NCBI GenBank assembly: GCA_951406725.2 | Contig: OX597817.1 | Span: 75,082,001 to 75,146,000, forward strand | Origin: Octopus vulgaris | Lineage: Eukaryota | Length of the DNA stretch: 64,000 nt | Direction of reading: 5' to 3' | Shown: piece by piece, positions 1-64,000 of the stretch | How the letters are laid out: each line of letters opens with the position of its first letter | How positions within the stretch are numbered: the first letter of the stretch is position 1 | Program-made: the position numbers and the translations under genes | The notes under the pieces: model-generated | The model's input: the letters and a program-made list of their open reading frames with translations, nothing else | Told to the model about the DNA's origin: nothing | The model's database searches: none

Positions 1-269
1 TCGGTGTTCTTTCTACTGTTAGCCATGAAATAGGATTGAAACCTGTTTTAGGCCTGAAGCAAGCTGAGTAAGTGCCTTGATGAGAGGCAGTAAAATATCT
101 CTAGTGAGGTTTGAGCTCATTCCCAACAACATATACTTATATTCATCATTCCTTTTGTCATGTAATGAAAATTTTCATCATTCTTAGTTCAGCTAATATT
201 AACAGACAATCTAAAGAACTTCAAAGTGTACATTTCTTGTAACAGGGAAATAGTTATGACGAGGAATCA

Positions 270-504
270 AGTCATATTCTTGTCTCTTCAAGCTCAACTT
301 GTGATTTAACCTTGAATGGTCATGAATGTTGGGTAATGGCTGAAAGAATATGATTGCAAATGCCAGTGGTCAAAATGGAGTTCCTCTGAAGTGTCTTTGG
401 AATAATGTTGTTCAATAGAGTCCTTGGCTCAGAGATCAGTAAGTCTCTATAGGTCGAGCCATTACTTCTCCACGTTGAGGTGGGTCATAGCTCTGGTACT
501 ATGG

Positions 505-510
<6 letters not shown>
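270..510 (+). mobile_element. RTE-clade LINE 3' region, left part (split by a CR1/L2 insertion)
   Basis: Decayed translation resembles the RTE C-terminus (WVMAERI..., VEPLLLHVE..., YYGYI), and the reading continues as RM...KPTSKRPRG after 1277. Confidence 0.6.
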
Positions 511-540
<30 letters not shown>

Positions 541-1276
541 TGTGTACAGTGCTCAGGTGCACTACAACTCATCTAAAGTGTATATATAATCAGGTGTAGT
601 TTCGGCGGATTTCGGAAAGCATGAGGGCCTTAAAGGATGCAGTGTCATGGCAGTCAACAACTGACGCAGGCAGTTTATTCCATGCTTCAGCAACTCTGAG
701 CATGAAAAAATGTTTCCGAAAGTCATAGGAGCTGTGTTGTTTTCTGACTTTGTAGGCATGTCCACGTGTGTTAGACACATGGAGATCAAAAAGGTGTTCA
801 GTGTTGTTGTTGGTGAGGTGGTTGATAACTTTGTGGGTGTTTACCAAGTCCATCACCAGACGCCGGAGCTTCAGTGAATCCATGCCCAGGGAAACAAGGC
901 ACTCAGAATATGGTAGGTGTCTGATGAAGGGTATGCGTTTGGTTGCACGTCTCTGGACAGATTCCAGGAGGTCAATGTTCTGAGCAAGATAGGGGTTCCA
1001 AACTGATGATGCGAATTCCAAGTGTGGTCGTACCATAGCTGTATACAGTTTTAAATAGATGGCTGGAGAGCGGCTAACAAAAGTCTTGCTGAGTGATGCC
1101 AAGACACCCTCGGCCTTCTTGACAATTTTAGGGATATACTTTGTCCAACGCAAATCACTGCTGACAGTGATGCCTAGGTCACGCTCGCAAGAGGATTTCT
1201 TGATATCAGTGTTGTGGAGGGAGTATGTGGACGCAGGGTTTTTTCTCCCAAAATGCATGGTGGTACACTTGTCCAC
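511..1276 (-). mobile_element. 5'-truncated CR1/L2-clade LINE (RT C-terminal region) with (ATT)n tail
   Basis: ORF 590..1276 has KCTTMHFG, ERDLGITVSSDLRW, LYTAMVRPHLEFASSVWNPY, LESVQRRATK, TRGH and WNKLP, typical of CR1/L2 ORF2 ends. (AAT)n at 511-540 is the 3' tail. Confidence 0.9.
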
Positions 1277-1500
1277 AGAATGTCACAGAAAAGAATTGCA
1301 AGACAAGCCAACCAGCAAGAGACCTAGGGGTGGATCAAGAACAAGATGGTTAGATAATATCCGTAGTCTCGGTTGTACTTGGGAATCCTGCCAGAATATC
1401 TAATGATAGTTGCTTCTGATAGGGCCTTGTGGAAGTGGTGCCTAAAACTCTACACCCCCATGACCCTCCCAGGAAGGGTGGGGGAAGAAGATGGATGGAT
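1277..1500 (+). mobile_element. RTE-clade LINE 3' end, right part
   Basis: KPTSKRPRGGSRTRWLDNI and ASDRALW are the RTE C-terminal RPRGRP..RW.D motif; ends in a GATGGATGGAT tail. Confidence 0.75.
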
Positions 1501-2554
1501 ATGTGAAATATACTCTTCTAACAAAAACCCCATCAAGCTGTTGTGGCTTTGCAATACCAAATAATCCACAAATCTAAAAGAAGATATCCAGGCTGTGCTT
1601 GCACTTCTTGTGTTCCCTAGTACTATCCATATTAGAAAAATTATCAATACAACATCCTTAACATGTGAGTGTTATGTAAACCCCAGATACTGGAGGAAGT
1701 GCCTGAGATTCTACCCAACAACCTTTCTTGGAATAGTGGGCAAAGATGGATGAATGGTTTATCATTTCTATTTCTAAAACCTATAATATTTCAGAGTCTA
1801 ATGTATAGGAATATATAATGAGTCTAATGTACAGGAATGTAATAATCCTGTAAAAGTTTATTGAATATCAAAACAGAACATTTCTCACAAAAAAAAAAAA
1901 ATTGCAGATTGTAAACATTTCTCTGTCTGTAAATCTGTTTTCTAAGTTGAATATGGTGAATTCAGTTTTATTTAGTTAGTATCCAATAAATATATCCCAT
2001 TTTTTTTTTCATTGGAGTAGAATTTTAACTGCATGGATCATTTGTTTTTCTTAGATTTTAGTATAGATTCATATTTGAATTTAGATTTGTATGTACTGTA
2101 AAACTCTGATTTTTCAGGAAATTATGTTAATGATTTATTTAAAACATTGTTAACTTCAAAATAATTAAATACATTGGTGCTATTCTTGAAAATGTATTTA
2201 AAAATATTTTATTCGATTTTTAAAGTCTCTTCTGGAAAATTTCTATATGGATGGCTGGAATCAATGAAATCTAGATATAATTAGCATAAAATCCTGTGTC
2301 TGTCTTATCACAAAAAAAAAAAAAAAGTTGTAATACTGAAATTCTGAATGCAAAAACCAGCTGAATGGTTGTTTTATATGGATGGTAACTCACACTTGCT
2401 TGCCTTATTTATATTTCAACAGAAGGAAAATGTTAAAACATTTTTTTTTTCTTTCTCTTCAGTCCTTGAAATCTAGTTTAGCTACACAAAGGCACAAGCA
2501 CATCTAAAGACCTAGCTTTCAATGTTATATAAATAGACTAATATTATCGTTGTG

Positions 2555-2925
2555 AGGCAGCAAGCTGTCAGAATCATTAGCACACCAGACAAAATGCTTA
2601 GTGGCATTTTGTCTGTCTTTACGTTCTGGGTTCAAATGCTGCCAGGGTCAACTTTGCCTTTCATTCTTTCAGGGTTGTAAATACCTGTTGGGCACTGTGG
2701 TCAATTTGTCAACTTAGCCCTTCTCCCGAAATTGCTGGCCTTCTGCCAAAATTTGAAACCAATATCATTGTTGTTGTTGTTGTTAAGGCAGTGAGCTGGC
2801 AAAATCATTAGCATGGCTGACAAAATGCTTAGCAGCGTTTCTTCTGATTTTATGTTTTGGTTTCAAATGCCACCAAGGTCAACTTCACTTTTCATCCTTT
2901 CAGTGTCAATGAAATAAGTACCTAT
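2555..2925 (+). mobile_element. Two tandem copies of a SINE-like repeat (AGGCAG.GAGCTG.CAGAATC... family)
   Basis: Similar blocks at ~2555-2760 and ~2785-2925 with GGGTTCAAAT B-box-like sequence; another decayed copy near 60450-60650. Confidence 0.6.
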
Positions 2926-3930
2926 AATAGAAACAATTATCATTGTTGTTGTTGCAACCATCAAATAGTGGCACAGTATTTAATAAGTGATTCCAGAAAT
3001 AAATACTACACTCCTACACAGTTTAGGGTTTTTGTCTTGTAAATTACTTTGTTTGTGCCATGTAAAAAGCATCCAGTACACCCATTAAAGTGGTTGGCAT
3101 ATCCAGCTGTAGAAACCATACCAAAGTAGACAATGGAGCTTGGCATAGTCATCTGGCTCATCAGTTCCTGTCGAGCCATCCATTCCATGGAAAATGGACA
3201 TTAAATGATGATGGTCATAGATAGATACAGTACCTAGGTATTTTAAGTTCTTTTAATAGTTATGTAATTTTCATTTTAAAAAGAAAAAGGATTACGATTT
3301 AAATATCTTCCTAGTAAAGATAGCCAGGACAGATTTGTGTCATAAGACCAGTTGTAGGTTTTGTATTTTGTTTTTTAAAAGAAATCATCCAATTACTTCA
3401 CATCATCATTGTCTTGTTAATTCCAAATCAATGTTAACTAAGAAGGCAGTTTTACTTTCTTCACCGGAGAGGAATCATATTCATAATCATTTTTGTATCT
3501 CTTCCTTATCATTTGACTGTATAACTCATTAATTCCTTTACATATCTGTTTCAAAAGTCAGCTATATTTTATCACATAACTCCCAGAAACCTTTTACTAT
3601 CTTCAGTTCTAGGGTCTCCAAAGTCATTACCACACTCACCCCACAGGCTGGCTTGTGTATTCATTCTGGTCTTTCTTTTGATATAATCATTAAACTGTCC
3701 TGCCACATCTATAGATTACAGCATCTATAGCTCACACCTTTGAAGTTAGTTCTCACTAAAGCATCCACATAACTAATTTTTCTTGTTGATCCAGCATGTG
3801 GAGCATACACAAGATTTATAGTTGCCATTGTATTACTTATCAATAAGTTTGATCATTATAATTCTCTCACCCACCAAAAACAGCAATTATGTCATCTGTC
3901 TACATCTCAGCTAAAAATATGCATATACTC

Positions 3931-4089
3931 ACAGGTGTAGCTGTGTGATTAAAAAACTTGTTTTGCACCCATCTGGTTTCAGGTTCAATCCTGCTTCATG
4001 GCACCTTGGGCAAATGTCTTCTACCACAGCTCCAGGCTGCCCAATGCCTTTGTCAGTGAGTTTAGTTGACTGAAACTGTGTTGACGCTC

Positions 4090-4120
<31 letters not shown>
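3931..4120 (+). mobile_element. tRNA-derived SINE, 5' half (split by array A in its internal TA tract)
   Basis: Head GCTGTGTGATTAA...GGTTCAATCC...GGCACCTTGGGCAAATGTCTTCTAC matches the intact copies at 21738 and 58702. Confidence 0.75.
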
Positions 4121-4126
<6 letters not shown>

Positions 4127-4605
4127 GATTATATATTGAATTTTGAGATACTAGAAGGCACCAACTCAACTCAGTATCAGAGCGAGCTAGAATCCGCAAC
4201 CAGTATCACCAAATTCAAAGTGTGAATGAAAGGATTGTGTCACCAGCCCCTTCCCACCCGCGTGTAGCCAAAACAAGATGCTATGGTCATCCACTGAGAT
4301 AAAATATGGTTATCCGTAATAATGAAGGGTGAAATTAATTAATTTGGAATAATTATCAATTACACCAAGTAGTCTTCGGCATGTAAAAGCCTCATTCAAG
4401 GAAAATTTAAGTAATACTAAGCAATAAAGGGTTTAGCAACGAATTGCCTTACCACAGACCGAATTTAGAAATAGCAGTCAAAGAGTTATAGCTATTTCTT
4501 CTACTAAAAAGGGAGATCTCAGTAAAAAACACAGCAATTGGAAGGCAGACACAAACAGGTAAGAGAGAATGAATTGACTGCAATCTATCATACAATTTTA
4601 AGTTA

Positions 4606-4705
4606 TCTACGGACGCACGTTTCGAAATCAAGTTTTTAGGAAAGCATAAGAATTAAATATTAAATAATTCTACGTTACCCAAACTTCTTTTCTCTTCAGC
4701 GTAGA
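4606..4705 (-). ncRNA. Type I hammerhead ribozyme motif (array A, copy 1)
   Basis: Reverse complement of the motif at 5516-5615. Confidence 0.8.
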
Positions 4706-5200
4706 ATACTATAATCATAAATGATTATATATTGAATTTTGAGATACTAGAAGGCACCAACTCAACTCAGTATCAGAGCGAGCTAGAATCCGCAACCAGT
4801 ATCACCAAATTCAAAGTGTGAATGAAAGAATTGTGTCACCAGCCCCTTCTCACCCGCGTGTAGCCAAAACAAGATGCTATGGTCATCCACTGAGATAAAA
4901 TATGGTTATCCGTAATAATGAAGGGTGAAATTAATTAATTTGGAATAATTATCAATTACACCAAGTAGTCTTCGGCATGTAAAAGCCTCATTCGAGGAAA
5001 ATTTAAGTAATACTAAGCAATAAAGGGTTTAGCAACGAATTGCCTTACCACAGACCGAATTTAGAAATAGCAGTCAAAGAGTTATAGCTATTTCTTCTAC
5101 TAAAAAGGAGATCTCAGTAAAAAACACAGCAATTGGAAGGCAGACACAAACAGGTAAGAGAGAATGAATTGACGGCAATCTATCATACAATTTTAAGTTA

Positions 5201-5300
5201 TCTACGGACGCACGTTTCGAAATCAAGTTTTTAGGAAAGCATAAGAATTAAATATTAAATAATTCTACGTTACCCAAACTTCTTTTCTCTTCAGCGTAGA
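5201..5300 (-). ncRNA. Type I hammerhead ribozyme motif (array A, copy 2)
   Basis: Reverse complement of the motif at 5516-5615. Confidence 0.8.
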
Positions 5301-5515
5301 ATACTATAATCATAAATGATTATATATTGAATTTTGAGATACTAGAAGGCACCAACTCAACTCAGTATCAGAGCGAGCTAGAATCCGCAACCAGTATCAC
5401 CAAATTCAAAGTGTGAATGAATTGGTTGCGGATTCTAGCTCGCTCTGATACTGAGTTGAGTTGGTGCCTTCTAGTATCTCAAAATTCAATATATAATCAT
5501 TTATGATTATAGTAT

Positions 5516-5615
5516 TCTACGCTGAAGAGAAAAGAAGTTTGGGTAACGTAGAATTATTTAATATTTAATTCTTATGCTTTCCTAAAAACTTGATTTCGAA
5601 ACGTGCGTCCGTAGA
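5516..5615 (+). ncRNA. Type I hammerhead ribozyme motif (array A, copy 3)
   Basis: Stem I TCTACG(5516-21)/CGTAGA(5610-15); core CTGAAGA 5522-28; 69-nt stem II closed by GAAA/TTTC with AAGTTT/AAACTT and AGAATTA/TAATTCT; GAAA 5598-5601; mini stem III CG-TG-CG; GUC cleavage triplet ending at 5609. Confidence 0.82.
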
Positions 5616-6111
5616 TAACTTAAAATTGTATGATAGATTGCCGTCAATTCATTCTCTCTTACCTGTTTGTGTCTGCCTTCCAATTGCTGTGTTTTTTACT
5701 GAGATCTCCCTTTTTAGTAGAAGAAATAGCTATAACTCTTTGACTGCTATTTCTAAATTCGGTCTGTGGTAAGGCAATTCGTTGCTAAACCCTTTATTGC
5801 TTAGTATTACTTAAATTTTCCTCGAATGAGGCTTTTACATGCCGAAGACTACTTGGTGTAATTGATAATTATTCCAAATTAATTAATTTCACCCTTCATT
5901 ATTACGGATAACCATATTTTATCTCAGTGGATGACCATAGCATCTTGTTTTGGCTACACGCGGGTGGGAAGGGGCTGGTGACACAATCCTTTCATTCACA
6001 CTTTGAATTTGGTGATACTGGTTGCGGATTCTAGCTCGCTCTGATACTGAGTTGAGTTGGTGCCTTCTAGTATCTCAAAATTCAATATATAATCATTTAT
6101 GATTATAGTAT

Positions 6112-6211
6112 TCTACGCTGAAGAGAAAAGAAGTTTGGGTAACGTAGAATTATTTAATATTTAATTCTTATGCTTTCCTAAAAACTTGATTTCGAAACGT
6201 GCGTCCGTAGA
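6112..6211 (+). ncRNA. Type I hammerhead ribozyme motif (array A, copy 4)
   Basis: Same sequence as 5516-5615, 596 bp downstream. Confidence 0.82.
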
Positions 6212-6395
6212 TAACTTAAAATTGTATGATAGATTGCCGTCAATTCATTCTCTCTTACCTGTTTGTGTCTGCCTTCCAATTGCTGTGTTTTTTACTGAGA
6301 TCTCCCTTTTTAGTAGAAGAAATAGCTATAACTCTTTGACTGCTATTTCTAAATTCGGTCTGTGGTAAGGCAATTCGTTGCTAAACCCTTTATTG

Positions 6396-6444
<49 letters not shown>

Positions 6445-6450
<6 letters not shown>

Positions 6451-6660
6451 GTTTGTGTTTTTTTTGTGTGTGTTCCTCTCTCCACTCCCTGACAACTGGT
6501 ATTGGTTTGTTTACATCCCCATAATTTAGCAGTTCAGCAAAAGAGACTGATAGAATAAGTATCAGACTTCAAAAAATAAATACTGGGATTGATTTATTTG
6601 ACTAAATCCTTTGAAACGCTGCCCCAGTATGACCGCAGTCCAAGGACTGAAGCAAAAGGT
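6445..6660 (+). mobile_element. tRNA-derived SINE, 3' half
   Basis: GACAACTGGT...GTTTACATCCCC...AGAATAAGTA...GACTGAAGCAAAAG continues the SINE begun at 3931. Confidence 0.75.
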
Positions 6661-6843
6661 AAAAATATAAAATAAAATTTTTATATATTTTTATAAATTT
6701 TAAGATTTTATTTAGGCATAGCAGTATTAATAACCTGGTGTTAGAGCTCGATATATGTTAAGAATAAAGCATTAGTCAAGTACGGAGCATAATACGAAAT
6801 TAAATAAATGGTAAGGAACAGGAATTATGTAATCAACTCCATT

Positions 6844-6924
6844 AGCTAACAGCTATTTCTGCTATAAGATGCAGTGCACTCAGAGCTGAGTGCCTGTGCA
6901 TCACCTTATGGCTTCCTCAGAGCT
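6844..6924 (-). ncRNA. Solitary, slightly degenerate type I hammerhead motif
   Basis: Minus strand reads AGCT-CTGAGGA-a-GCCATAAG..GATGCA..GCACTCAG-CT-CTGAGTGC..TGCATC-TTATAGC-a-GAAA-TAGCTG-TT-AGCT: 4-bp stem I, long stem II, near-palindromic stem III, GUU triplet. Confidence 0.65.
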
Positions 6925-6974
6925 TCTAAAGTAGAAACAGCAATAAACTAATGAAGTTGATTGCATAATTAGAT

Positions 6975-7355
6975 GCAGGCATGGCTGTGTGGTAAGAAGT
7001 TTGCTTCCCAATTTCATGGTTCCATGTTCACTCCCACTGTGTTGCACATTGGGCAAACGTCTTCTATAGTTTGGGTCTGACCAAAGCCTTGTGAGAAACT
7101 GAAAGAAGCCCATCATATACATAGATATATATATATGTGTGTGTGTTTTAATGTCTGTGTTTGTACCCTACTGCCACTTGACAACTGGTGTTGGTGTTTT
7201 TAAGTCCCTGTAACTTAGCAGTTCAGCAAAAGAGACTGATAGAATAAGTACCAGGCTTAAAATGAAAATAAGTACAGGGATCAACTAGTTCCACTAAAAT
7301 TCCTCAAGGTGGTGCCCCAGCATGGTCACAGTCTAATGATTGAAGCAAGTAAAAA
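6975..7355 (+). mobile_element. tRNA-derived SINE, near full length
   Basis: GCAGGCATGGCTGTGTGGTAAGAAG head, internal TA/TG tract, GAAGCAAGTAAAA tail. Confidence 0.8.
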
Positions 7356-8165
7356 AAAAAAGAATTCCTGTTCCTTAGCCATTTATTTAATATCAACACA
7401 CACACACTGACAAAATATTCTTCTCCACTTCATAACTTGCACACAATATCGTTTTGCCTGCTTTATTCAACAGGGTTTGTGTGAATTACTGAAGCATACC
7501 TCAGTAACATATTGATGTCATTGTTTATTAGTTTTTATTTAAAGAGAGACGAAAATATTAGTGAAAATGGGCCTTTTTTTTGTACTTAATTTTCACTTCC
7601 TCTTTACTTTCAGCTTTTATTTCATTTACTTTCTTTTAATTATTACATTTAGTTTTTTTTTTTTTGTTTCATTCTTTCATTGATCATGCCTTTCTTCCAT
7701 TCATTTCTTCTTTTTGCTCTCTTTCCTTCTCTTTTTTTTTATTGTACCTTTGTTTTCTATCTTGCCCTCTCTTTTTTCTTCCTAGCTTTTCTTTCTTTTC
7801 CCTTACATTTCTTTATCATTTCTGTCTTCCCTTTTCCTCTTTTTTCTTTCTTTTTCTTTAATTATTCATATATATATGTATTTGTTTCAGATACTAGCTA
7901 ACTACATCTTTGTTCCTTCTGATACAAAAACTTATAATTTCCTATATAGAAACTACTTTCTAGAATTTCATTGCTTACTGAATACAATATGACAGATATT
8001 CATTCCATAATTTAAGTTTATATTTGGGATTATTTTCCTCTTAGTTTCTTTACAACTTTGTATTGTGATATAATATACTATAACGTTATCATCGAGAAAT
8101 GAAATGTTTATTTTACCTTAAAGTGTATTGTTTGGTTAGCAAAGTTTATGAAAGTTGTATCAGTA

Positions 8166-8275
8166 TACGAGGGGTGTATGGAAAGTCTTGAGCCTCAAAA
8201 AAACAAAACATGGTACAAGACTTCTGATGAAGGTACAAGACTTTGAGGCTCAAAACTTTTCATGTATCCCTTGTA
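8166..8275. mobile_element. Tc1/mariner-type MITE
   Basis: TIRs TA-CGAGGGGTGTATGGAAAGTCTTGAGCCTCAAA / TTTGAGGCTCAAAACTTTTCATGTATCCCTTG-TA; TA flanks; internal GGTACAAGACTT duplicated. Confidence 0.75.
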
Positions 8276-8341
8276 GCTTTGTCACCAAAAGTTTTTCATC
8301 TAGAAAATATGGGAATCAAATTTTATTGCCATTATTTCTCA

Positions 8342-8400
<59 letters not shown>

Positions 8401-8608
8401 GTCCTGAAAATAGAATTTGAATAATATAGCTGGAACACTGGTTAAATGACACATTTCTTTGTTTCCTGAGAATAAGTATGTCATATAAAGCTATGTTTCT
8501 ATATTGTTAAATAACAAAATTACATATGAAGAAATAGTATGTCGTATATATATATATAAATAGGAGTGGGGTATGTGTGTGTGTATATATATAAATGGGA
8601 GCGGGGTA

Positions 8609-8640
<32 letters not shown>

Positions 8641-8763
8641 CACAATAATACCTAACTTTATGAGACCCTGTGTTTATGAGTTTTCACTTTATGAATGTTC
8701 CCCGAGAACAAATTAATTCATATATTGAGGCATTGCTGTTTGTGTGTGTGTATATGTGTATAT

Positions 8764-8813
<50 letters not shown>

Positions 8814-9015
8814 ATATGTAAAGGTAAGATCCAAGAATCAAATTGTTGGAAGTTAGTAAGCTTCAAGCAATCCATAGAAGGTATAAAAAACAACTTTCAG
8901 GAACAATAGTGGTTTATTGATGTAGAAGGTTGTAAATATTTCCCATATCGAAGATTCATAAGTTGTAAAAGATTATTTTATAGTTCATAGTTAGCCCCCT
9001 GGGATTTTGTGTACT

Positions 9016-9065
<50 letters not shown>

Positions 9066-9245
9066 ATCTAAAAATTACTGAAACTAAAAATGTTAGGGTA
9101 GATTCTACTGATTAGTGAAACTATTTTTAATTATTATAAATGAACTATTACTAAAATGGCTATAATGGAAACCAAGTCAAAATGATTTTTAAAACAAAAA
9201 AAACAACAAACATTTATTTACGTCTAAATACGTTATCCATTTCAG

Positions 9246-9612
9246 CATTCGCCGTGTCTCAGCTGCCACCGAACAAACTGTACCAAAGCGAAATGTGCAG
9301 GTAATATTTCAAGGAATGAAAAAAGGACGTCTTGGTGGTACGAAGTCGATGATCCAGCCACGTTCCCGAAGCAACAAAGAAATTGAGTCAGATTTCTCAC
9401 AAGAGTATTGTCGAATGCGCTCGAATACTTTGCCCAGTGTTCAAGAGAAGAAGAAAACACCTCGTACAAAGAGCAGTGACCAAACAGCATTATTGGAAAG
9501 CCGGCACTCAAGTCAGCGAAGCAGTTCAGATCATTCTACAACAACCAGTACCCAAGGAAGTGTAGAGAAGCTTATTCATCCTTGTCACACATCTACAACA
9601 CAGATGGCATAG
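9246..9612 (+). CDS. Probable 3'-terminal coding exon of an unidentified upstream gene (Ser/Thr/basic low-complexity tail)
   Basis: Acceptor TCCATTTCAG at 9236-9245; open frame from 9247 (IRRVSAATEQ...RMRSNTLP...TTQMA*); GC/CpG richer than flanks; not repeat-like; AATAAA near 9619 and 9731. Confidence 0.6.
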
Positions 9613-9640
9613 TTCTAAAATAAATAGAACATTGTCTGTG

Positions 9641-9680
<40 letters not shown>

Positions 9681-9769
9681 CGTATATGTATATCTCACTA
9701 AAGCTACTTATGTATTTATGTAAATTCTGTAATAAAGCTATTTAATTTCCCATGGTATTTTTCACTCAT

Positions 9770-10039
9770 TAATCCATTATCATTTAAATTGGTCATATCT
9801 GGCTCAAATATTTGATCTGTTTTATGTTAGAGCTAGCCATATCAGGCCCAAATATTCTACCTGTTCTACGTTAAAAATGACCAGATCTGGTCTCTCACAT
9901 CAACCCTACAATGTCATTCTAAAATAAATAATCACATTGCTGAAATCTCAAAGCTACAAGGTAATGGATATTTAATCCAAAACAATAACAATAAACAAGC
10001 ATTATATTTCACAGAGTAATCTGAATGCTAAAGGGTTAA
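9770..10039. mobile_element. piggyBac-type MITE copy
   Basis: Ends AATCTGAATGCTAAAGGG-TTAA; same family as 37084-37283. Partial 3' copy at ~10517-10613. Confidence 0.6.
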
Positions 10040-10049
10040 AATAAATAAT

Positions 10050-10515
10050 CACCGGTATCCATGCTAGTGGAGCGCTAAGAGTATCATACGAGCGGGATTG
10101 ATGCCAGAGCAACAAGCTGGCCTCCATGCCGATGGCACGTAAAAAGCACCATTCGAGTGTGATCGTTACCTGTATCGCCTTACTGGCACTTGTGCTGGTG
10201 GCACGTGAAAAAACATTCAAGCGAGGTCATTGCCAGTGCCACTGGACTGGCTCCTGTGCAGTTGACACATAAAAAGCACCATTTGAACGTGGCCGTTGCC
10301 AGTAGTGCCTGAGTGGCCCTTGTGACGGTGGCACGTAAAAGCACCCACTACACTCTCAGAGTGGTTGGCATTAGGAAGGGCATACAGCTATAGAAACTCT
10401 GCCAGATCAGATTAGAGTCTGGTGCAGCAATCTGGTTCACCAGACCTAAGTCAAATCATCCAAACCATGCTAGCATGGCAAGCGGACATTAAACAATGAT
10501 GATGATAATGATGAT
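10050..10515 (+). mobile_element. SINE/LINE-tail repeat with internal GGTGGCACGTAAAAAGCACC repeats and (GAT)n tail
   Basis: Related copy at ~16540-16860; shared GGTTGGCATTAGGAAGGGCAT...CCATGCTAGCATGG...GATGATGAT end. Confidence 0.7.
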
Positions 10516-11135
10516 CAAATCTCAAAGCTACAAGATAATGTATGATTAATTCAAAACAATGTGAATAAATAAGCATTACATTTGGCAGAATAATCTGAAT
10601 ACTAAAAGGTTAAGCCATGCATGACTAAGTGATAAAGAAGTTCATTTTATAATCATGAAATCCTGAGTGTGTGACAACTTTATTATATCTCCAGGTGACC
10701 TGTACCTTGTGAATGAAATTAGGCAGATGGAAGCTGATGAAGTTCATTGGATGGAGTGTATCTGTGATTCAAAGGTCTTTGTCACATACTGAGTCACATT
10801 GATTCAGTTTCAGAAGTACATTAAGAAGACATGGTTCTATGGAATACACAGCCACTTATATGTTAATTTAACAACTCTAATTCTCAGGTGATTGAACAAC
10901 TGAATGATCATTGTCAAAATTTATAAGACAATCTGTTTCCATCATCAAACTATGTATAATTGACACTTAACTGTAATACCCTTCAACCACTGGCTCACTT
11001 AACTGTCAAGTTTACATTACAATACTCTAATCTCTCTAACACTTTTGATACCAACCCACCTGAGACCGCAGTGATTTAAATTAAAATCTACCCTCAAAAT
11101 CACATGTTAATTTCTGTTACAAACACCAGCATAAT

Positions 11136-11421
11136 TTTTCATGCTAAGAATTGCTGAAGCATGGAACAAACTGCTGGCATCAGTTGTTAGTTGTCGGAGA
11201 ACTGCATCCTTCAAAACTTCCATGCTTCCTGAGATTCACCAACACTACACCTGATTTTCCTCCCTCCATACACACACAAGCATGTATCTGACTCATACAC
11301 TGTTCACTTCCCAGACATTTGTACATTACTGCATATGCTTTATACGAACTTTTGACAAGTTGTGGTACACCTGAGCACTGTATACAATAATTTCATTATT
11401 GTTATTATTATTATTATTATA
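11136..11421 (+). mobile_element. CR1/L2 3' end fragment with (ATT)n tail, nested in a MITE-like repeat (~11037-11638)
   Basis: Encodes FMLRIAEAWNKLLASVV, matching the end of the 590..1276 ORF; shares the CACCTGAGCACTGTA.ACAAT tail. Confidence 0.85.
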
Positions 11422-12019
11422 ATGATAATGTTATGAAAAGGTAATACCCAACACCAGAGTAAGCCTATAACCTGTCAATCCAGAAGTTCCCTTCTATTTT
11501 TCTTATGCTCACCATCTATCACTAGCTTGCTAGGCCTGTCATGAAATGATGAAGATATTTTGATAAATTCTTAATCATTTTTAAAATTGATTGAAACCAA
11601 TTGTAATTTCAACAGAAATATAGTAACAAAAGAGTTAATTGTTAAATCCAAAACTCACATAATGTCTTTGATTCTTCTTTTAACAATTCTATAGTGTTTT
11701 AGTTTCCTAATTTGATATCAAACACTTTGATCTATTTTCTTCAAGAATTACATCCTCCTAAAATTTTTGCCTTGTCCATATATTCTAAGCAGCAACAATT
11801 GAGATTAAGAACCTGCCTGAGACTGCCTGTTTCAAAGTGATCTCAAAATATTCCATCAAAATTCTATGTTAATTTGTTCCAAACACCAGCATAATAATGA
11901 TAAAAGTATTTTGAAAAATTCTTCATTATTTTCGAAAAATAATTGAAGTAAACACAGTGTATCTCAACAGAAATAGGGTAAAAAAAAAAAGGTTGAACAT
12001 CAACTATAATATCTTCTGT

Positions 12020-12300
12020 AAGGGTGGATGGCCTAGTGATTAGAGTGTTACACTCGTGATCACAAGATCATGGTTTCAATTCCTGGACCTGGTGGTACAT
12101 TTTGTTCTTGAGAAAAACACTTCATTGCATGTTGCTCTGTGATCACTTTGACACCTGAAATGTGGTACACCATGCACTTATTCAGGCAATGTTGATTTGA
12201 TGGAGGAGTGAGCTAATGTTCACAAACATTCAATCATTATAAACAAATCATTTGTACAGATTGTTCAGCAAGAAATTGCAGAACCTACCATCATTATAAT
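12020..12300 (+). mobile_element. Second tRNA-derived SINE family
   Basis: A-box-like TGGCCTAGTG and B-box-like GGTTTCAATTCC; related inverted copy at ~14560-14820. Confidence 0.6.
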
Positions 12301-13019
12301 ATCCTCTTCCCCATCATGTCATCATTCTTAGAATAGAACTCTATGATGCTCTGTCCCTGTCAATTAGCAGTTAGTAAAATGGACTGAGAAAATAACTACC
12401 AGGCTTTAAAAATAAGTACTGGGGTTGATTCATTTGACTAAAACCCTTCAAGGCGATGCCCCAGCATAACTGAAACAAGTAAAAGATATAATAAACACAA
12501 GTATTTACTTACATAGAAGTCCTTTTATTTGTACAACAGAATTAAGACAAAACATATGCGAAAATAACACCAATAGGGAAGTATGTGGCCCTTATGGATT
12601 TGGAAAACATTTGTAGAAAAACAATATAAACCAGGGTTTCTCAACCATTTATCTACAGACCCTTTTGATTACTCTTTTATTCTGGTGGACACCCATAGCC
12701 ATTCAATGTTTAAAAACTAGTTTTATAGAAACTTTTTTTCAAAATACTTATTTCGTTTTTCACACATTAATTCGTGTAGGTTTACTGTGTAAAATTTTAA
12801 AGAAAGAATTTCTTGCAATACATACATCTAAAGCAAAATTTTTCAGGCCCCTTAAATTGTGGACCTCAATTTACTATTTTGTTACATTGAACCCCACAAA
12901 ATCTTTTGAGGACCATTGATGCAAACAAAGGTAAACTATCAACTAGAACTATATTTAAATCTTAGACTGAAACTGAAAAAATAAAACCAACTGACCAGTC
13001 AAATCAAAAAAGATGGTTA

Positions 13020-13540
13020 GTTGTAGAAATGGTACTTTTAGTGAGGGGAGAGAAAGACAGAGACTGAAAGAGAAGGGAGAGCCATGCAGAAGAAGCAAGA
13101 GTAGGAATAGATGGAATAAGAAAAAAGGAGGAGAAAATTAAGAGATGAACTGATATGAAAAAGGAGTGTGGAAAGAAAAAAGAAAAAAGGCAGGTGATGT
13201 CGTACACAATGGAGGAAATAGAAAGAGAATAAAGAGAGGACAGATTGATAAATAGAAATGTAGATAAAGCCAGAATGATAGATGTAGAGAAAGACAGGAA
13301 ATATAAAAGGAAGGATGCACAAAATAAAAACAAAGATGGAGAGGTAGACAGAAAGGTAGCCAGAAAAAGCAATAGAGAGGTAAGAATGAAGAAGAATAAA
13401 TAGATAAACAGAGTTGTTGCACTAAATGGAAACCACTGATAGTGGGTGCAGAAAAAGTATGTAGCTTTATAATAGTAAAATGGGGCACAGAAGGATGATG
13501 AAGGAACATACAGAAATAGGAAAAAGCTCAAAGAATGTGG
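13020..13540. repeat. Purine-rich (GA) low-complexity tract
   Basis: Strong A/G strand bias, which produces spurious F/L/S-rich ORFs on the minus strand. Confidence 0.8.
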
Positions 13541-13544
13541 ACAC

Positions 13545-14512
13545 ACCCACCCCTCATCAGTTATTAACCAAAAATCGTCACTGCTTAGTGCTGGATTTGC
13601 CTATCGACTAGCAATCAAGACTCTAAGGCTGCAAAAGCTGCTCACAACATTTGTGCTGTGTATGGAGAGGGTGCCATAGCTGAAAGAACCGTTCGTGATT
13701 GGTATGTCAAGTTCAAAACTGGAAATTTTGACCTCAAAGATGCACCTCGTTCTGGCTGTCCAAGTGAGTTCGATGAAGAGCAAATAAACCAAATTTTGCA
13801 TGAAAATTCTTGTCAAACAAGTAAACTAGCAGAGAAAATGGAATGCTCCCACACTGCTATAGAGAAGCATCTTCACTTGATGGAAAAGGTTCACAAGTAT
13901 GGAGCATGGGTTCTGCATGTTTTAAGTGATAACAACAAAAATCAATGAGCCACAGTCTCCACTGGTTTGCTTGCTCGTCACCGCTCAACTCATGGACACA
14001 AGCAACGATTTCTTTACCAAATCGTTACTGGAACCAAATGATCAATGCGGAACTCTATGTTCAACAAATGGAAGAATTCAACATGACTGTTCAAGAGAAA
14101 CGATTTAATCGGTAGCATGGAGTTCTTCTGCTGCAAGACAACGCCCGCCCTCATATTGCCAATATGACCAAAGAAGCCATTCAAAAGCATGGCTGGGAAG
14201 TGCTGCCACACCCGCTGTACTCTCCTGATTTGGCACCAATGGATTTCCACCTCTTTCAATCTATTTCAAATGATATGCGTGGAATTTCATTCAATACCGA
14301 TGCAGAATGGAGAACTTGGTTGGATCAATTTTTCAAGTCAAAATCAGGTGATTTCTACCAACGAGGTATTGAAAATCTTGTCTGAACGTAGGGAAGAAGT
14401 TGTAAACAACAAGGGTGAATACATTATTGATTAATTAGTTGTTATTTTTTATTAAACCTTTTAAAAAATTTAAATTTAAAAAAACGGCAGGAACTAGTTT
14501 CCAACCCAATAT
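13545..14512 (+). mobile_element. Decayed mariner (DD34D-type) transposon
   Basis: Fragments YGEGAIAERTVRDW...DAPRSG, GAWVLHVL (WVPHEL), QDNARPH and HPLYSPDLAPMDFHLF; 3' TIR-like GGAACTAGTTTCCAACCCAA-TA. Confidence 0.9.
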
Positions 14513-15135
14513 ATCATCAGGATACATAAGACTGATGTGATCTCTGATATTTTGTTATGGACTTACCTGTCATAGATGACAAATCAGTGTTCCACAATTC
14601 CTTGCTGAACAACTGGCACAGATGATTTGCTTATAGTAATCAAATATTTGTGCAGTACATTAACTCGCACACTCCATCAAATTGACATTACCTGTACAGA
14701 TAGCAGTGTCATATGTTAGATGTCAAAATGATTGCAGAGCAATGTAAGATGAAGTGCTTTGCTTATGAACACAATGCACAGCCTGGTTCAGGAATCAAAA
14801 CCATGATCACTTGATTGTGATTAGTGAGCAGATATCTATTAGTAAACAAATAAGTGATAAATTTCTTTTTGGATAGGAATGCATAGCAGGAATTGAAGTA
14901 AAAATGTCAATGAAATACTTATCAATCTTTGAGTGTATTCACAAACTGCAGTAGTGAGTTATATCTATTTTTTAAACCTATTGACAGCTAGGGAATCAGA
15001 GCATAGTGTCTTTGCCATGGTCAAGCCGTTTGTACCTACATGTAAACCATTAACTATATATGAACTACTGCCATCATTTATCTTGCATCAGTCATCTAAA
15101 GCAGATGAAAACTGAAAGCCTGTCATGTATATATA

Positions 15136-16412
15136 CGAGGGAAAGTCAAAAATTATACACTCTTGTTTTTTCAATGTATTTGCACAAAAGTAAGGGATAA
15201 ACAAGTATATCACTTTTCTATATAGTCTCCTTCCTTTCCAATGCACTTGGTTCAGCAATCCACAAGCTTGCATATTCCCCACAAGAAGGTTTTTGGTTGT
15301 TTGTACAACTGCTTTCTTCATATCTTCATCCATAAGAAATCAACAACCTCATAAACCATTTTTGAGCAGTCCAAAGTTATGATAGTTAGAAGGGGTGAGA
15401 TTTGGTCTGTAGGCAGGGTGTTCCAGCACCTCAAAACCCAATTGGTTAATGGTTTCAAAAGTCTGGGTGGCTGTGTGTGAGCATGCATTGTCATGCAACA
15501 ACAAAACTTTCTTCAACAATTGGCTCCAGCATTTGGTGCAAATTGCTGGCTTCAGTTTGTTAGCCAGCAAAGCACTGTATCTTGCACTGTTGATCGTACA
15601 CCCCTTTTCTAGATAGTCTAGTATAGGACCTTTGAGTCCTTAAAAAGGGTTAGCATCACCTTTTCTGTGAAAGACCGAGTCTTGAATTTCTTCCTTGCTG
15701 GCAAACCAGGATGTTTCCACTACATACTCTGTCTTTTGGATTTTGCCTCATAATGATGGACCCACATTTCATCTCCTGTGACTATACAGCTCAAAAATTC
15801 ATCGACCTCATTGTTGTAGTGATAGAGTAAATGTTGGTAGACCTCAAGGTGCTTGTGCTCTTCTGTAAGCTCTCTTGGCACTCATCTTGCACAGACGTTA
15901 TGGAAGCTGAGCACATTGTGGATGATTTGATAGGTAGAACCATGACTAATCTGCAGAGAACGAGCTACCTCATTGATGACAATTCACTGGTTCACTTATT
16001 ACCTTCTCTTGAGCTTGCTGAATTTTCTCGTCAGTAGTGGAGGCTGACAGGCATCCTGCTCCATCTCCATGTGTTACATTTGTCTGGCAGCTTTTAAACT
16101 TCTCAATCTACTCATACATGCTTCTATGCAATAGTGCACTGTCCCCATATTGTGCTAAATGCCTCCAACGAATTTCAGCATCTGACATACCTTCTATCGG
16201 GAGAAATTGGATCACTATTCTTTGTTGCACATTGTTAGTGCAGTGGCCAAGCTTTCACTGTAAAGCCAGAAAGCAAAATGACGTGATCAGGTTCAAACTT
16301 TGATCACACGATCAAAATAGTAACAACTATAAGCACAATTGTGCAGAAGATAGTGTGACAATAATAAAGATACGCTAAGGTCAATGTGCAGATAATTTTT
16401 GACTTCCCCTCA
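15136..16412 (-). mobile_element. Decayed full-length mariner transposon
   Basis: TIRs TA-CGAGGGAAAGTCAAAAATTAT / ATAATTTTTGACTTCCCCTCA-TA; LLLHDNACSH and LEHPAYRPNLTPSNY. Confidence 0.9.
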
Positions 16413-16498
16413 TATATGTGTTTGTGTGTGTGTGTGTGTGCGTGCATGCGTGTGTGTGTATGTGTGTATCTATGTATATGTGTGTGTGTATGTATACA

Positions 16499-16537
<39 letters not shown>

Positions 16538-17060
16538 AATGGAAATTGTAGTTGTGATACCTGTGCTAGTGGCATGTAAAAAGCACCATCCGTACGGGGC
16601 CAATGCCAGCGCCACCTCAACTGGCTTCCATGTCGGTGGCACGTAAAAAGCACCAACTGATCATGGTCATTGGCAGCCTCCCCTGGCACGTAAAAAGTAC
16701 CCACTACACTCATGGAGTGGTTGACGTTAGGAAGGGCATCAAGCTGTAGAAACACTGCCAGATCAGACTAGAGACTGGTGCAGCCTCCTCGCTTCCCAGA
16801 CCCCGGTCAAACCGTCCAACCCATGCTAGCATGGAAAACGGATGTTAAACGATGATGATATATATATCATCATCATCATCATTTAATGTCCGTTTAGTCA
16901 AACAAATCGACACCAGGACTTATTCGTAGTAAGCCTAATATTTATTCTAGCAATCACTTTTCCTGAACCATTAAGTTAGGGAGATGTAAATACACCAATA
17001 TTGGTTGTCAAGCGATGGTGGCAGAACAAACACGGACATACAAAATCATACACACACACT

Positions 17061-17114
<54 letters not shown>

Positions 17115-17115
<1 letters not shown>

Positions 17116-17323
17116 TTTTATTCTTTTACTTGTTTCAGTCATTTGACTGGAACCATGCTGGAGCACTGCCTTTAGTTGAATAAATTGACCACAGAACTTA
17201 TTCTTTGTAAGCCTAGTACTTATTCAGTCGGTCTCTTTTGGCAAACCACTAAGTTACGGGAATGTAAACACACCAACATTAGTTGTCAAGTGATGGTGGG
17301 GGGACAAACACAGATACACAAAC

Positions 17324-17356
<33 letters not shown>

Positions 17357-17490
17357 AACAACAGGCTTCTTTCTGTTTTTGCCTACCAAATCCACTCACA
17401 AGGCCCAAGTAGAAGATGCTTGCCTGAGGAGCCACGCATTGGGACTGAATCCAGAACTATGTGGTTGGGAAGCAAGCTTCTTTCCACACA
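17115..17490 (-). mobile_element. tRNA-derived SINE
   Basis: Reverse complement of the 21738 family. Confidence 0.75.
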
Positions 17491-17498
17491 TATATATA

Positions 17499-18748
17499 TA
17501 GAGTATGGTGAATAAATTGTCATCTAAATAATGCAAAACTGAAAATAACACTGACTTCTCATTTTAACAGATATATTTTACAAAATTACATAAAAATATC
17601 TTGAAATACTAAAGAGTAAATTTATTCAATAAAATTGCCATTGGCTTCAACCACGACCTCAAGATAACTTCAGAATCTCCTGAAAATCTTCTGGACGGTC
17701 TCCTTGTTTAAGTTGGTGAAAGCTACCATAGTCAGTTTATCTTTGGTATTACAACATGTTTTGTTGGTCTCCCGCTCAACTGCATTCCACATATAGTAAT
17801 CAAGGAGGCTGCAGTCTGGCCAGTTAGGTGGCCTGATGTTAGGGGTGATGTGGTCAAAGAAATTGTCAGATAGCCATGACAAGGTTCTTCTGATTGTGTG
17901 ACATGGTGCAGAGGCCTGTTGCTAGACATAGAGTCTTCCAGCAGCCACTCTCTTGACCCAGGGCAGCACTACCTCCTCTAGGCACTTGATGTAGGCCTCC
18001 ATGTTAAGTCTAAGGCCATGTGGGAATATGAATGGAGGCATGATGTTGACTGGATTTTTGCTTTTTATCACTTTCGGTATGTTTTGGAGACACGGCAAGC
18101 CAACAGTTGTTCTGTGCATTCACCATCTGATCCTGGCAGAAATTTTTCTCAACCGAGAAAAACCAAAGCATGTTCAGTTGAAGGAGATTGTTGAGGTTGT
18201 TAAAAAGCTTTGTAGCATGGTCTTTTCTCTTGTCATTGATGTCTTGGGATAAAAATTGGCCCTTTCTTATCTTGTGTGAGGAACACCAAATGTCTTCATG
18301 CACTACCTACCTGATAAGGAACTCAGACATTCCCACGTCTCTGGCGATAGACCTGATTGACTTGGAGAGATTGTTCTCAATCTGACCCTGCATCTCACCA
18401 ACAAATTCAAGAGTTCCTTTTTAATCAGAATGATCAGAGTGAGTTTTCTGAGCAGCCATCCTTTCGTAATCACCACAAGACTCATCCAAATCTTTCCAAA
18501 CCTCTGCACTGTCCTCAGATTAACACTCAAACACTTTCAAATGTTCATATTGGAGCTTCTGGCACAAATGCCGAGTAGTACAGCATATTGATTCCAAATT
18601 TCTGGCAGAGTGAGTTGTGTCATGGGGCTGTTTTTCTCACAGACGGTGCCCAACTGGCCCTTCTATACTGTATAGTCAACAAAATCAAAAACAAACAATG
18701 TGCATGTGTGAAATAAAAAATATAAAATAGTAACAATTTACCCATCAC

Positions 18749-18754
<6 letters not shown>
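17499..18754 (-). mobile_element. Decayed Tc1/mariner-superfamily transposon (possibly maT-like)
   Basis: RPPNWPDCSLLDYYMWNAVE (WPPNSPD.NPLDY motif), WFFSVEKNF, YIKCLEEVVLPW; degenerate TIRs at both ends. Confidence 0.85.
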
Positions 18755-18810
<56 letters not shown>

Positions 18811-19218
18811 AAAACAGGTTGCTTGACCGCAACCTGTTTGCCTGTCCCTTTTCTTATATACAATATATATACTGAACTTTACAGAAGTTCCTGCCGGTAA
18901 TCGGCTATATTTACATACCGAATTCTACCAGTAAATAATTGGGGTTTTTTTAAAAGCCTTTATAGAAATTATTTACTCTTATTATTATATTACTATTTGG
19001 ATTTTTCACTCCATTATGACAACCCAATAGTTCCCAATCTTATGGAACTATTTTTGTAGTGCGCATGGCAAAATTTTGGAGGGAAGATTTACGAATTCAA
19101 ACGTCTATGTAGGTTTAGCTTTTGCTCACTTTCTTCAAATATTTTGATGTCGCATGGTCAGAAGGTTTGAGGTACGTAGCATTTGATAAATCTATGATAA
19201 ATCTTTTTCAATGGAAAG

Positions 19219-19331
19219 CTGTGCTGAAGAAGGATGTGAAATATATATGCAATGTATATAAAATATATATCAAAAATATATATGAAATATATATTCAATA
19301 TGTTTATAATCCAGAAACATGATGTTCACAG
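19219..19331 (+). ncRNA. Type I hammerhead ribozyme motif (array B, copy 1)
   Basis: Stem I CTGTG(19219-23)/CACAG(19327-31); CTGAAGA 19224-30; 83-nt stem II a-GGAT...ATCC-a; GAAA 19314-17; stem III CA-TGA-TG; GUU triplet ending at 19326. Confidence 0.75.
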
Positions 19332-19861
19332 ATAACCGCCAGACTTCGTTTTCGTTATCTATTCCTTCTGTTTTGCATATGTGAATTACAGAGTTTGGCG
19401 TGCCCGGAGTCCAACTTTGATAGAAATAAGCATTCTTGACTGCTATTTCTATTTTTTCGGTATGCGGTCAAGCAACCTGTTTGCCTGTCCCTTTTCTTAT
19501 ATACAATATATATACTGAACTTTACAGAAGTTCCTGCCGGTAATCGGCTATATTTACATACCGAATTCTACCAGTAAATAATTGGGGTTTTTTTAAAAGC
19601 CTTTATAGAAATTATTTACTCTTATTACTATATTACTATTTGGATTTTTCACTCCATTATGACAACCCAATAGTTCCCAATCTTATGGAACTATTTTTGT
19701 AGTGCGCATGGCAAAATTTTGGAGGGAAGATTTACGAATTCAAACGTCTATGTAGGTTTAGCTTTTGCTCACTTTCTTCAAATATTTTGATGTCGCATGG
19801 TCAGAAGGTTTGAGGTACGTAGCATTTGATAAATCTATGATAAATCTTTTTCAATGGAAAG

Positions 19862-19974
19862 CTGTGCTGAAGAAGGATGTGAAATATATATGCAATGTAT
19901 ATGAAATATATATCAAAAATATATATGAAATATATATTCAATATGTTTATAATCCAGAAACATGATGTTCACAG
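19862..19974 (+). ncRNA. Type I hammerhead ribozyme motif (array B, copy 2)
   Basis: Same motif, +643 bp. Confidence 0.75.
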
Positions 19975-20504
19975 ATAACCGCCAGACTTCGTTTTCGTTA
20001 TCTATTCCTTCTGTTTTGCATATGTGAATTACAGAGTTTGGCGTGCCCGGAGTCCAACTTTGATAGAAATAAGCATTCTTGACTGCTATTTCTATTTTTT
20101 CGGTATGCGGTCAAGCAACCTGTTTGCCTGTCCCTTTTCTTATATACAATATATATACTGAACTTTACAGAAGTTCCTGCCGGTAATCGGCTATATTTAC
20201 ATACCGAATTCTACCAGTAAATAATTGGGGTTTTTTTAAAAGCCTTTATAGAAATTATTTACTCTTATTACTATATTACTATTTGGATTTTTCACTCCAT
20301 TATGACAACCCAATAGTTCCCAATCTTATGGAACTATTTTTGTAGTGCGCATGGCAAAATTTTGGAGGGAAGATTTACGAATTCAAACGTCTATGTAGGT
20401 TTAGCTTTTGCTCACTTTCTTCAAATATTTTGATGTCGCATGGTCAGAAGGTTTGAGGTACGTAGCATTTGATAAATCTATGATAAATCTTTTTCAATGG
20501 AAAG

Positions 20505-20617
20505 CTGTGCTGAAGAAGGATGTGAAATATATATGCAATGTATATGAAATATATATCAAAAATATATATGAAATATATATTCAATATGTTTATAATCCAG
20601 AAACATGATGTTCACAG
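20505..20617 (+). ncRNA. Type I hammerhead ribozyme motif (array B, copy 3)
   Basis: Same motif, +1286 bp. Confidence 0.75.
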
Positions 20618-20906
20618 ATAACCGCCAGACTTCGTTTTCGTTATCTATTCCTTCTGTTTTGCATATGTGAATTACAGAGTTTGGCGTGCCCGGAGTCCAA
20701 CTTTGATAGAAATAAGCATTCTTGACTGCTATTTCTATTTTTTCGGTATGCGGTCAAGCAACCTGTTTGCCTGTCCCTTTTCTTATATACAATATATATA
20801 CTGAACTTTACAGAAGTTCCTGCCGGTAATCGGCTATATTTACATACCGAATTCTACCAGTAAATAATTGGGGTTTTTTTAAAAGCCTTTATAGAAATTA
20901 TTTACT

Positions 20907-20959
<53 letters not shown>

Positions 20960-20976
20960 ATATATATCTGTGTATG

Positions 20977-21630
20977 TAGGTCATTAAGAATGAAATGTCC
21001 AATTTTCTTATGCACCAAGTGTTTGACAGTTGTTAACTCTAATGTTTTATCCCGACAATTCTTTGTTTTACAGCATTGAAGAGTTACATCACTTTTCGAA
21101 ATACAATTCATGGTGTCTGATTATATTGTGAGTTTTCTTTTCTAAATCAATTTTTGTGAATCCATGGATAGCTCGAAACATCAATGAGGTATTTGGTGAA
21201 GATGTAGCAAATGAGTGCGCTGTATGTTGATGGTTTAAGAAGTTCAGCCCCATGGTAAACTTGTGACCAAAGTGGATAATGATGGGCTGGAAATTGTAGT
21301 GGAAGCAGATACATCTCAAACTATGCATAAGTTAGCAGCAAGGTTTGATGTTTCACTTCCAACTGTATTGGACCATCTGAAAGAAACCAGCAAGGTAAAG
21401 AAGCTGGACAAGTGGGTACCACATGAACTGAATGAGCATCAAATGACACGTCATCTTGAAACTTGCTGTTCTTTGCTGTCATGGCATAAAAGTGAACCTT
21501 TTTTTGCATGTTATTGTTATGTGTGATGAAAAATGGATTGTTTTCAACAATAGCAAGCATTTTGCCGGGTGGTTGGATAGAGACAAAGGGCTAAACACAA
21601 TCCATAAAAGAATATTCACCAAAAAAAGCT
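20977..21630 (+). mobile_element. Decayed, 3'-truncated mariner transposon
   Basis: KVKKLDKWVPHELNEHQ and IVMCDEKWI (first catalytic D). Confidence 0.9.
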
Positions 21631-21737
21631 ATTTTAAACTACACTTTCTTCTTACTCAATAGCCACTTGCATTTTAGATAAGATCATAGTATATAGTTAA
21701 TGATTTGAAAAACTGTCATGTTACACGCATATGCACA

Positions 21738-22105
21738 TAGGAGTGGCTGTGTGGTAAGTAGCTTTCTTACAAACCACATGGTTCCGGGTTCAGTCCCACT
21801 GCGAGGCACCTTGGGCAAGTGTCTTCTACTATAGCCTCGGGCTGACCAAAGCCTTGTGAGTGGATTTGGTAGACGGAAACTGAAAGAAGCCTGTCGTATA
21901 TATGTATATATATATGTATGTGTGTGTATATGTTTGTGTGTCTGTGTTTGTTCCACCAACATCGCTTGACAACCGATGGTGGTGTGTTTACGTCTCCGTA
22001 ACTTAGCAAAAGAGACCAATAGAATAAATACTAGGCTTCCAAAGAATAGTCCTAGGGTCGATTTGATCGACTAAAGGCGGTGCTCCAGCCTGAAACAAGT
22101 AAAAC
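21738..22105 (+). mobile_element. tRNA-derived SINE, well-preserved copy
   Basis: GGAGTGGCTGTGTGGTAAG (A box), GGGTTCAGTCCC (B box), GGCACCTTGGGCAAGT core, internal TA/TG tract, GAAACAAGTAAAA tail. Confidence 0.85.
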
Positions 22106-22139
22106 AGTAATGTGAGTGTATACACACATTCAGTACATT

Positions 22140-22720
22140 CCTCGTTGAGTTGAGTGCTCTCCAGCTTGATCTTATTCTCCATGAAATTTCATCATCAACC
22201 CATGCTTATAGCTTGGTTGAGATACAGACAACTTTCCACCCCCATCCACAACTTGACCGGGTGTCACATCTTTGGACTGCATGCACTTTGATTTTGCATG
22301 CTTGATCCTCAGGCCACTGGTGTTCAACTTGTCCTGCATGGTCTGTAACTGCCTTGTACTCTCTGTGGTGGATCACATATTCACTCTGATATGAAAGAGT
22401 ACGAGTTGCTTCTTTGTATCGCATTTGCTGATTATGTAAAGACCTTCAACAGTTTGGAGATCAATGCAGTGCTACAATCTCTTAAGAAGCAAGGTTTTGT
22501 GACACAGTACATGAACCTCCTTAAGGAGGCAAATTTGGGATGCACTATGGACGTGGCTTTGTTATCATAACATGTGTATCTTGGTCATGAAGGGAGTCAA
22601 ACAAGGAGATACCATCTCTCTGAAACTCTTCATGGCTTTTTTTGAAATAGCCATCAGAGATTTTGATTGGGACAGCAGCATACAAACCAACAGTTAGCTG
22701 CTTACCCGCTTCCAGTTCAC
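22140..22720. mobile_element. RTE-like reverse transcriptase fragments in opposite orientations
   Basis: Plus strand 22408-22720 reads CIAFADYVKTFNS...GVKQGDTISLKLF. Minus strand 22140-22400 reads LQTM...GLRIKHAKSKCM...EISWRIRSSWRA. Confidence 0.7.
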
Positions 22721-22727
22721 GGATATA

Positions 22728-22925
22728 TATGTGCATGCATGCATGCATGTATGTATGTATGTATGTATGTATGTATGTATGTATGTATGTATGTATGTAT
22801 GTATGTATGTGTGTGTATATTTATGTATGTATGTATGTATGTATGTATGTATGTATGTATGTATGTATGTATGTATGTGTGTGTGTGTGTATATTTATGT
22901 ATGTATGTTTGTATGTATAGTATGA
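22728..22925. repeat. (ATGT)n microsatellite
   Basis: Directly visible. Confidence 0.95.
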
Positions 22926-23429
22926 AGTAGATAAGCAAATCCATTTCAAAGAAAAACATGTTTTATCTGTGTGTATTTTAAAAATTGAATGATCACAACA
23001 CCACTAACAATACCTGCTCACCATCACTAACATCTAGACCAATACAACTCACATCATCACCACTATCAACCCACCTACTTTTGAATCCAATTGGCTACAA
23101 CAGATATCAGCATGTATGCCAACACATGTATGTGCATGAGTGTATGTGTCTGTGTGTGGATGAGCATGTGTGTGTGTGTATTTCTTTCTTAGGTCAGAAA
23201 TGCAAGGGGTGAATTGCCTATAAAGTCTAGTGACCCTTCAGCTAACTGTAATCATATAGTGCTTTCACTTCCTAAGTCCTTTACTTTTTCATCTCATTTT
23301 CATTATTGCATCAATAAAAATAAAACAATTTTTCACTCTCACAAAATATCTTCCCTTGACCAATTTTTTGGCAACAGCTTCAATTTAAGATTCGCAGAGA
23401 GAAACTATCAAGTAGACCTGAAGGCAGTC

Positions 23430-25280
23430 GTGTAAAAATGAACTGTAAAGGGATTACAATGGATAATAAACTTGATGTGTTAAAAAGACTTGATGCAAAA
23501 GGATAACCATGTTTGTCAAAATATTAAATCTTGCAACATCTACACTGGGAACAATATATGACAACTGAGAGAAAATTATTTCAAGTGCTCAAGAAGCTAT
23601 TCTGTTAACTGTCTAGATCTTATTTTTCCATGGATCTAATGTAATGCTTAAAATAGAATGACTCTTGAGTGTACAGATCAAGGATCAGAATTAGTATAAT
23701 GTGCTGATAAACACAATGGTAATTCAAAAAAGAGCCAAAAGTTTACATGACAATTCGCAGAAAAAGCAAGGTGAAACTTGTAATGAAAATCCCTTTTTGG
23801 CTAGTAAAATCTGGTTTGAAATTTTAAGAAGTGCATGAAATTGCACAACATAAAAGTGATTGGTGAAACTGTGAGCTCTAATACAGAGGCTGCAACTAAT
23901 TGTCCTGGGCAGTTGAAAATGATTGCTGAAGTGGGTTATACACCAGAGCATGTATACAATGTTGATAAGATTGCACTTTTCTAGAACTGCTTGCCTGCTA
24001 AAACTTTTATTCTTGGGAAGTAAAAATATAAAGCTTCCAAAAATTTTTGGACACTTCCTTTGGAAAGAAATATCACTGGTGATATAAAATTAAAGCCCTT
24101 ACATGTGTATCACTCCAAAAATCTAAGGGCTATCAAGGGTTAAACAAAGATCAATTTACCTCTGATTTGGTGTTCAAATAAGAAGGCATCAATGACTAAG
24201 AGCCTTTTCAAAGAGTGGTTTACAAACGTTTGTTGTTCAGCTGTACTGTGTCATAAAATATTTCCAACAAAGCATTGTTTCTTTTAGACAATACACCAAG
24301 CTATCCATTGAATTTAGATGAACTTTTTGATAAGGTAAGAATAGAATATATCCTCAAGAATACAATTTCTTTACTCCATCCAATGGATCAAGGTATGACA
24401 GTGTTCAAGGTATATTATTTGAGAAGAACTTTCAAACAGCTTATGAAAGCAACTGACAGGAAGGATAAACCTATAGTTAGAGATTTCTAGAAGAAATTCA
24501 ACATAATGGTTGCTGTGGATAACATAGCTGAGTCATGGGATGAAGTGAAACCCTCAACTTTGAATAGTGCTTTGGAAAGTATATAGCCAAACTATCCATG
24601 AAAAAGTTTTCCTCAAGCAGAAAACTTACATCAAATTTAGAAAGATATGACATTTGCAAAAGATGTAAGATTTGAAGACGTCATAGAGGATGATAGGATT
24701 GAGTTGCTAGGGTCCCAGAGAGAAAGTTTATCGAACAAGGAGTTGATGCTGTTAGAAAAGTACTAATAATAAAAAAGCAGAGAATAGAGGAGACAAGAGA
24801 AGTTTCACCTACACTGCTTAAATTAACTATAAAAATTATTGCTAAATGGTTGGCACTGAGAGAGTCTGTAGGTCTTTGCTAATCGTCAACGTAATATAAA
24901 ATTTACAAAAGGAGTTTACAATCAGCTCAGTTTATACTGAGTTGTACAAAGAGGTAACGCGTCATAAACATGGATAAGTTTTTCACCCCTCAAGCTGATA
25001 TAATAGTAAATATTGTCCCTCATCCTCCAAGATCATTCCACTACCACCCTTCACACAGTAGTCAACATCTTTGTAATAAGAATTACTCTTACGATATTAC
25101 GATTCTTAACAATTTCCTCACTTATTCCTCTTCGAATGTTTTTGTGTTTTTATGTATTTATATTGTACCGGGTATGTTAAGAACTAGCTATTTTCACGAT
25201 TAAAGGTGATCGTATAACTTGTTCTCTGTTGTTTTCTTGTTCTAGGAACGCATTATTTCCGTAAGCAAGGGATTCCTGTA
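23430..25280 (+). mobile_element. Decayed pogo/Tigger-like transposon
   Basis: KLDVLKRL, FLASKIWF, VYNVDKIALF, FLLDNTPSYP and SLLHPMDQG (DDE_1/CENP-B motifs); end AAGCAAGGGATTCCTG-TA. Confidence 0.85.
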
Positions 25281-25804
25281 CACACACGCGAGTGCGTTTA
25301 TATGTGTGAGTGGGTTTGTGCACGTATGTATATATCTATTTGTATCTCCTTGTGTTGACAAAATAACGTCAACTCGTAGCAGGCTGTTATTTTGCTTCAA
25401 TGAACAAAATGTTACGGTTCATTCACAGTCTACTCAAGCAACAAGAATTGATCTTTTATTTCTAATTTCGATACTTCTGAAATCATTCAAGCCAGAGTAA
25501 AATCAAGAAAATGTGCATTTTTGACTACAAGTAAAAAAAAAAAAAACATCCGGAGAATTCAATTGAAATGAATTGCACATAGTCGCTAATAATTACTAAA
25601 ATACGAGAACTTTTGATGAAATGGATATTTCAGAGAGTTGCTGTCTCCAGTTACGAAGATTGTTGTTATGGTTTCCTTAGCTACACTGTTAAGTAAAATT
25701 TATCTGATAAAACACGAGTGAATAATTGTAACTGGATGATAATTAACTGTTTTTCTATCAATATACTCTATAAATCTTTTTCGGTTGGAATTTATATTTT
25801 AGCA

Positions 25805-26410
25805 TTGGTGTGGCTGTGTGGTAAGGCGCTTACTTCCAAACCACATAGTTTCGTGTTCATTCCCACTGCCTGGCACCTTCGACGAATGTCTTCTACCATC
25901 GTTCCGGCCAACCAAAGCTATTTAAATGGATTTCATAGACGGAAACTGGAAAAAGCCCTTCGTATACACACATACACACATGCATGTATGTGTGTATGTA
26001 CGTCACATATCTATTATAAATAAGCGACAGAAGTTACAGAGTGACTCAAGGGCGTGCCAAAACACGAATCTCTCGGCCCTTGAGTTACTCTGTAACTTCT
26101 GTCTTTTATTGATAAAATACATGTATACTCATGTTTTGAGATCTATTTTCCTCTTTGCAGTACCGAACCTACATATATATATATATGTGTATGTGTGTTT
26201 TTGTTGCCCAGCACCGCTTGACAACCGGTGCTGGGTTGTTTACGTCCCCGTTACCTAGCAGTTCGGCAAAAAGCGAACGATAGAATAAGTACACCACCAG
26301 ACCAGACTTTAAGTCAAAATAAGTACTGGGGTCAATTTGTTCGACCAAACCCTTCAGGACGTTGCTCTAACATGACTGCAGTCCCCGTGTCTGAAACAAA
26401 TAAAATATAA
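25805..26410 (+). mobile_element. tRNA-derived SINE interrupted by a ~160-bp fold-back insert
   Basis: Head at 25805-25975, tail at 26170-26410. Confidence 0.75.
26026..26103. repeat. 28-bp inverted repeat with 22-nt loop
   Basis: GACAGAAGTTACAGAGTGACTCAAGGGC / GCCCTTGAGTTACTCTGTAACTTCTGTC, one G-T pair. Confidence 0.9.
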
Positions 26411-26479
26411 GAAATGAACTCTTAAAATAAGCGTCTGCTACAGAAAACAGAGCAGAGTGTCTCTGTTGTACAATTTCTA

Positions 26480-26860
26480 ATTTGACTGAGCACCGGAAGC
26501 TAAAATCAACAAGAAAAAATAAAACACAGAACAAGTCTGTGGATCCAGATCATCATGTAATCGAACTTCACTTCTTCATTAATTTATTCGATTTTCTTCA
26601 ATTTCTTTATAATTTTATTTTTGGAACCATTTAGCCATTCCCGGAAGTATGGAACTGTCCTCTTTACAAATAATAAATAAATAAATAATAAAATAAAGGA
26701 AAAAAAAAATAAATAAACAAATTCTTCCTTATCCGGGTTATCTGTGACGTCATAGTGTTCATAAAACAATTCCATTAGTCTAACGGTGCAACAGAATCAG
26801 TAGATCTCAGTGTTTGAGGCGCCAGCAGCACGGGCTCTCTCCTTTACAAGTAAGTACAAT
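26480..26860 (+). promoter_or_regulatory. Candidate promoter and short non-coding first exon
   Basis: ETS-like CCGGAAG at 26493 and 26641; palindromic CRE TGACGTCA 26745-52; donor CAA|GTAAGT at 26850; start of a TE-free, CpG-retaining stretch. Confidence 0.45.
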
Positions 26861-29498
26861 TGGCAATTTTTTTTTTCAAAAATTTGTTTTGGTGAGGGCT
26901 TTTAAAAAATAAAAATAAAAATAAAGGTTATATAGAAAGCAAAATAGTCTTGGTAAGTTGTTTAAATTTTCTTTATCATTTTTTGCAGTTTTAGAAAGAA
27001 TATTTTGTTTCCCTTTTAAAATTCTTTCCAAATAGAGAAAGGACACTTTTCTGAACTTCTTTCTCAAAAGTTCGGTTAATTTTTCTGCTCAACCCCCTTT
27101 TTCCTTTTTATTTTTACGTCTCTATCCGTTTTATTTTTTGATATCTAAATACACTTTCGTTTTCCTGTTTATTCAAAGGTAAGTTATATCATGTTTCTCA
27201 ATTTTGTCTTTTTTTTTACTGTCTTCATGAAATCTTAAAGAATAAAGTTTTAGGAATGACAGTTGATGATTAAATCTATTTATCTCTTGGATTTTTCACA
27301 ATAAATGTTATTTCATTTTTTGCATCATGTTTATTTGATTGACAATGAAATAAAATAGTTTTGGCCTTTCTTCCTACTTCTACAGCTCCAAAAAACCTTG
27401 TCATTAATATAATAAAGAAGAACATCGTTATGTTATTTGTTGTGATGTTGAGTTGAAATTGATAAGAGAAATCTGTGAGGGAAACCAACCCGACTGTATT
27501 TAGGAATTTGACAACAAACTCAAAGTTATTTTAGTTAATGCTACTTCCAAAAGTACATCTTATTTATGAATGTTTTCTAATGGATTTTCTTAGCATTTCT
27601 CATATATAGGAAAAGATATGACATGGAATTACATATCTAATATAATATTCAAATTGGGAATGATTAAATGCTTATGCTGAAGTATTTTTGAATGTTGAAT
27701 GTAATCTTTAAAATTGAAGTTGCGTTATTAATAAATATTGAGATATTAATCTTGTAATAGAAGATGCGATTTTGAGAAGTAAAAAAAACTAAATAACAAG
27801 ATTTGTTCTTAGTAAAATATGGCAAAATATGGATCTGTACATTTATGTATATTAACAAAAATAATACTGAATCTTATTCTAAATTTATGAAAACAAGAAT
27901 TCGTTTATTGAAATGACTGACGAAAATCATATTCTTGATATGTTGTAACATAGATCAGCCTAATTGTCTAAAATGAAACTCGGTAAACAGACAAATCATA
28001 ATTTGAGCGATTTCTAAACTGTCGTTCTAAGAATTACATATTTATTCCTTTTTATCTTCCTTTACATAGTTATCTGTTTACAAGTATTTTCCACTTTATT
28101 AAGGCTCACTTTGGTTTTAGAAGTTAAGTCAGGAGCTGTAAAATCGCGCTTGTCCTCCCTTAGATGCAACCACTTGTCTGTTTCGACTGAAAAAACAAAC
28201 GAAACTTGACGGTTTCTAATAACTTTTATTCGTGTAAATAAATAAGCTTTATAATATTTTATATTCAATCTAGTTGTTTACTTCCTGATATATTATTGTC
28301 CCTTCTGCTACTGTGCAAAAATTAATTATAAACAGCAATTCGATTTGAGTAACCTTCCGTTGCATTACAGAAGTTGTGTTATGCCTGCTGAAGTTGCGTT
28401 AGCATCGTTCACATATATATACTAACTACATAGATCATTGACTCGAAAAGATAAACGCAACTTGGTATCTGTTTTTTTTTTTTCAAAATTATAATTTTCT
28501 GTTTCTTCTTTTCATCTTGATATATTCATTTGATCGGATAATATTTCTTCACAAGGAAATTCGTTACAAAAAAATTTCAAGGAATTGTATTGTGATTACA
28601 CGTTGATCTTGTAAGGTGAATGTGTGCGTGCGTGTGTATGTGATAGCAGGAGCGAAGCGCCCGAGTAAGATTTTGACGCGAATAAATCGGTAAACAAAGT
28701 AAAACAGCTAAATATTGGTTTCTTTCTGCTACACACAAGTCTCTGATTTACATGGACAGCAAAGTGAGATGTTGTGATGTTCATGCCTATCTCAAGGTCA
28801 TTTGCGGCGTATGTTAAGTGAAATGGTTTCAGTCGAAACCCGGTCTTGAACGTGGTTGACAGAGGGCTTGTCTTATTATTATTTTTATTTTACGGGTTTC
28901 ATTTGCTCAAATTTTAAATACATTTAATTTATATTTATTTATGAGATGGCAGTTATATTTCTTGGGAAAACTTTTCACTAACTGAAACGATTCCCTCTTT
29001 TCTTTTTTTTTTTATCTATTAGCTATGGAAATGTTAAATTCAATTAAATATTTATACAGAAATTGTTTACAGTGTCAGTTGCTTTTGTAAAAGTAGTTTG
29101 AGAGGAAATCTAGTTGAGAACGATGCCAGAAAGAACAAGAAAATTTTTTGGTAGTAATGTTAATGTACAATTTGCCCAAGATAGAAAGAAAAGTTGCCAA
29201 TTGTCTTGTGAAAACATTTTTTAGAAATCTACAAGTTAGTCAAAGAAGGAAGGGCTTGTATCCATGTAATTACAGGTCCTTTTTGATTGATGTGGTTGAT
29301 ATTTATCTTAAATAGCTGTAGAAGAAAAAAAAAAAAGGGGAGAGAAAATGTGACCCAAGAGAGATTACTAGATGCTCTGCTCACAAGACTAAAAATTGTG
29401 AGAGTTGTGTAGTGCTGGGTTTGGGAGATGAAACACAGTAATAATTAGTAGAGCAGGAGTTAGGGTTTTGCTGCAAAATAGTACAGAGAAGAGACCAT

Positions 29499-29598
29499 NN
29501 NNNNNNNNNNNNNNNNNNNNNNNNNNNNNNNNNNNNNNNNNNNNNNNNNNNNNNNNNNNNNNNNNNNNNNNNNNNNNNNNNNNNNNNNNNNNNNNNNN
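29499..29598. other. Assembly gap (100 N)
   Basis: Run of N; true size unknown. Confidence 1.
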
Positions 29599-30002
29599 AA
29601 AGCAGTCATGTGTGTTTCCGGGGCATGAATTCTTTAGCACCCCTTTTTTAAAACTTTAGCAGTGTTCCTAATTGCACTCAAAACCGTACCAATTCCAAAA
29701 GTTATGGAATGAAGTACTATAGTCTGTTGTGTCAGTCAATTTGATTCATATGCTGGATCTTAACATTGGAACTCAAATTGCCAAGATGATGTGGATGATA
29801 TCAGTTTTCTGTCTAAAATTAATAACATTTTGAATGCAATTATCTTCTATACTTGGTAAACAAAACTATACAGGAACCAATCTTCTAAGACTTGTTTAAT
29901 TACTCATGACTTCTGTTGTGGCAGTAGAGGCTAGTAACATTCTCCAAAGCGTGTAGGTTTTTTTTAAATGTATATATGAGTATCTATATGTCTCTCTCTC
30001 TT

Positions 30003-30038
<36 letters not shown>

Positions 30039-30099
30039 CCTGTTGGCAATGTTTTACTTTTAGCTGAAACTCATAAAAGAGTATGTGAGCGTGTGTCTA

Positions 30100-30942
30100 C
30101 AGGGTGTTCCAGCTAAATTTCATGATTTTTTAATGTCTCCTTTTTTCAGGAACAGCTTGATATATTGGTGAATGATCTATGGCATTGAAGAATGTAAGGA
30201 TTAAAGTTGTAGTTACAAAAAAGTTAGCTGACATTGAGGATTGGAAGCCATCTGAATATTGGAAAAGATCAAGGAGGTGTTCAAAGATCTTCCCAGGGAC
30301 TCAGTGAGGAATGCATGATGATTCATGGGTGTCAATATGCCAACATGACTGCTTCTCAATGCACTGTGAACACTGTAAAACATGGCATGGACATCATGAA
30401 AACCAAGTTTCACTAAATTGCGATGGCCTTTGGGTGTGCCTCCAGTGAGTGTGATTTCATGCTATGTCTTTAAATAAGGCCTTAGGCTCAATTCAGATTG
30501 TGTGAAGCTGCTGGATAGCCATATAAGTGGCAACAGGATTTGGTTCCTTACCATACCTTTGGAAAGAGTCAGAAGTGGTTGTTGGAGAATTTCTACAACT
30601 TCATCCCTAATTTCTGTAATCCTAATTCCTCCGATTCTAGTCCCATGGATTACTATGTGTAAGGTGCAGTTGAGAAAGACATCAACCACTCTGCAACACC
30701 AAGACTGAGCTCATGGCCAAGATCAAGGTGTTCAAAGATCTTCCCAAGGACTCTGAGGAATGCATGTGCCAGGATCTGAAGATTTGAGGCCATGGTGGAA
30801 GCTGAGGACAGCTACTTTGAGTAAACTATTAACTCATTATTTTTTAATCTTTAAAAAAAAAAAAAAAACTTTTATTTTTGGATGGGATATTTTATTTTCA
30901 TTTCCTGTTATGCAGACTGTGAAGTTTAGCCTGAACACCCTG
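30100..30942 (+). mobile_element. Internally deleted Tc1/mariner-superfamily element
   Basis: TIRs TA-CAGGGTGTTCCAGCTAAA / TTTAGCCTGAACACCCTG-TA; NSSDSSPMDYYV remnant. Confidence 0.8.
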
Positions 30943-33900
30943 TATACGCCTTACTGTGCACTTTCAACTGGTTAGGTCTGCACATGTTACCACTCTTCCA
31001 TTGCCATAGGACTTCGAGTAGATGGAATGACAAATGAGGTCAACGTAAAGAGGCATTTGTATGTCATTGGATTCTAGTGATAAATGCCTGTACAACACAA
31101 ATACCATTCTCTGATTAGAACCTAGTGACAAGCTGAAGTGAGATGACCAGCAACCAAGTGAAACTGTTGGTTTTACAACAGTGTCCCTCTCCTAGAAGGA
31201 TACTGTAACAATAGCTAAGAGTTCCTCACTTTTTGTGGTTTTACTGAGCACCCTGACACCAACAAAGAGTATTTCTGTGCTGAGATGAAATGTCATCACA
31301 TATGCTAGTTAATCCATAGATGGGTCTCTGACAGATGCTACTACTTTGGGTTAGAGTAGATCATGGAACAGTAATGGCTCAGAGGCAGTTCCTCATTCCT
31401 CAAAACGTTAGAACTCCCAGACCAGAGCCTCACAACCAGCAGTTTCACATCGTATCCAACATACATACATACATATGCATGATATATGGATTTATATAAT
31501 CCAGTGGTAACCACAAAGAAGCTCCTTTGGTGGATCTGGCTACAAACATCCTACTAAACCAATACGTAGAAATGTAATGTAGAGTCCTATGTAGTTGAAA
31601 TCCAGTAAATCCAATCAGTGAACATTGTTTCATGATGGGTATTAGGATACAAATAAATTCAGGATATATGAGATGAATATACTTATTTCACCAGTTGATA
31701 TCCATAGGATGACAGCTATTTTGCTGCCAACATCATACAAATAATATTTACTTTAGTGTTTAATAAATAAATTTACATGTTTGCTATATATATGTATCTA
31801 TATATATATACACACACATACACACATATGTAAATGTCAAATGATGAAAACAAGTGCTTAACACTGCATTGGTGGATATAATTTCTTTATTTGTGGTTTC
31901 ATGGAAAAATAGGAAAATACCCTAGTTTCTTAACACCTTTTTCCATGTGATCAGCTTGAAAAATTAAGACACTAGGATATTTTCTGACTTTTCTTGACAT
32001 TAAACTAATGGTAGACTTAATTCATGTATATATATATATATATATATAATACACACACACACATCTGAAAATCTGGAATAGTGATGCCCAGACGTTTTAG
32101 TAAAGTTAATTGATAATTTCCTTATAATATTTCAGAATAACATCTGAAATTGTATTAGAGGTATCATTACCATGTTTATCAGAAACGGATTAAAAAGGAA
32201 TATGATTTTTGAAGTATTTAAAAACATCAGTATTAAAATATTCTGATATTATTTTCAAATTATTTCCAAACTGCTCAACCAACAAAATAATCACATTTTT
32301 GATGATGGAGGTGGAAGTCCATGAGAATATTTTCTCAGAATATTTGATTTAAAAATTCTAAAATTGTATACTCTAACATAATAAAATAAATTCGAAAACT
32401 GTCTTTGCGAAGATGACAGTTCTTACTGGCAAGTTTAAAAGTTAGTTAAAATCCTCAATAAAAAGTTGCACTAGTCTGCGTTGCGTTACTCATGTAAATA
32501 GAAAGATTGCATAATTCAATAATGAAACCGAAACTATGCATTAGAACTTCCGGGATAATTATGATAAATTTTCTGCATTAAAAAATACATTTTCTTTGTA
32601 ACAATATATTTACGAAATTAACTGTTACCTGAGTTTTATAATAATAAAACTCACAACTTAATTTTCAACATCAAAAATGTTAAACTGAATTTATAAAACT
32701 GTCGTCATCAGATATGTTGATATATGTTTTTAATTTTAAATTAAAGATTTTTAAAAATTAGTATTAGTATTTTTTATTTTGTTAAATGAATGGAAACTAT
32801 TTTTTAATTCACTTTTAAGATCAAATTCCGTCAAGAAATCTAACATGTAATGAGAAATTAACTCCTGCTGCTTGAGTTACTGTACAGCATGTTGTAAGGG
32901 GCCTCATTGCGTGTTTCCTGTTGGGTTTGTAAGCGACTCGGACCGACTATCTACATCGCATCTTGGAAAAATCTTACCATTTATTTGTCAAGCATCTTTT
33001 AATAGTTTTTGCTACACGAAAACTATGGTAAAACGTATTTTATACAGAAACAAAATCGAGAAATTTGCTTTAAAATTTTCTTATCAGAAAAGGTAGTTGA
33101 TATTTCTTTTTATATTTATTAATTCAATTATATAGATTTCCTAAAGTCTCTCTTTCAGTTTTGAGTTTTTCTTTTTTTAAAAAAAAAATTAATATTCTGT
33201 ATTTATTCATAAAAGCAACTGTCGTATTTCGTTGCAAACGAATGTCATTTTTATTTTGAATTATATCATTGCATTTGTAGGATTAGGCTATACGAAGAAT
33301 TTTTTTTCATCGATGCGTTTGTGTATACTAGTGAAAATTATGCTTGGCCGGAATTAGAGAGCAGAACAAAAACTGAAGCGGGGAGGGGGTTAATTCTTGA
33401 AAAGCGTTCGGTGAAAACTATACTTCAAAGCAAGGTTTGCAGAAAGAAAAGTTCAATATAGATGTTTACTAATGTTCTTTATTTGACTGCTTCCTCGCCC
33501 TTTCATTCTCGATTAAATGATCGAGGTCAGTTTTTGGCAGTGGATCTGAGTTTTCTCTCTGCGATAATAGTTGCATTAGATATTGCCCCAGCTGCCAAAG
33601 CTCCACTCCTCCAACTTGTTTTCTGAAGTTGACATCGTGGCATACATTCTGAGCTTGATTTCACTTTTTTTTATCGTTATCTATTAAAAAATGTAATTAA
33701 AACTTTAATTTCAATTTTGATTCATCTCACCTGCCTATTTTGAGAAGTATCTTTTCTTGTTCTGAAATAATACGTTTTAATTTTTTTGTCAAGGTGTAAA
33801 ACCTTTCCAAAACTCAACGCATTTTTCAATTTAGTACCTGTCAAAATTTTCGCTTGTAATAAATTTTTTAATCGGACTTTCAGGTAGTTTTACTCAAGAT

Positions 33901-35319
33901 TTTTGAAATCGTTTAAAACTTGAGAAATTAGTATAAATTTTGTGCTTACTCTAAAACCTGTTCTTTCTTTTACTAATATTGAACATCTGTTCAAGCATTA
34001 ATATTAGATTAATATATTTTAAGGACATATATTTTTCGTGAAGTGGATAGTTTTCTTTATGATTAACACAATTGGATCGTGTTAATATAAAGATATATTG
34101 GTCTGTAATATTGTTTATAAAACTAGGGTATGTTATTTGCGATTGCTTATGTTACTTTAGAAGTAATAACTTTGGCAATTGTGCAGCACCTGTCGATGGT
34201 TACTCGAAATATACAAAACACTTTAGACTTCTAATGTTAACCCTAGTTAATTTTTTAATTATAAAAGTAAGCTATTATTTTTTAAATTTCACACAAGATC
34301 TTTAAACTTCGGTTTCACATACCAGACCGAAAAAGATTCTGTCCGCTAGAATTGCTAGAACTAGCAGTCAAATATCCCAGAACTCTCACCTTACCGTCTA
34401 TATTGGATACTGTTGATTTTGATATACAAAAAGACGGGATTGTTACAGAATGCTTTTGATCAGCAGTAACCTGGGGCTAAATAACTAAATGTAATTTTAA
34501 AAAATATATCTAAAAGCTGTCTTGTTACGAAATAGCCTTTTTATAATTGTTTCCTGGTGCCATTAGGTCAACGAACGACCCCTGGTGACGACAAGCACTC
34601 TGTGCTTCTAATTAAATTTGGTGGGGAGAATATAAGGGTGGTTTTTCCCCGTTGCTTTCCTTCTAGCGTTGTTGTTATTTTCGAGATACATTAATCCTGA
34701 GAGAATGAAGGAAAATAGCCCTAGTATCTGACTGGTACTTTATCCATCATAAAATTATTTAAAAAAAAAAAAGTTGATTTTCGCAAGATTTTCAGTGCAG
34801 GGTACAGAACCGGAAGATATACCACAAGGACTTTTATCTGATGTTCTAATGATTCGCATAGCAATGAATGCTATTGTAATTAAAAAAAAAATCTTTGAGG
34901 ACTTAAAGTGTAAGACTGAACAGAACATATCATCCATTATCAAATCCATCTATGATAATGACTTCAGCTGTTTTTGAATATTATGTAAACGAGAAATTGC
35001 ACTTTGACCTGTATGTATGTGTGTGTGTGTATATATATATATATACACATATAGAAATATATATATATACACACACACATAGATCATGATGATCATCTTC
35101 AACCATGCTGACATGGGTTGAGTAATTTTACAGTATCTGGCAGATCAAAAGACTGCATGATGTTCCAACATCTACTTTGGCATGGTATTTTGAGGCTGGA
35201 TGCCCTTCCTAATACCAACCACTTTGCAGAGTGTATTTAATGCTTTTTCCTTGGCACCAGCACTACTGAGGCCACCATGTTACTTGCAAACTAAGACCCT
35301 ATATATATATGCAGTACAT

Positions 35320-35690
35320 GGAGCAAGGGTGGCTGTCTAGCAAGCTAGCTTCTGAACCACATGGTTCCAGGCTCAATCCCATTGTATGGCATCTTGGACA
35401 AGTGTCTCCTCCCTAGCCTTGGACTGACCAAATCCTTGTGAATTTCACAGACAGAAACTGAAAGAAGCCCATCGTATATGTATTTGTGTCTCTTTGTCTT
35501 GACATTGAGTGTTTTAAAGGAGTGTTACTAGCAGACAAGCAGTGTCATTCATTTCCAGTCTTCTGTAAAAGCATGTTCTGGCAAAGGGAAATATTACCTT
35601 ATTTGGAAACAAGTAAGGGTTGGTGATAAGAAGGGCATCCAACCATAAGAAATCTACTTCAACAAAATTCTGTCTGACCCATGCAAGCAT
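35320..35690 (+). mobile_element. Decayed SINE (tRNA head, alternative tail)
   Basis: Same head as 21738; tail with GGGTTGGTGATAAGAAGGGCATCC; similar copies at ~36390-36800 and ~61668-62010. Confidence 0.65.
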
Positions 35691-37083
35691 AAGACATCTT
35701 AGTTACTAAGAAATTCAATTGTGCATTGCTGCATACACGCATACACACACACAGCAGATGTTAATTACTTGAAGTTTTGTTAGATACAAACTTTTCCTAT
35801 CACTAACCAATTTAGTATGGAAAATATTTAGTGATTTCAAAATCAAACTTGATATTTTTGTGGATGAAATTTTATAAGGTAAAATGAGCATAGAATAGTT
35901 TATTTGGAACTTGTATTAGCTAAGTGTAGATAATGAATGCAGATTAAATTTGATTTTATGACTTCAAGTATTTTTGCTTAAGAAATTTAATTTCAGAATG
36001 ATGCAAATTAGGATTTAACTTCATCTAATTAGTAACGTTTTTAATTGTAATCATTTATTTTTATTTTTCAGGATGGTTTCTTTACTATTACATTTTTGGC
36101 AAAATCATATTTTTGTTAAATTTGAACATATGTTAAATGGAATTACTGATGTTAAATGATGGAATGTACCCCCTTGATAATCAGTAAGTACATTTTTATT
36201 TGTATAATTTAACATAACCCCAAAAGTTATTAAAATGCATTGAAGACAAAAAAAAAAATGAAAAGTGATGTTTTTTCAGTAGTGTGGGTTAGTATCGGAT
36301 TAACTGCTGAAGATCATATAGTCAAGCCTTACCACAGCTATCATCCTGTGCCCTTAATTTAGAGACCTGTTTTTTTTTATTCATATGTTCAAGCATAGCT
36401 GTGTGGTTAAGAAGCTTACTTTCCAACTATGTGCTTTCAGGTTCAGTCACACTGCACACCTTGGGCAGGTGTCATCTGTAATCTTCAGGCTAACCAAAGC
36501 CTTGTGAGTAGATTTGGCAGACAAAAATTGAAAGAAGTTCATTTGCATATATATTTATATAAACACATACAAAAACACATCTATATCTGTGTATTTATGT
36601 ATGTATTGACATGGAATTGATATAAATGAACATCACTGTCATACAAACCAAAAAAAAAAAGCACTTCTGGCCTTGGGGAAATATTACCCTGCTTGGAAAT
36701 AAGGGTTGGTGACAAGATGTGTATCTGGCTATGGAAAATATCTATCCTAGCAAATTCCATCTGATCCATGCAGACATGGAAAAGTGGATGTTAATTGATG
36801 ATACATATATGCATACATGTTAGTTTACAATTGTATTTCTCCAAAAATCACAAGCTACAAGCAGTAATGTTGCTGTCATTTCTCCTGTCAACAAATCATT
36901 CAGTGCCATTGCACCTTCAAAAATATGTGAAATCCTATTCAAAAAACAGTTAAGGGTATTCAACTATAAAACATTATCTCAATTATATAGTTGTCTCACC
37001 CATGGAAAAAAAACAAGTACAAAATAGATCAAAAACAAAGAATTTCATTAGTTAATAAATGGAGTGGGGGTCATTCAGCTTAA

Positions 37084-37283
37084 CCCTTTAGCATTTAAAC
37101 TGGCTTAAATATTCTACATGTTTTATGTTCAAACTGGCCAGATCCAACATCTCACACCCACCTTACAATGTCAATCTTAAAAAGAAAATCACATCATTGA
37201 AATCTCAAAGCTACATGATTAATCTAAAACAACATGAATATATAAAGCATTACATTTGACAAAGTAATCTGAATGCTAAAGGG
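37084..37283. mobile_element. piggyBac-type MITE
   Basis: TTAA-CCCTTTAGCATT ... AATGCTAAAGGG-TTAA: TTAA target duplication and 12-bp perfect TIR. Confidence 0.85.
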
Positions 37284-37904
37284 TTAAGATAACTTGTGAC
37301 AACATAAATATTCAAGTTAGTGGAAACTGTTCCAATTTTAGAAACAGAAATATAAAATAATGTCTGTGATTGCCGGTACTCAGAAGTTCAACATGTTCTA
37401 TTAAAGTGATGCTACTCAAATAAAAAAGCATCTCATTTTGACTTTAGAGCTTGATTGCTACTTTTGACTATTTTACCTTTGTGATTTCACAAAATTTTAT
37501 TTTCTCTGAATCCATTAGTAATGGTTGTCTAATAAATGTGGATGGATATAGTATTCTGTAATATTTGTACTTAATAAGCTGAAATTATTACAGCATTCTT
37601 CAGTTACCTGAAACACTGAAATACTTGCCTGACATTTCCTTGTGGTCATTCAGGGTATTGTAAAATGTTGAGATCTCCCCATTCCCACCAACTCAAACTC
37701 TAATTGAATAGTTTTATAATCAAAGGTGTTCCAGCTATGACTATCCCATCTTTTAGTCAGTCATAATGCATCCAGGACCACATTATCCAATGTATTCTTC
37801 CTCATTTAAGAGTAAGGTGTCTTAAAAGATTTTACTTTTTGTTGGCTTGTATTTATACAGTTATTTCCTGTGGTGTGTAAGCAACTTACATGTATGTATA
37901 CTCC

Positions 37905-38268
37905 TTTACTCTTTTACTTGTTTCAGTCATTTGACTGCGGCCATCCTTGAGCACTGCCTTTAGTCGAGCAAATCGACCCCAGGACTTGTTCTTTGGAAGC
38001 CTAATACTTAATCTATCGGTCTCTTTTGCCTAACCGCTAAGTTACAGGGACATAAACACACCACCATCGGTTGGGAGGACAAACACAGACATATATATAT
38101 ATATATACAATGGGCTTCTTTCAGTTTCCATCTACCAGATCCACTCACAAGGCATTGGTCGGCCCGAGGGTATAGTAGGAGACACTTGCCCAAGGTGCCA
38201 CGCAGTGGGAATGAACCCAGAACCATGGTTCCAGGTTGGTAAGCAAGCTACTTATCACACAGCCACTC
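37905..38268 (-). mobile_element. tRNA-derived SINE
   Basis: Reverse complement of the 21738 family. Confidence 0.85.
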
Positions 38269-38285
38269 GTGTTTATGTATATATA

Positions 38286-38458
38286 GGTGCAGGCATGGGT
38301 GTGTGGTAAGAAGCTTGCTTCCCAACCACATGGTCCTCAGTTCAATCCCACTGTGAGGTACTAGGAGTAAGTGTCTTCTATAACCTCAGGTTGACCAAAT
38401 TGTAAGAGGATTTGGTAAATGGAAACTGAAAGAAGCCCATCGTATATATGCGTGTGTG

Positions 38459-38489
<31 letters not shown>

Positions 38490-38690
38490 GTATGTGTATC
38501 TTTGTTTTTCCCCATCACTGCTAGTACTGGTGTGTTTACATCTCCGTAACTTAGTGGTTCAGTAAAATGACTAATAGAATAAACACCAGGCTTACAAGAA
38601 AAATAAGTACTGGGGTTGATTTATCCAACTAAAAATTCAGGTGGTGCCTCACTATGACTGCATTTTAATGATTGAAACAAGTAATAGATA
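38286..38690 (+). mobile_element. tRNA-derived SINE
   Basis: Same family, head-to-head with the previous copy. Confidence 0.8.
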
Positions 38691-39011
38691 AATATATACA
38701 TATATGTGTGTAAAACAAACCATCCTGCAGCACTATGCTTTTGAAGATTAGTGGAATCCATTGATTAAAATAAGTTATGGATTAGCAACAGGAAAGGCAT
38801 CTAGCTGTAAAAATAAAACCATACGTGAATGCATATTTGTCCAACTCATGTTAGCTTGGAAAAACAGATGTACAATGAATGAACAGTATATATATATATA
38901 TGTAAATTGTCAGTTCACATTTGTTGCTTCAATTACAGATAATTTCATTGTTTTTCTATATATATATATATATATATTATTTCTTTCAAACATTGAATAT
39001 CATGGTTTTAA

Positions 39012-39232
39012 CTTTTTAGCATTCAGATTTCCTTAAAATATAATGCTTGTTCATTCAAATTTTTTTTTGCATTAGTCATGCATTACTTAGTAGCTTTGAA
39101 ATTTCAATGATGAGATTGTTTATTTCTAGAATAACAGTGTAAGGTAAAATGTCAGAAGCTGGATCTGGCCAGTCTGAAAATAAAAAAGTTAGAATATTTT
39201 GGCTGGATATAGCTGGTTTAAATGCTAAAGGG
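39012..39232. mobile_element. piggyBac-type MITE, inverted copy
   Basis: TTAA-CTTTTTAGCATTCAGATT ... AATGCTAAAGGG-TTAA. Confidence 0.8.
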
Positions 39233-39813
39233 TTAATGTGTCTTTTTTCATACTTATATGGGTCAGATAGAATATGTTCAGGCAGATTCTTTATAGCTGG
39301 ATGCCCTTCTTGTTGCCAGCCCTCATCTATTTCTGAGTAAGGCCCTAGCTGGTCATATTTTTATAGAAGACTGGAAATGAATGACACTGCTTGTATGATA
39401 GTGACACCCTTACAGCTATCACATGATATCAAGACAAAGAGACACACACATATAGTGTGTTTCTTTCAGCTCCCATCTACCAAATTCACTCATAAATCTT
39501 TGGTCTGCCCAAGGCTAAAGTGAAATGCATTTACCAAAGGTGCTACACAGTGGGACTGAACCAGAAGCCATTTACTTTATACAATTTAATTTTTTAAGGT
39601 ATTACTCTTTTCTTATATTTCTTTACTGTTTTTCATCATTGGTCTGTGGCCATGTTGCAGTACCATTTTCAGGGTTTTTTAGTTGATCACAGTGATCCCA
39701 ATACTTGGTTATTTTATTGCATGGTTATGGTACCATTTTAACATGGTACTGGTTTTAACCAGCAGTGTTGTCACATACACACACAAACATGGATACATAC
39801 AAACTGATTACAA

Positions 39814-39974
39814 GTAAGTTCACTGCCATCAATTCACCATGAAGAAAATTTACCAAGAAAAATATCCATAGTATCTCACCATTATTAGTTAAAAACTATT
39901 TTATTGAAAGAAAAAAGACAATGAATTGATGATGGTGAACTTTCCCAGTGGCGAATTGATGACAGTGAACTTAC
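39814..39974. repeat. MITE-like inverted repeat
   Basis: GTAAGTTCACTGCCATCAATTCACCA / TGGCGAATTGATGACAGTGAACTTAC, 24 of 26 complementary. Confidence 0.7.
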
Positions 39975-42292
39975 CGAACATGATATAAACTATATACATG
40001 TCTACACCAAATGCATCAATCTATCTGTATGCACATACCCACATAATAGGCTTCTTTGTAGTTTCTGTGTACTAAAATCCACTCAGAGAATTGCTCCTCT
40101 TGTGGCTGTGGCGGACTTTATAAGACCCTTTCACAGTGCAAAGCTGTAGGATTGAACCTGAAGGGTGTGGTTGTGAAACAAATATGATAACCATATAACT
40201 GTTCTTGCATCAACGTATTCAGTAATAGTGATTTCAAATTTTGGTACAAGGCCAGCAATTTTTAGGGAAGGGTTAAGTCAGTTATATCAACCCGTGTTCA
40301 ACTGGTACTTATTCATCGATGCAGAATTTTTTACAGCTGGCTGCTTTTCCTGTTGCTAGCTCTCATCTATTTCCATATAATTGTAATTTCCTCATGGCCA
40401 GATGTATTTTCATGGAAGATGGGAAACAAAGGACATGTCCAGACATATTGCACAATTTTAATGTCCACTTTTCCATGTTTGCGGAGCTTATTGAGGCGAA
40501 CTTTTTCTACATTTGAATGCCCTTCCTGTTGCAAACCCTTTTGTTTTCAAGCAAGATAGTATTTTCCCATGGCCAGGCATGTTCTTGCAGAATATTGGAA
40601 ACAAATGATACTCTTTGTGTGATGTCAAGAGAAAGAGACACAAACACACATTGCATACATGTACACATAACAGGTTTCTTTCCATCTACTAAATCCACTC
40701 ACAAGGCTTTTGGTTGACCCACGGCATTAAAGACATTTGCCCAAAGTACCATGCATATACATGATGGGCTTTCAATTTCTGTTGACCAAAACCACCCAGA
40801 AAACTTTGGCTAGCCCTGAGCTATACTAGAAGACATTTGCCCAAGGTACCATACAGTGGGACTGAACCCAGAACCATGTGATTGAAAAGCAAACTTTTTA
40901 CTAGGCTTTAAGTGTCTATCTACTACCTCCTTATCTGAAGCTGTGTAAGAAGACACTTGTCTAAGGTGTCATGCAGTGTGTGTAAACCTAAAACCACATG
41001 GATGGGAAGCCTAACTGGACAAATTGTATATGAAATTGTCACAGATTTCTTTGACCAGTTAACCTATCAGCTGATTATGGTTTCTTAATGTTTCATTCTT
41101 ACAGATACTTTAATGACTTCTAATAGACAAACAGCTACAAATTTTTTGGCAGGCAATGAGGTTCATCAATATTTCACAAGTACCTGAAAGGGTCAAAGAA
41201 TCAGAATCCTAATTTAAGTGTGAAATGTGTTATTTCCATACAGGAATATAGCATTTATCTTATAGATATTCCATTCAGCACCCCACTTTTGTATACTCGT
41301 TGTCTCTTGACATGGATGGGCTAACATTTTCAAATTTGGATATTTGTATATTGATGAAATAAATGTTTTTTTCTATTGCCAACCACAGAACTATGAAGAA
41401 TAGATGTTTGATCTGTTATATGAATTCTCTAGATAATTTCTTAAAAAGAAAGCTAGTTTATTTACACTCAACCTGATCATTACATTAATTGAGTTAATAG
41501 TCAAACTTTTACACTGAGCTGTTAAATTTCCCTCAAATTACACTTTACTGCTTTCAAATAAGGGACATTGAGCAAAGCAGTCATTTTTAATGTTTTGTGG
41601 ATGCTTTCTTTGTGGACTAAAACTGGTGCATACTGCAGTTCCTGCATCTCAATTTGAAACTGTGACCCACTTATACAGTACCTAGAAAAACTAACACTTT
41701 TATCTGCAATGTCCTCATCTCTGTTTTCAAAATCTTATTAATTTTTATCTGAATGGAAATCATACACATGGTAGATATAGCTTATTTGAATGCTTTACGG
41801 TATTTAATTTGGTGCATCTTAGCATAGTTGCTTTTGTTTTTCAATTCTTTGGAATTTGGTGGAGAAAAAAAGTGAAGCCACTCCATTCCATTCACAATTA
41901 CTATTCTTCCCTCTCACCTGCACATTTGGTCCTTTACAGAGTCAAAAATCACTATTTAAAAAAAAAAATTTTCTCGTCTAACTAATTTGGCACAAAGGCT
42001 GCAAATTTAAGGCATCATCATCATTTAGCTTCTGTCTCCCATACTGGCATGTGTTGGATGGGTGTCTGCAAGTTAGAGGACTGTGTTGAGCTTGAATGTC
42101 TGCTTTGGCATGGTTCCTACAGCTTGAAGCCCTTCCTAACACCAATCACTTTACAGCATCTATTGAGTTTTTTTGTGACACCAGCACTAATGAAGTCATC
42201 AAGTGACTCTTAAGACAAGAATCCCTCAACTGAGTGGGGCTGTAGTATTAGAGGTGGTAGATTTATGCCATGTAATAAGAGATTAAATTAAG

Positions 42293-42566
42293 TAGGGGTC
42301 CTCAACCATTTTATTCCGATGGACCTCCATTGCTATTTGATGTTTAAAAACTAGTTTCATAGAATGTTATTTATTGTTTTCACATGTTAATTTGTGTAGG
42401 TTGAACCATGTAAAAAGTTAAGAGAAAGAAACCTGTTTCCTGCAATACATACATCTTAAGCAAAATTTTTTTAAGGACCTTTGAAATACTATTGTGGATT
42501 CCCAATTTACTATTTTGTTGTGTGGACCCCCAAAAATCTTATATGGACCTTGGTTGAGAACCACTG
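42293..42566. mobile_element. hAT (Charlie-like) MITE
   Basis: Ends TAGGGGTCCTCAACCA / TGGTTGAGAACCACTG; related partial copy at ~12632-12915. Confidence 0.7.
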
Positions 42567-44776
42567 AGATAGAGGGACAGGAACAGGTATCTTGCTGTTG
42601 ACGAGATGCATGGCTCCACCAGCGAGAAAGAGAAAAGGAGAAAAGATGGTAGTGGTTAGGTGTCACCCTCAAGGTACAAGAAGGTGAATATGAATGAGAA
42701 GTGTAACAGAGAACAGACAGTAGTTAAGTTTATGAGGGTGTAAGAAGGTGGTGGTAAAAGGATAGAGTTGGGGATGGCAGATCATGTAATAAATCCCAAC
42801 CATGCTACTGCAACAATTGTATTGTGTCCCAGGGCACAATTGGTCAGCTCCTTTTACTTCATAGTTCAGTGGTTAGCAACATTTCTTCTAACGATATACA
42901 AAGGTCCAAATTTGAAAACGTTAGCTGGAAAATGAGTATAAATAACAGGGTAAAGATAGGATATAGCTGTCAACTGCTGGATGTAGCCATCTTTCATGGC
43001 TGAGGGTTTTTAGTCATATCAACATATCAGCTAACTTGACACTAGCCAGATGCTCTACCAGTGTTAATTGTCCATTTTTGCCTACTGGGAGGATTGGGAA
43101 TAATGTGAAATGTCTTGCTCAAGGACACAATGATCCACTTGGGCCAAGTATTGAATCCATTACCTTATCATCAAGAGCCCACCTAACCATTGGGTCATCT
43201 GCATTTTCTCATCCCTTTGTCTGTTTCCTCTATGTTTAGCCTCCTGTGGGCAATAAAGAAATAAATTTTCATATGAAATACAAGTATATCTTAACAATAT
43301 AGGAAACTGCTTGGTTCTTTTATTATTTAATGACTATGTGATCATGTTATCTTGCTCAGCAAGTTTGGTTTGCCTTTTTACTATCTACGTTATATAAGGA
43401 CTTTTGTTAAAATAGAAAATAACCTGCATTGTGGATTGATTCATTAGCAAGTTATTTTTTAAATTCTATTCATGATTTTTACTTGGCAGTCTCTTTTAAT
43501 ACTTCAACATTATTACACAACAACAGTACGTCTCTTTGGTCACAACTTACTAGAAAGAGCAACAAAATCTAGTTTATATCATACCCTATCATCTTAGAAA
43601 ATGGTATGTTGGATAATGTGATCCAAGGAGGATTAGTCTTGGAAAAAGATGAAATGATCACAATGCTTTTAAGCTTAAGTCTGCTTGATTAGAGCTACCT
43701 TGGGGGATAAACAACAACTTGCTAAAAAAAAGCAACCACATCCCTCTCACACTATGTTCTACTTCCCTTAAAAAAGAGAGGACTCAATGGATAATGTCTT
43801 AGATATACAAAAGATGTTGATGATACTGGCTGGAACTTCTTGATTGCTGTCAACTTAGGCCCTGCAATGATTTTATCATCATTACATGTAGTTGCGTTGG
43901 ACTTTAATACTTTCTTGACTGGCTTCTGTTATAAAGAAATAAGATTAATTGTAAAGAATTATGTTCAGTGAAGAATTTTGTATAGAAATTTTTATCATTT
44001 TAAATTGCTTTCATTCTTGAACAAAAGTTATTCCATCTATTATCTAATGCTGCAAAATGACCTGTCTCATCTTATAAAGCAGCAATTTTTTTATATAAAC
44101 ATACGGGCATCATCATCCTTCAACAGCCATTCTCCATGCTGGCATGGGTTGGATGATTTGACAGGAGTTTGCAAGTGGTGTGTGTGTGTGCACACCAGTT
44201 GTCTGTTTTGGCATGGTTTTTGTGGCTGGATGCCTTTCCTAACACCAACCAATTTACAGAGTGTACTGGAAGTTCTTTACATGGTGCTGGCATTGGTGTT
44301 TTTTTACATGGCACTAATAGCTGTGAGGTAGCCAAGTGACTTGCAAGACAAGAACATCTCAACTGAGAGAGGGAAAGGAACTGAGAAAAGTGGCTATGTG
44401 CTAAGCGAGAGATTGGAGTATGACAGGTTAGAAATAGCTGTCTTACTATAGAGGTGACACTTGGCTACCCCAGTAGGACAAGGATGTGGATTGAGATGGG
44501 AGAGAGAGAGAAAAAAAGACAGATAGTGAGAGGGAGAGGACCTACCCACAGGGAATAGTGAAGGAGCTCAGAGAGGATAGAGATGTGCCATAAAAGTGTG
44601 AAAGTAGATTTTAGAAAGTAAGTAATGTTGAGAGGAAACCTGAGGAATCTGCAGAAAGGTGGTGGAGGTTGTTGTGGATGAGTTTTGCCAAAGGACAGAA
44701 TTATGAGTGAGGGGAAGTGGGGGTTGTGATGGAGAACATGCCTGTATATGTGGATGGCCATACGCATGTGTAAATG

Positions 44777-45972
44777 TTGGGTCATCCCATAATGTAATTT
44801 TTTTCAATTACATGAACTAAAAGTTGGAGGGGGACAGGATAAACTACCTGCATCAACTTGCTATAAAAACAGATAGTAATTTTACTTTGTATTTATTCTT
44901 AGTGCAAGTTTTGAAGAGTGCAGTTCAATTTTTCAAAGCTATAATGGAAGTGACAAAGGAGCAGATTCAACATATTTTGCTTTACGAGTTCAATATAGGC
45001 AACAACACAACAGAAAGTGCAAGGAATATCAATGTAGTATATGAGGATTGGACAGTAAGTGTAAGGTAGTGTCAACGGTGATTCCAGAAATTTTAAGGTG
45101 AAAACTACAGCCTAGAAGATGAGCCTTGTCCTGGAAGATCTGCAGAGCTCGATGAGGATGTCCTGCAAACCCTGGTGGAACAAAATCCCATCGTAATTGT
45201 TGAGGAACTAGCAGAGAAGCTTGGATTTGGTCATTCAACCATTCATTGACACCTGTGTACCATCGGAAAAGTCAGCAAATCTGGTCAATGGATTCCTCAC
45301 AAACTTACTGAGTCTAATTATGCACAGAAAGTGAATGTATGCTCTTCTTTGCTGTCATGTCTCAAGAATGAACCTTTTTTGGACCAAATAGTAACTGGTG
45401 ACAAGAAATGGCTTCTCTATAAAAATGTCAAGTGCCAAAGACAGTGGGTAGGGAAAGGAGAATACCAGCACTCCAGACTAAAGGTCTTCACTCACGTAAG
45501 GTGTTATCTGTTTGGTGGAGTATGAAAGGTTTAGTCCACTTTGAACTTTTAAACTCAAACCAAACGATAACAAAGGAGATCCAGTATGACCAGCTTGAGT
45601 GTAAGTTAGCACTTGAAAACCATCTTTGGTTTCGAGACAAAAAGTGTTCTTCCATCAGGATAATGCTCAGCCACATACAGTGAGGATAACATTTCAAAGG
45701 CTGGAGCATATTTGCTGGACATTGCCCTACCTGATTATCATTTATTCCGCAGTCTTCAAAATCATTTGGAGGGAAAAAATATGAATTCTGTACATTACTG
45801 GAGGGGTATTTTTCGTCATGGACAAATGAATTTTGGAAGATGGGCCTTGCAATTCTACCAGATAGATGGAAGAGCATTGTAGAAAATGAAGGAGAGTATA
45901 TTTTAGATTAAAAAAGAAGTTTTGAAAAATAAAAGAAGTATAAAAAAATGCATTGTTTATGGGATGACCTAA
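44777..45972 (+). mobile_element. Decayed full-length mariner transposon
   Basis: TIRs TTGGGTCATCCCATAA / TTATGGGATGACCTAA-TA; ATG 44944 MEVTKEQIQHILLYEF; WIPHKL; IVTGDKKW; HQDNAQPH; multiple stops. Confidence 0.92.
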
Positions 45973-46047
45973 TACATCCTACACTTGTTTTTCAAAGTTG
46001 AAAGGCATTTTACAAATGACTGCCATTTGTAGCAGTAAGATTTAGTG

Positions 46048-46242
46048 CAGAAGTCCCCAACCACTGGGCTGCACAGAAAGAATAAATTTTAATTATTGCA
46101 GTCTGCAGGACTTGTTTACATTATGTAATAATTAAATTATATATTATGCACTTTGTGTTATGCATGTGATCCTTGAGTCCATGAAAAAATTGTCTTACAC
46201 AAAAATAAATTTGTTGTGCAAAAAAAAGGTTGGGTTTCATGG
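46048..46242. mobile_element. hAT (MER1/Charlie-like) MITE
   Basis: 8-bp TSD ATTTAGTG at 46040-47 and 46243-50; ends CAGAAGTCCCCAACC / GGTTGGGTTTCATGG. Confidence 0.8.
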
Positions 46243-46614
46243 ATTTAGTGTGATATTTAGACTGAGGATAATTGGAGCAAGATTTTTTTTGGTGATTTTA
46301 TTTTAGTGGTCTGAATTTTCTGATAGTAAAATTACGTTTTGCTTTTATCTGCTCAAAACTAAGGAACAACATTCATTCTTTTAAAATTTTCTTTTTCAAT
46401 TACAAATTCAATTTTGATTTAGAGACCTATAATTAGACAGATGGTTTACAGGTCTGATCTTTTTTACTAACAAAAATGCACAGGCATAGCAGTACACATC
46501 CACATAGTCTCAGGTTCAGTTTCACTGCATGGCACCTCAGACAAGTGTCTTCTGCTATAGCTCCAGACCAACCAAAGTAAAACCTCGATAGATGGAAACT
46601 AAAAGCCCATCTTA

Positions 46615-46986
46615 TACTCTTTTTACTTGTTTCAGTCATTTGACTGCGGCCATGCTGGAGCACTGCTTTATTCGAGCAAATCGACCCCAGGACTTATTCT
46701 TTCTAAATCTAGTACTTATTCTATTGGTCTCTTTTGCCGAACCGCAAAGTCATGGGGGCGTAAACACACCAGCATCAGTTGTCAAGTGATGTTGGGGAGA
46801 CAAACACAGACACACAAACCTATATACGACAGGCTTCTTTCAGTTTCCATCTACCAAATCCACTCACAAAGCATTGGTCAGCCCGAGGCTATAGTAGAAG
46901 ACACTTGCCCAAGGTGCCATGCAGTGGGACTGAACCCAGAACCATGTGGTTGGTAAGCAAGCTACTTACCACACAGCCACTCCTGC
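46615..46986 (-). mobile_element. tRNA-derived SINE, well preserved
   Basis: Reverse complement of the 21738 family. Confidence 0.85.
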
Positions 46987-47019
46987 ATATATGTGTGTGT
47001 GTATGTGTATATATATATT

Positions 47020-47054
<35 letters not shown>

Positions 47055-50000
47055 TACTATCTCCTTACCATGACTTCATGTGATAGTTTTAAACGAATGT
47101 CAGACATAGAAGCGGCATTCTTAGTTTCCAGTTTTCCATGGAAAACGTTTTTGGTATGGAGAATATTATGTTGGTAACAAATGAGGTTTGGCGATAGGAA
47201 GTGCATCCGGCTATAGAAAATCTGCCTCTATAAATTCCGTCTGACCCATGCAAGTGTGTATAAGTGGACGTTAAAACGATGATGATGAAAGTTTATGTTG
47301 CTAATATCTAACAACTAAATATTGATGAATGTCTCGTCGTGATTACCTATACATTTGATATCATTATATCGAAATCTGTACAGTTGAGTTAGCTAGATTT
47401 ACGACTGCACACGTTTATTACGAGGTATGAAAACTTACGATCCATAGACGAATCGATGTCTCAACTACCTCCACGGCGAATATAAGTGATTGAAAAACAA
47501 ATATTCGTCAATACGTTTTTAACGTCATTTCCCGTTAAAATGACAACTGTAAAAGTGATTTTCTAATTTGAAAAAGCATTTTGACGACAAGCTATTCTCT
47601 CGTATTTTCATTTACCTCATTCTCTCAACACGGTAACTCGAACAATTTTTTAAATATCTCCAATTTGATGGATTCCTAACTTTTGTTTTATCAGTTTGTT
47701 ATTAAAAAAAAAAATTAAAATATAGTTTGCATTCTCATTCATTACTAAGTAAACGTCACGTAATCGCTCATTGATCTAATACTAATAACCTCTGTATTAC
47801 AATTTCCCCCTTTAGCTTTCTTGCCTAGTCCTAGTATAATCAATTCCTAATTTTTAATTTGTAATTACACATGATATTTATTATAATTTCATTTAGTCTG
47901 CATTGTATTTTCAAATTCGACGCAATAATGGTGCAAGGGAGACAATTGTTACTTTCCTCTGTCGATGCTGATAGTTCTGCAAGTAAAAAAAATACACATA
48001 ATATTTATTACGTAACACAAGTAATAAATGTACTTTCCTCAACCATTTTTCCATGCTCAGTTACGATTGCTACTTAAAATGAGCTGTGATGATATTATAT
48101 GGATTAGTTATGAAATGAAACAAAAACAAAAAACAAGTGCTACTGAATAAAAATAAAATTAGTCTATAAAAAGTTTTTTGTTTTCAAATAAACACCCCGC
48201 CCTCCCGTCATTTAAAGAATGAAGTAACGACACTTCAGTGCTTTTTAAAGCAGTCGACGATTTTTTTTTTTTTAAACAAAGTTATAATTGCAAATAAAGC
48301 ATCCGAAATAGAGGAGAAAGTGCTTCATTTTTCGTTTTGAAACGGGGAAAGGAAAAAAAAGTAAATGAATAAATAAATAACCGTTACGTAGATTAATAAT
48401 AAAGTGTGTTAAATATTTCCCTTCAAAAGGAAAAAAACCTTGTGGTTCGCGATCATATAGTAATTTCGGGGAAAATCGAAGGCAATTTTGTTTTCTAATT
48501 AAATTTCTGTGTAAACTTCTATGGATTTTGTTTTTCATAAAATTAATTTTAAATTTAATCTTGAATATGAAAAAAAAAATCGTATTTTTATATATACATA
48601 TACACACACACACACACATTTTACAACAAAACCAATTGCCTAATTCTATAAATGAAATTAATAATAATTAGTAAATTACACAACTCCGATCAGCAATAAT
48701 TGTTCTAATCGATCTCAATTATTTCCCTTTGTATAATTTATCTCGGCTTCGTTGTCAAAAAGCTAATTAATCTATTGAATATTTGAAATAATTAGGTAAA
48801 TTTTTAAAATAATTTATTCTACTTAAACGATACATTTTTTAACGCATTATTTGATCTAAAATGTACCTTTTAACCAAATAGAGTAAACACTGTGTGGTTG
48901 TTGTGAAGGGCGCCGTGATGTGACTGTGGGTGTCATATGGTAGTGAAGTGGGTAAAATTCCCAACGTTTCGACTCCGCGACCCGGTTTCGATTGGCAGTT
49001 TAAACAACTTCATGTACATCGTTAATGCCCTTGGGAAAGGTATGGATATTATTACAACGTATTTTCTCTTCTCGCCCTATAACCTTCATGCTTTATGCCA
49101 GTGTATGAATTATTATTAGAACCTTGCAATTAGAACGATGCAGCCATGCAATAGGACAGACTGATTTATGCTGCTGCCCATCTATCTAATTTGATGCTTC
49201 GGGTTTTTAGTTCAAATCTGATACAAGTCAACAGTATTTTTTTTTTTCATTTCTCGAAGTCGATCCCTGTAGAGAATTTGTTTAAAGCTGTCTACTTCCT
49301 TCTACCTTTTGAAAAATCTTTTTTTTATCACATTTCATATCTCATTGCTTTCCGTGTTTGCAGAGTTAGATAGAACTGTACCAGTAATATACTGCGATAG
49401 TTTCAATCGCCTATAATTTATTTATCCAAAAGTAGTCTACTGCTTCAAGAAATTAATCCTTGATTTATTAACAAAAATTTTGATTGATGTTTCAAAAGGT
49501 AAGGTGGTCATCCTCCAGCTTGGACTGAATTCTAGGATATGTTATTCTTTTCCTTTTTTTTTTAGACAATAGAAATATGCGAGATATATTTGGCTGTTAT
49601 TTCTAGTAGGTCAAGTGACCACATAGAACGTCTCATCGACTTGAATGGCTAGATTCCACTATTATGATTAAAAACACACACACACACACATTCCATGTTG
49701 GAAGGAAGCAAGCAGCAAATTTTCTTCTATTAACATTTCGTTTTCTATCTCTTTCTTTAATGATAATTAAAAATGGCTTTAATGAACACGCCAAATACTA
49801 ATAATATATAATAATCACTGCTGACCACTTTAGACATCAAAATCGATCATGGTTTTAGCTGTATTCTTTCTTTCTTTTACCCACGCACGGCACGCACTAA
49901 ATAATTTTGCTTCTAGAATATCGGAGAATCGCTACTTAAAAAAAAAGTTAAGTTAAAAACCTTCTCCAATTTACAAATTACAACCGAACATATTTTCTTT

Positions 50001-50377
50001 TATTCTCGCACAGAAACCTTGGATCTGATCGTCAAAAATTATTATCGATAATTTTTTCTTTTACTTTTTCCCTCCCGTTTCGTTTCGAAAACTTTTTATC
50101 CGACCACGCCTGTGAACAGCGTTAAGTGAAAGATAAGATTAATGTTGTGTGTGAAAGATCAGGGCGGAAATTTAGACAAATATCTTCTAAAGTAAATTTT
50201 ACTAATTTTGAGAGAATTAACTTTGTATTACAAAATGGGTCCCCTTTAAACTTTAGGTACTTGGAATATATTTCAGTCATTAATTCCAGATTAACACAAT
50301 GGTGCGTGTGTGGGGAGGCAACTGAACCTGGACGTAATTCATATATTATGAATTCTTGTAGACGGAAAAAACCCATA

Positions 50378-50411
<34 letters not shown>

Positions 50412-52299
50412 GCGAAGCTTCATTTGCCAGCCTTTTCAGTTAGGTTGACTATAAATAAAATATATAAACACACACGCGCATATATAAATATATATACACA
50501 TACATACACACGCATATATATATATATAAAATACCTACATATCTGTATACACATACACACTTGTATTTTTACACTCACACGTATATAATTTTCTGTATCG
50601 TAAAAACTGTAGGGGTTGGTGTCAGGAAGGGCATCCGGCCATAAAACATTGCTTCAAGAAGTCCTATCTATGCCAACATAGAAAAAAAAAAGATTTCTAC
50701 ATATATTCACACAGATCTATATGCATATAGCTGTCGGTAGAAATCGTCGTTTCATATAGCCATTCGTATATATATTCACACCACACACACGCGTATATAC
50801 ATACAATACACACAGGTTATTTTACTTGGATATAAATTCTTAATATAAATGCAAACTGAAAACGGGCCAGCGTGTGTGTATATATATATATATACATACA
50901 CACACACACAATGTGCATGTATGTACAACACATGCACAAAATGTAGGGTTTATTAACTCTCCTTCATTATTTTTGTTTTCAATTATTGAAATTATTTGGT
51001 TAATCCAACAATATTAAGATGACATTAAATTGAGATTAGATGAAGATGGTGCTCAATTAAAATCGTAGTACATTGCATTTAATATTTAAATGCTGTAAAT
51101 AATGTTACAAGCGCCATGAAAAGGAAAGCTTGTGAGCTTGCTATATATTTCCGTTTTGGTGATCAATAAAGAGGGAAAGGCGCTAAAATTCAGGGCTCCA
51201 GGGTAGTATTCTTGTTATCGGCAACATTTCCCCCTTTTTAAAGGCTTCCTTTTAATAAAGTAGCCAACAAAATCTTCGTAGTCAAAGATTTTGTTGTTAG
51301 TCCCTTTTTCTTCTGCATATTTATTCCTAAGGGTCATTGTTGCTTAGCCCCAAGTCAATTCTGATTGAGCAAAGTCATTCCAAACATGACCATCCCATCG
51401 CGTTGTAGGTGGAGGATGACATTAACAAAAAAAAAAATGGAAATAAGGAAGGGCGTATAGGATGTTAAACGTTAGGGTGTGATTTGAAATGCGTCTTTAG
51501 CTATTATTTTCAGCATATCGAGCGACTGTAGTAGAAGCGCTCACACATTGGCTTAAGGTTCCTTTTTCTTTTTTCCATGAAGATAAGCTGTTGTTTGTCG
51601 ATGGAAAAGGAAAGAACAAAAACTACAACTCCAGTCGTTTTTGAACTACTTTTTATCATTTCCTGTGAGAGCTGGTGGCTTCTTTCTTCGTCAAGAGTGG
51701 TTCGCAACAACGGTGGATCAGGCAGGCACTGCTGCATCAGTCATGACTAATAAATATGGATCTTATTTCCGGCAAGGTCGCTTGAATTCTTTCTTTTTTT
51801 TCTTTCTTAAATAGTATTAGTTACGCATGGATCGACAACTGTATTAATATTATATAGGCTTCAAAAAAAAAAAAGAAAAAAAAATCTGATTCAGGTTAGG
51901 AATCCTTTTTATTTTATTGCCTCCGCGTGTTTTCTTCTACTCGATTATTATTATTTATATTGCGTTTGAAATAACTAGTTTTATATTTATGAAAATGTGC
52001 ACTCCAGGACCCATTTATGTCACACACACACATATATATAGATATATATATAAGAATACTGCTGCTACTACTCCTATTCTAATTATTATTGTTGTAAGAA
52101 ATAACTTGTCCATTAGTAGTACCATGAAATATATATCGTTATTTACGTCAGTCTTATGATAATAATAATAGTGATACTTTTCAGTAAGTCGGTTTACGTG
52201 TAAAAATAATAGAAAGTAATTTCAGCTTAAAAAATTTGTTTCTCATCACATTGGAATCAAACACATTTAGCATGTTACTTACTTCTGTTGTAAGCACTG

Positions 52300-53780
52300 T
52301 CGATAAATAAAATGAGATCGCGAAAATGGCAAGACCGGCCAACTTAAAATTGAAGTCAGCCATGATTGCAACGATTACCTCGTCCCGTCTTTCACTGTTC
52401 CAGTAACATCCAACAAGCGGAAGCCACCCTCCCCTCGTCGAAAAACATAATAACGATATTTCTTAACATGTGTATGCGTATAATAGATTCAGGATGAACC
52501 ATTTCAAAATCTATATAAAATTCGAATTATCGAGCTCGGAAAAATATGGATATTTTTGTAGTTTGTTTTTCTCATTACTTAAACTGCTCGGCATCTAGGT
52601 TCTAAGTTAATGTGTTTGATTGACTTTGAGTGTAAGTGAACGGGGAGTGTGTAAAGTAAATGCAATGTCGCTAGAGCCACGGCTGTTAGCCAATCGAATC
52701 ATCGCTGATGTCCAATCGAAACGCTGTCTCGTTCTCTACTTGTCCTATAGCATGATCGAGCAGCTATTATTATCCTGCAGTTTAAGGTTTTAGGATGACG
52801 GCCTTCTTTACGGCCTCCTCCTCCTTCCTCCCTTTCTGTCTCGCTCACTCGTTTGCTTTAACTCAGAACGACGCCATGATGCCTTTATGGAGTACACACA
52901 CTACTGCTGCTGCTACTACTGCCACTGACAGTAGAAGTGTTCTATGAAGAGAGAAGGCTAGGAAGTGTGATAGATAGATAGACAGACAGCTCGAGAGAGA
53001 GAAATAGAGGAAGACAGATATTGAGACATTAGGGAGGGAGAGTGAAAGACTGACCGAACTATATTATAACATAAAGCAAAAAGCAAGCTTTTTTCCACCG
53101 GCGCCATGACCGCCTCCTTCTCATTAAACGGGGGAAGGTGACGTTCTGACGACGAAATACTGATCTTATGCGAGAACCGAGATGATGTTTGTGCACTTAG
53201 TTGTTTATTAAGACCTACCAACTTCCTCATCAGCATCGCTTCATTGTCGACAGAAAGAAAGGAAAAAAGGCCTTTTAATCTATTTAACTAAAAAAAAAAA
53301 AAGAAGCAAGTAATCAAGGTTTGATATTGTAACTACCCCCTCCCATTTAATTCCATACGGAGGTGGGAAAAAGAAATCATCTCGCACACATACACACACC
53401 ACACGGTTCTATATAATATTATATATACACACATGTATACAATTATACATACATTTATATATGCATACATCTACACATAAACACATTACAATATAGTTTC
53501 TGGCGTCTTATTCACACTCCCATCAAGGATTTTTTCACGAAGCGAACACGGGGGTCTTTATGGAAAAGAAAAGTCTGCTTCTTTTCAGTACAACAAAACA
53601 GAATGGATTAGTTTATTTTATTTTTTTTCGTTCGTTCGTTGCCGTGCTTGTTTGAAGACGACGAAGACGAAAGAGACGGCGGAAAGGCGGCCACGACTAC
53701 GACAACCAAGCTCTCTCTCTCACCCAACTGCTTGTTATTTAGCCGAGCAGCACCTCCTGCTCGAACCACCTAGGGTACGT
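52300..53780 (+). promoter_or_regulatory. Likely KANSL1 proximal promoter / non-coding first exon region
   Basis: CpG-retaining and TE-free; two CCAATCGAA boxes at 52690 and 52712; YY1-like AAAATGGC 52323 and CGCCAT 52872; possible donor AGG|GTACGT at 53775. Confidence 0.55.
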
Positions 53781-54751
53781 GGCGAAATCACGTGGTACTT
53801 GCGAAACCTATTTTTATTTATTTATTTGTTTCTTTGATTCCGCTCTTTATGTTGTTTTTTTTTTTTTAAATATATAATTTATATATGTATTTTTGTTTCT
53901 TTAATATTCCGCTAAGCCTTTTATTTCTAAAAGCTTTTCAATTCAATTGTAAATTTTTACGAAGAGAAAAGATGAAAAAAAAAATGTGAAAGGAAAAAAA
54001 TAAACCCACCCTAATCCCTTCCCTTCACCCCCACAAATGTCAGCCTATCAAGATCTTTTGTTACGTATGTAGTAAGCATTATCTCTTTAAAAAAAAGCTG
54101 GTAGTTTTCCTGGTTTTAATTCGTTCTTTATTTTTGTGTAATGTGTGTGTGTGTTAAAAGCTTTTTCACTAGTCGTTTCTCTTCTTAGTTCATTTACGCT
54201 ATTATTATGTTAAAATTGTGAAATTCTACGTTATCATATATAAGTAGTATATTAATCTCCTCGTGTGTGCCTGTCATATATATCTATCTCTAGTGTGTGT
54301 GTGTATGCACACATTTGTGTTAAGTACCATGGTGAACGTGTGTGTTAATTATTTATCCGTACGTATGTATATATGTCTTTATTTTTTATTCGTTTCAGAT
54401 TCGAGTATGATCCCTTTCCGCCTTATTTTCATTCAGAATGGCTAATCTGGCCTCACGATTTTGCAAAATGACACGAATCACGTGCTTAATTTTACTTGAA
54501 TGATACAATAATAATGAAAATGCTGTAGGATTACCAATACAAAAAAAGTGTTTTGCCTTTTTTTTTTTTCAAAAAAAAAAAAAGGACCTTATTGTGCAGG
54601 AATACATGAATCTACATTTAATTTTTTCAATTCTTGACTCTAAGTGAGTCTTGAAAAACCCAGTCGTGCATTCTTCAGTTGTATAACTCCACTTTATGTG
54701 GTCATATAACGGACTTTTATGTGCAGCCCTTTGCCGCTAAGGGTATGGTGC

Positions 54752-56049
54752 ATGGCCGCTATGGCGCCAGCGCTCACGGAAGCGGCCACACAAGCACACA
54801 TTAAGCTGCCTCTTTCGCCACCCTCTTCCACAGATTGCAGCCTGCTCAACGGTCGGGATAAAAAACCAACAATTGGGGCGAAAGAAGAGTTCGGCAGTTC
54901 CGTGGCCAGATCACCCGTGGAGAAAGGGTTCGTGAAACCCGCCCTGTCTGGTCTAACGTATCTGCAGAACGTCAACGGAGGTTTGGCAAAGCCAGTAGTC
55001 GGCAACACGTCTGTTGCCGCGGCTGGTGGTGGTAGGTTAGTTCACCTGAGAGTTATTCGAAACCTGTCCAAGGAACCTTACCATCGGAGCGAGGTTACTG
55101 CCGCCAGAAAGGAAGGAGTTAACAATTCCACTAATACCAGGAATCAAATGAATCGACAGAGTTCCTTTTCACCGCGAGGATCTTTGGCTATGAATAATAA
55201 TATTAACAGTAAAAACAGTCTTACCATTACCACTACTACTACCACCACCACCACTACAACTACTACTACTAATAATAATAATATATCTAGCGTTTGTTTC
55301 AGTGAATATCCTCAGCAGCGCCTTAAGAATTCTCTCTCCATTTTGGCGTCTAAATTACAACGATCTCATGAAGGTTCGTCGAAAACGTCATCATTAATAG
55401 TAAACAACATGAATACAAACGCCATTGATAAACCTTGTAATGAGAGCAGCATTGTTAGTGGATCCGGAAGGAGTATTGAAGGTGGCCTTGATCTGCAGAC
55501 TGTCCAACAGCAAGTGGATAAGTTTCAATGCAGTTTAGAGAAGAAAGCGAACACTTTACTGAAACGATTACGTCGAATCCAAGGCAGGCAGCTGGAACAA
55601 CATATCAGGCACCAGTTAGCGGGTTTTGTGAACAAACAGCACAAAAACCTGCAGAGTATGGCTAAATCTATCAAATCGCCCGGCCCCAGCAATGTAGCCG
55701 TCGCCGATCTGAAGACAGAGTTGCTGCAGAGCGAAGACGTACGGAATTTATCCACTGCCGCCCTGGTCAACCTGGTCAGGAAACTGCAATCATCTCAGCC
55801 GATTTCGATCGGTCATCAGAGGCTGATACAGAACGTCTCGACTAAGATAGACTCCAACAGCGTGCTGAAACTGGACAAGGCGACATGCGAAGAGTCGGAG
55901 CGTGTCGCATGTCAATTGAACACTGCTCTCAGGCATATGGAATCATCTCTGGACTCTGATGCAACGGAGAGTAGTTCTGGTGGTGAAAGCTCTGATGAAT
56001 GCGAGTTTGGTGAAGTCGACACAGAAAAGAAAATCCAAGACATGCCTCT
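54752..56049 (+). CDS. KANSL1: KAT8 regulatory NSL complex subunit 1 (NSL1), first coding exon (partial CDS)
   Basis: N-terminus MAAMAPALTEAA, coiled coil LEKKANTLLKRLRRIQGRQLEQHIRHQLAGF and SLDSDATESSSGGES are KANSL1 hallmarks. Exon ends ATGCCTCT|GTAAGT (phase 2). In-frame upstream ATG at 54719; candidate acceptor TTTCAG at 54398. No further exon recognised in the window. Confidence 0.93.
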
Positions 56050-58701
56050 GTAAGTAATATTTTTTCTTCAGTATTTTTATTTTTGTAGAAAATAAATTTA
56101 TGTACATAATATAACAATATGAATGTCATCACTACTACGAACACGTCCACCTGCTGCAGTGAGTTGCAGCCGCATCATTAGTAACAAAAACAAAAGCCAT
56201 TTACCACCTTCCACATTGCGACATATTTGAAATATATTTCTTTGGCACAACATATATCTGTACAAACAAACACACACACACATGTATACTTACATCTATC
56301 TGTATATGATACATCCATCCCTCTATATGTATGTATGTGTATATAAATATACATACACATTCTCTCTCTCTCTCTCTCTCTAATTATATATATATATATA
56401 TATGTATGTAGTTTTACAGTTGTTGTTGGGGGGAAAGAAAAGCATCCTCTTTAAGCAGCTGAAGCCTGTAATGTTGTAAATAACTGATGTTTGATATTAA
56501 TGCATGTTGATTGAAATATTGCAGCAATTGTGATGATTCTTAGTAAGGAATGGTTGAGGATATTCTGTAAAATCAATGTGAAGAGTTTGTAGTAACGATC
56601 CTTTGCACTCGTCGTGTACATTTATCCACGTGAACTCCTACCTCTCGACTGAGCTTATCTCTGTTTTCTTTTTATATTTTCTCCTCCTCTTTTCGCTCTG
56701 ATCGATGTGTGTCATGAAAAGTCTCACGGATGGGCAGTTCTCTTCCATCACAAGGAGAAATAACTTGTCTATATTTCTAGTGTGGTGAAAAATGAAAGTG
56801 TGTCTATATATAATACACACTCGTTTGTACAGACATATATTGCAGACACTTCTGTAAACACATACGCGTTCAATGCACACACACACACACACACACACGC
56901 GCGCGTATCGCACGCTGTTTAGGGTAGTAAAAAAAGGAAAACGATTGTGAACGTGTTAGCTAAAATAAAAATGTACTGTTTCTTGGAATCATTTTAATTC
57001 TCCTTTATTACTGTTATTGCTATAATTACTTTTAAACCGTCTTTCTGATGTAGTATTTTTAAACTTGTCGCTAATTTGCGTGTTTGTAAGATTTTCTGTC
57101 ATTTCTTGCTTTTTTTAATCACACATGATCTGACCTAGTTAGTATTAGAGACGATTAACGCTGGGGAACAGTTATCTTGTCGGTATTTTATTTTATTTAA
57201 CTGTTGGTCTTTACCATTAATTATCGTAGACTAATTTTAGAACAGTCACACAACCTTGTCCGCTATTTATTTTTGAAATCCTGATCCAAAACATTGTTTA
57301 TTTTGCCTTTATTTGAAAGCTTGCACGAACTATTGTTACCTGCCTGCCTACCAAGGTGGTGTTTTGATCTACGCAAATCCTAATTTATTCTAATATCTGA
57401 TAACGTGTATCTATCACTCGACCCTTGATGTCTTTTTGTTATAGCCATAATCTGAAATGGTTCCTTTCAGAAATTTACCACTGGGGAACATGCGATATGA
57501 CGTCGTTTTCCCGCCATTAGGTTCTATTGAATTAAATTCATTGTTTTAAAGTGTCTCTTACTTCAGTTAATGATTTGCTTGCTAAGTGCTATTGTATAGA
57601 AATCCATAAATTTTTATTTTAGGGTCAGTAATTGTCTCAGTTGTTTCTCATTCTGTCAACTCTTTAATTGCTCACTATATTTTTCTCTCTATTATTATTG
57701 CATACTGTATGCTTTTCCCCATTATGCACTTTTATTCAAATAACAAAAACGTCTGGGCTGAATAAATACGGTTTTCAAATTCTGTTATGCGCGTGTTGTT
57801 GGTTTTATTTTCTTTTAGCAGGTCATTTGTTATACTGAATAGCATTTATGTTTTGCTTTTCTTCCTAGATCGTTTCGGTTTGTATTTAAAATTAAAATAT
57901 AAATAAATATTCACCTGTCCTGGTTGTCTCTTGTTCGAATTCTTCTACAGGTTAGTAAACAGTAAATAAATAAAAAAATGTAACGGGTATTTTAGATTAT
58001 TGAAACGTTACGTAACTGTTATTCTTAAATATCTTTCGTCATTTAATGGTTCTTGTCTTCAAGCCTATGTACCATTTGAAAGGCTTAGGGTTGTATATGT
58101 ACATATTTTTTCACATTAGGTAGAAATAGTTCTCAATAGTGATGTACATTTAAATATTAAGCTACTAAAAATCAACAGAACAGCGATATCTAGCTCCTGT
58201 TTAATTTCTTGTTAACATAAAACTACCTAAAATTTCTAAAAAAAAAGAAAAAAAAAGAGAAAAACTCCAAAACAAAAAGAAAATCTTATGGAAGTGAAGT
58301 ATAACATTTTAAAGGATGTTATAAATAATATTTCAGTTTATCCATTATCATCCCAAACCAGGAAGTTTGGCATATTTGAATGTTTGGACATCGAGCAGCT
58401 TTTTCGGCAATTGAGGCAAATATCTAAATTAATATATGCTTGATTATAGAAAAGTGGTTGTTCATTAAGGCGAAATGTAATGCTGTGTACTGAGAACTCT
58501 AGTTTTAGTTTCTTGAATCAATTGAAGCCGACTTCAAACATTTGAAATAGATGTGGAGGTAAACTTAGATTTAAATTTTGAAAAATGTTCATTTATGGTT
58601 TGGTTCTGAATCAATAACTGTTTTAAATGAAAGATTTGGTTGGTTCAGAATTTAACAAATTGGATCAATTTAAAATTGGATAGATAACATCTTTTTTCCT
58701 G

Positions 58702-59020
58702 AGGCGCAGGCGTGGCTGTGTGGTAAGAAATTTGCTTCCCAGCCACATGATTGCCCTGTTCAGTCTCACTGTGTGGCAGCTTGGGCATGTATCTTCTATA
58801 GCCCTGGGCCGACCAAAGCCTTGTGAGTGGATTTGGTAGATGGAAACTGAAAAAGGCTTGTATCTGTGTTTCTTAACAACTGGTGTTAATTTATGTTCCC
58901 TGTAACTTAGTGGTTTGGCTAAAAAAAATGCAAGTCTTGGGGACGATTTTTACAACTAAAAATCCTTCAAGGCGGTGCCCCAGCATGACCACAGTACAAT
59001 GACTGAAACAGGTAAAAGAT
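58702..59020 (+). mobile_element. tRNA-derived SINE in the KANSL1 intron
   Basis: AGGCGCAGGCGTGGCTGTGTGGTAAG head and GACTGAAACAGGTAAAAG tail. Confidence 0.85.
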
Positions 59021-62000
59021 AGAATTAAAAAGCTAAGTTGCTTTAAAAGAATTTAGTTTTAGGAAAAGTATCAAAATGTAACAGTTGTATGGTAAATTCC
59101 CAATACTCATAGCATCAAGGTATAATTTATAGAGAGTTGCAATGTTTGTGTCTTTTTAAAACAAATTATCTTAGAAGAGGCTGTTGTATTGTCTCTTTTC
59201 TATTTTCCTTCTTGTGGTCTTCCTCTTATGAATCTAGTTAAAATTGTATCTTATTTGTTATGGACTTCTGCTATTCTTTATAATCATTGCAATAGTGAAG
59301 TGCAGAGTTAACATGCAAAGTTTTTAAAGAACAATAGGCTATATATGAAATAATGTGTAATACTGCAGTTATATTATAATTACATATAACATGATTATAT
59401 TGGTGAATATAAATGCATGTCCATGAATACATATAGACTCGTGGATAAGGAATAGGATTTGAGTTTTGGAAGAGAGAAAGAAATGTTCAGTATAAATGTG
59501 TAATACAGTTGTAAGTAATTAAAAATAATGTGATTATTTTAGTTAATATGTGGACTCAAGAGTAAGGAATACGATTTGAGTTTTTGAGAATTTTTCTGAA
59601 ATATGCCTTGCCATTCTGGTGCTGCTCTTGTGTAGCTTTGGTCATGATGGCTAAAACTAAGGAGTATTTGCCTGGACATTAGAGTCAATACCCTGTGATG
59701 GGTGTGGCTTGTGACTGTATACTCTCTGCTAGTGACATCTTGAGTAGCAAAGTGGTAGTGTTTGTCTTCTACTCTTGTTTCCACATCAGTCAAAACCTTG
59801 ATTGAACAAGCTTATGATCAAAGACATTTAAGATGTGATAATCCTTTACTGAATCAGGATCTCTTTCTGTTTTTTAGGATATCAGTGAGTTATTTAGTGT
59901 AAATTTTGGCTGTTGGTTTGTGACTAAGTTGGTCAGTTGCATAGAAGCTCCTTCATTGTTTTGATAACTTTTTGTAATCTCTTTCAACCAGGTCTGGAGC
60001 AATTATTATGTACACTGCAGCACAATAGGTCAAACTGTTCTCAGTTTTGTATTGGTAGAAATTTGTAAACTTTTCACTTCTATACAGTTTCTTGTCATTC
60101 TGTCAAATACAATGTGCAGTATCTGGGAGAAATGTTTCATTTCCCAACCTGCTAGCATCACGAGAAGGTATAGATGGTATTGTAGGCTTTCTTCAAGAAA
60201 CCAATATTTTTGGACCATATAAAATCCACTAATGTGTGTGTGTGTGATTTCTTAGGTAACCTGTTAAAGTGAATAAGCTGTATTTCAGTTAGTTATATAA
60301 TTAAAATACATTTCATGTTTCAGTGAAGTAAAGCTTTCTATTCTTTAATTATAAAAAAAAGCTGTATTTGTTTTGATTTACTATAGAATGAATAGCAAGC
60401 AAATTTTTGATTCAATTTTTGTGTAGGTGTCATCATTATTGTTAATTAAGAGCAGTAGATTGGCAGAATTGTTTGAGCATATCATAAAGACAAATGCCTA
60501 ATGGTATATTCCTTCAAACTTTATACTTTTCTGTGTTCAGTCAACTTTGTCTTTCATCCTTTCAGGGTTGACAAAACAAAGTACCCATCATACTCAAGTT
60601 GATACAGTTGACTAACCCCTCCCCTAAAATTTTTGGTATTGTGCTTATTTTAATTAATGTGAAGAGGAAGGCATGGCAGCATATTTGGACTTAATACCTT
60701 GTATTTTTAGTCTTCTTCCTTTGTTTTAAGCTCAAATACTGCTAGGGTTTGATGTTAGAGAAATAAGCACAGGTTAATTTTTTATCCCATCTGTCCCCCA
60801 ATATGCATAGTCTTGTGTTACATATAAGTAATTTCTTTTCTATTTACTCACTGCTTCTTTTGTTTCTAGTGTCTTCTCAGAAAAGTTTGTAATATGACAG
60901 ATAAAAGGGAATCTTCATCTTCATATTGTCCATTTTTCCATGCATGCAAAACTTGTTTCAGCAGATTTTCTATAGTCTGATACTTTTCCTCTTACTAACC
61001 CTTCCCTTTTTACCACGCAAGGTAATATTTCTTCCATGGTTGGACATGTATGTATTCAGGGAAGATTGGAAATGAATGACAAGTATGTGGTCAACTCAAG
61101 GGTCGGGGACACACCCATATGACTATGATGGTCGGTCTTAGTTTCCATCTATAAGATATACCCAAAAGGCTTTGGTGAGCGGGAAGCTATACATTGTAGA
61201 AGGAATTGAAGCTGAACTCATGTGTTGGGAAACAAACTTCTTAATCAGGCAGCTGTACCTGCACCTATTAATGTGCGAGAGAAAAATCTTGGTTGATGGG
61301 GGAAGAATATCATTCCTGATTATTGCAAAAATATACTTTAAGAATAATCAAAGAAATATTTTAATTTTCTTAAAGCTGATTACCAGTTAAAGTAATTACC
61401 AGTTATGACAATCATGATCATTTGTGACAAATCTGTAAAAAAAAGATATTTGCAGTTGGTTTTAGTAAACATTTGTATGATCTACAAGCCAGCACGAGAT
61501 GGGCTGCTGCTGGATTTGCAAGAAATAGCCATCAAATTTGCCACAATCTATTACATTCTACTGTTTTAAAACAAGGATGGTTATTGGAATACCTTTGATC
61601 AAGGCTGGCTTCACACTAAATAACAAATAATGCAATGTTTAGTTTCTCTTTTAATATCGCTATCAAGTGTGGGTGTGTGGTAAGAAGTTTGCTTCTCAAC
61701 CACATGGTTCCAGGTTCAGTCTCACTGTGTGGCACTGTAGGCTGACTAAAGCCTTATGAGTGGATTTGATAGAAACTAAAAGAAACCTGTTGTGTGAGTT
61801 ACTGTTACTCTGCCTTCACATTATATGATAGCTGTAAATGAGTGTCACTGTCATGCAAGCAGTGTCCGTTGTTTCCAATATTCTGTGAAAACATCTGGTC
61901 CTAGGGAACTATAGCCTTACTTGGAAACAGGTGATGGCTGGTGACAGGAAGAGATCTAACTGAAGAAAATATGCCTTGACAAATTCCATGAAGAAGTGGA

Positions 62001-64000
62001 CATTAGAATAAAAGCTAATATATATATATATAAAGATGTTCTCAACAAAGTAGCTATTGATGTGTTTTAGAATTTGTTTAAGCTAGTGCACTAAGATATT
62101 AAGCTGTTAGTAAATGTATGCACCTAAATAAGAATATGAAGGTTGCAACATTTAGAATTTATAGAGATAAGAACTAGGCAACAATTTTTTTTTTTTTTTG
62201 CATTCATTCCAAAAACATTTTAGAGCTTCTAACTTTCAAGGCCATTCTTAGTTCCTGTTTCAAAGTGATTTAAAACTTTTCATTAAAATTTATGTTCCAA
62301 ACACCAGCATAATAATGAGTTATTTTGCTAAATTCTTCAAGAGATATATGGTAACAGGTTAAAAATGCTTGCTGTCATTTTCTTAAGTCCATTTGTTTTT
62401 CTATGTTGGCATGAGTTGGTCAAGTTATCTCAGTTTATATCTTGAACACTGCAATTGAAAAAACTGATGAACAGTGGTGTTGTGTTCATCTTAAAGTGTA
62501 GCCTGGGTGTGTTTTCATCCTGTTATCAGTTCCAGAGAGGTTGTGTCATGTACAAGGACTTGACATTCTATTTACTGTTTCAGATTTTATTTGATGCTCA
62601 CACCCTCCTAAATGGGTAAGCTTTTATGTAGATTGAGGAGTCCTGGCCACATGATTTCTTGATAATGGCCAAGCTTTCCAAATTGTCCAAAATGTGTTAT
62701 AAAGACTCATGTACTAGTGTACTTGCAATGTAGGATAATTCTGGTTGACTTCCATGTCCTTATTGTTAGTCATTAACATTTTAACTGTGAAATTTAATTT
62801 CTAGATTATTCTAGTAATGATAAATGTCTATTAAAAAGTAGAACTGGTATTTTCTGCAAGTCATATTGCCTTAATAAACTTGACATTCCTCAACAAAAGA
62901 TGGATTGGTATATAAAACTGCTTTCTGCAGTTAAGAGTTATGAAATGATGAGTGGTTCTGATTTCTGTGGTAAAAGGGTTGAATATTTAAGTTCTTGAAA
63001 GAGATGAAGTGGTTAAATATTGTGCATCTTAGTTTAGCATCTGGCTATTTCATGTGTGCAACCACTTTTTTTTTTTTGTTTTTTTTTTTTGTAGCTTCTT
63101 ATGAATATTGATGTCCATGAGCAATATATGAACAGTCATCGCCAATTGTGGCTCGTGTTGGACATTTTCTTTTACCATACATTTTGTATGTTTTTGCTTT
63201 TAATGTTTTATAGCATATTCTGATTAAGGAGTTAATTCAAACCAAAACCTTTGTCTTAACTAGTGTTAATATTTGTGCTGTATATATGCTATCATTCAGT
63301 AAGCAAAGATTGATTGTAAGCTAGTTTCAAGTTAAAAATATCATGTCGCTTGTATTTCTTAATGCCCTTCAAGACATGAATGTCACACGATCTCCTTTTC
63401 CTCCCCTATTAATCTGAGTTATCTTTGTCACTTGTAAAATATCTAGGAAGTTATGAATAATCAATCAGCTGAAAGATTGTTAGATTTATCTTATTAAAAA
63501 TCATTTAGAAAATGTATGTTAGAAATGGTTTCAATTTTCTAAAAGCATGCATCTTTTCATTTAATGTAAATTAATCATTCTGTGAGGCCCAAACTTGCTT
63601 TAGTAGCTACTATATGATGTTAATTCAATTTTGTGTTTAACAATATTCCCTTCCTAATAGCATCATCATCATCTTTTAATGTCTGTGTTCCATGCTAGCA
63701 TTAGTAGGATGGCTTTTTAGGATCTGATAAATCCAAAGACTACATAGTGCTCTAGTCTACTTTGGCATGATTCCTAATGCCAACCAATTTACAGCAAGTA
63801 CAGGATACTCTTTTCATGGTACCAGCATTGCTGAAGTTGTTGTGCAGCTTCCAAATATGACCTCCTTCAACTGAGTTAGGTTATAGTAGAGAGGGAAGTG
63901 ATTTTATGTTAAGTGATGATGGGTTAAAGTATAAGAAGAGCGGGATGAGATCAAATTTTTTTACTGTAGAGGAGCTATATGGCTACACACATGAGAGGGT

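Follow-up and report, generated by a model that had tools for sequence, protein, structure and literature searches.

Non-coding hammerhead tandem repeats in the Octopus vulgaris genome as probable non-LTR retrozymes with Penelope-like insertion structure

Two non-coding tandem arrays, A and B, in a 64,000-nucleotide stretch of the Octopus vulgaris genome (the window) are best read as insertions of non-LTR retrozymes, likely made in trans by a Penelope-like reverse transcriptase (RT) with a GIY-YIG endonuclease, each copied from one RNA of unit length that was probably circular (probability about 0.7). The parts of this reading are not equally firm. Penelope-type mobilisation of A and B is very probable. 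That the template was a circle rather than the product of repeated template jumps is somewhat favoured, and a mobilising partner from the Hydra clade is an even bet.

Two arrays and their predicted hammerheads

The initial annotation described ORF-less tandems of about 600 bp with near-identical copies and one hammerhead in each unit, numbering about 2.2 + 1.6 units in A and 3.2 in B. Measurement bears this out. Array A consists of an inverted minus arm (2.2 units) and a direct plus arm (1.64 units) placed head-to-head, with a 596-bp unit and identities of 98.9-100%. Array B has 3.25 units of 643 bp on the plus strand, 99.5-99.7% identical. When A or B units are joined as a trimer, the longest frame between stops is 51-70 aa, every unit carries a single CUGAAGA...GAAA...NUH motif, and no RT or GIY-YIG ORF lies between A or B repeats within the window. 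The (TA)n flanks claimed for both arrays are present left and right of each. The claimed 5' inverted arm is present in A, whereas in B it is only a stub of about 21 bp. The outer end of the A inverted arm falls 491 nt after the cut, which is unusual within family A. The features are as follows.

4092..4121: left-hand (TA)n target tract of array A
4122..5421, minus strand: inverted arm of array A with ~2.2 units (596 bp each), atypical outer end
4606..4705, minus strand: hammerhead motif (A, inverted arm), predicted cut at 4612
5201..5300, minus strand: hammerhead motif (A, inverted arm), predicted cut at 5207
5423..6397, plus strand: array A direct arm, 1.64 units; it stops at the short 3' end of the family, 192 nt after the cut
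5516..5615, plus strand: minimal type I hammerhead (A), GUC, predicted cut after 5609; stem I 5516-5521/5610-5615, CUGAAGA 5522-5528, GAAA 5598-5601; stem II 69 nt, stem III self-complementary
5700..5917, plus strand: shared 3' module in A; its core motif starts at 5740, the short end lies at ~5807 and the long end at ~5902-5917
6112..6211, plus strand: hammerhead motif (A), predicted cut after 6205
6397..6448: right-hand (TA)n tract of array A
18753..18808: left-hand (TA)n tract of array B
18808..18828, minus strand: array B inverted stub of ~21 bp (read from sequence); it extends to the short-end region and has a small deletion inside
18829..20910, plus strand: array B, 3.25 units of 643 bp; it stops at the long 3' end of the family, ~298-307 nt after the cut
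19219..19331, plus strand: minimal type I hammerhead (B), GUU, predicted cut after 19326; stem I CUGUG/CACAG, CUGAAGA 19224-19230, GAAA 19314-19317; stem II 83 nt, stem III near-palindromic
19400..19633, plus strand: shared 3' module in B; its core motif starts at 19436 and recurs at 20079 and 20722
19862..19974, plus strand: hammerhead motif (B), predicted cut after 19969
20505..20617, plus strand: hammerhead motif (B), predicted cut after 20612
20909..20967: right-hand (TA)n tract of array B

The predicted hammerheads are of the minimal type. An Infernal-type scan of the window with Rfam at gathering score, a check proposed at the outset, returned no hammerhead match, and a hammerhead descriptor with a short search span returned none because stem II spans 69-83 nt in A and B. 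The fold is nevertheless kept. Among 11 natural hammerheads of related families, 93% of 143 cells are paired, against 21-40% in slid controls, and no shuffle was as good (0/500). Both sides have changed at 10 of 13 pairs, and stem I covaries at 6 of 6. A related core pattern has 411 matches genome-wide compared with 5 for a reversed control, and in every family examined the hammerhead is single per unit and kept under compensatory change. The predicted A and B hammerheads thus exceed chance. Stem III forms no monomer hairpin, and its self-duplex has a predicted energy of -8.8 to -11.2 kcal/mol in A, B and D/F, in keeping with the dimer design described in PMC4209133. An unpaired extra base precedes stem II in 8 of the 11 aligned motifs. 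The GUU triplet of B is a weaker cleavage triplet under the NUH rules. In a Xenopus study, 8 of 9 retrozyme dimers did not cleave (bioRxiv 10.64898/2026.07.22.740005). A further proposal, that AGATAAC after the hammerhead is a signal common to A and B, was dropped, since older A copies have AGGTGAC and others AGTTAAT.

Family structure and insertion ends

A genome search with both units found dispersed, high-copy families. First-look candidates number 1805 for A and 1356 for B, and the 40 scored per family lie on many chromosomes and are 96-100% identical. On sequence evidence, A and B are young, high-copy, dispersed mobile families. They had been taken as two distinct families. However, they are homologous and belong to one radiation, sharing a 3' module of about 220 nt with each other and with several more families. 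This module has 4948 exact motif matches genome-wide compared with none in a control, lies downstream of the hammerhead at 30 of 30 loci, and is found in further families with the same two ends. Families D, F and G are likewise closed non-coding units of about 480-570 bp. Arrays reach five or more complete successive units with no ORF between.

The 3' ends fall at two fixed sites, about 100-120 nt apart and 190-310 nt past the predicted cut, which resembles a Hydra-clade element of this genome with a tail of about 118 nt. Among 64 A ends adjoining TA, 43 lie at 188-204 nt and 19 at 286-308 nt; the 33 B ends include 8 at 188 nt and 20 at 305-313 nt. Among loci with two arms, a short end is combined with a long one at 16/23 in A and 6/13 in B. 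The 5' breakpoints are scattered and come within 10 nt of the cut in only 1/70 (A) and 0/36 (B), and therefore copying runs through the cut site. Partial tandems, 5' truncation, head-to-head inversion and a tail at one end are all Penelope-type traits, and inverted arms can themselves contain tandem units. The (TA)n microsatellite target, within which target-site duplications are indistinguishable, is common to A, B and the autonomous Penelope-like families of this genome. The claim that these are non-autonomous, (TA)n-targeted mobile hammerhead repeats is supported by such ends, inversions and targets.

Templates, partners and alternative readings

What did each insertion copy? The clearest clue is how variants are distributed between tandem units, in a sample of 24 A and 23 B loci (L006 was removed as a duplicate of L014), with positions close to gaps, to homopolymers or to the ends of an alignment excluded. 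Variants also seen at other loci are present in all tandem units in 76 of 78 cases (A 56/57, B 20/21). Conversely, variants in some units only are private in 64 of 66 (32/33 in each family), where private means relative to about 24 sampled loci, mostly best matches, out of more than 1000. There are also 11 (A) and 14 (B) private all-unit variants, against fewer than 0.03 expected from double hits. Such a distribution suggests that every insertion drew on one unit-length template, much as initially claimed, and each insertion was probably rebuilt from a single monomer, as a circular template predicts.

Perhaps the arrays instead expanded and homogenised in place from single terminal-repeat fragments, by unequal crossover and gene conversion, in the satellite-like manner discussed in bioRxiv 10.64898/2026.07.22.740005. 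In arms of three or more units five variant sites are partly spread (A 1/37, B 4/17), including those of the window's B, in which units 2 and 3 are identical and unit 1 differs at two sites. Local duplication or conversion therefore does occur. As a general explanation it is improbable, given that the arrays are short, dispersed and non-integer, that their ends are fixed, that tandem units also occur inside inverted arms, and that 36/37 sites in A and 13/17 in B are all-or-one. Moreover, A>G/T>C changes make up 17/29 private all-copy variants but 16/67 single-copy variants (Fisher p=0.002), and so the former did not arise as DNA mutations that were later homogenised. This excess of A>G/T>C may reflect RNA editing of the template.

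A linear template is harder to set aside, albeit rather unlikely. Here an uncleaved transcript slightly longer than one unit would yield tandems through repeated RT jumps between its redundant ends, and the hammerhead would trim or rarely act. The monomer bottleneck, the fixed ends past the cut and the lack of 5' stops at the cut fit this equally well. Self-priming with template jumps has been proposed (PMC3846280), the in vitro cleavage of minimal hammerheads is weak (PMC4209133), and Naiad and Chlamys are described, in excerpts of PMC8557442, as building the same tandem and inverted structures without a canonical hammerhead. However, arrays of five or more units would require many exact jumps, and all families examined keep a hammerhead in each unit through compensatory change, with stems III ready to dimerise. 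For three runs whose RNA origin is a guess, assembled contigs span the unit and, in some cases, the cut site; such contigs are blind to ends, strand and level and are given no weight here. Of 24 records containing the unit, none is labelled RNA and 14 come from sets only guessed to be RNA.

Candidate partners are plentiful. The genome holds active Penelope-like RT/GIY-YIG families with intact, many-copy ORFs, one Neptune-like (781 aa) and three Hydra-like (957, 717 and 727 aa), and the 957-aa protein shows RWK and DKT motifs. Hydra-like H1 inserts into (TA)n, carries a hammerhead whose stem II is long, and has ends tallied at 34-42 or 148-160 nt after the cut, some of the long values being internal junctions rather than ends. 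Hydra-like H2 ends lie about 70 nt apart, and Neptune-like tails are about 32-36 nt. The likeness of H1 and H2 3' ends to A and B is not significant (65-319 of 500 shuffles score as high), and the best B-H1 alignment, in register with both ends, is yet equalled by 72 of 500.

Could A and B merely be 5'-truncated terminal repeats of an unsampled autonomous Penelope-like element? Partners were queried with a GIY-YIG family, two genomic Hydra-type endonuclease fragments, two distant Hydra-type proteins, the DNA of families F, D and G and the hammerhead pattern. A module profile scan of 228 Penelope-like ORF locus records revealed no autonomous element with the module; module matches near those ORFs are neighbouring or nested separate insertions. 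None of 214 module or hammerhead locus records (overlaps included) runs into an ORF, and two suggestive ORF-module junctions were resolved as composites. Thus neither the suggested linkage of the units to RT and GIY-YIG ORFs nor an autonomous element bearing them as terminal repeats appeared among the records scanned. These cover the best 40-150 candidates per query, and Penelope-like families are many, which leaves such a parent some room. Nevertheless it is highly improbable, because H1 tandem copies stand 4.6 kb apart with an ORF between, in contrast to five or more successive ORF-less units in A and B, and because D, F and G are closed non-coding units too.

Under the retrozyme reading, the two self-complementary stems III of a read-through transcript would pair, and the resulting hammerhead dimers would cleave it to unit-length RNA (596 or 643 nt) to be ligated into circles. 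The endonuclease would nick a (TA)n tract. Within the shared 3' module the RT would have two AT-rich start sites to choose from, about 190 and about 300 nt beyond the point of ligation, and would then travel round the circle for a variable length to give non-integer tandems. A second end begun from the other start site would produce the inverted arm and a tail of about 100-120 nt. More tentatively, octopus may host a long-lived radiation of non-coding circular-RNA parasites (at least six families, some 5000 or more unit copies) without resemblance to any autonomous parent, whose structured 3' module is recognised by a Hydra-clade RT. The variants might then be the first population-level evidence that Penelope-type tandems come from reverse transcription rolling around a single monomer circle, the second start being staggered by about 100-120 nt.

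Comparison with known systems

Two assignments were rejected. A plant LTR retrozyme (LTRs, type III hammerhead, 4-bp target duplication) is ruled out by the type I topology and head-to-tail units, and an autonomous Penelope-like element by the lack of an RT and GIY-YIG ORF between repeats. The novelty first claimed was overstated, as earlier publications already describe non-LTR retrozymes, connect them with Penelope and set out the circular-template model (PMC4209133, and excerpts of PMC7229834 and bioRxiv 10.64898/2026.07.22.740005), and the A and B consensus sequences may already be catalogued in Dfam, Repbase or the O. vulgaris repeat library. Literature searches found no report of cephalopod retrozymes, none is mentioned in those excerpts, and the text and one supplement of the O. 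vulgaris repeat paper contain neither "hammerhead" nor "ribozyme". The circle model is a proposal for Penelope-like elements (PMC4209133) and, as rolling reverse transcription of circles, for non-LTR retrozymes (excerpts of PMC7229834 and bioRxiv 10.64898/2026.07.22.740005). Population evidence for it seems to be unpublished, and excerpts of PMC8557442 call the origin of Penelope-like tandems, inversions and tails undefined. Thousands of young, short copies offer a testable signature, namely one sequence type per insertion and ends fixed well past the cut, and an assay could use a 600-nt substrate and three intact candidate Hydra-type proteins.

Like metazoan non-LTR retrozymes (PMC7229834; bioRxiv 10.64898/2026.07.22.740005), A and B are non-coding, low-GC tandems with a type I hammerhead per unit, number thousands of copies and co-occur with autonomous Penelope-like elements. 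Their units are 596 and 643 nt, compared with about 170-400 nt in tested invertebrates and 51-972 bp in a vertebrate survey. The hammerhead is the minimal Penelope type with a stem II of 28-83 nt rather than the canonical form, and Penelope-type ends, inversions and (TA)n targeting are documented here. An autonomous pLTR homologue was found for 24 of 57 Xenopus families (bioRxiv 10.64898/2026.07.22.740005) and none for A or B. They share a short stem I, palindromic stem III/loop 3 and an extra base before stem II with minimal dimeric hammerheads, whereas their stem II is 69-83 nt rather than 7-8 bp, and B has GUU (PMC4209133).

The Penelope-like elements of PMC8557442 are similar in (TA)n targeting, a hammerhead near the 3' end, partial tandems, an inverted 5' arm and a tail at one end. 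However, A and B are non-coding and their tails are about 100-120 nt, as opposed to the published 30-40 bp. Tail length may serve to indicate which clade did the mobilising. Chlamys non-autonomous elements such as MRC1 also insert as multicopy head-to-tail arrays; unlike A and B, they resemble autonomous 3' ends, mostly lack a hammerhead and come from green algae (PMC8557442). Judged by sequence, A and B are new cephalopod members of the non-LTR retrozymes, or non-autonomous Penelope-like elements, and extend retrozymes to cephalopods.

Arrays A and B and their relatives

The two tandem arrays lie where the initial annotation placed them, A at about 4122-6397 and B at 18829-20910, and they differ in the form of their arms.

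about 4122-5421, - strand: array A, inverted arm, 2.2 units, head to head with the direct arm
5423-6397, + strand: array A, direct arm, 1.64 units
18829-20910: array B, 3.25 units, with a 21-bp inverted stub

The units (596 bp in A, 643 bp in B) are 98.9-100% alike and contain no stop-to-stop frame of more than 70 codons, so the earlier description of near-identical units without a credible ORF holds. The same is true of the non-integer unit counts, the single hammerhead core in each unit and the (TA)n tracts on either side of both arrays. The 5' inverted arm attributed to both holds tandem units in A; that of B is just the stub. Penelope-like protein matches are absent from the 64-kb window. 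Its other features are as follows.

590-1282, - strand: what we take to be a LINE-like 3' fragment
3950-4050, 6962-7150, 21724-21931, 38077-38477, 46796-46990: copies of a many-copy SINE-like repeat with TA/TG tracts at the end
9193-9612, + strand: 139-codon frame between the arrays, no Pfam match
13589-13948, + strand: presumably a mariner-like transposase fragment
54710-56053, + strand: 447-codon open frame, presumably resembling the N-terminal exon of KANSL1, no Pfam match

One of the SINE-like copies contains array A in its tail. The 139-codon frame may hold an exon, and both arrays may be intronic.

A first look at the genome (2.8 Gb in 227 contigs) gave 1805 candidates for A and 1356 for B; the 40 scored per family are dispersed and 96-100% identical. 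A and B had been regarded as two distinct families, a view that does not survive comparison. They align significantly beyond the predicted cleavage site, or cut (0/300 shuffles as good), and the core motif common to both is matched exactly 4948 times in the genome, versus 0 for a control. Loci drawn by this motif and by the hammerhead pattern yielded further families, C-G, with the same 3' module of ~220 nt as A and B. In D, F and G the unit is closed and non-coding, with a length of roughly 480-570 bp, and the module follows the hammerhead in 30/30 hammerhead loci examined. The post-cut alignment and the shared module argue that A, B and their relatives form a single radiation, not two unrelated families.

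The predicted hammerhead

An Rfam scan of the window reports no hammerhead in A or B, which fits with a stem II of 69-83 nt. All core positions save N7 are invariant across the 11 natural motifs compared, and pairs altered on both sides number 6/6 in stem I and three in stem II. In their alignment 93% of cells are paired, against 21-40% in slid controls; 0/500 shuffles reach this level, a count that is not a probability because the motifs are mutually related. The AGATAAC proposed as a common sequence after the motif is not conserved across the natural hammerheads compared. A monomer cannot form stem III by itself; self-pairing in a dimer is predicted at -8.8 to -11.2 kcal/mol. The A-to-G change of the young A subfamily retains pairing via G-U. 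Judged by sequence, the ribozyme is of the minimal dimeric type known from Penelope-like elements. Hammerheads of this type show weak cleavage in vitro (PMC4209133), and the A and B motifs are putatively active.

An older A-family hammerhead carries a mariner-like transposon within stem II (L145:2950-4240). Unrelated long-stem-II hammerhead elements with inverted arms lie in (TA)n in the flanks of L068 and L122 and in L183, and many further families of this sort are likely present in the genome.

Insertion ends and the template

Insertions have two fixed 3' ends, both past the cut. Those of A beside TA fall 188-204 nt (43/64) or 286-308 nt (19/64) after it, and those of B 188 nt (8/33) or 305-313 nt (20/33), all upper bounds wherever the element itself is TA-like. 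Loose contig ends from other samples coincide with these short and long ends. Two-arm insertions usually combine one of each (A 16/23, B 6/13). The 5' breakpoints are scattered round the unit, without pile-up at the cut. In the 3' module (for instance at 5758-5850 and 19456-19565 of the window), complementary words lie on either side of the short end, with an AT-rich hairpin just upstream of the long end; A, B and other families share both features. At one locus (L007:735-2375) 1.8 A units lack TA flanks and are bracketed by two copies of a ~280-bp segment from a different repeat, which suggests that they were captured in the course of template switching or repair.

What was the template? Variants were counted at 24 loci of A and 23 of B, a sample of ~2% of copies that favours best matches. 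Those recurring at other loci fill all tandem units of an arm (A 56/57, B 20/21), whereas those restricted to some units are private to the locus (32/33 in each family). Private variants present in all units number 11 in A and 14 in B, against <0.03 expected by double hits. Mean distance within a locus is 0.22% in A and 0.33% in B, and to the nearest other locus 0.38% and 0.73%. One explanation is homogenisation after insertion. Local duplication or conversion does happen in some arrays, since five sites in arms of at least three units are intermediate, including in the window's B. In such arms, nevertheless, an all-or-one pattern holds at 36/37 sites in A and 13/17 in B. In addition, A>G or T>C changes make up 17/29 private all-copy variants and 16/67 single-copy variants (p=0.002), a spectrum unlike mutation in homogenised DNA and like polymerase error or pre-integration editing. 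Therefore, each insertion is best read as built from a single unit-length template.

This template would probably be a ligated circle, copied across the cut site. The main rival is a linear RNA with redundant termini, copied with repeated jumps. The circle is the simplest template because copying passes the cut site and insertion ends fall within the cut-to-cut monomer, 190-310 nt in.

Candidate partners and known systems

Intact Penelope-like ORFs are many in the genome, and all families examined end in (TA)n. A Neptune-like family encodes 781 aa with RT and GIY-YIG, and has a 378-aa frame upstream. Three Hydra-like families, H1 (957 aa), H2 (717 aa) and H3 (727 aa), have many identical endonuclease copies. 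The hammerhead of H1 has a long stem II, and H1 insertions end 34-42 or 148-160 nt after the cut, one short and one long at seven two-arm loci. The H1 tail, the difference between the ends, is ~118 nt, compared with ~70 nt in H2 and, by eye, ~32-36 nt in Neptune-like families (L106, L123, L125). The corresponding offsets of ~95-110 nt in A and ~119 nt in B point to a Hydra-type mobilising partner. Comparison of ends found no sequence link of A or B to H1 or H2, and no ORF-bearing element with the 3' module occurred among the Penelope-like ORF loci and module or hammerhead loci scanned.

Other features of these elements can be recorded. The H1 protein (L176, L177, L186) has a long Asn-rich insert and no Pfam match, and the element too has a hairpin before its long end. 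The H2 core (L236-L265) is CCGAAGA with a GUU triplet, and H3 (L266-L295) showed one end only. One of the Neptune-like families has a short hammerhead ~490 nt past the endonuclease. A related element encodes a protein with a 70% match to an Octopus sinensis entry, which points to an octopus as host.

The hallmarks published for Penelope-like elements are partial tandems, an inverted copy on the 5' side and, at one end, a 30-40 bp tail (PMC8557442, PMC3846280). No homology of A/B to an autonomous element's end appeared among the loci scanned. The papers searched contained no report of cephalopod retrozymes; an O. vulgaris repeat paper lists 190 Penelope-like families and does not mention ribozymes in the text passages and supplement consulted (PMC13282606). 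By sequence, A and B belong with retrozymes or non-autonomous Penelope elements. They are a real feature of a kind already published, and probably work like non-LTR retrozymes moved by Penelope-like machinery, a model proposed in PMC7229834 and argued for vertebrates in a preprint (bioRxiv 10.64898/2026.07.22.740005). The circle model can be tested directly on them, through their two fixed ends and the monomer-bottleneck signature.

What the first reader, a model, noticed from the sequence alone, without database searches (positions are those of the whole stretch)
5722..5777. Second conserved RNA motif shared by arrays A and B, ~90-105 nt 3' of the hammerhead (hairpin, possible pseudoknot)
Seen: A 5722-5777 is AGAAATAGC-TATAACTCTTTGACT-GCTATTTCT-AAA-TTCGGTCTGTGGTAAGGCAA. 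B 19422-19475 is AGAAATAAGC-ATTCTTGACT-GCTATTTCT-ATTTT-TTCGGTATGCGGTCAAGCAA. Both are on the ribozyme strand at a similar distance from it, in units with no other obvious similarity. The stem is kept while loop length varies. In B, loop CTTGAC pairs with downstream GTCAAG; in A the equivalent pairing is weaker and needs a bulge. Inference: an unnamed cis-element under selection, such as an RT recruitment signal, internal promoter or second catalytic RNA. Penelope-like RTs are related to telomerase RT, which makes a pseudoknot docking site an attractive but speculative idea.
Basis: partly seen in the sequence, partly recalled or inferred. Interest (0 to 1): 0.8.

Follow-up and report, generated by a model that had tools for sequence, protein, structure and literature searches.

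The report
Conserved RNA fold marking retrozyme ends
The shared motif is the front part of a larger predicted RNA fold kept by many families of small, protein-free jumping repeats in this animal genome, and new copies end at two fixed spots beside its hairpins, so it is likely the signal by which these repeats borrow the copying enzyme of Penelope-type jumping genes.

Summary
The motif is real: 7 copies in the window and at least 14,178 exact-pattern matches genome-wide, with 0 for reversed controls. It belongs to hammerhead-bearing, ORF-less, (TA)n-inserted tandem repeats (non-autonomous Penelope-like elements, or retrozymes). It is the 5' third of a ~190-230-nt multi-helix fold. The TTCGGTATG half instead pairs ~80-100 nt downstream (283/288 paired, with compensatory changes and G-U intermediates), and two further hairpins covary. 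Copies end a median 12-13 nt past the base of either hairpin, and 43/47 inverted insertions use one end of each kind, as do autonomous Penelope-like elements here. Best reading (0.6, inferred): a recognition scaffold that positions reverse-transcription start sites for a borrowed Penelope-like enzyme. No autonomous element carrying the fold was found, the covariation rests on few independent events, and nothing is tested at the bench. No Rfam family matches, and 8 paper searches gave no description. The scan noted probably the same fold earlier, on other DNA of this genome (e1-9586520).

The parts
4121..5421 (-). Array A, inverted left arm (about 2.2 units); it ends in (TA)n at a site that is neither of the two usual ends (exception to the rule)
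   Evidence: self-BLAST; TRF
5423..6397 (+). Array A, right arm (596-bp unit, no ORF); ends at the short end, against (TA)n 6397-6448
5517..5615 (+). Type I hammerhead of unit A (core CTGAAGA 5522-5528, GAAA 5598-5601, palindromic stem III, predicted cut after 5610)
   Evidence: sequence; cleavage untested
5716..5853 (+). P0, short closing helix (5716-5720 with 5849-5853) that makes a three-way junction with H1 and P2; weakest helix (69.6% of cells paired)
5722..5754 (+).
   Evidence: pair probability 1.0 in the whole monomer
5744..5753 (+). Invariant core CTGCTATTTC, kept in all 21 rows of the type 1 + type 2 alignment although its pairing differs
5758..5846 (+). P2, long-range helix (5758-5767 with 5837-5846), covarying; encloses H2 and H3
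5768..5791 (+). H2 hairpin, covarying; the short end of copies lies a median 12 nt past its base (realised at 6397 in this array)
   Evidence: only 0.23-0.28 pair probability in this copy
5820..5831 (+). H3 small hairpin before the 3' strand of P2
5855..5893 (+). H4 hairpin; the long end of copies lies a median 13 nt past its base
18809..18831 (-). Array B, tiny inverted left arm ending at the short end, against (TA)n 18753-18808
18829..20921 (+). Array B, right arm (643-bp unit, about 3.25 copies, no ORF); ends at the long end, against (TA)n 20909-20967
19219..19331 (+). Type I hammerhead of unit B (core 19224-19230, GAAA 19314-19317, predicted cut after 19326, GUU)
   Evidence: cleavage untested
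19420..19620 (+). Same fold in unit B: H1 19420-19452, core 19440-19449, P2 19456-19464 with 19557-19565, H2 19466-19490, extra hairpins 19498-19533, H3 19536-19548, H4 19573-19620
   Evidence: (z -4.28)

Best explanation
The motif is the 5' part of a predicted ~190-230-nt multi-helix RNA fold in non-coding, hammerhead-bearing tandem repeats, and it likely serves as the recognition scaffold that places a borrowed Penelope-like reverse transcriptase/endonuclease at two start sites. Shown: the sequence, the family spread, the compensatory changes in P2, H2 and H4, the strand, and the two genomic ends just past H2 and H4, one at each end of an inverted insertion. Inferred: array transcripts fold this way; the enzyme binds the junction and the invariant core CTGCTATTTC; it nicks both strands of a (TA)n target; each nicked 3' end primes cDNA on the AT-rich stretch 12-13 nt past H2 or H4. 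That would give the long, 94-130-nt version of the Penelope 'tail'. The best candidate donor of the enzyme is a large active Hydra-clade group, which is unproven.
For: Ends: 174 of 190 copy ends fall in two zones. 43 of 47 inverted insertions have one short and one long end. The median distance to the TA run is 12 nt from the base of H2 (n=91) and 13 nt from the base of H4 (n=70), while H4's base moves from +114 to +158 between groups and the long end follows it (+126 to +166). TA-rich stretches elsewhere in unit B are listed and are rarely ends. Structure: P2 has 283 of 288 cells paired in 36 of 37 sequences, with G-C to A-U, U-A to C-G and G-U intermediates; H2 upper has 112 of 116 and H2 lower 79 of 87, each with a both-sided change. 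G-U outnumbers A-C 31 to 4 in P2, which points to the hammerhead strand. Both-sided cells number 27 against 10.7 +/- 3.7 in shuffles. Autonomous Penelope-like elements here follow the same two-end rule: 11 of 11 for the large Hydra-clade group and 4 of 4 inverted insertions of the 717-aa element. In the anole element PAc, RT starts internally at two sites of a stem-loop that define the tail (PMC11167929, main text parts 1-2 of 4).
Against: No autonomous element carries the fold in its terminal repeat. Profile searches of 96, 30 and 16 ORF-bearing loci found only what I judged from coordinates to be separate insertions of the short repeats, and the reverse search found no homology. Covariation rests on about five to seven independent events by eye (no tree was built), and the count of pairs with a both-sided change (6) is not above shuffles (244 of 500). 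H2 is weakly predicted in both window copies (0.23-0.38). The left arm of array A in this window ends at neither site. The core sits about 40-50 nt from the short end, and position alone does not show binding. Loci were chosen by the motif pattern, which inflates the core's invariance. The 16-nt core also occurs in an old repeat with no hammerhead.
Confidence: 0.6

Rival explanations
1. The fold is kept for RNA housekeeping (stability of a linear or circular monomer, keeping the hammerhead free, export), and the ends lie beside it only because the enzyme starts on any accessible AT-rich stretch 3' of a hairpin.
For: H1, P2 and H4 form in both linear and circular monomers. Retrozyme circles are predicted to be highly paired (PMC7229834, passages). 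Autonomous elements with unrelated structures show the same two-end rule.
Against: It does not explain a sequence-invariant core or the constant 12-13-nt offset at both hairpins.
Confidence: 0.17
2. The invariant core works as DNA: an internal promoter element, or a site recognised by the GIY-YIG endonuclease. The helices are a separate RNA feature.
For: The core is fixed whether it lies wholly in H1 (type 1) or runs from H1 into P2 (type 2). It recurs in an old 200-bp repeat. Penelope pLTRs hold promoters (PMC6765202, passages), and endonuclease recognition of the tail is cited in PMC11167929.
Against: The G-U bias and compensatory changes show selection on one RNA strand right beside the core. 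No splice-site or promoter consensus was kept across groups by eye.
Confidence: 0.12
3. H1 and the core are largely a by-product: shared ancestry plus repeated fold-back duplications during reverse transcription regenerate a hairpin without selection on it.
For: H1 has no both-sided change. Some copies show fresh inverted duplications of the arm (L097, L085, L105). 13 of 47 inversions have the two motif copies within 70 nt of each other.
Against: A and B are unalignable elsewhere yet keep the core and P2. The single-sided changes in the 5' arm include 12 that keep a G-U pair. It cannot explain P2, H2 or H4.
Confidence: 0.05
4. A telomerase-like pseudoknot (loop TTGAC with downstream GTCAA) docks the RT.
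For: Six consecutive pairs are possible in family B (sequence).
Against: 0 both-sided changes; 77% of cells paired; central pair broken in 15 of 29; the structure is at or below shuffles. GTCAA is part of the covarying H2, and in several families the loop bases extend H1 instead.
Confidence: 0.03
5. A second self-cleaving or ligating RNA.
For: A multi-way junction with invariant bases.
Against: No Rfam family matches. No recognisable ribozyme core (comparison from recall). The invariant bases are mostly paired.
Confidence: 0.03

Closest known systems
Internal RT start stem-loop and 'tail' of the anole Poseidon element PAc (Frangieh et al. 2024, PMC11167929; read main text, parts 1-2 of 4; supplements not seen)
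   Same: Two internal start sites downstream of a type I hammerhead define an optional tail; AT-rich targets; both strands cut and extended; a predicted protein dimer.
   Different: PAc is autonomous, its tail is short (30-40 bp is the canonical figure) and its start sites lie in one AC-rich stem-loop inside the ORF. Here the elements are non-coding, the tail is 94-130 nt, each end follows its own hairpin, and a long-range helix with a three-way junction is shared across families.
Metazoan non-LTR retrozymes (Cervera and de la Pena 2020, PMC7229834, passages; Li, Clavereau and Pollet 2026, 10.64898/2026.07.22.740005, parts 1-3 of 5, supplements not seen)
   Same: Tandem non-coding units with one type I hammerhead each, low GC, proposed to be non-autonomous derivatives of Penelope-like elements.
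   Different: Units are 480-645 bp with long stem II loops. In what I read, neither paper describes a second conserved fold or fixed ends. Circular RNA and cleavage are untested here.
Hydra-clade Penelope-like elements (Craig et al. 2021, PMC8557442; section 11 and passages)
   Same: (TA)n targeting, hammerheads, inverted 5' copy, tail at one end only. Active members with the clade's RWK/RWR, DKT and CxCX5C marks are in this genome.
   Different: Their terminal repeats do not carry this fold. The shared features are tail length (about 118 nt in the large group) and a short end signature that Neptune long ends also carry.
3' stem-loops by which SINEs borrow LINE proteins (recalled; no paper read here)
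   Same: A structured RNA signal beside the start of reverse transcription in a non-autonomous element.
   Different: There the SINE shares the LINE's own 3' end and there is one start at the RNA end. Here there are two internal starts and no autonomous element with the same fold was found.

Membership tests
Metazoan non-LTR retrozymes (host elements) | Tandem non-coding units without an ORF | tested here: met
   596- and 643-bp units; no ORF of 120 aa or more in either array; other units 480-645 bp
Metazoan non-LTR retrozymes (host elements) | Type I hammerhead in each unit | tested here: met
   Cores at 5522 and 19224. 67 of 214 motif copies have a callable hammerhead 97-140 nt upstream; 23 more have a damaged or partial one; of the other 124, 102 have a microsatellite or inverted copy upstream and 22 look cut short by eye
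Metazoan non-LTR retrozymes (host elements) | Self-cleavage and circular RNA | not testable with these tools
   Only contigs were available
Penelope-type insertion | Inverted 5' copy and a tail at one end only | tested here: met
   43 of 47 inverted insertions are short + long; array B fits, the left arm of array A does not
Penelope-type insertion | Terminal sequence shared with an autonomous partner | tested here: not met
   No homology in the Hydra- and Neptune-type loci sampled; Naiad, Poseidon and Nematis were not sampled
PAc-type RT initiation structure | RT starts at the structure and needs it | not testable with these tools
   Only the genomic ends were mapped
Telomerase-like (H-type) pseudoknot | Loop-to-downstream helix kept, with covariation | tested here: not met
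Any Rfam family (ribozymes, snRNAs, SECIS) | Match at the gathering score | tested here: not met
   0 matches in the window; best E 0.22 and 2.2, far below cut-offs. The hammerheads were also missed, so sensitivity is limited

The most novel reading that the evidence does not exclude
One RNA fold is a shared passport for hijacking Penelope-like enzymes: a three-way junction with an invariant 10-nt core docks a dimeric RT-endonuclease and presents two hairpin-defined priming sites about 100-130 nt apart on a single RNA, one per target strand. The core is old enough to persist in a hammerhead-less 200-bp repeat and faintly in the ends of Hydra-clade elements, and it works although the parasite shares no terminal homology with its helper.
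Probability: 0.25. Interest if true: 0.78.

Novelty: new variant of a known kind. Interest (0 to 1): 0.58.

Why it matters
How Penelope-like reverse transcriptases, the closest relatives of telomerase RT, choose their RNA and start site has been studied in vitro for one element only (PMC11167929). How animal retrozymes are mobilised is described as unresolved (10.64898/2026.07.22.740005). This fold gives a defined ~200-nt candidate signal with natural compensatory variants, two mapped start sites and active candidate enzymes in the same genome, so the question can be tested directly. If it is only a folding scaffold, it is a useful annotation of a repeat superfamily with over 14,000 copies.

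Tried and rejected
Pseudoknot: rejected. The ViennaRNA value of 0 for it is no evidence, because that program cannot form pseudoknots. Splice-site reading (GTATGT or GTAAGG donors; branch point plus AG): dropped by eye, because the donor is absent in type 2 and in window A (GTCTGT) and AG is absent in most families. mis-anchored the 3' strand of P2 in groups B and type 2, so its counts were discarded and redone, where L139 was dropped (no partner found). The monomer probabilities used wrong indices and were redone. Search for the autonomous partner: the Hydra 717-aa element, older Hydra copies, several Neptune-type families and the large Hydra group were examined and none carries the fold; a scan with a recalled Pfam accession could not be run. 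Expression: no RNA holder listed. Contigs of runs guessed to be RNA cover unit A but show neither strand nor ends, and no intron-like joint. Metagenome scan: 14 pattern matches, 0 of 14 with the H1 arm, H2 or the P2 partner, so chance. Literature: searches returned no paper describing this fold. PMC12988792 holds none of the terms searched. The Terminon paper was not held. Repbase, Dfam and paper supplements were not seen and may hold these families. No covariance model and no tree were built.

Full report
Observation. The two strings are exact at the stated places, and the window holds seven copies. Arrays A and B are tandem units of 596 and 643 bp with an inverted left arm, set in (TA)n, with no ORF of 120 aa or more. 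Each unit has a type I hammerhead whose predicted cut lies 112 (A) or 96 (B) nt before the motif. In a window-by-window comparison of unit A with unit B, 3 of 28 windows beat all 100 shuffles: the two motif windows (z 7.5, 8.0) and the one at 5822-5871 (z 3.7). Similarity is therefore not uniform. G000 is a 2.8-Gb animal genome. Exact patterns gave 5,133 and 7,842 type 1 matches and 1,203 matches of a shorter type 2 form, with 0 for reversed controls; these three patterns do not overlap. I examined the loci the tool returned (30 per search) plus stretches I chose, not all matches.

What it is. Aligning 29 type 1 representatives in four groups (A, B, C, D by my own sorting) and 8 type 2 copies showed a larger fold. 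P2 pairs the TTCGGTATG half of the motif with CATACCGAA about 80-100 nt downstream and encloses hairpins H2 and H3. H4 follows. RNAalifold found H1 and P2 unaided. The window copies fold with z -2.57 and -4.28. In whole monomers H1, P2 and H4 have pair probabilities of 0.8-1.0, P0 0.52 (A) and H2 only 0.23-0.38.

Covariation. For the 34-pair structure without H2, 84.5% of cells pair and 27 cells change on both sides against 10.7 +/- 3.7 in shuffles (0 of 500), but the number of such pairs (6) is not above shuffles (244 of 500). With anchored strands, P2 has 283 of 288 cells paired in 36 of 37 sequences, with G-C to A-U in group C, U-A to C-G in type 2, and G-U intermediates for both. H2 has C-G to U-A in its upper stem and U-A to C-G in its lower stem. 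Permuting the 3' strands reached the observed values in 2, 3 and 11 of 5,000 trials. These sequences are related, so this is about five to seven independent events by eye, and the permutation counts are not probabilities. G-U outnumbers A-C by 31 to 4 in P2, which favours the hammerhead strand as the RNA. H1 has no both-sided change, because its 3' arm never varies in concert. CTGCTATTTC is invariant in all 21 rows, partly by selection of the loci. The pseudoknot has no both-sided change, 77% of cells paired, and its central pair broken in 15 of 29; it is rejected.

Where copies end. Of 190 ends against (TA)n, 174 fall in two zones (80 + 61 of 153 type 1; 19 + 14 of 37 type 2). The short end is a median 12 nt past the base of H2 (n=91), and the long end 13 nt past the base of H4 (n=70). 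The long end shifts with H4 from +126 (type 2) to +166 (group B). Of 47 inverted insertions, 43 have one end of each kind. Array B fits. The left arm of array A ends elsewhere (4121) and is an exception. Autonomous Penelope-like elements in G000 follow the same rule, with tails of about 67 nt (Hydra 717-aa; 4 of 4), about 39 and 32 nt (two Neptune-type families) and about 118 nt (a large Hydra-clade group; 11 of 11). Contigs from other organism labels hold unit A (20 runs, 9 studies, 6 labels) and unit B, with the same long end before TA in two of the four runs laid.

Link to the hammerhead. 67 of 214 motif copies have a callable hammerhead 97-140 nt upstream and 23 have a damaged or partial one. 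The other 124 appear 5'-truncated or inverted (102 by script, 22 by eye). The 16-nt core alone also sits in an old ~200-bp repeat flanked by GTT runs (861 exact matches; alignment). There 0 of 20 copies have a same-strand hammerhead or the H1 arm, and 1 of 20 has a P2-like partner. So the whole fold travels with the hammerhead but the core does not always.

Mechanism. By analogy with PAc, where RT starts internally at two sites of a stem-loop and these define the tail (PMC11167929), the two ends are inferred to be RT start sites, one per nicked target strand. The conserved fold lies exactly there, its hairpins set the offsets, and it carries a sequence-invariant core. I put 0.6 on a docking and start-site-positioning role. 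The main gap is the missing partner. Profile searches of 96, 30 and 16 ORF-bearing loci gave only separate insertions as judged from coordinates, and the reverse search gave no homology. The large Hydra-clade group is the best candidate, by tail length and by an end signature CT(T/C)(A/T)ATT found at 20 of 22 of its long ends, 60 of 100 short and 32 of 75 long ends of the repeats, and 7-17% of background windows. But 5 of 5 Neptune long ends have it too, and the pattern was chosen after seeing the data.

Comparison and novelty. The host elements are new members of a known class (non-LTR retrozymes, non-autonomous PLEs), and two-ended tails are known. I found no description of a shared, covarying multi-helix fold at the start sites in Rfam or in eight paper searches; Repbase, Dfam and supplements were not seen. 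Earlier notes of this scan report the two-end rule for several families and probably this same fold (e1-9586520). I had noted the fold and the two ends before seeing them (note); the short-plus-long count was made. They are not independent support. Verdict: a real, structured and selected RNA element, a new variant of a known kind, with a likely but untested function; interest 0.58.

Noticed in passing
window 49589-49620 (+); L207-L226: Old ~200-bp repeat flanked by GTT runs that shares the 16-nt core and a GGTCRAGCRACC hairpin-like stretch. By eye it also ends about 12 nt past a stem base. On the opposite strand the core closes a GAAA tetraloop hairpin. No hammerhead; its orientation and origin are unresolved.
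   Followed up: partly
L307-L322, L277-L306: Large active Hydra-clade Penelope-like group with ORFs up to 1,091 aa, long Asn-rich inserts, 3' regions of 1.2-1.7 kb and a structured ~118-nt tail of its own (16,684 first-look candidates). An invariant CCATTCTTGTTGCT before its short end faintly resembles the core as it stands in family B; not significant by nhmmer.
   Followed up: partly
L061-L064: Young 717-aa Hydra-clade element in tandem arrays (period about 2,590 bp) with a variant hammerhead core CCGAAGA and ends at +37 and +104.
   Followed up: partly
L233, L238, L257, L258: Young 781-aa Neptune-type element whose terminal repeat has repeated ATTGG and TGACGTC boxes, a TATA-like box, a likely splice donor and a TTGATAA hammerhead core; upstream sequence looks like a further reading frame.
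   Followed up: no
window 19224-19331: Predicted cleavage triplets are mostly not GUC (GUU 27, GUA 21, AUC 14, GUC 4, GUG 1 of 67), and cores vary (CCGATGA, TTGATGA, TCGATGA), which suggests weak or protein-assisted cleavage.
   Followed up: no
window 4121 (= unit position 5504): The left arm of array A ends at the tip of an AT-rich hairpin just 5' of the hammerhead, not at either usual end.
   Followed up: no
window 54710-56053 (+): A 447-aa stop-free frame that reads like a real coding exon of a host gene; not identified.
   Followed up: no
window 590-1282 (-): A 230-aa frame that resembles the C-terminal part of a LINE reverse transcriptase (recalled, not searched).
   Followed up: no
L092:1260-1310: A different, GC-richer hammerhead-bearing repeat (core CTGACGA) lies next to a motif copy.
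   Followed up: no
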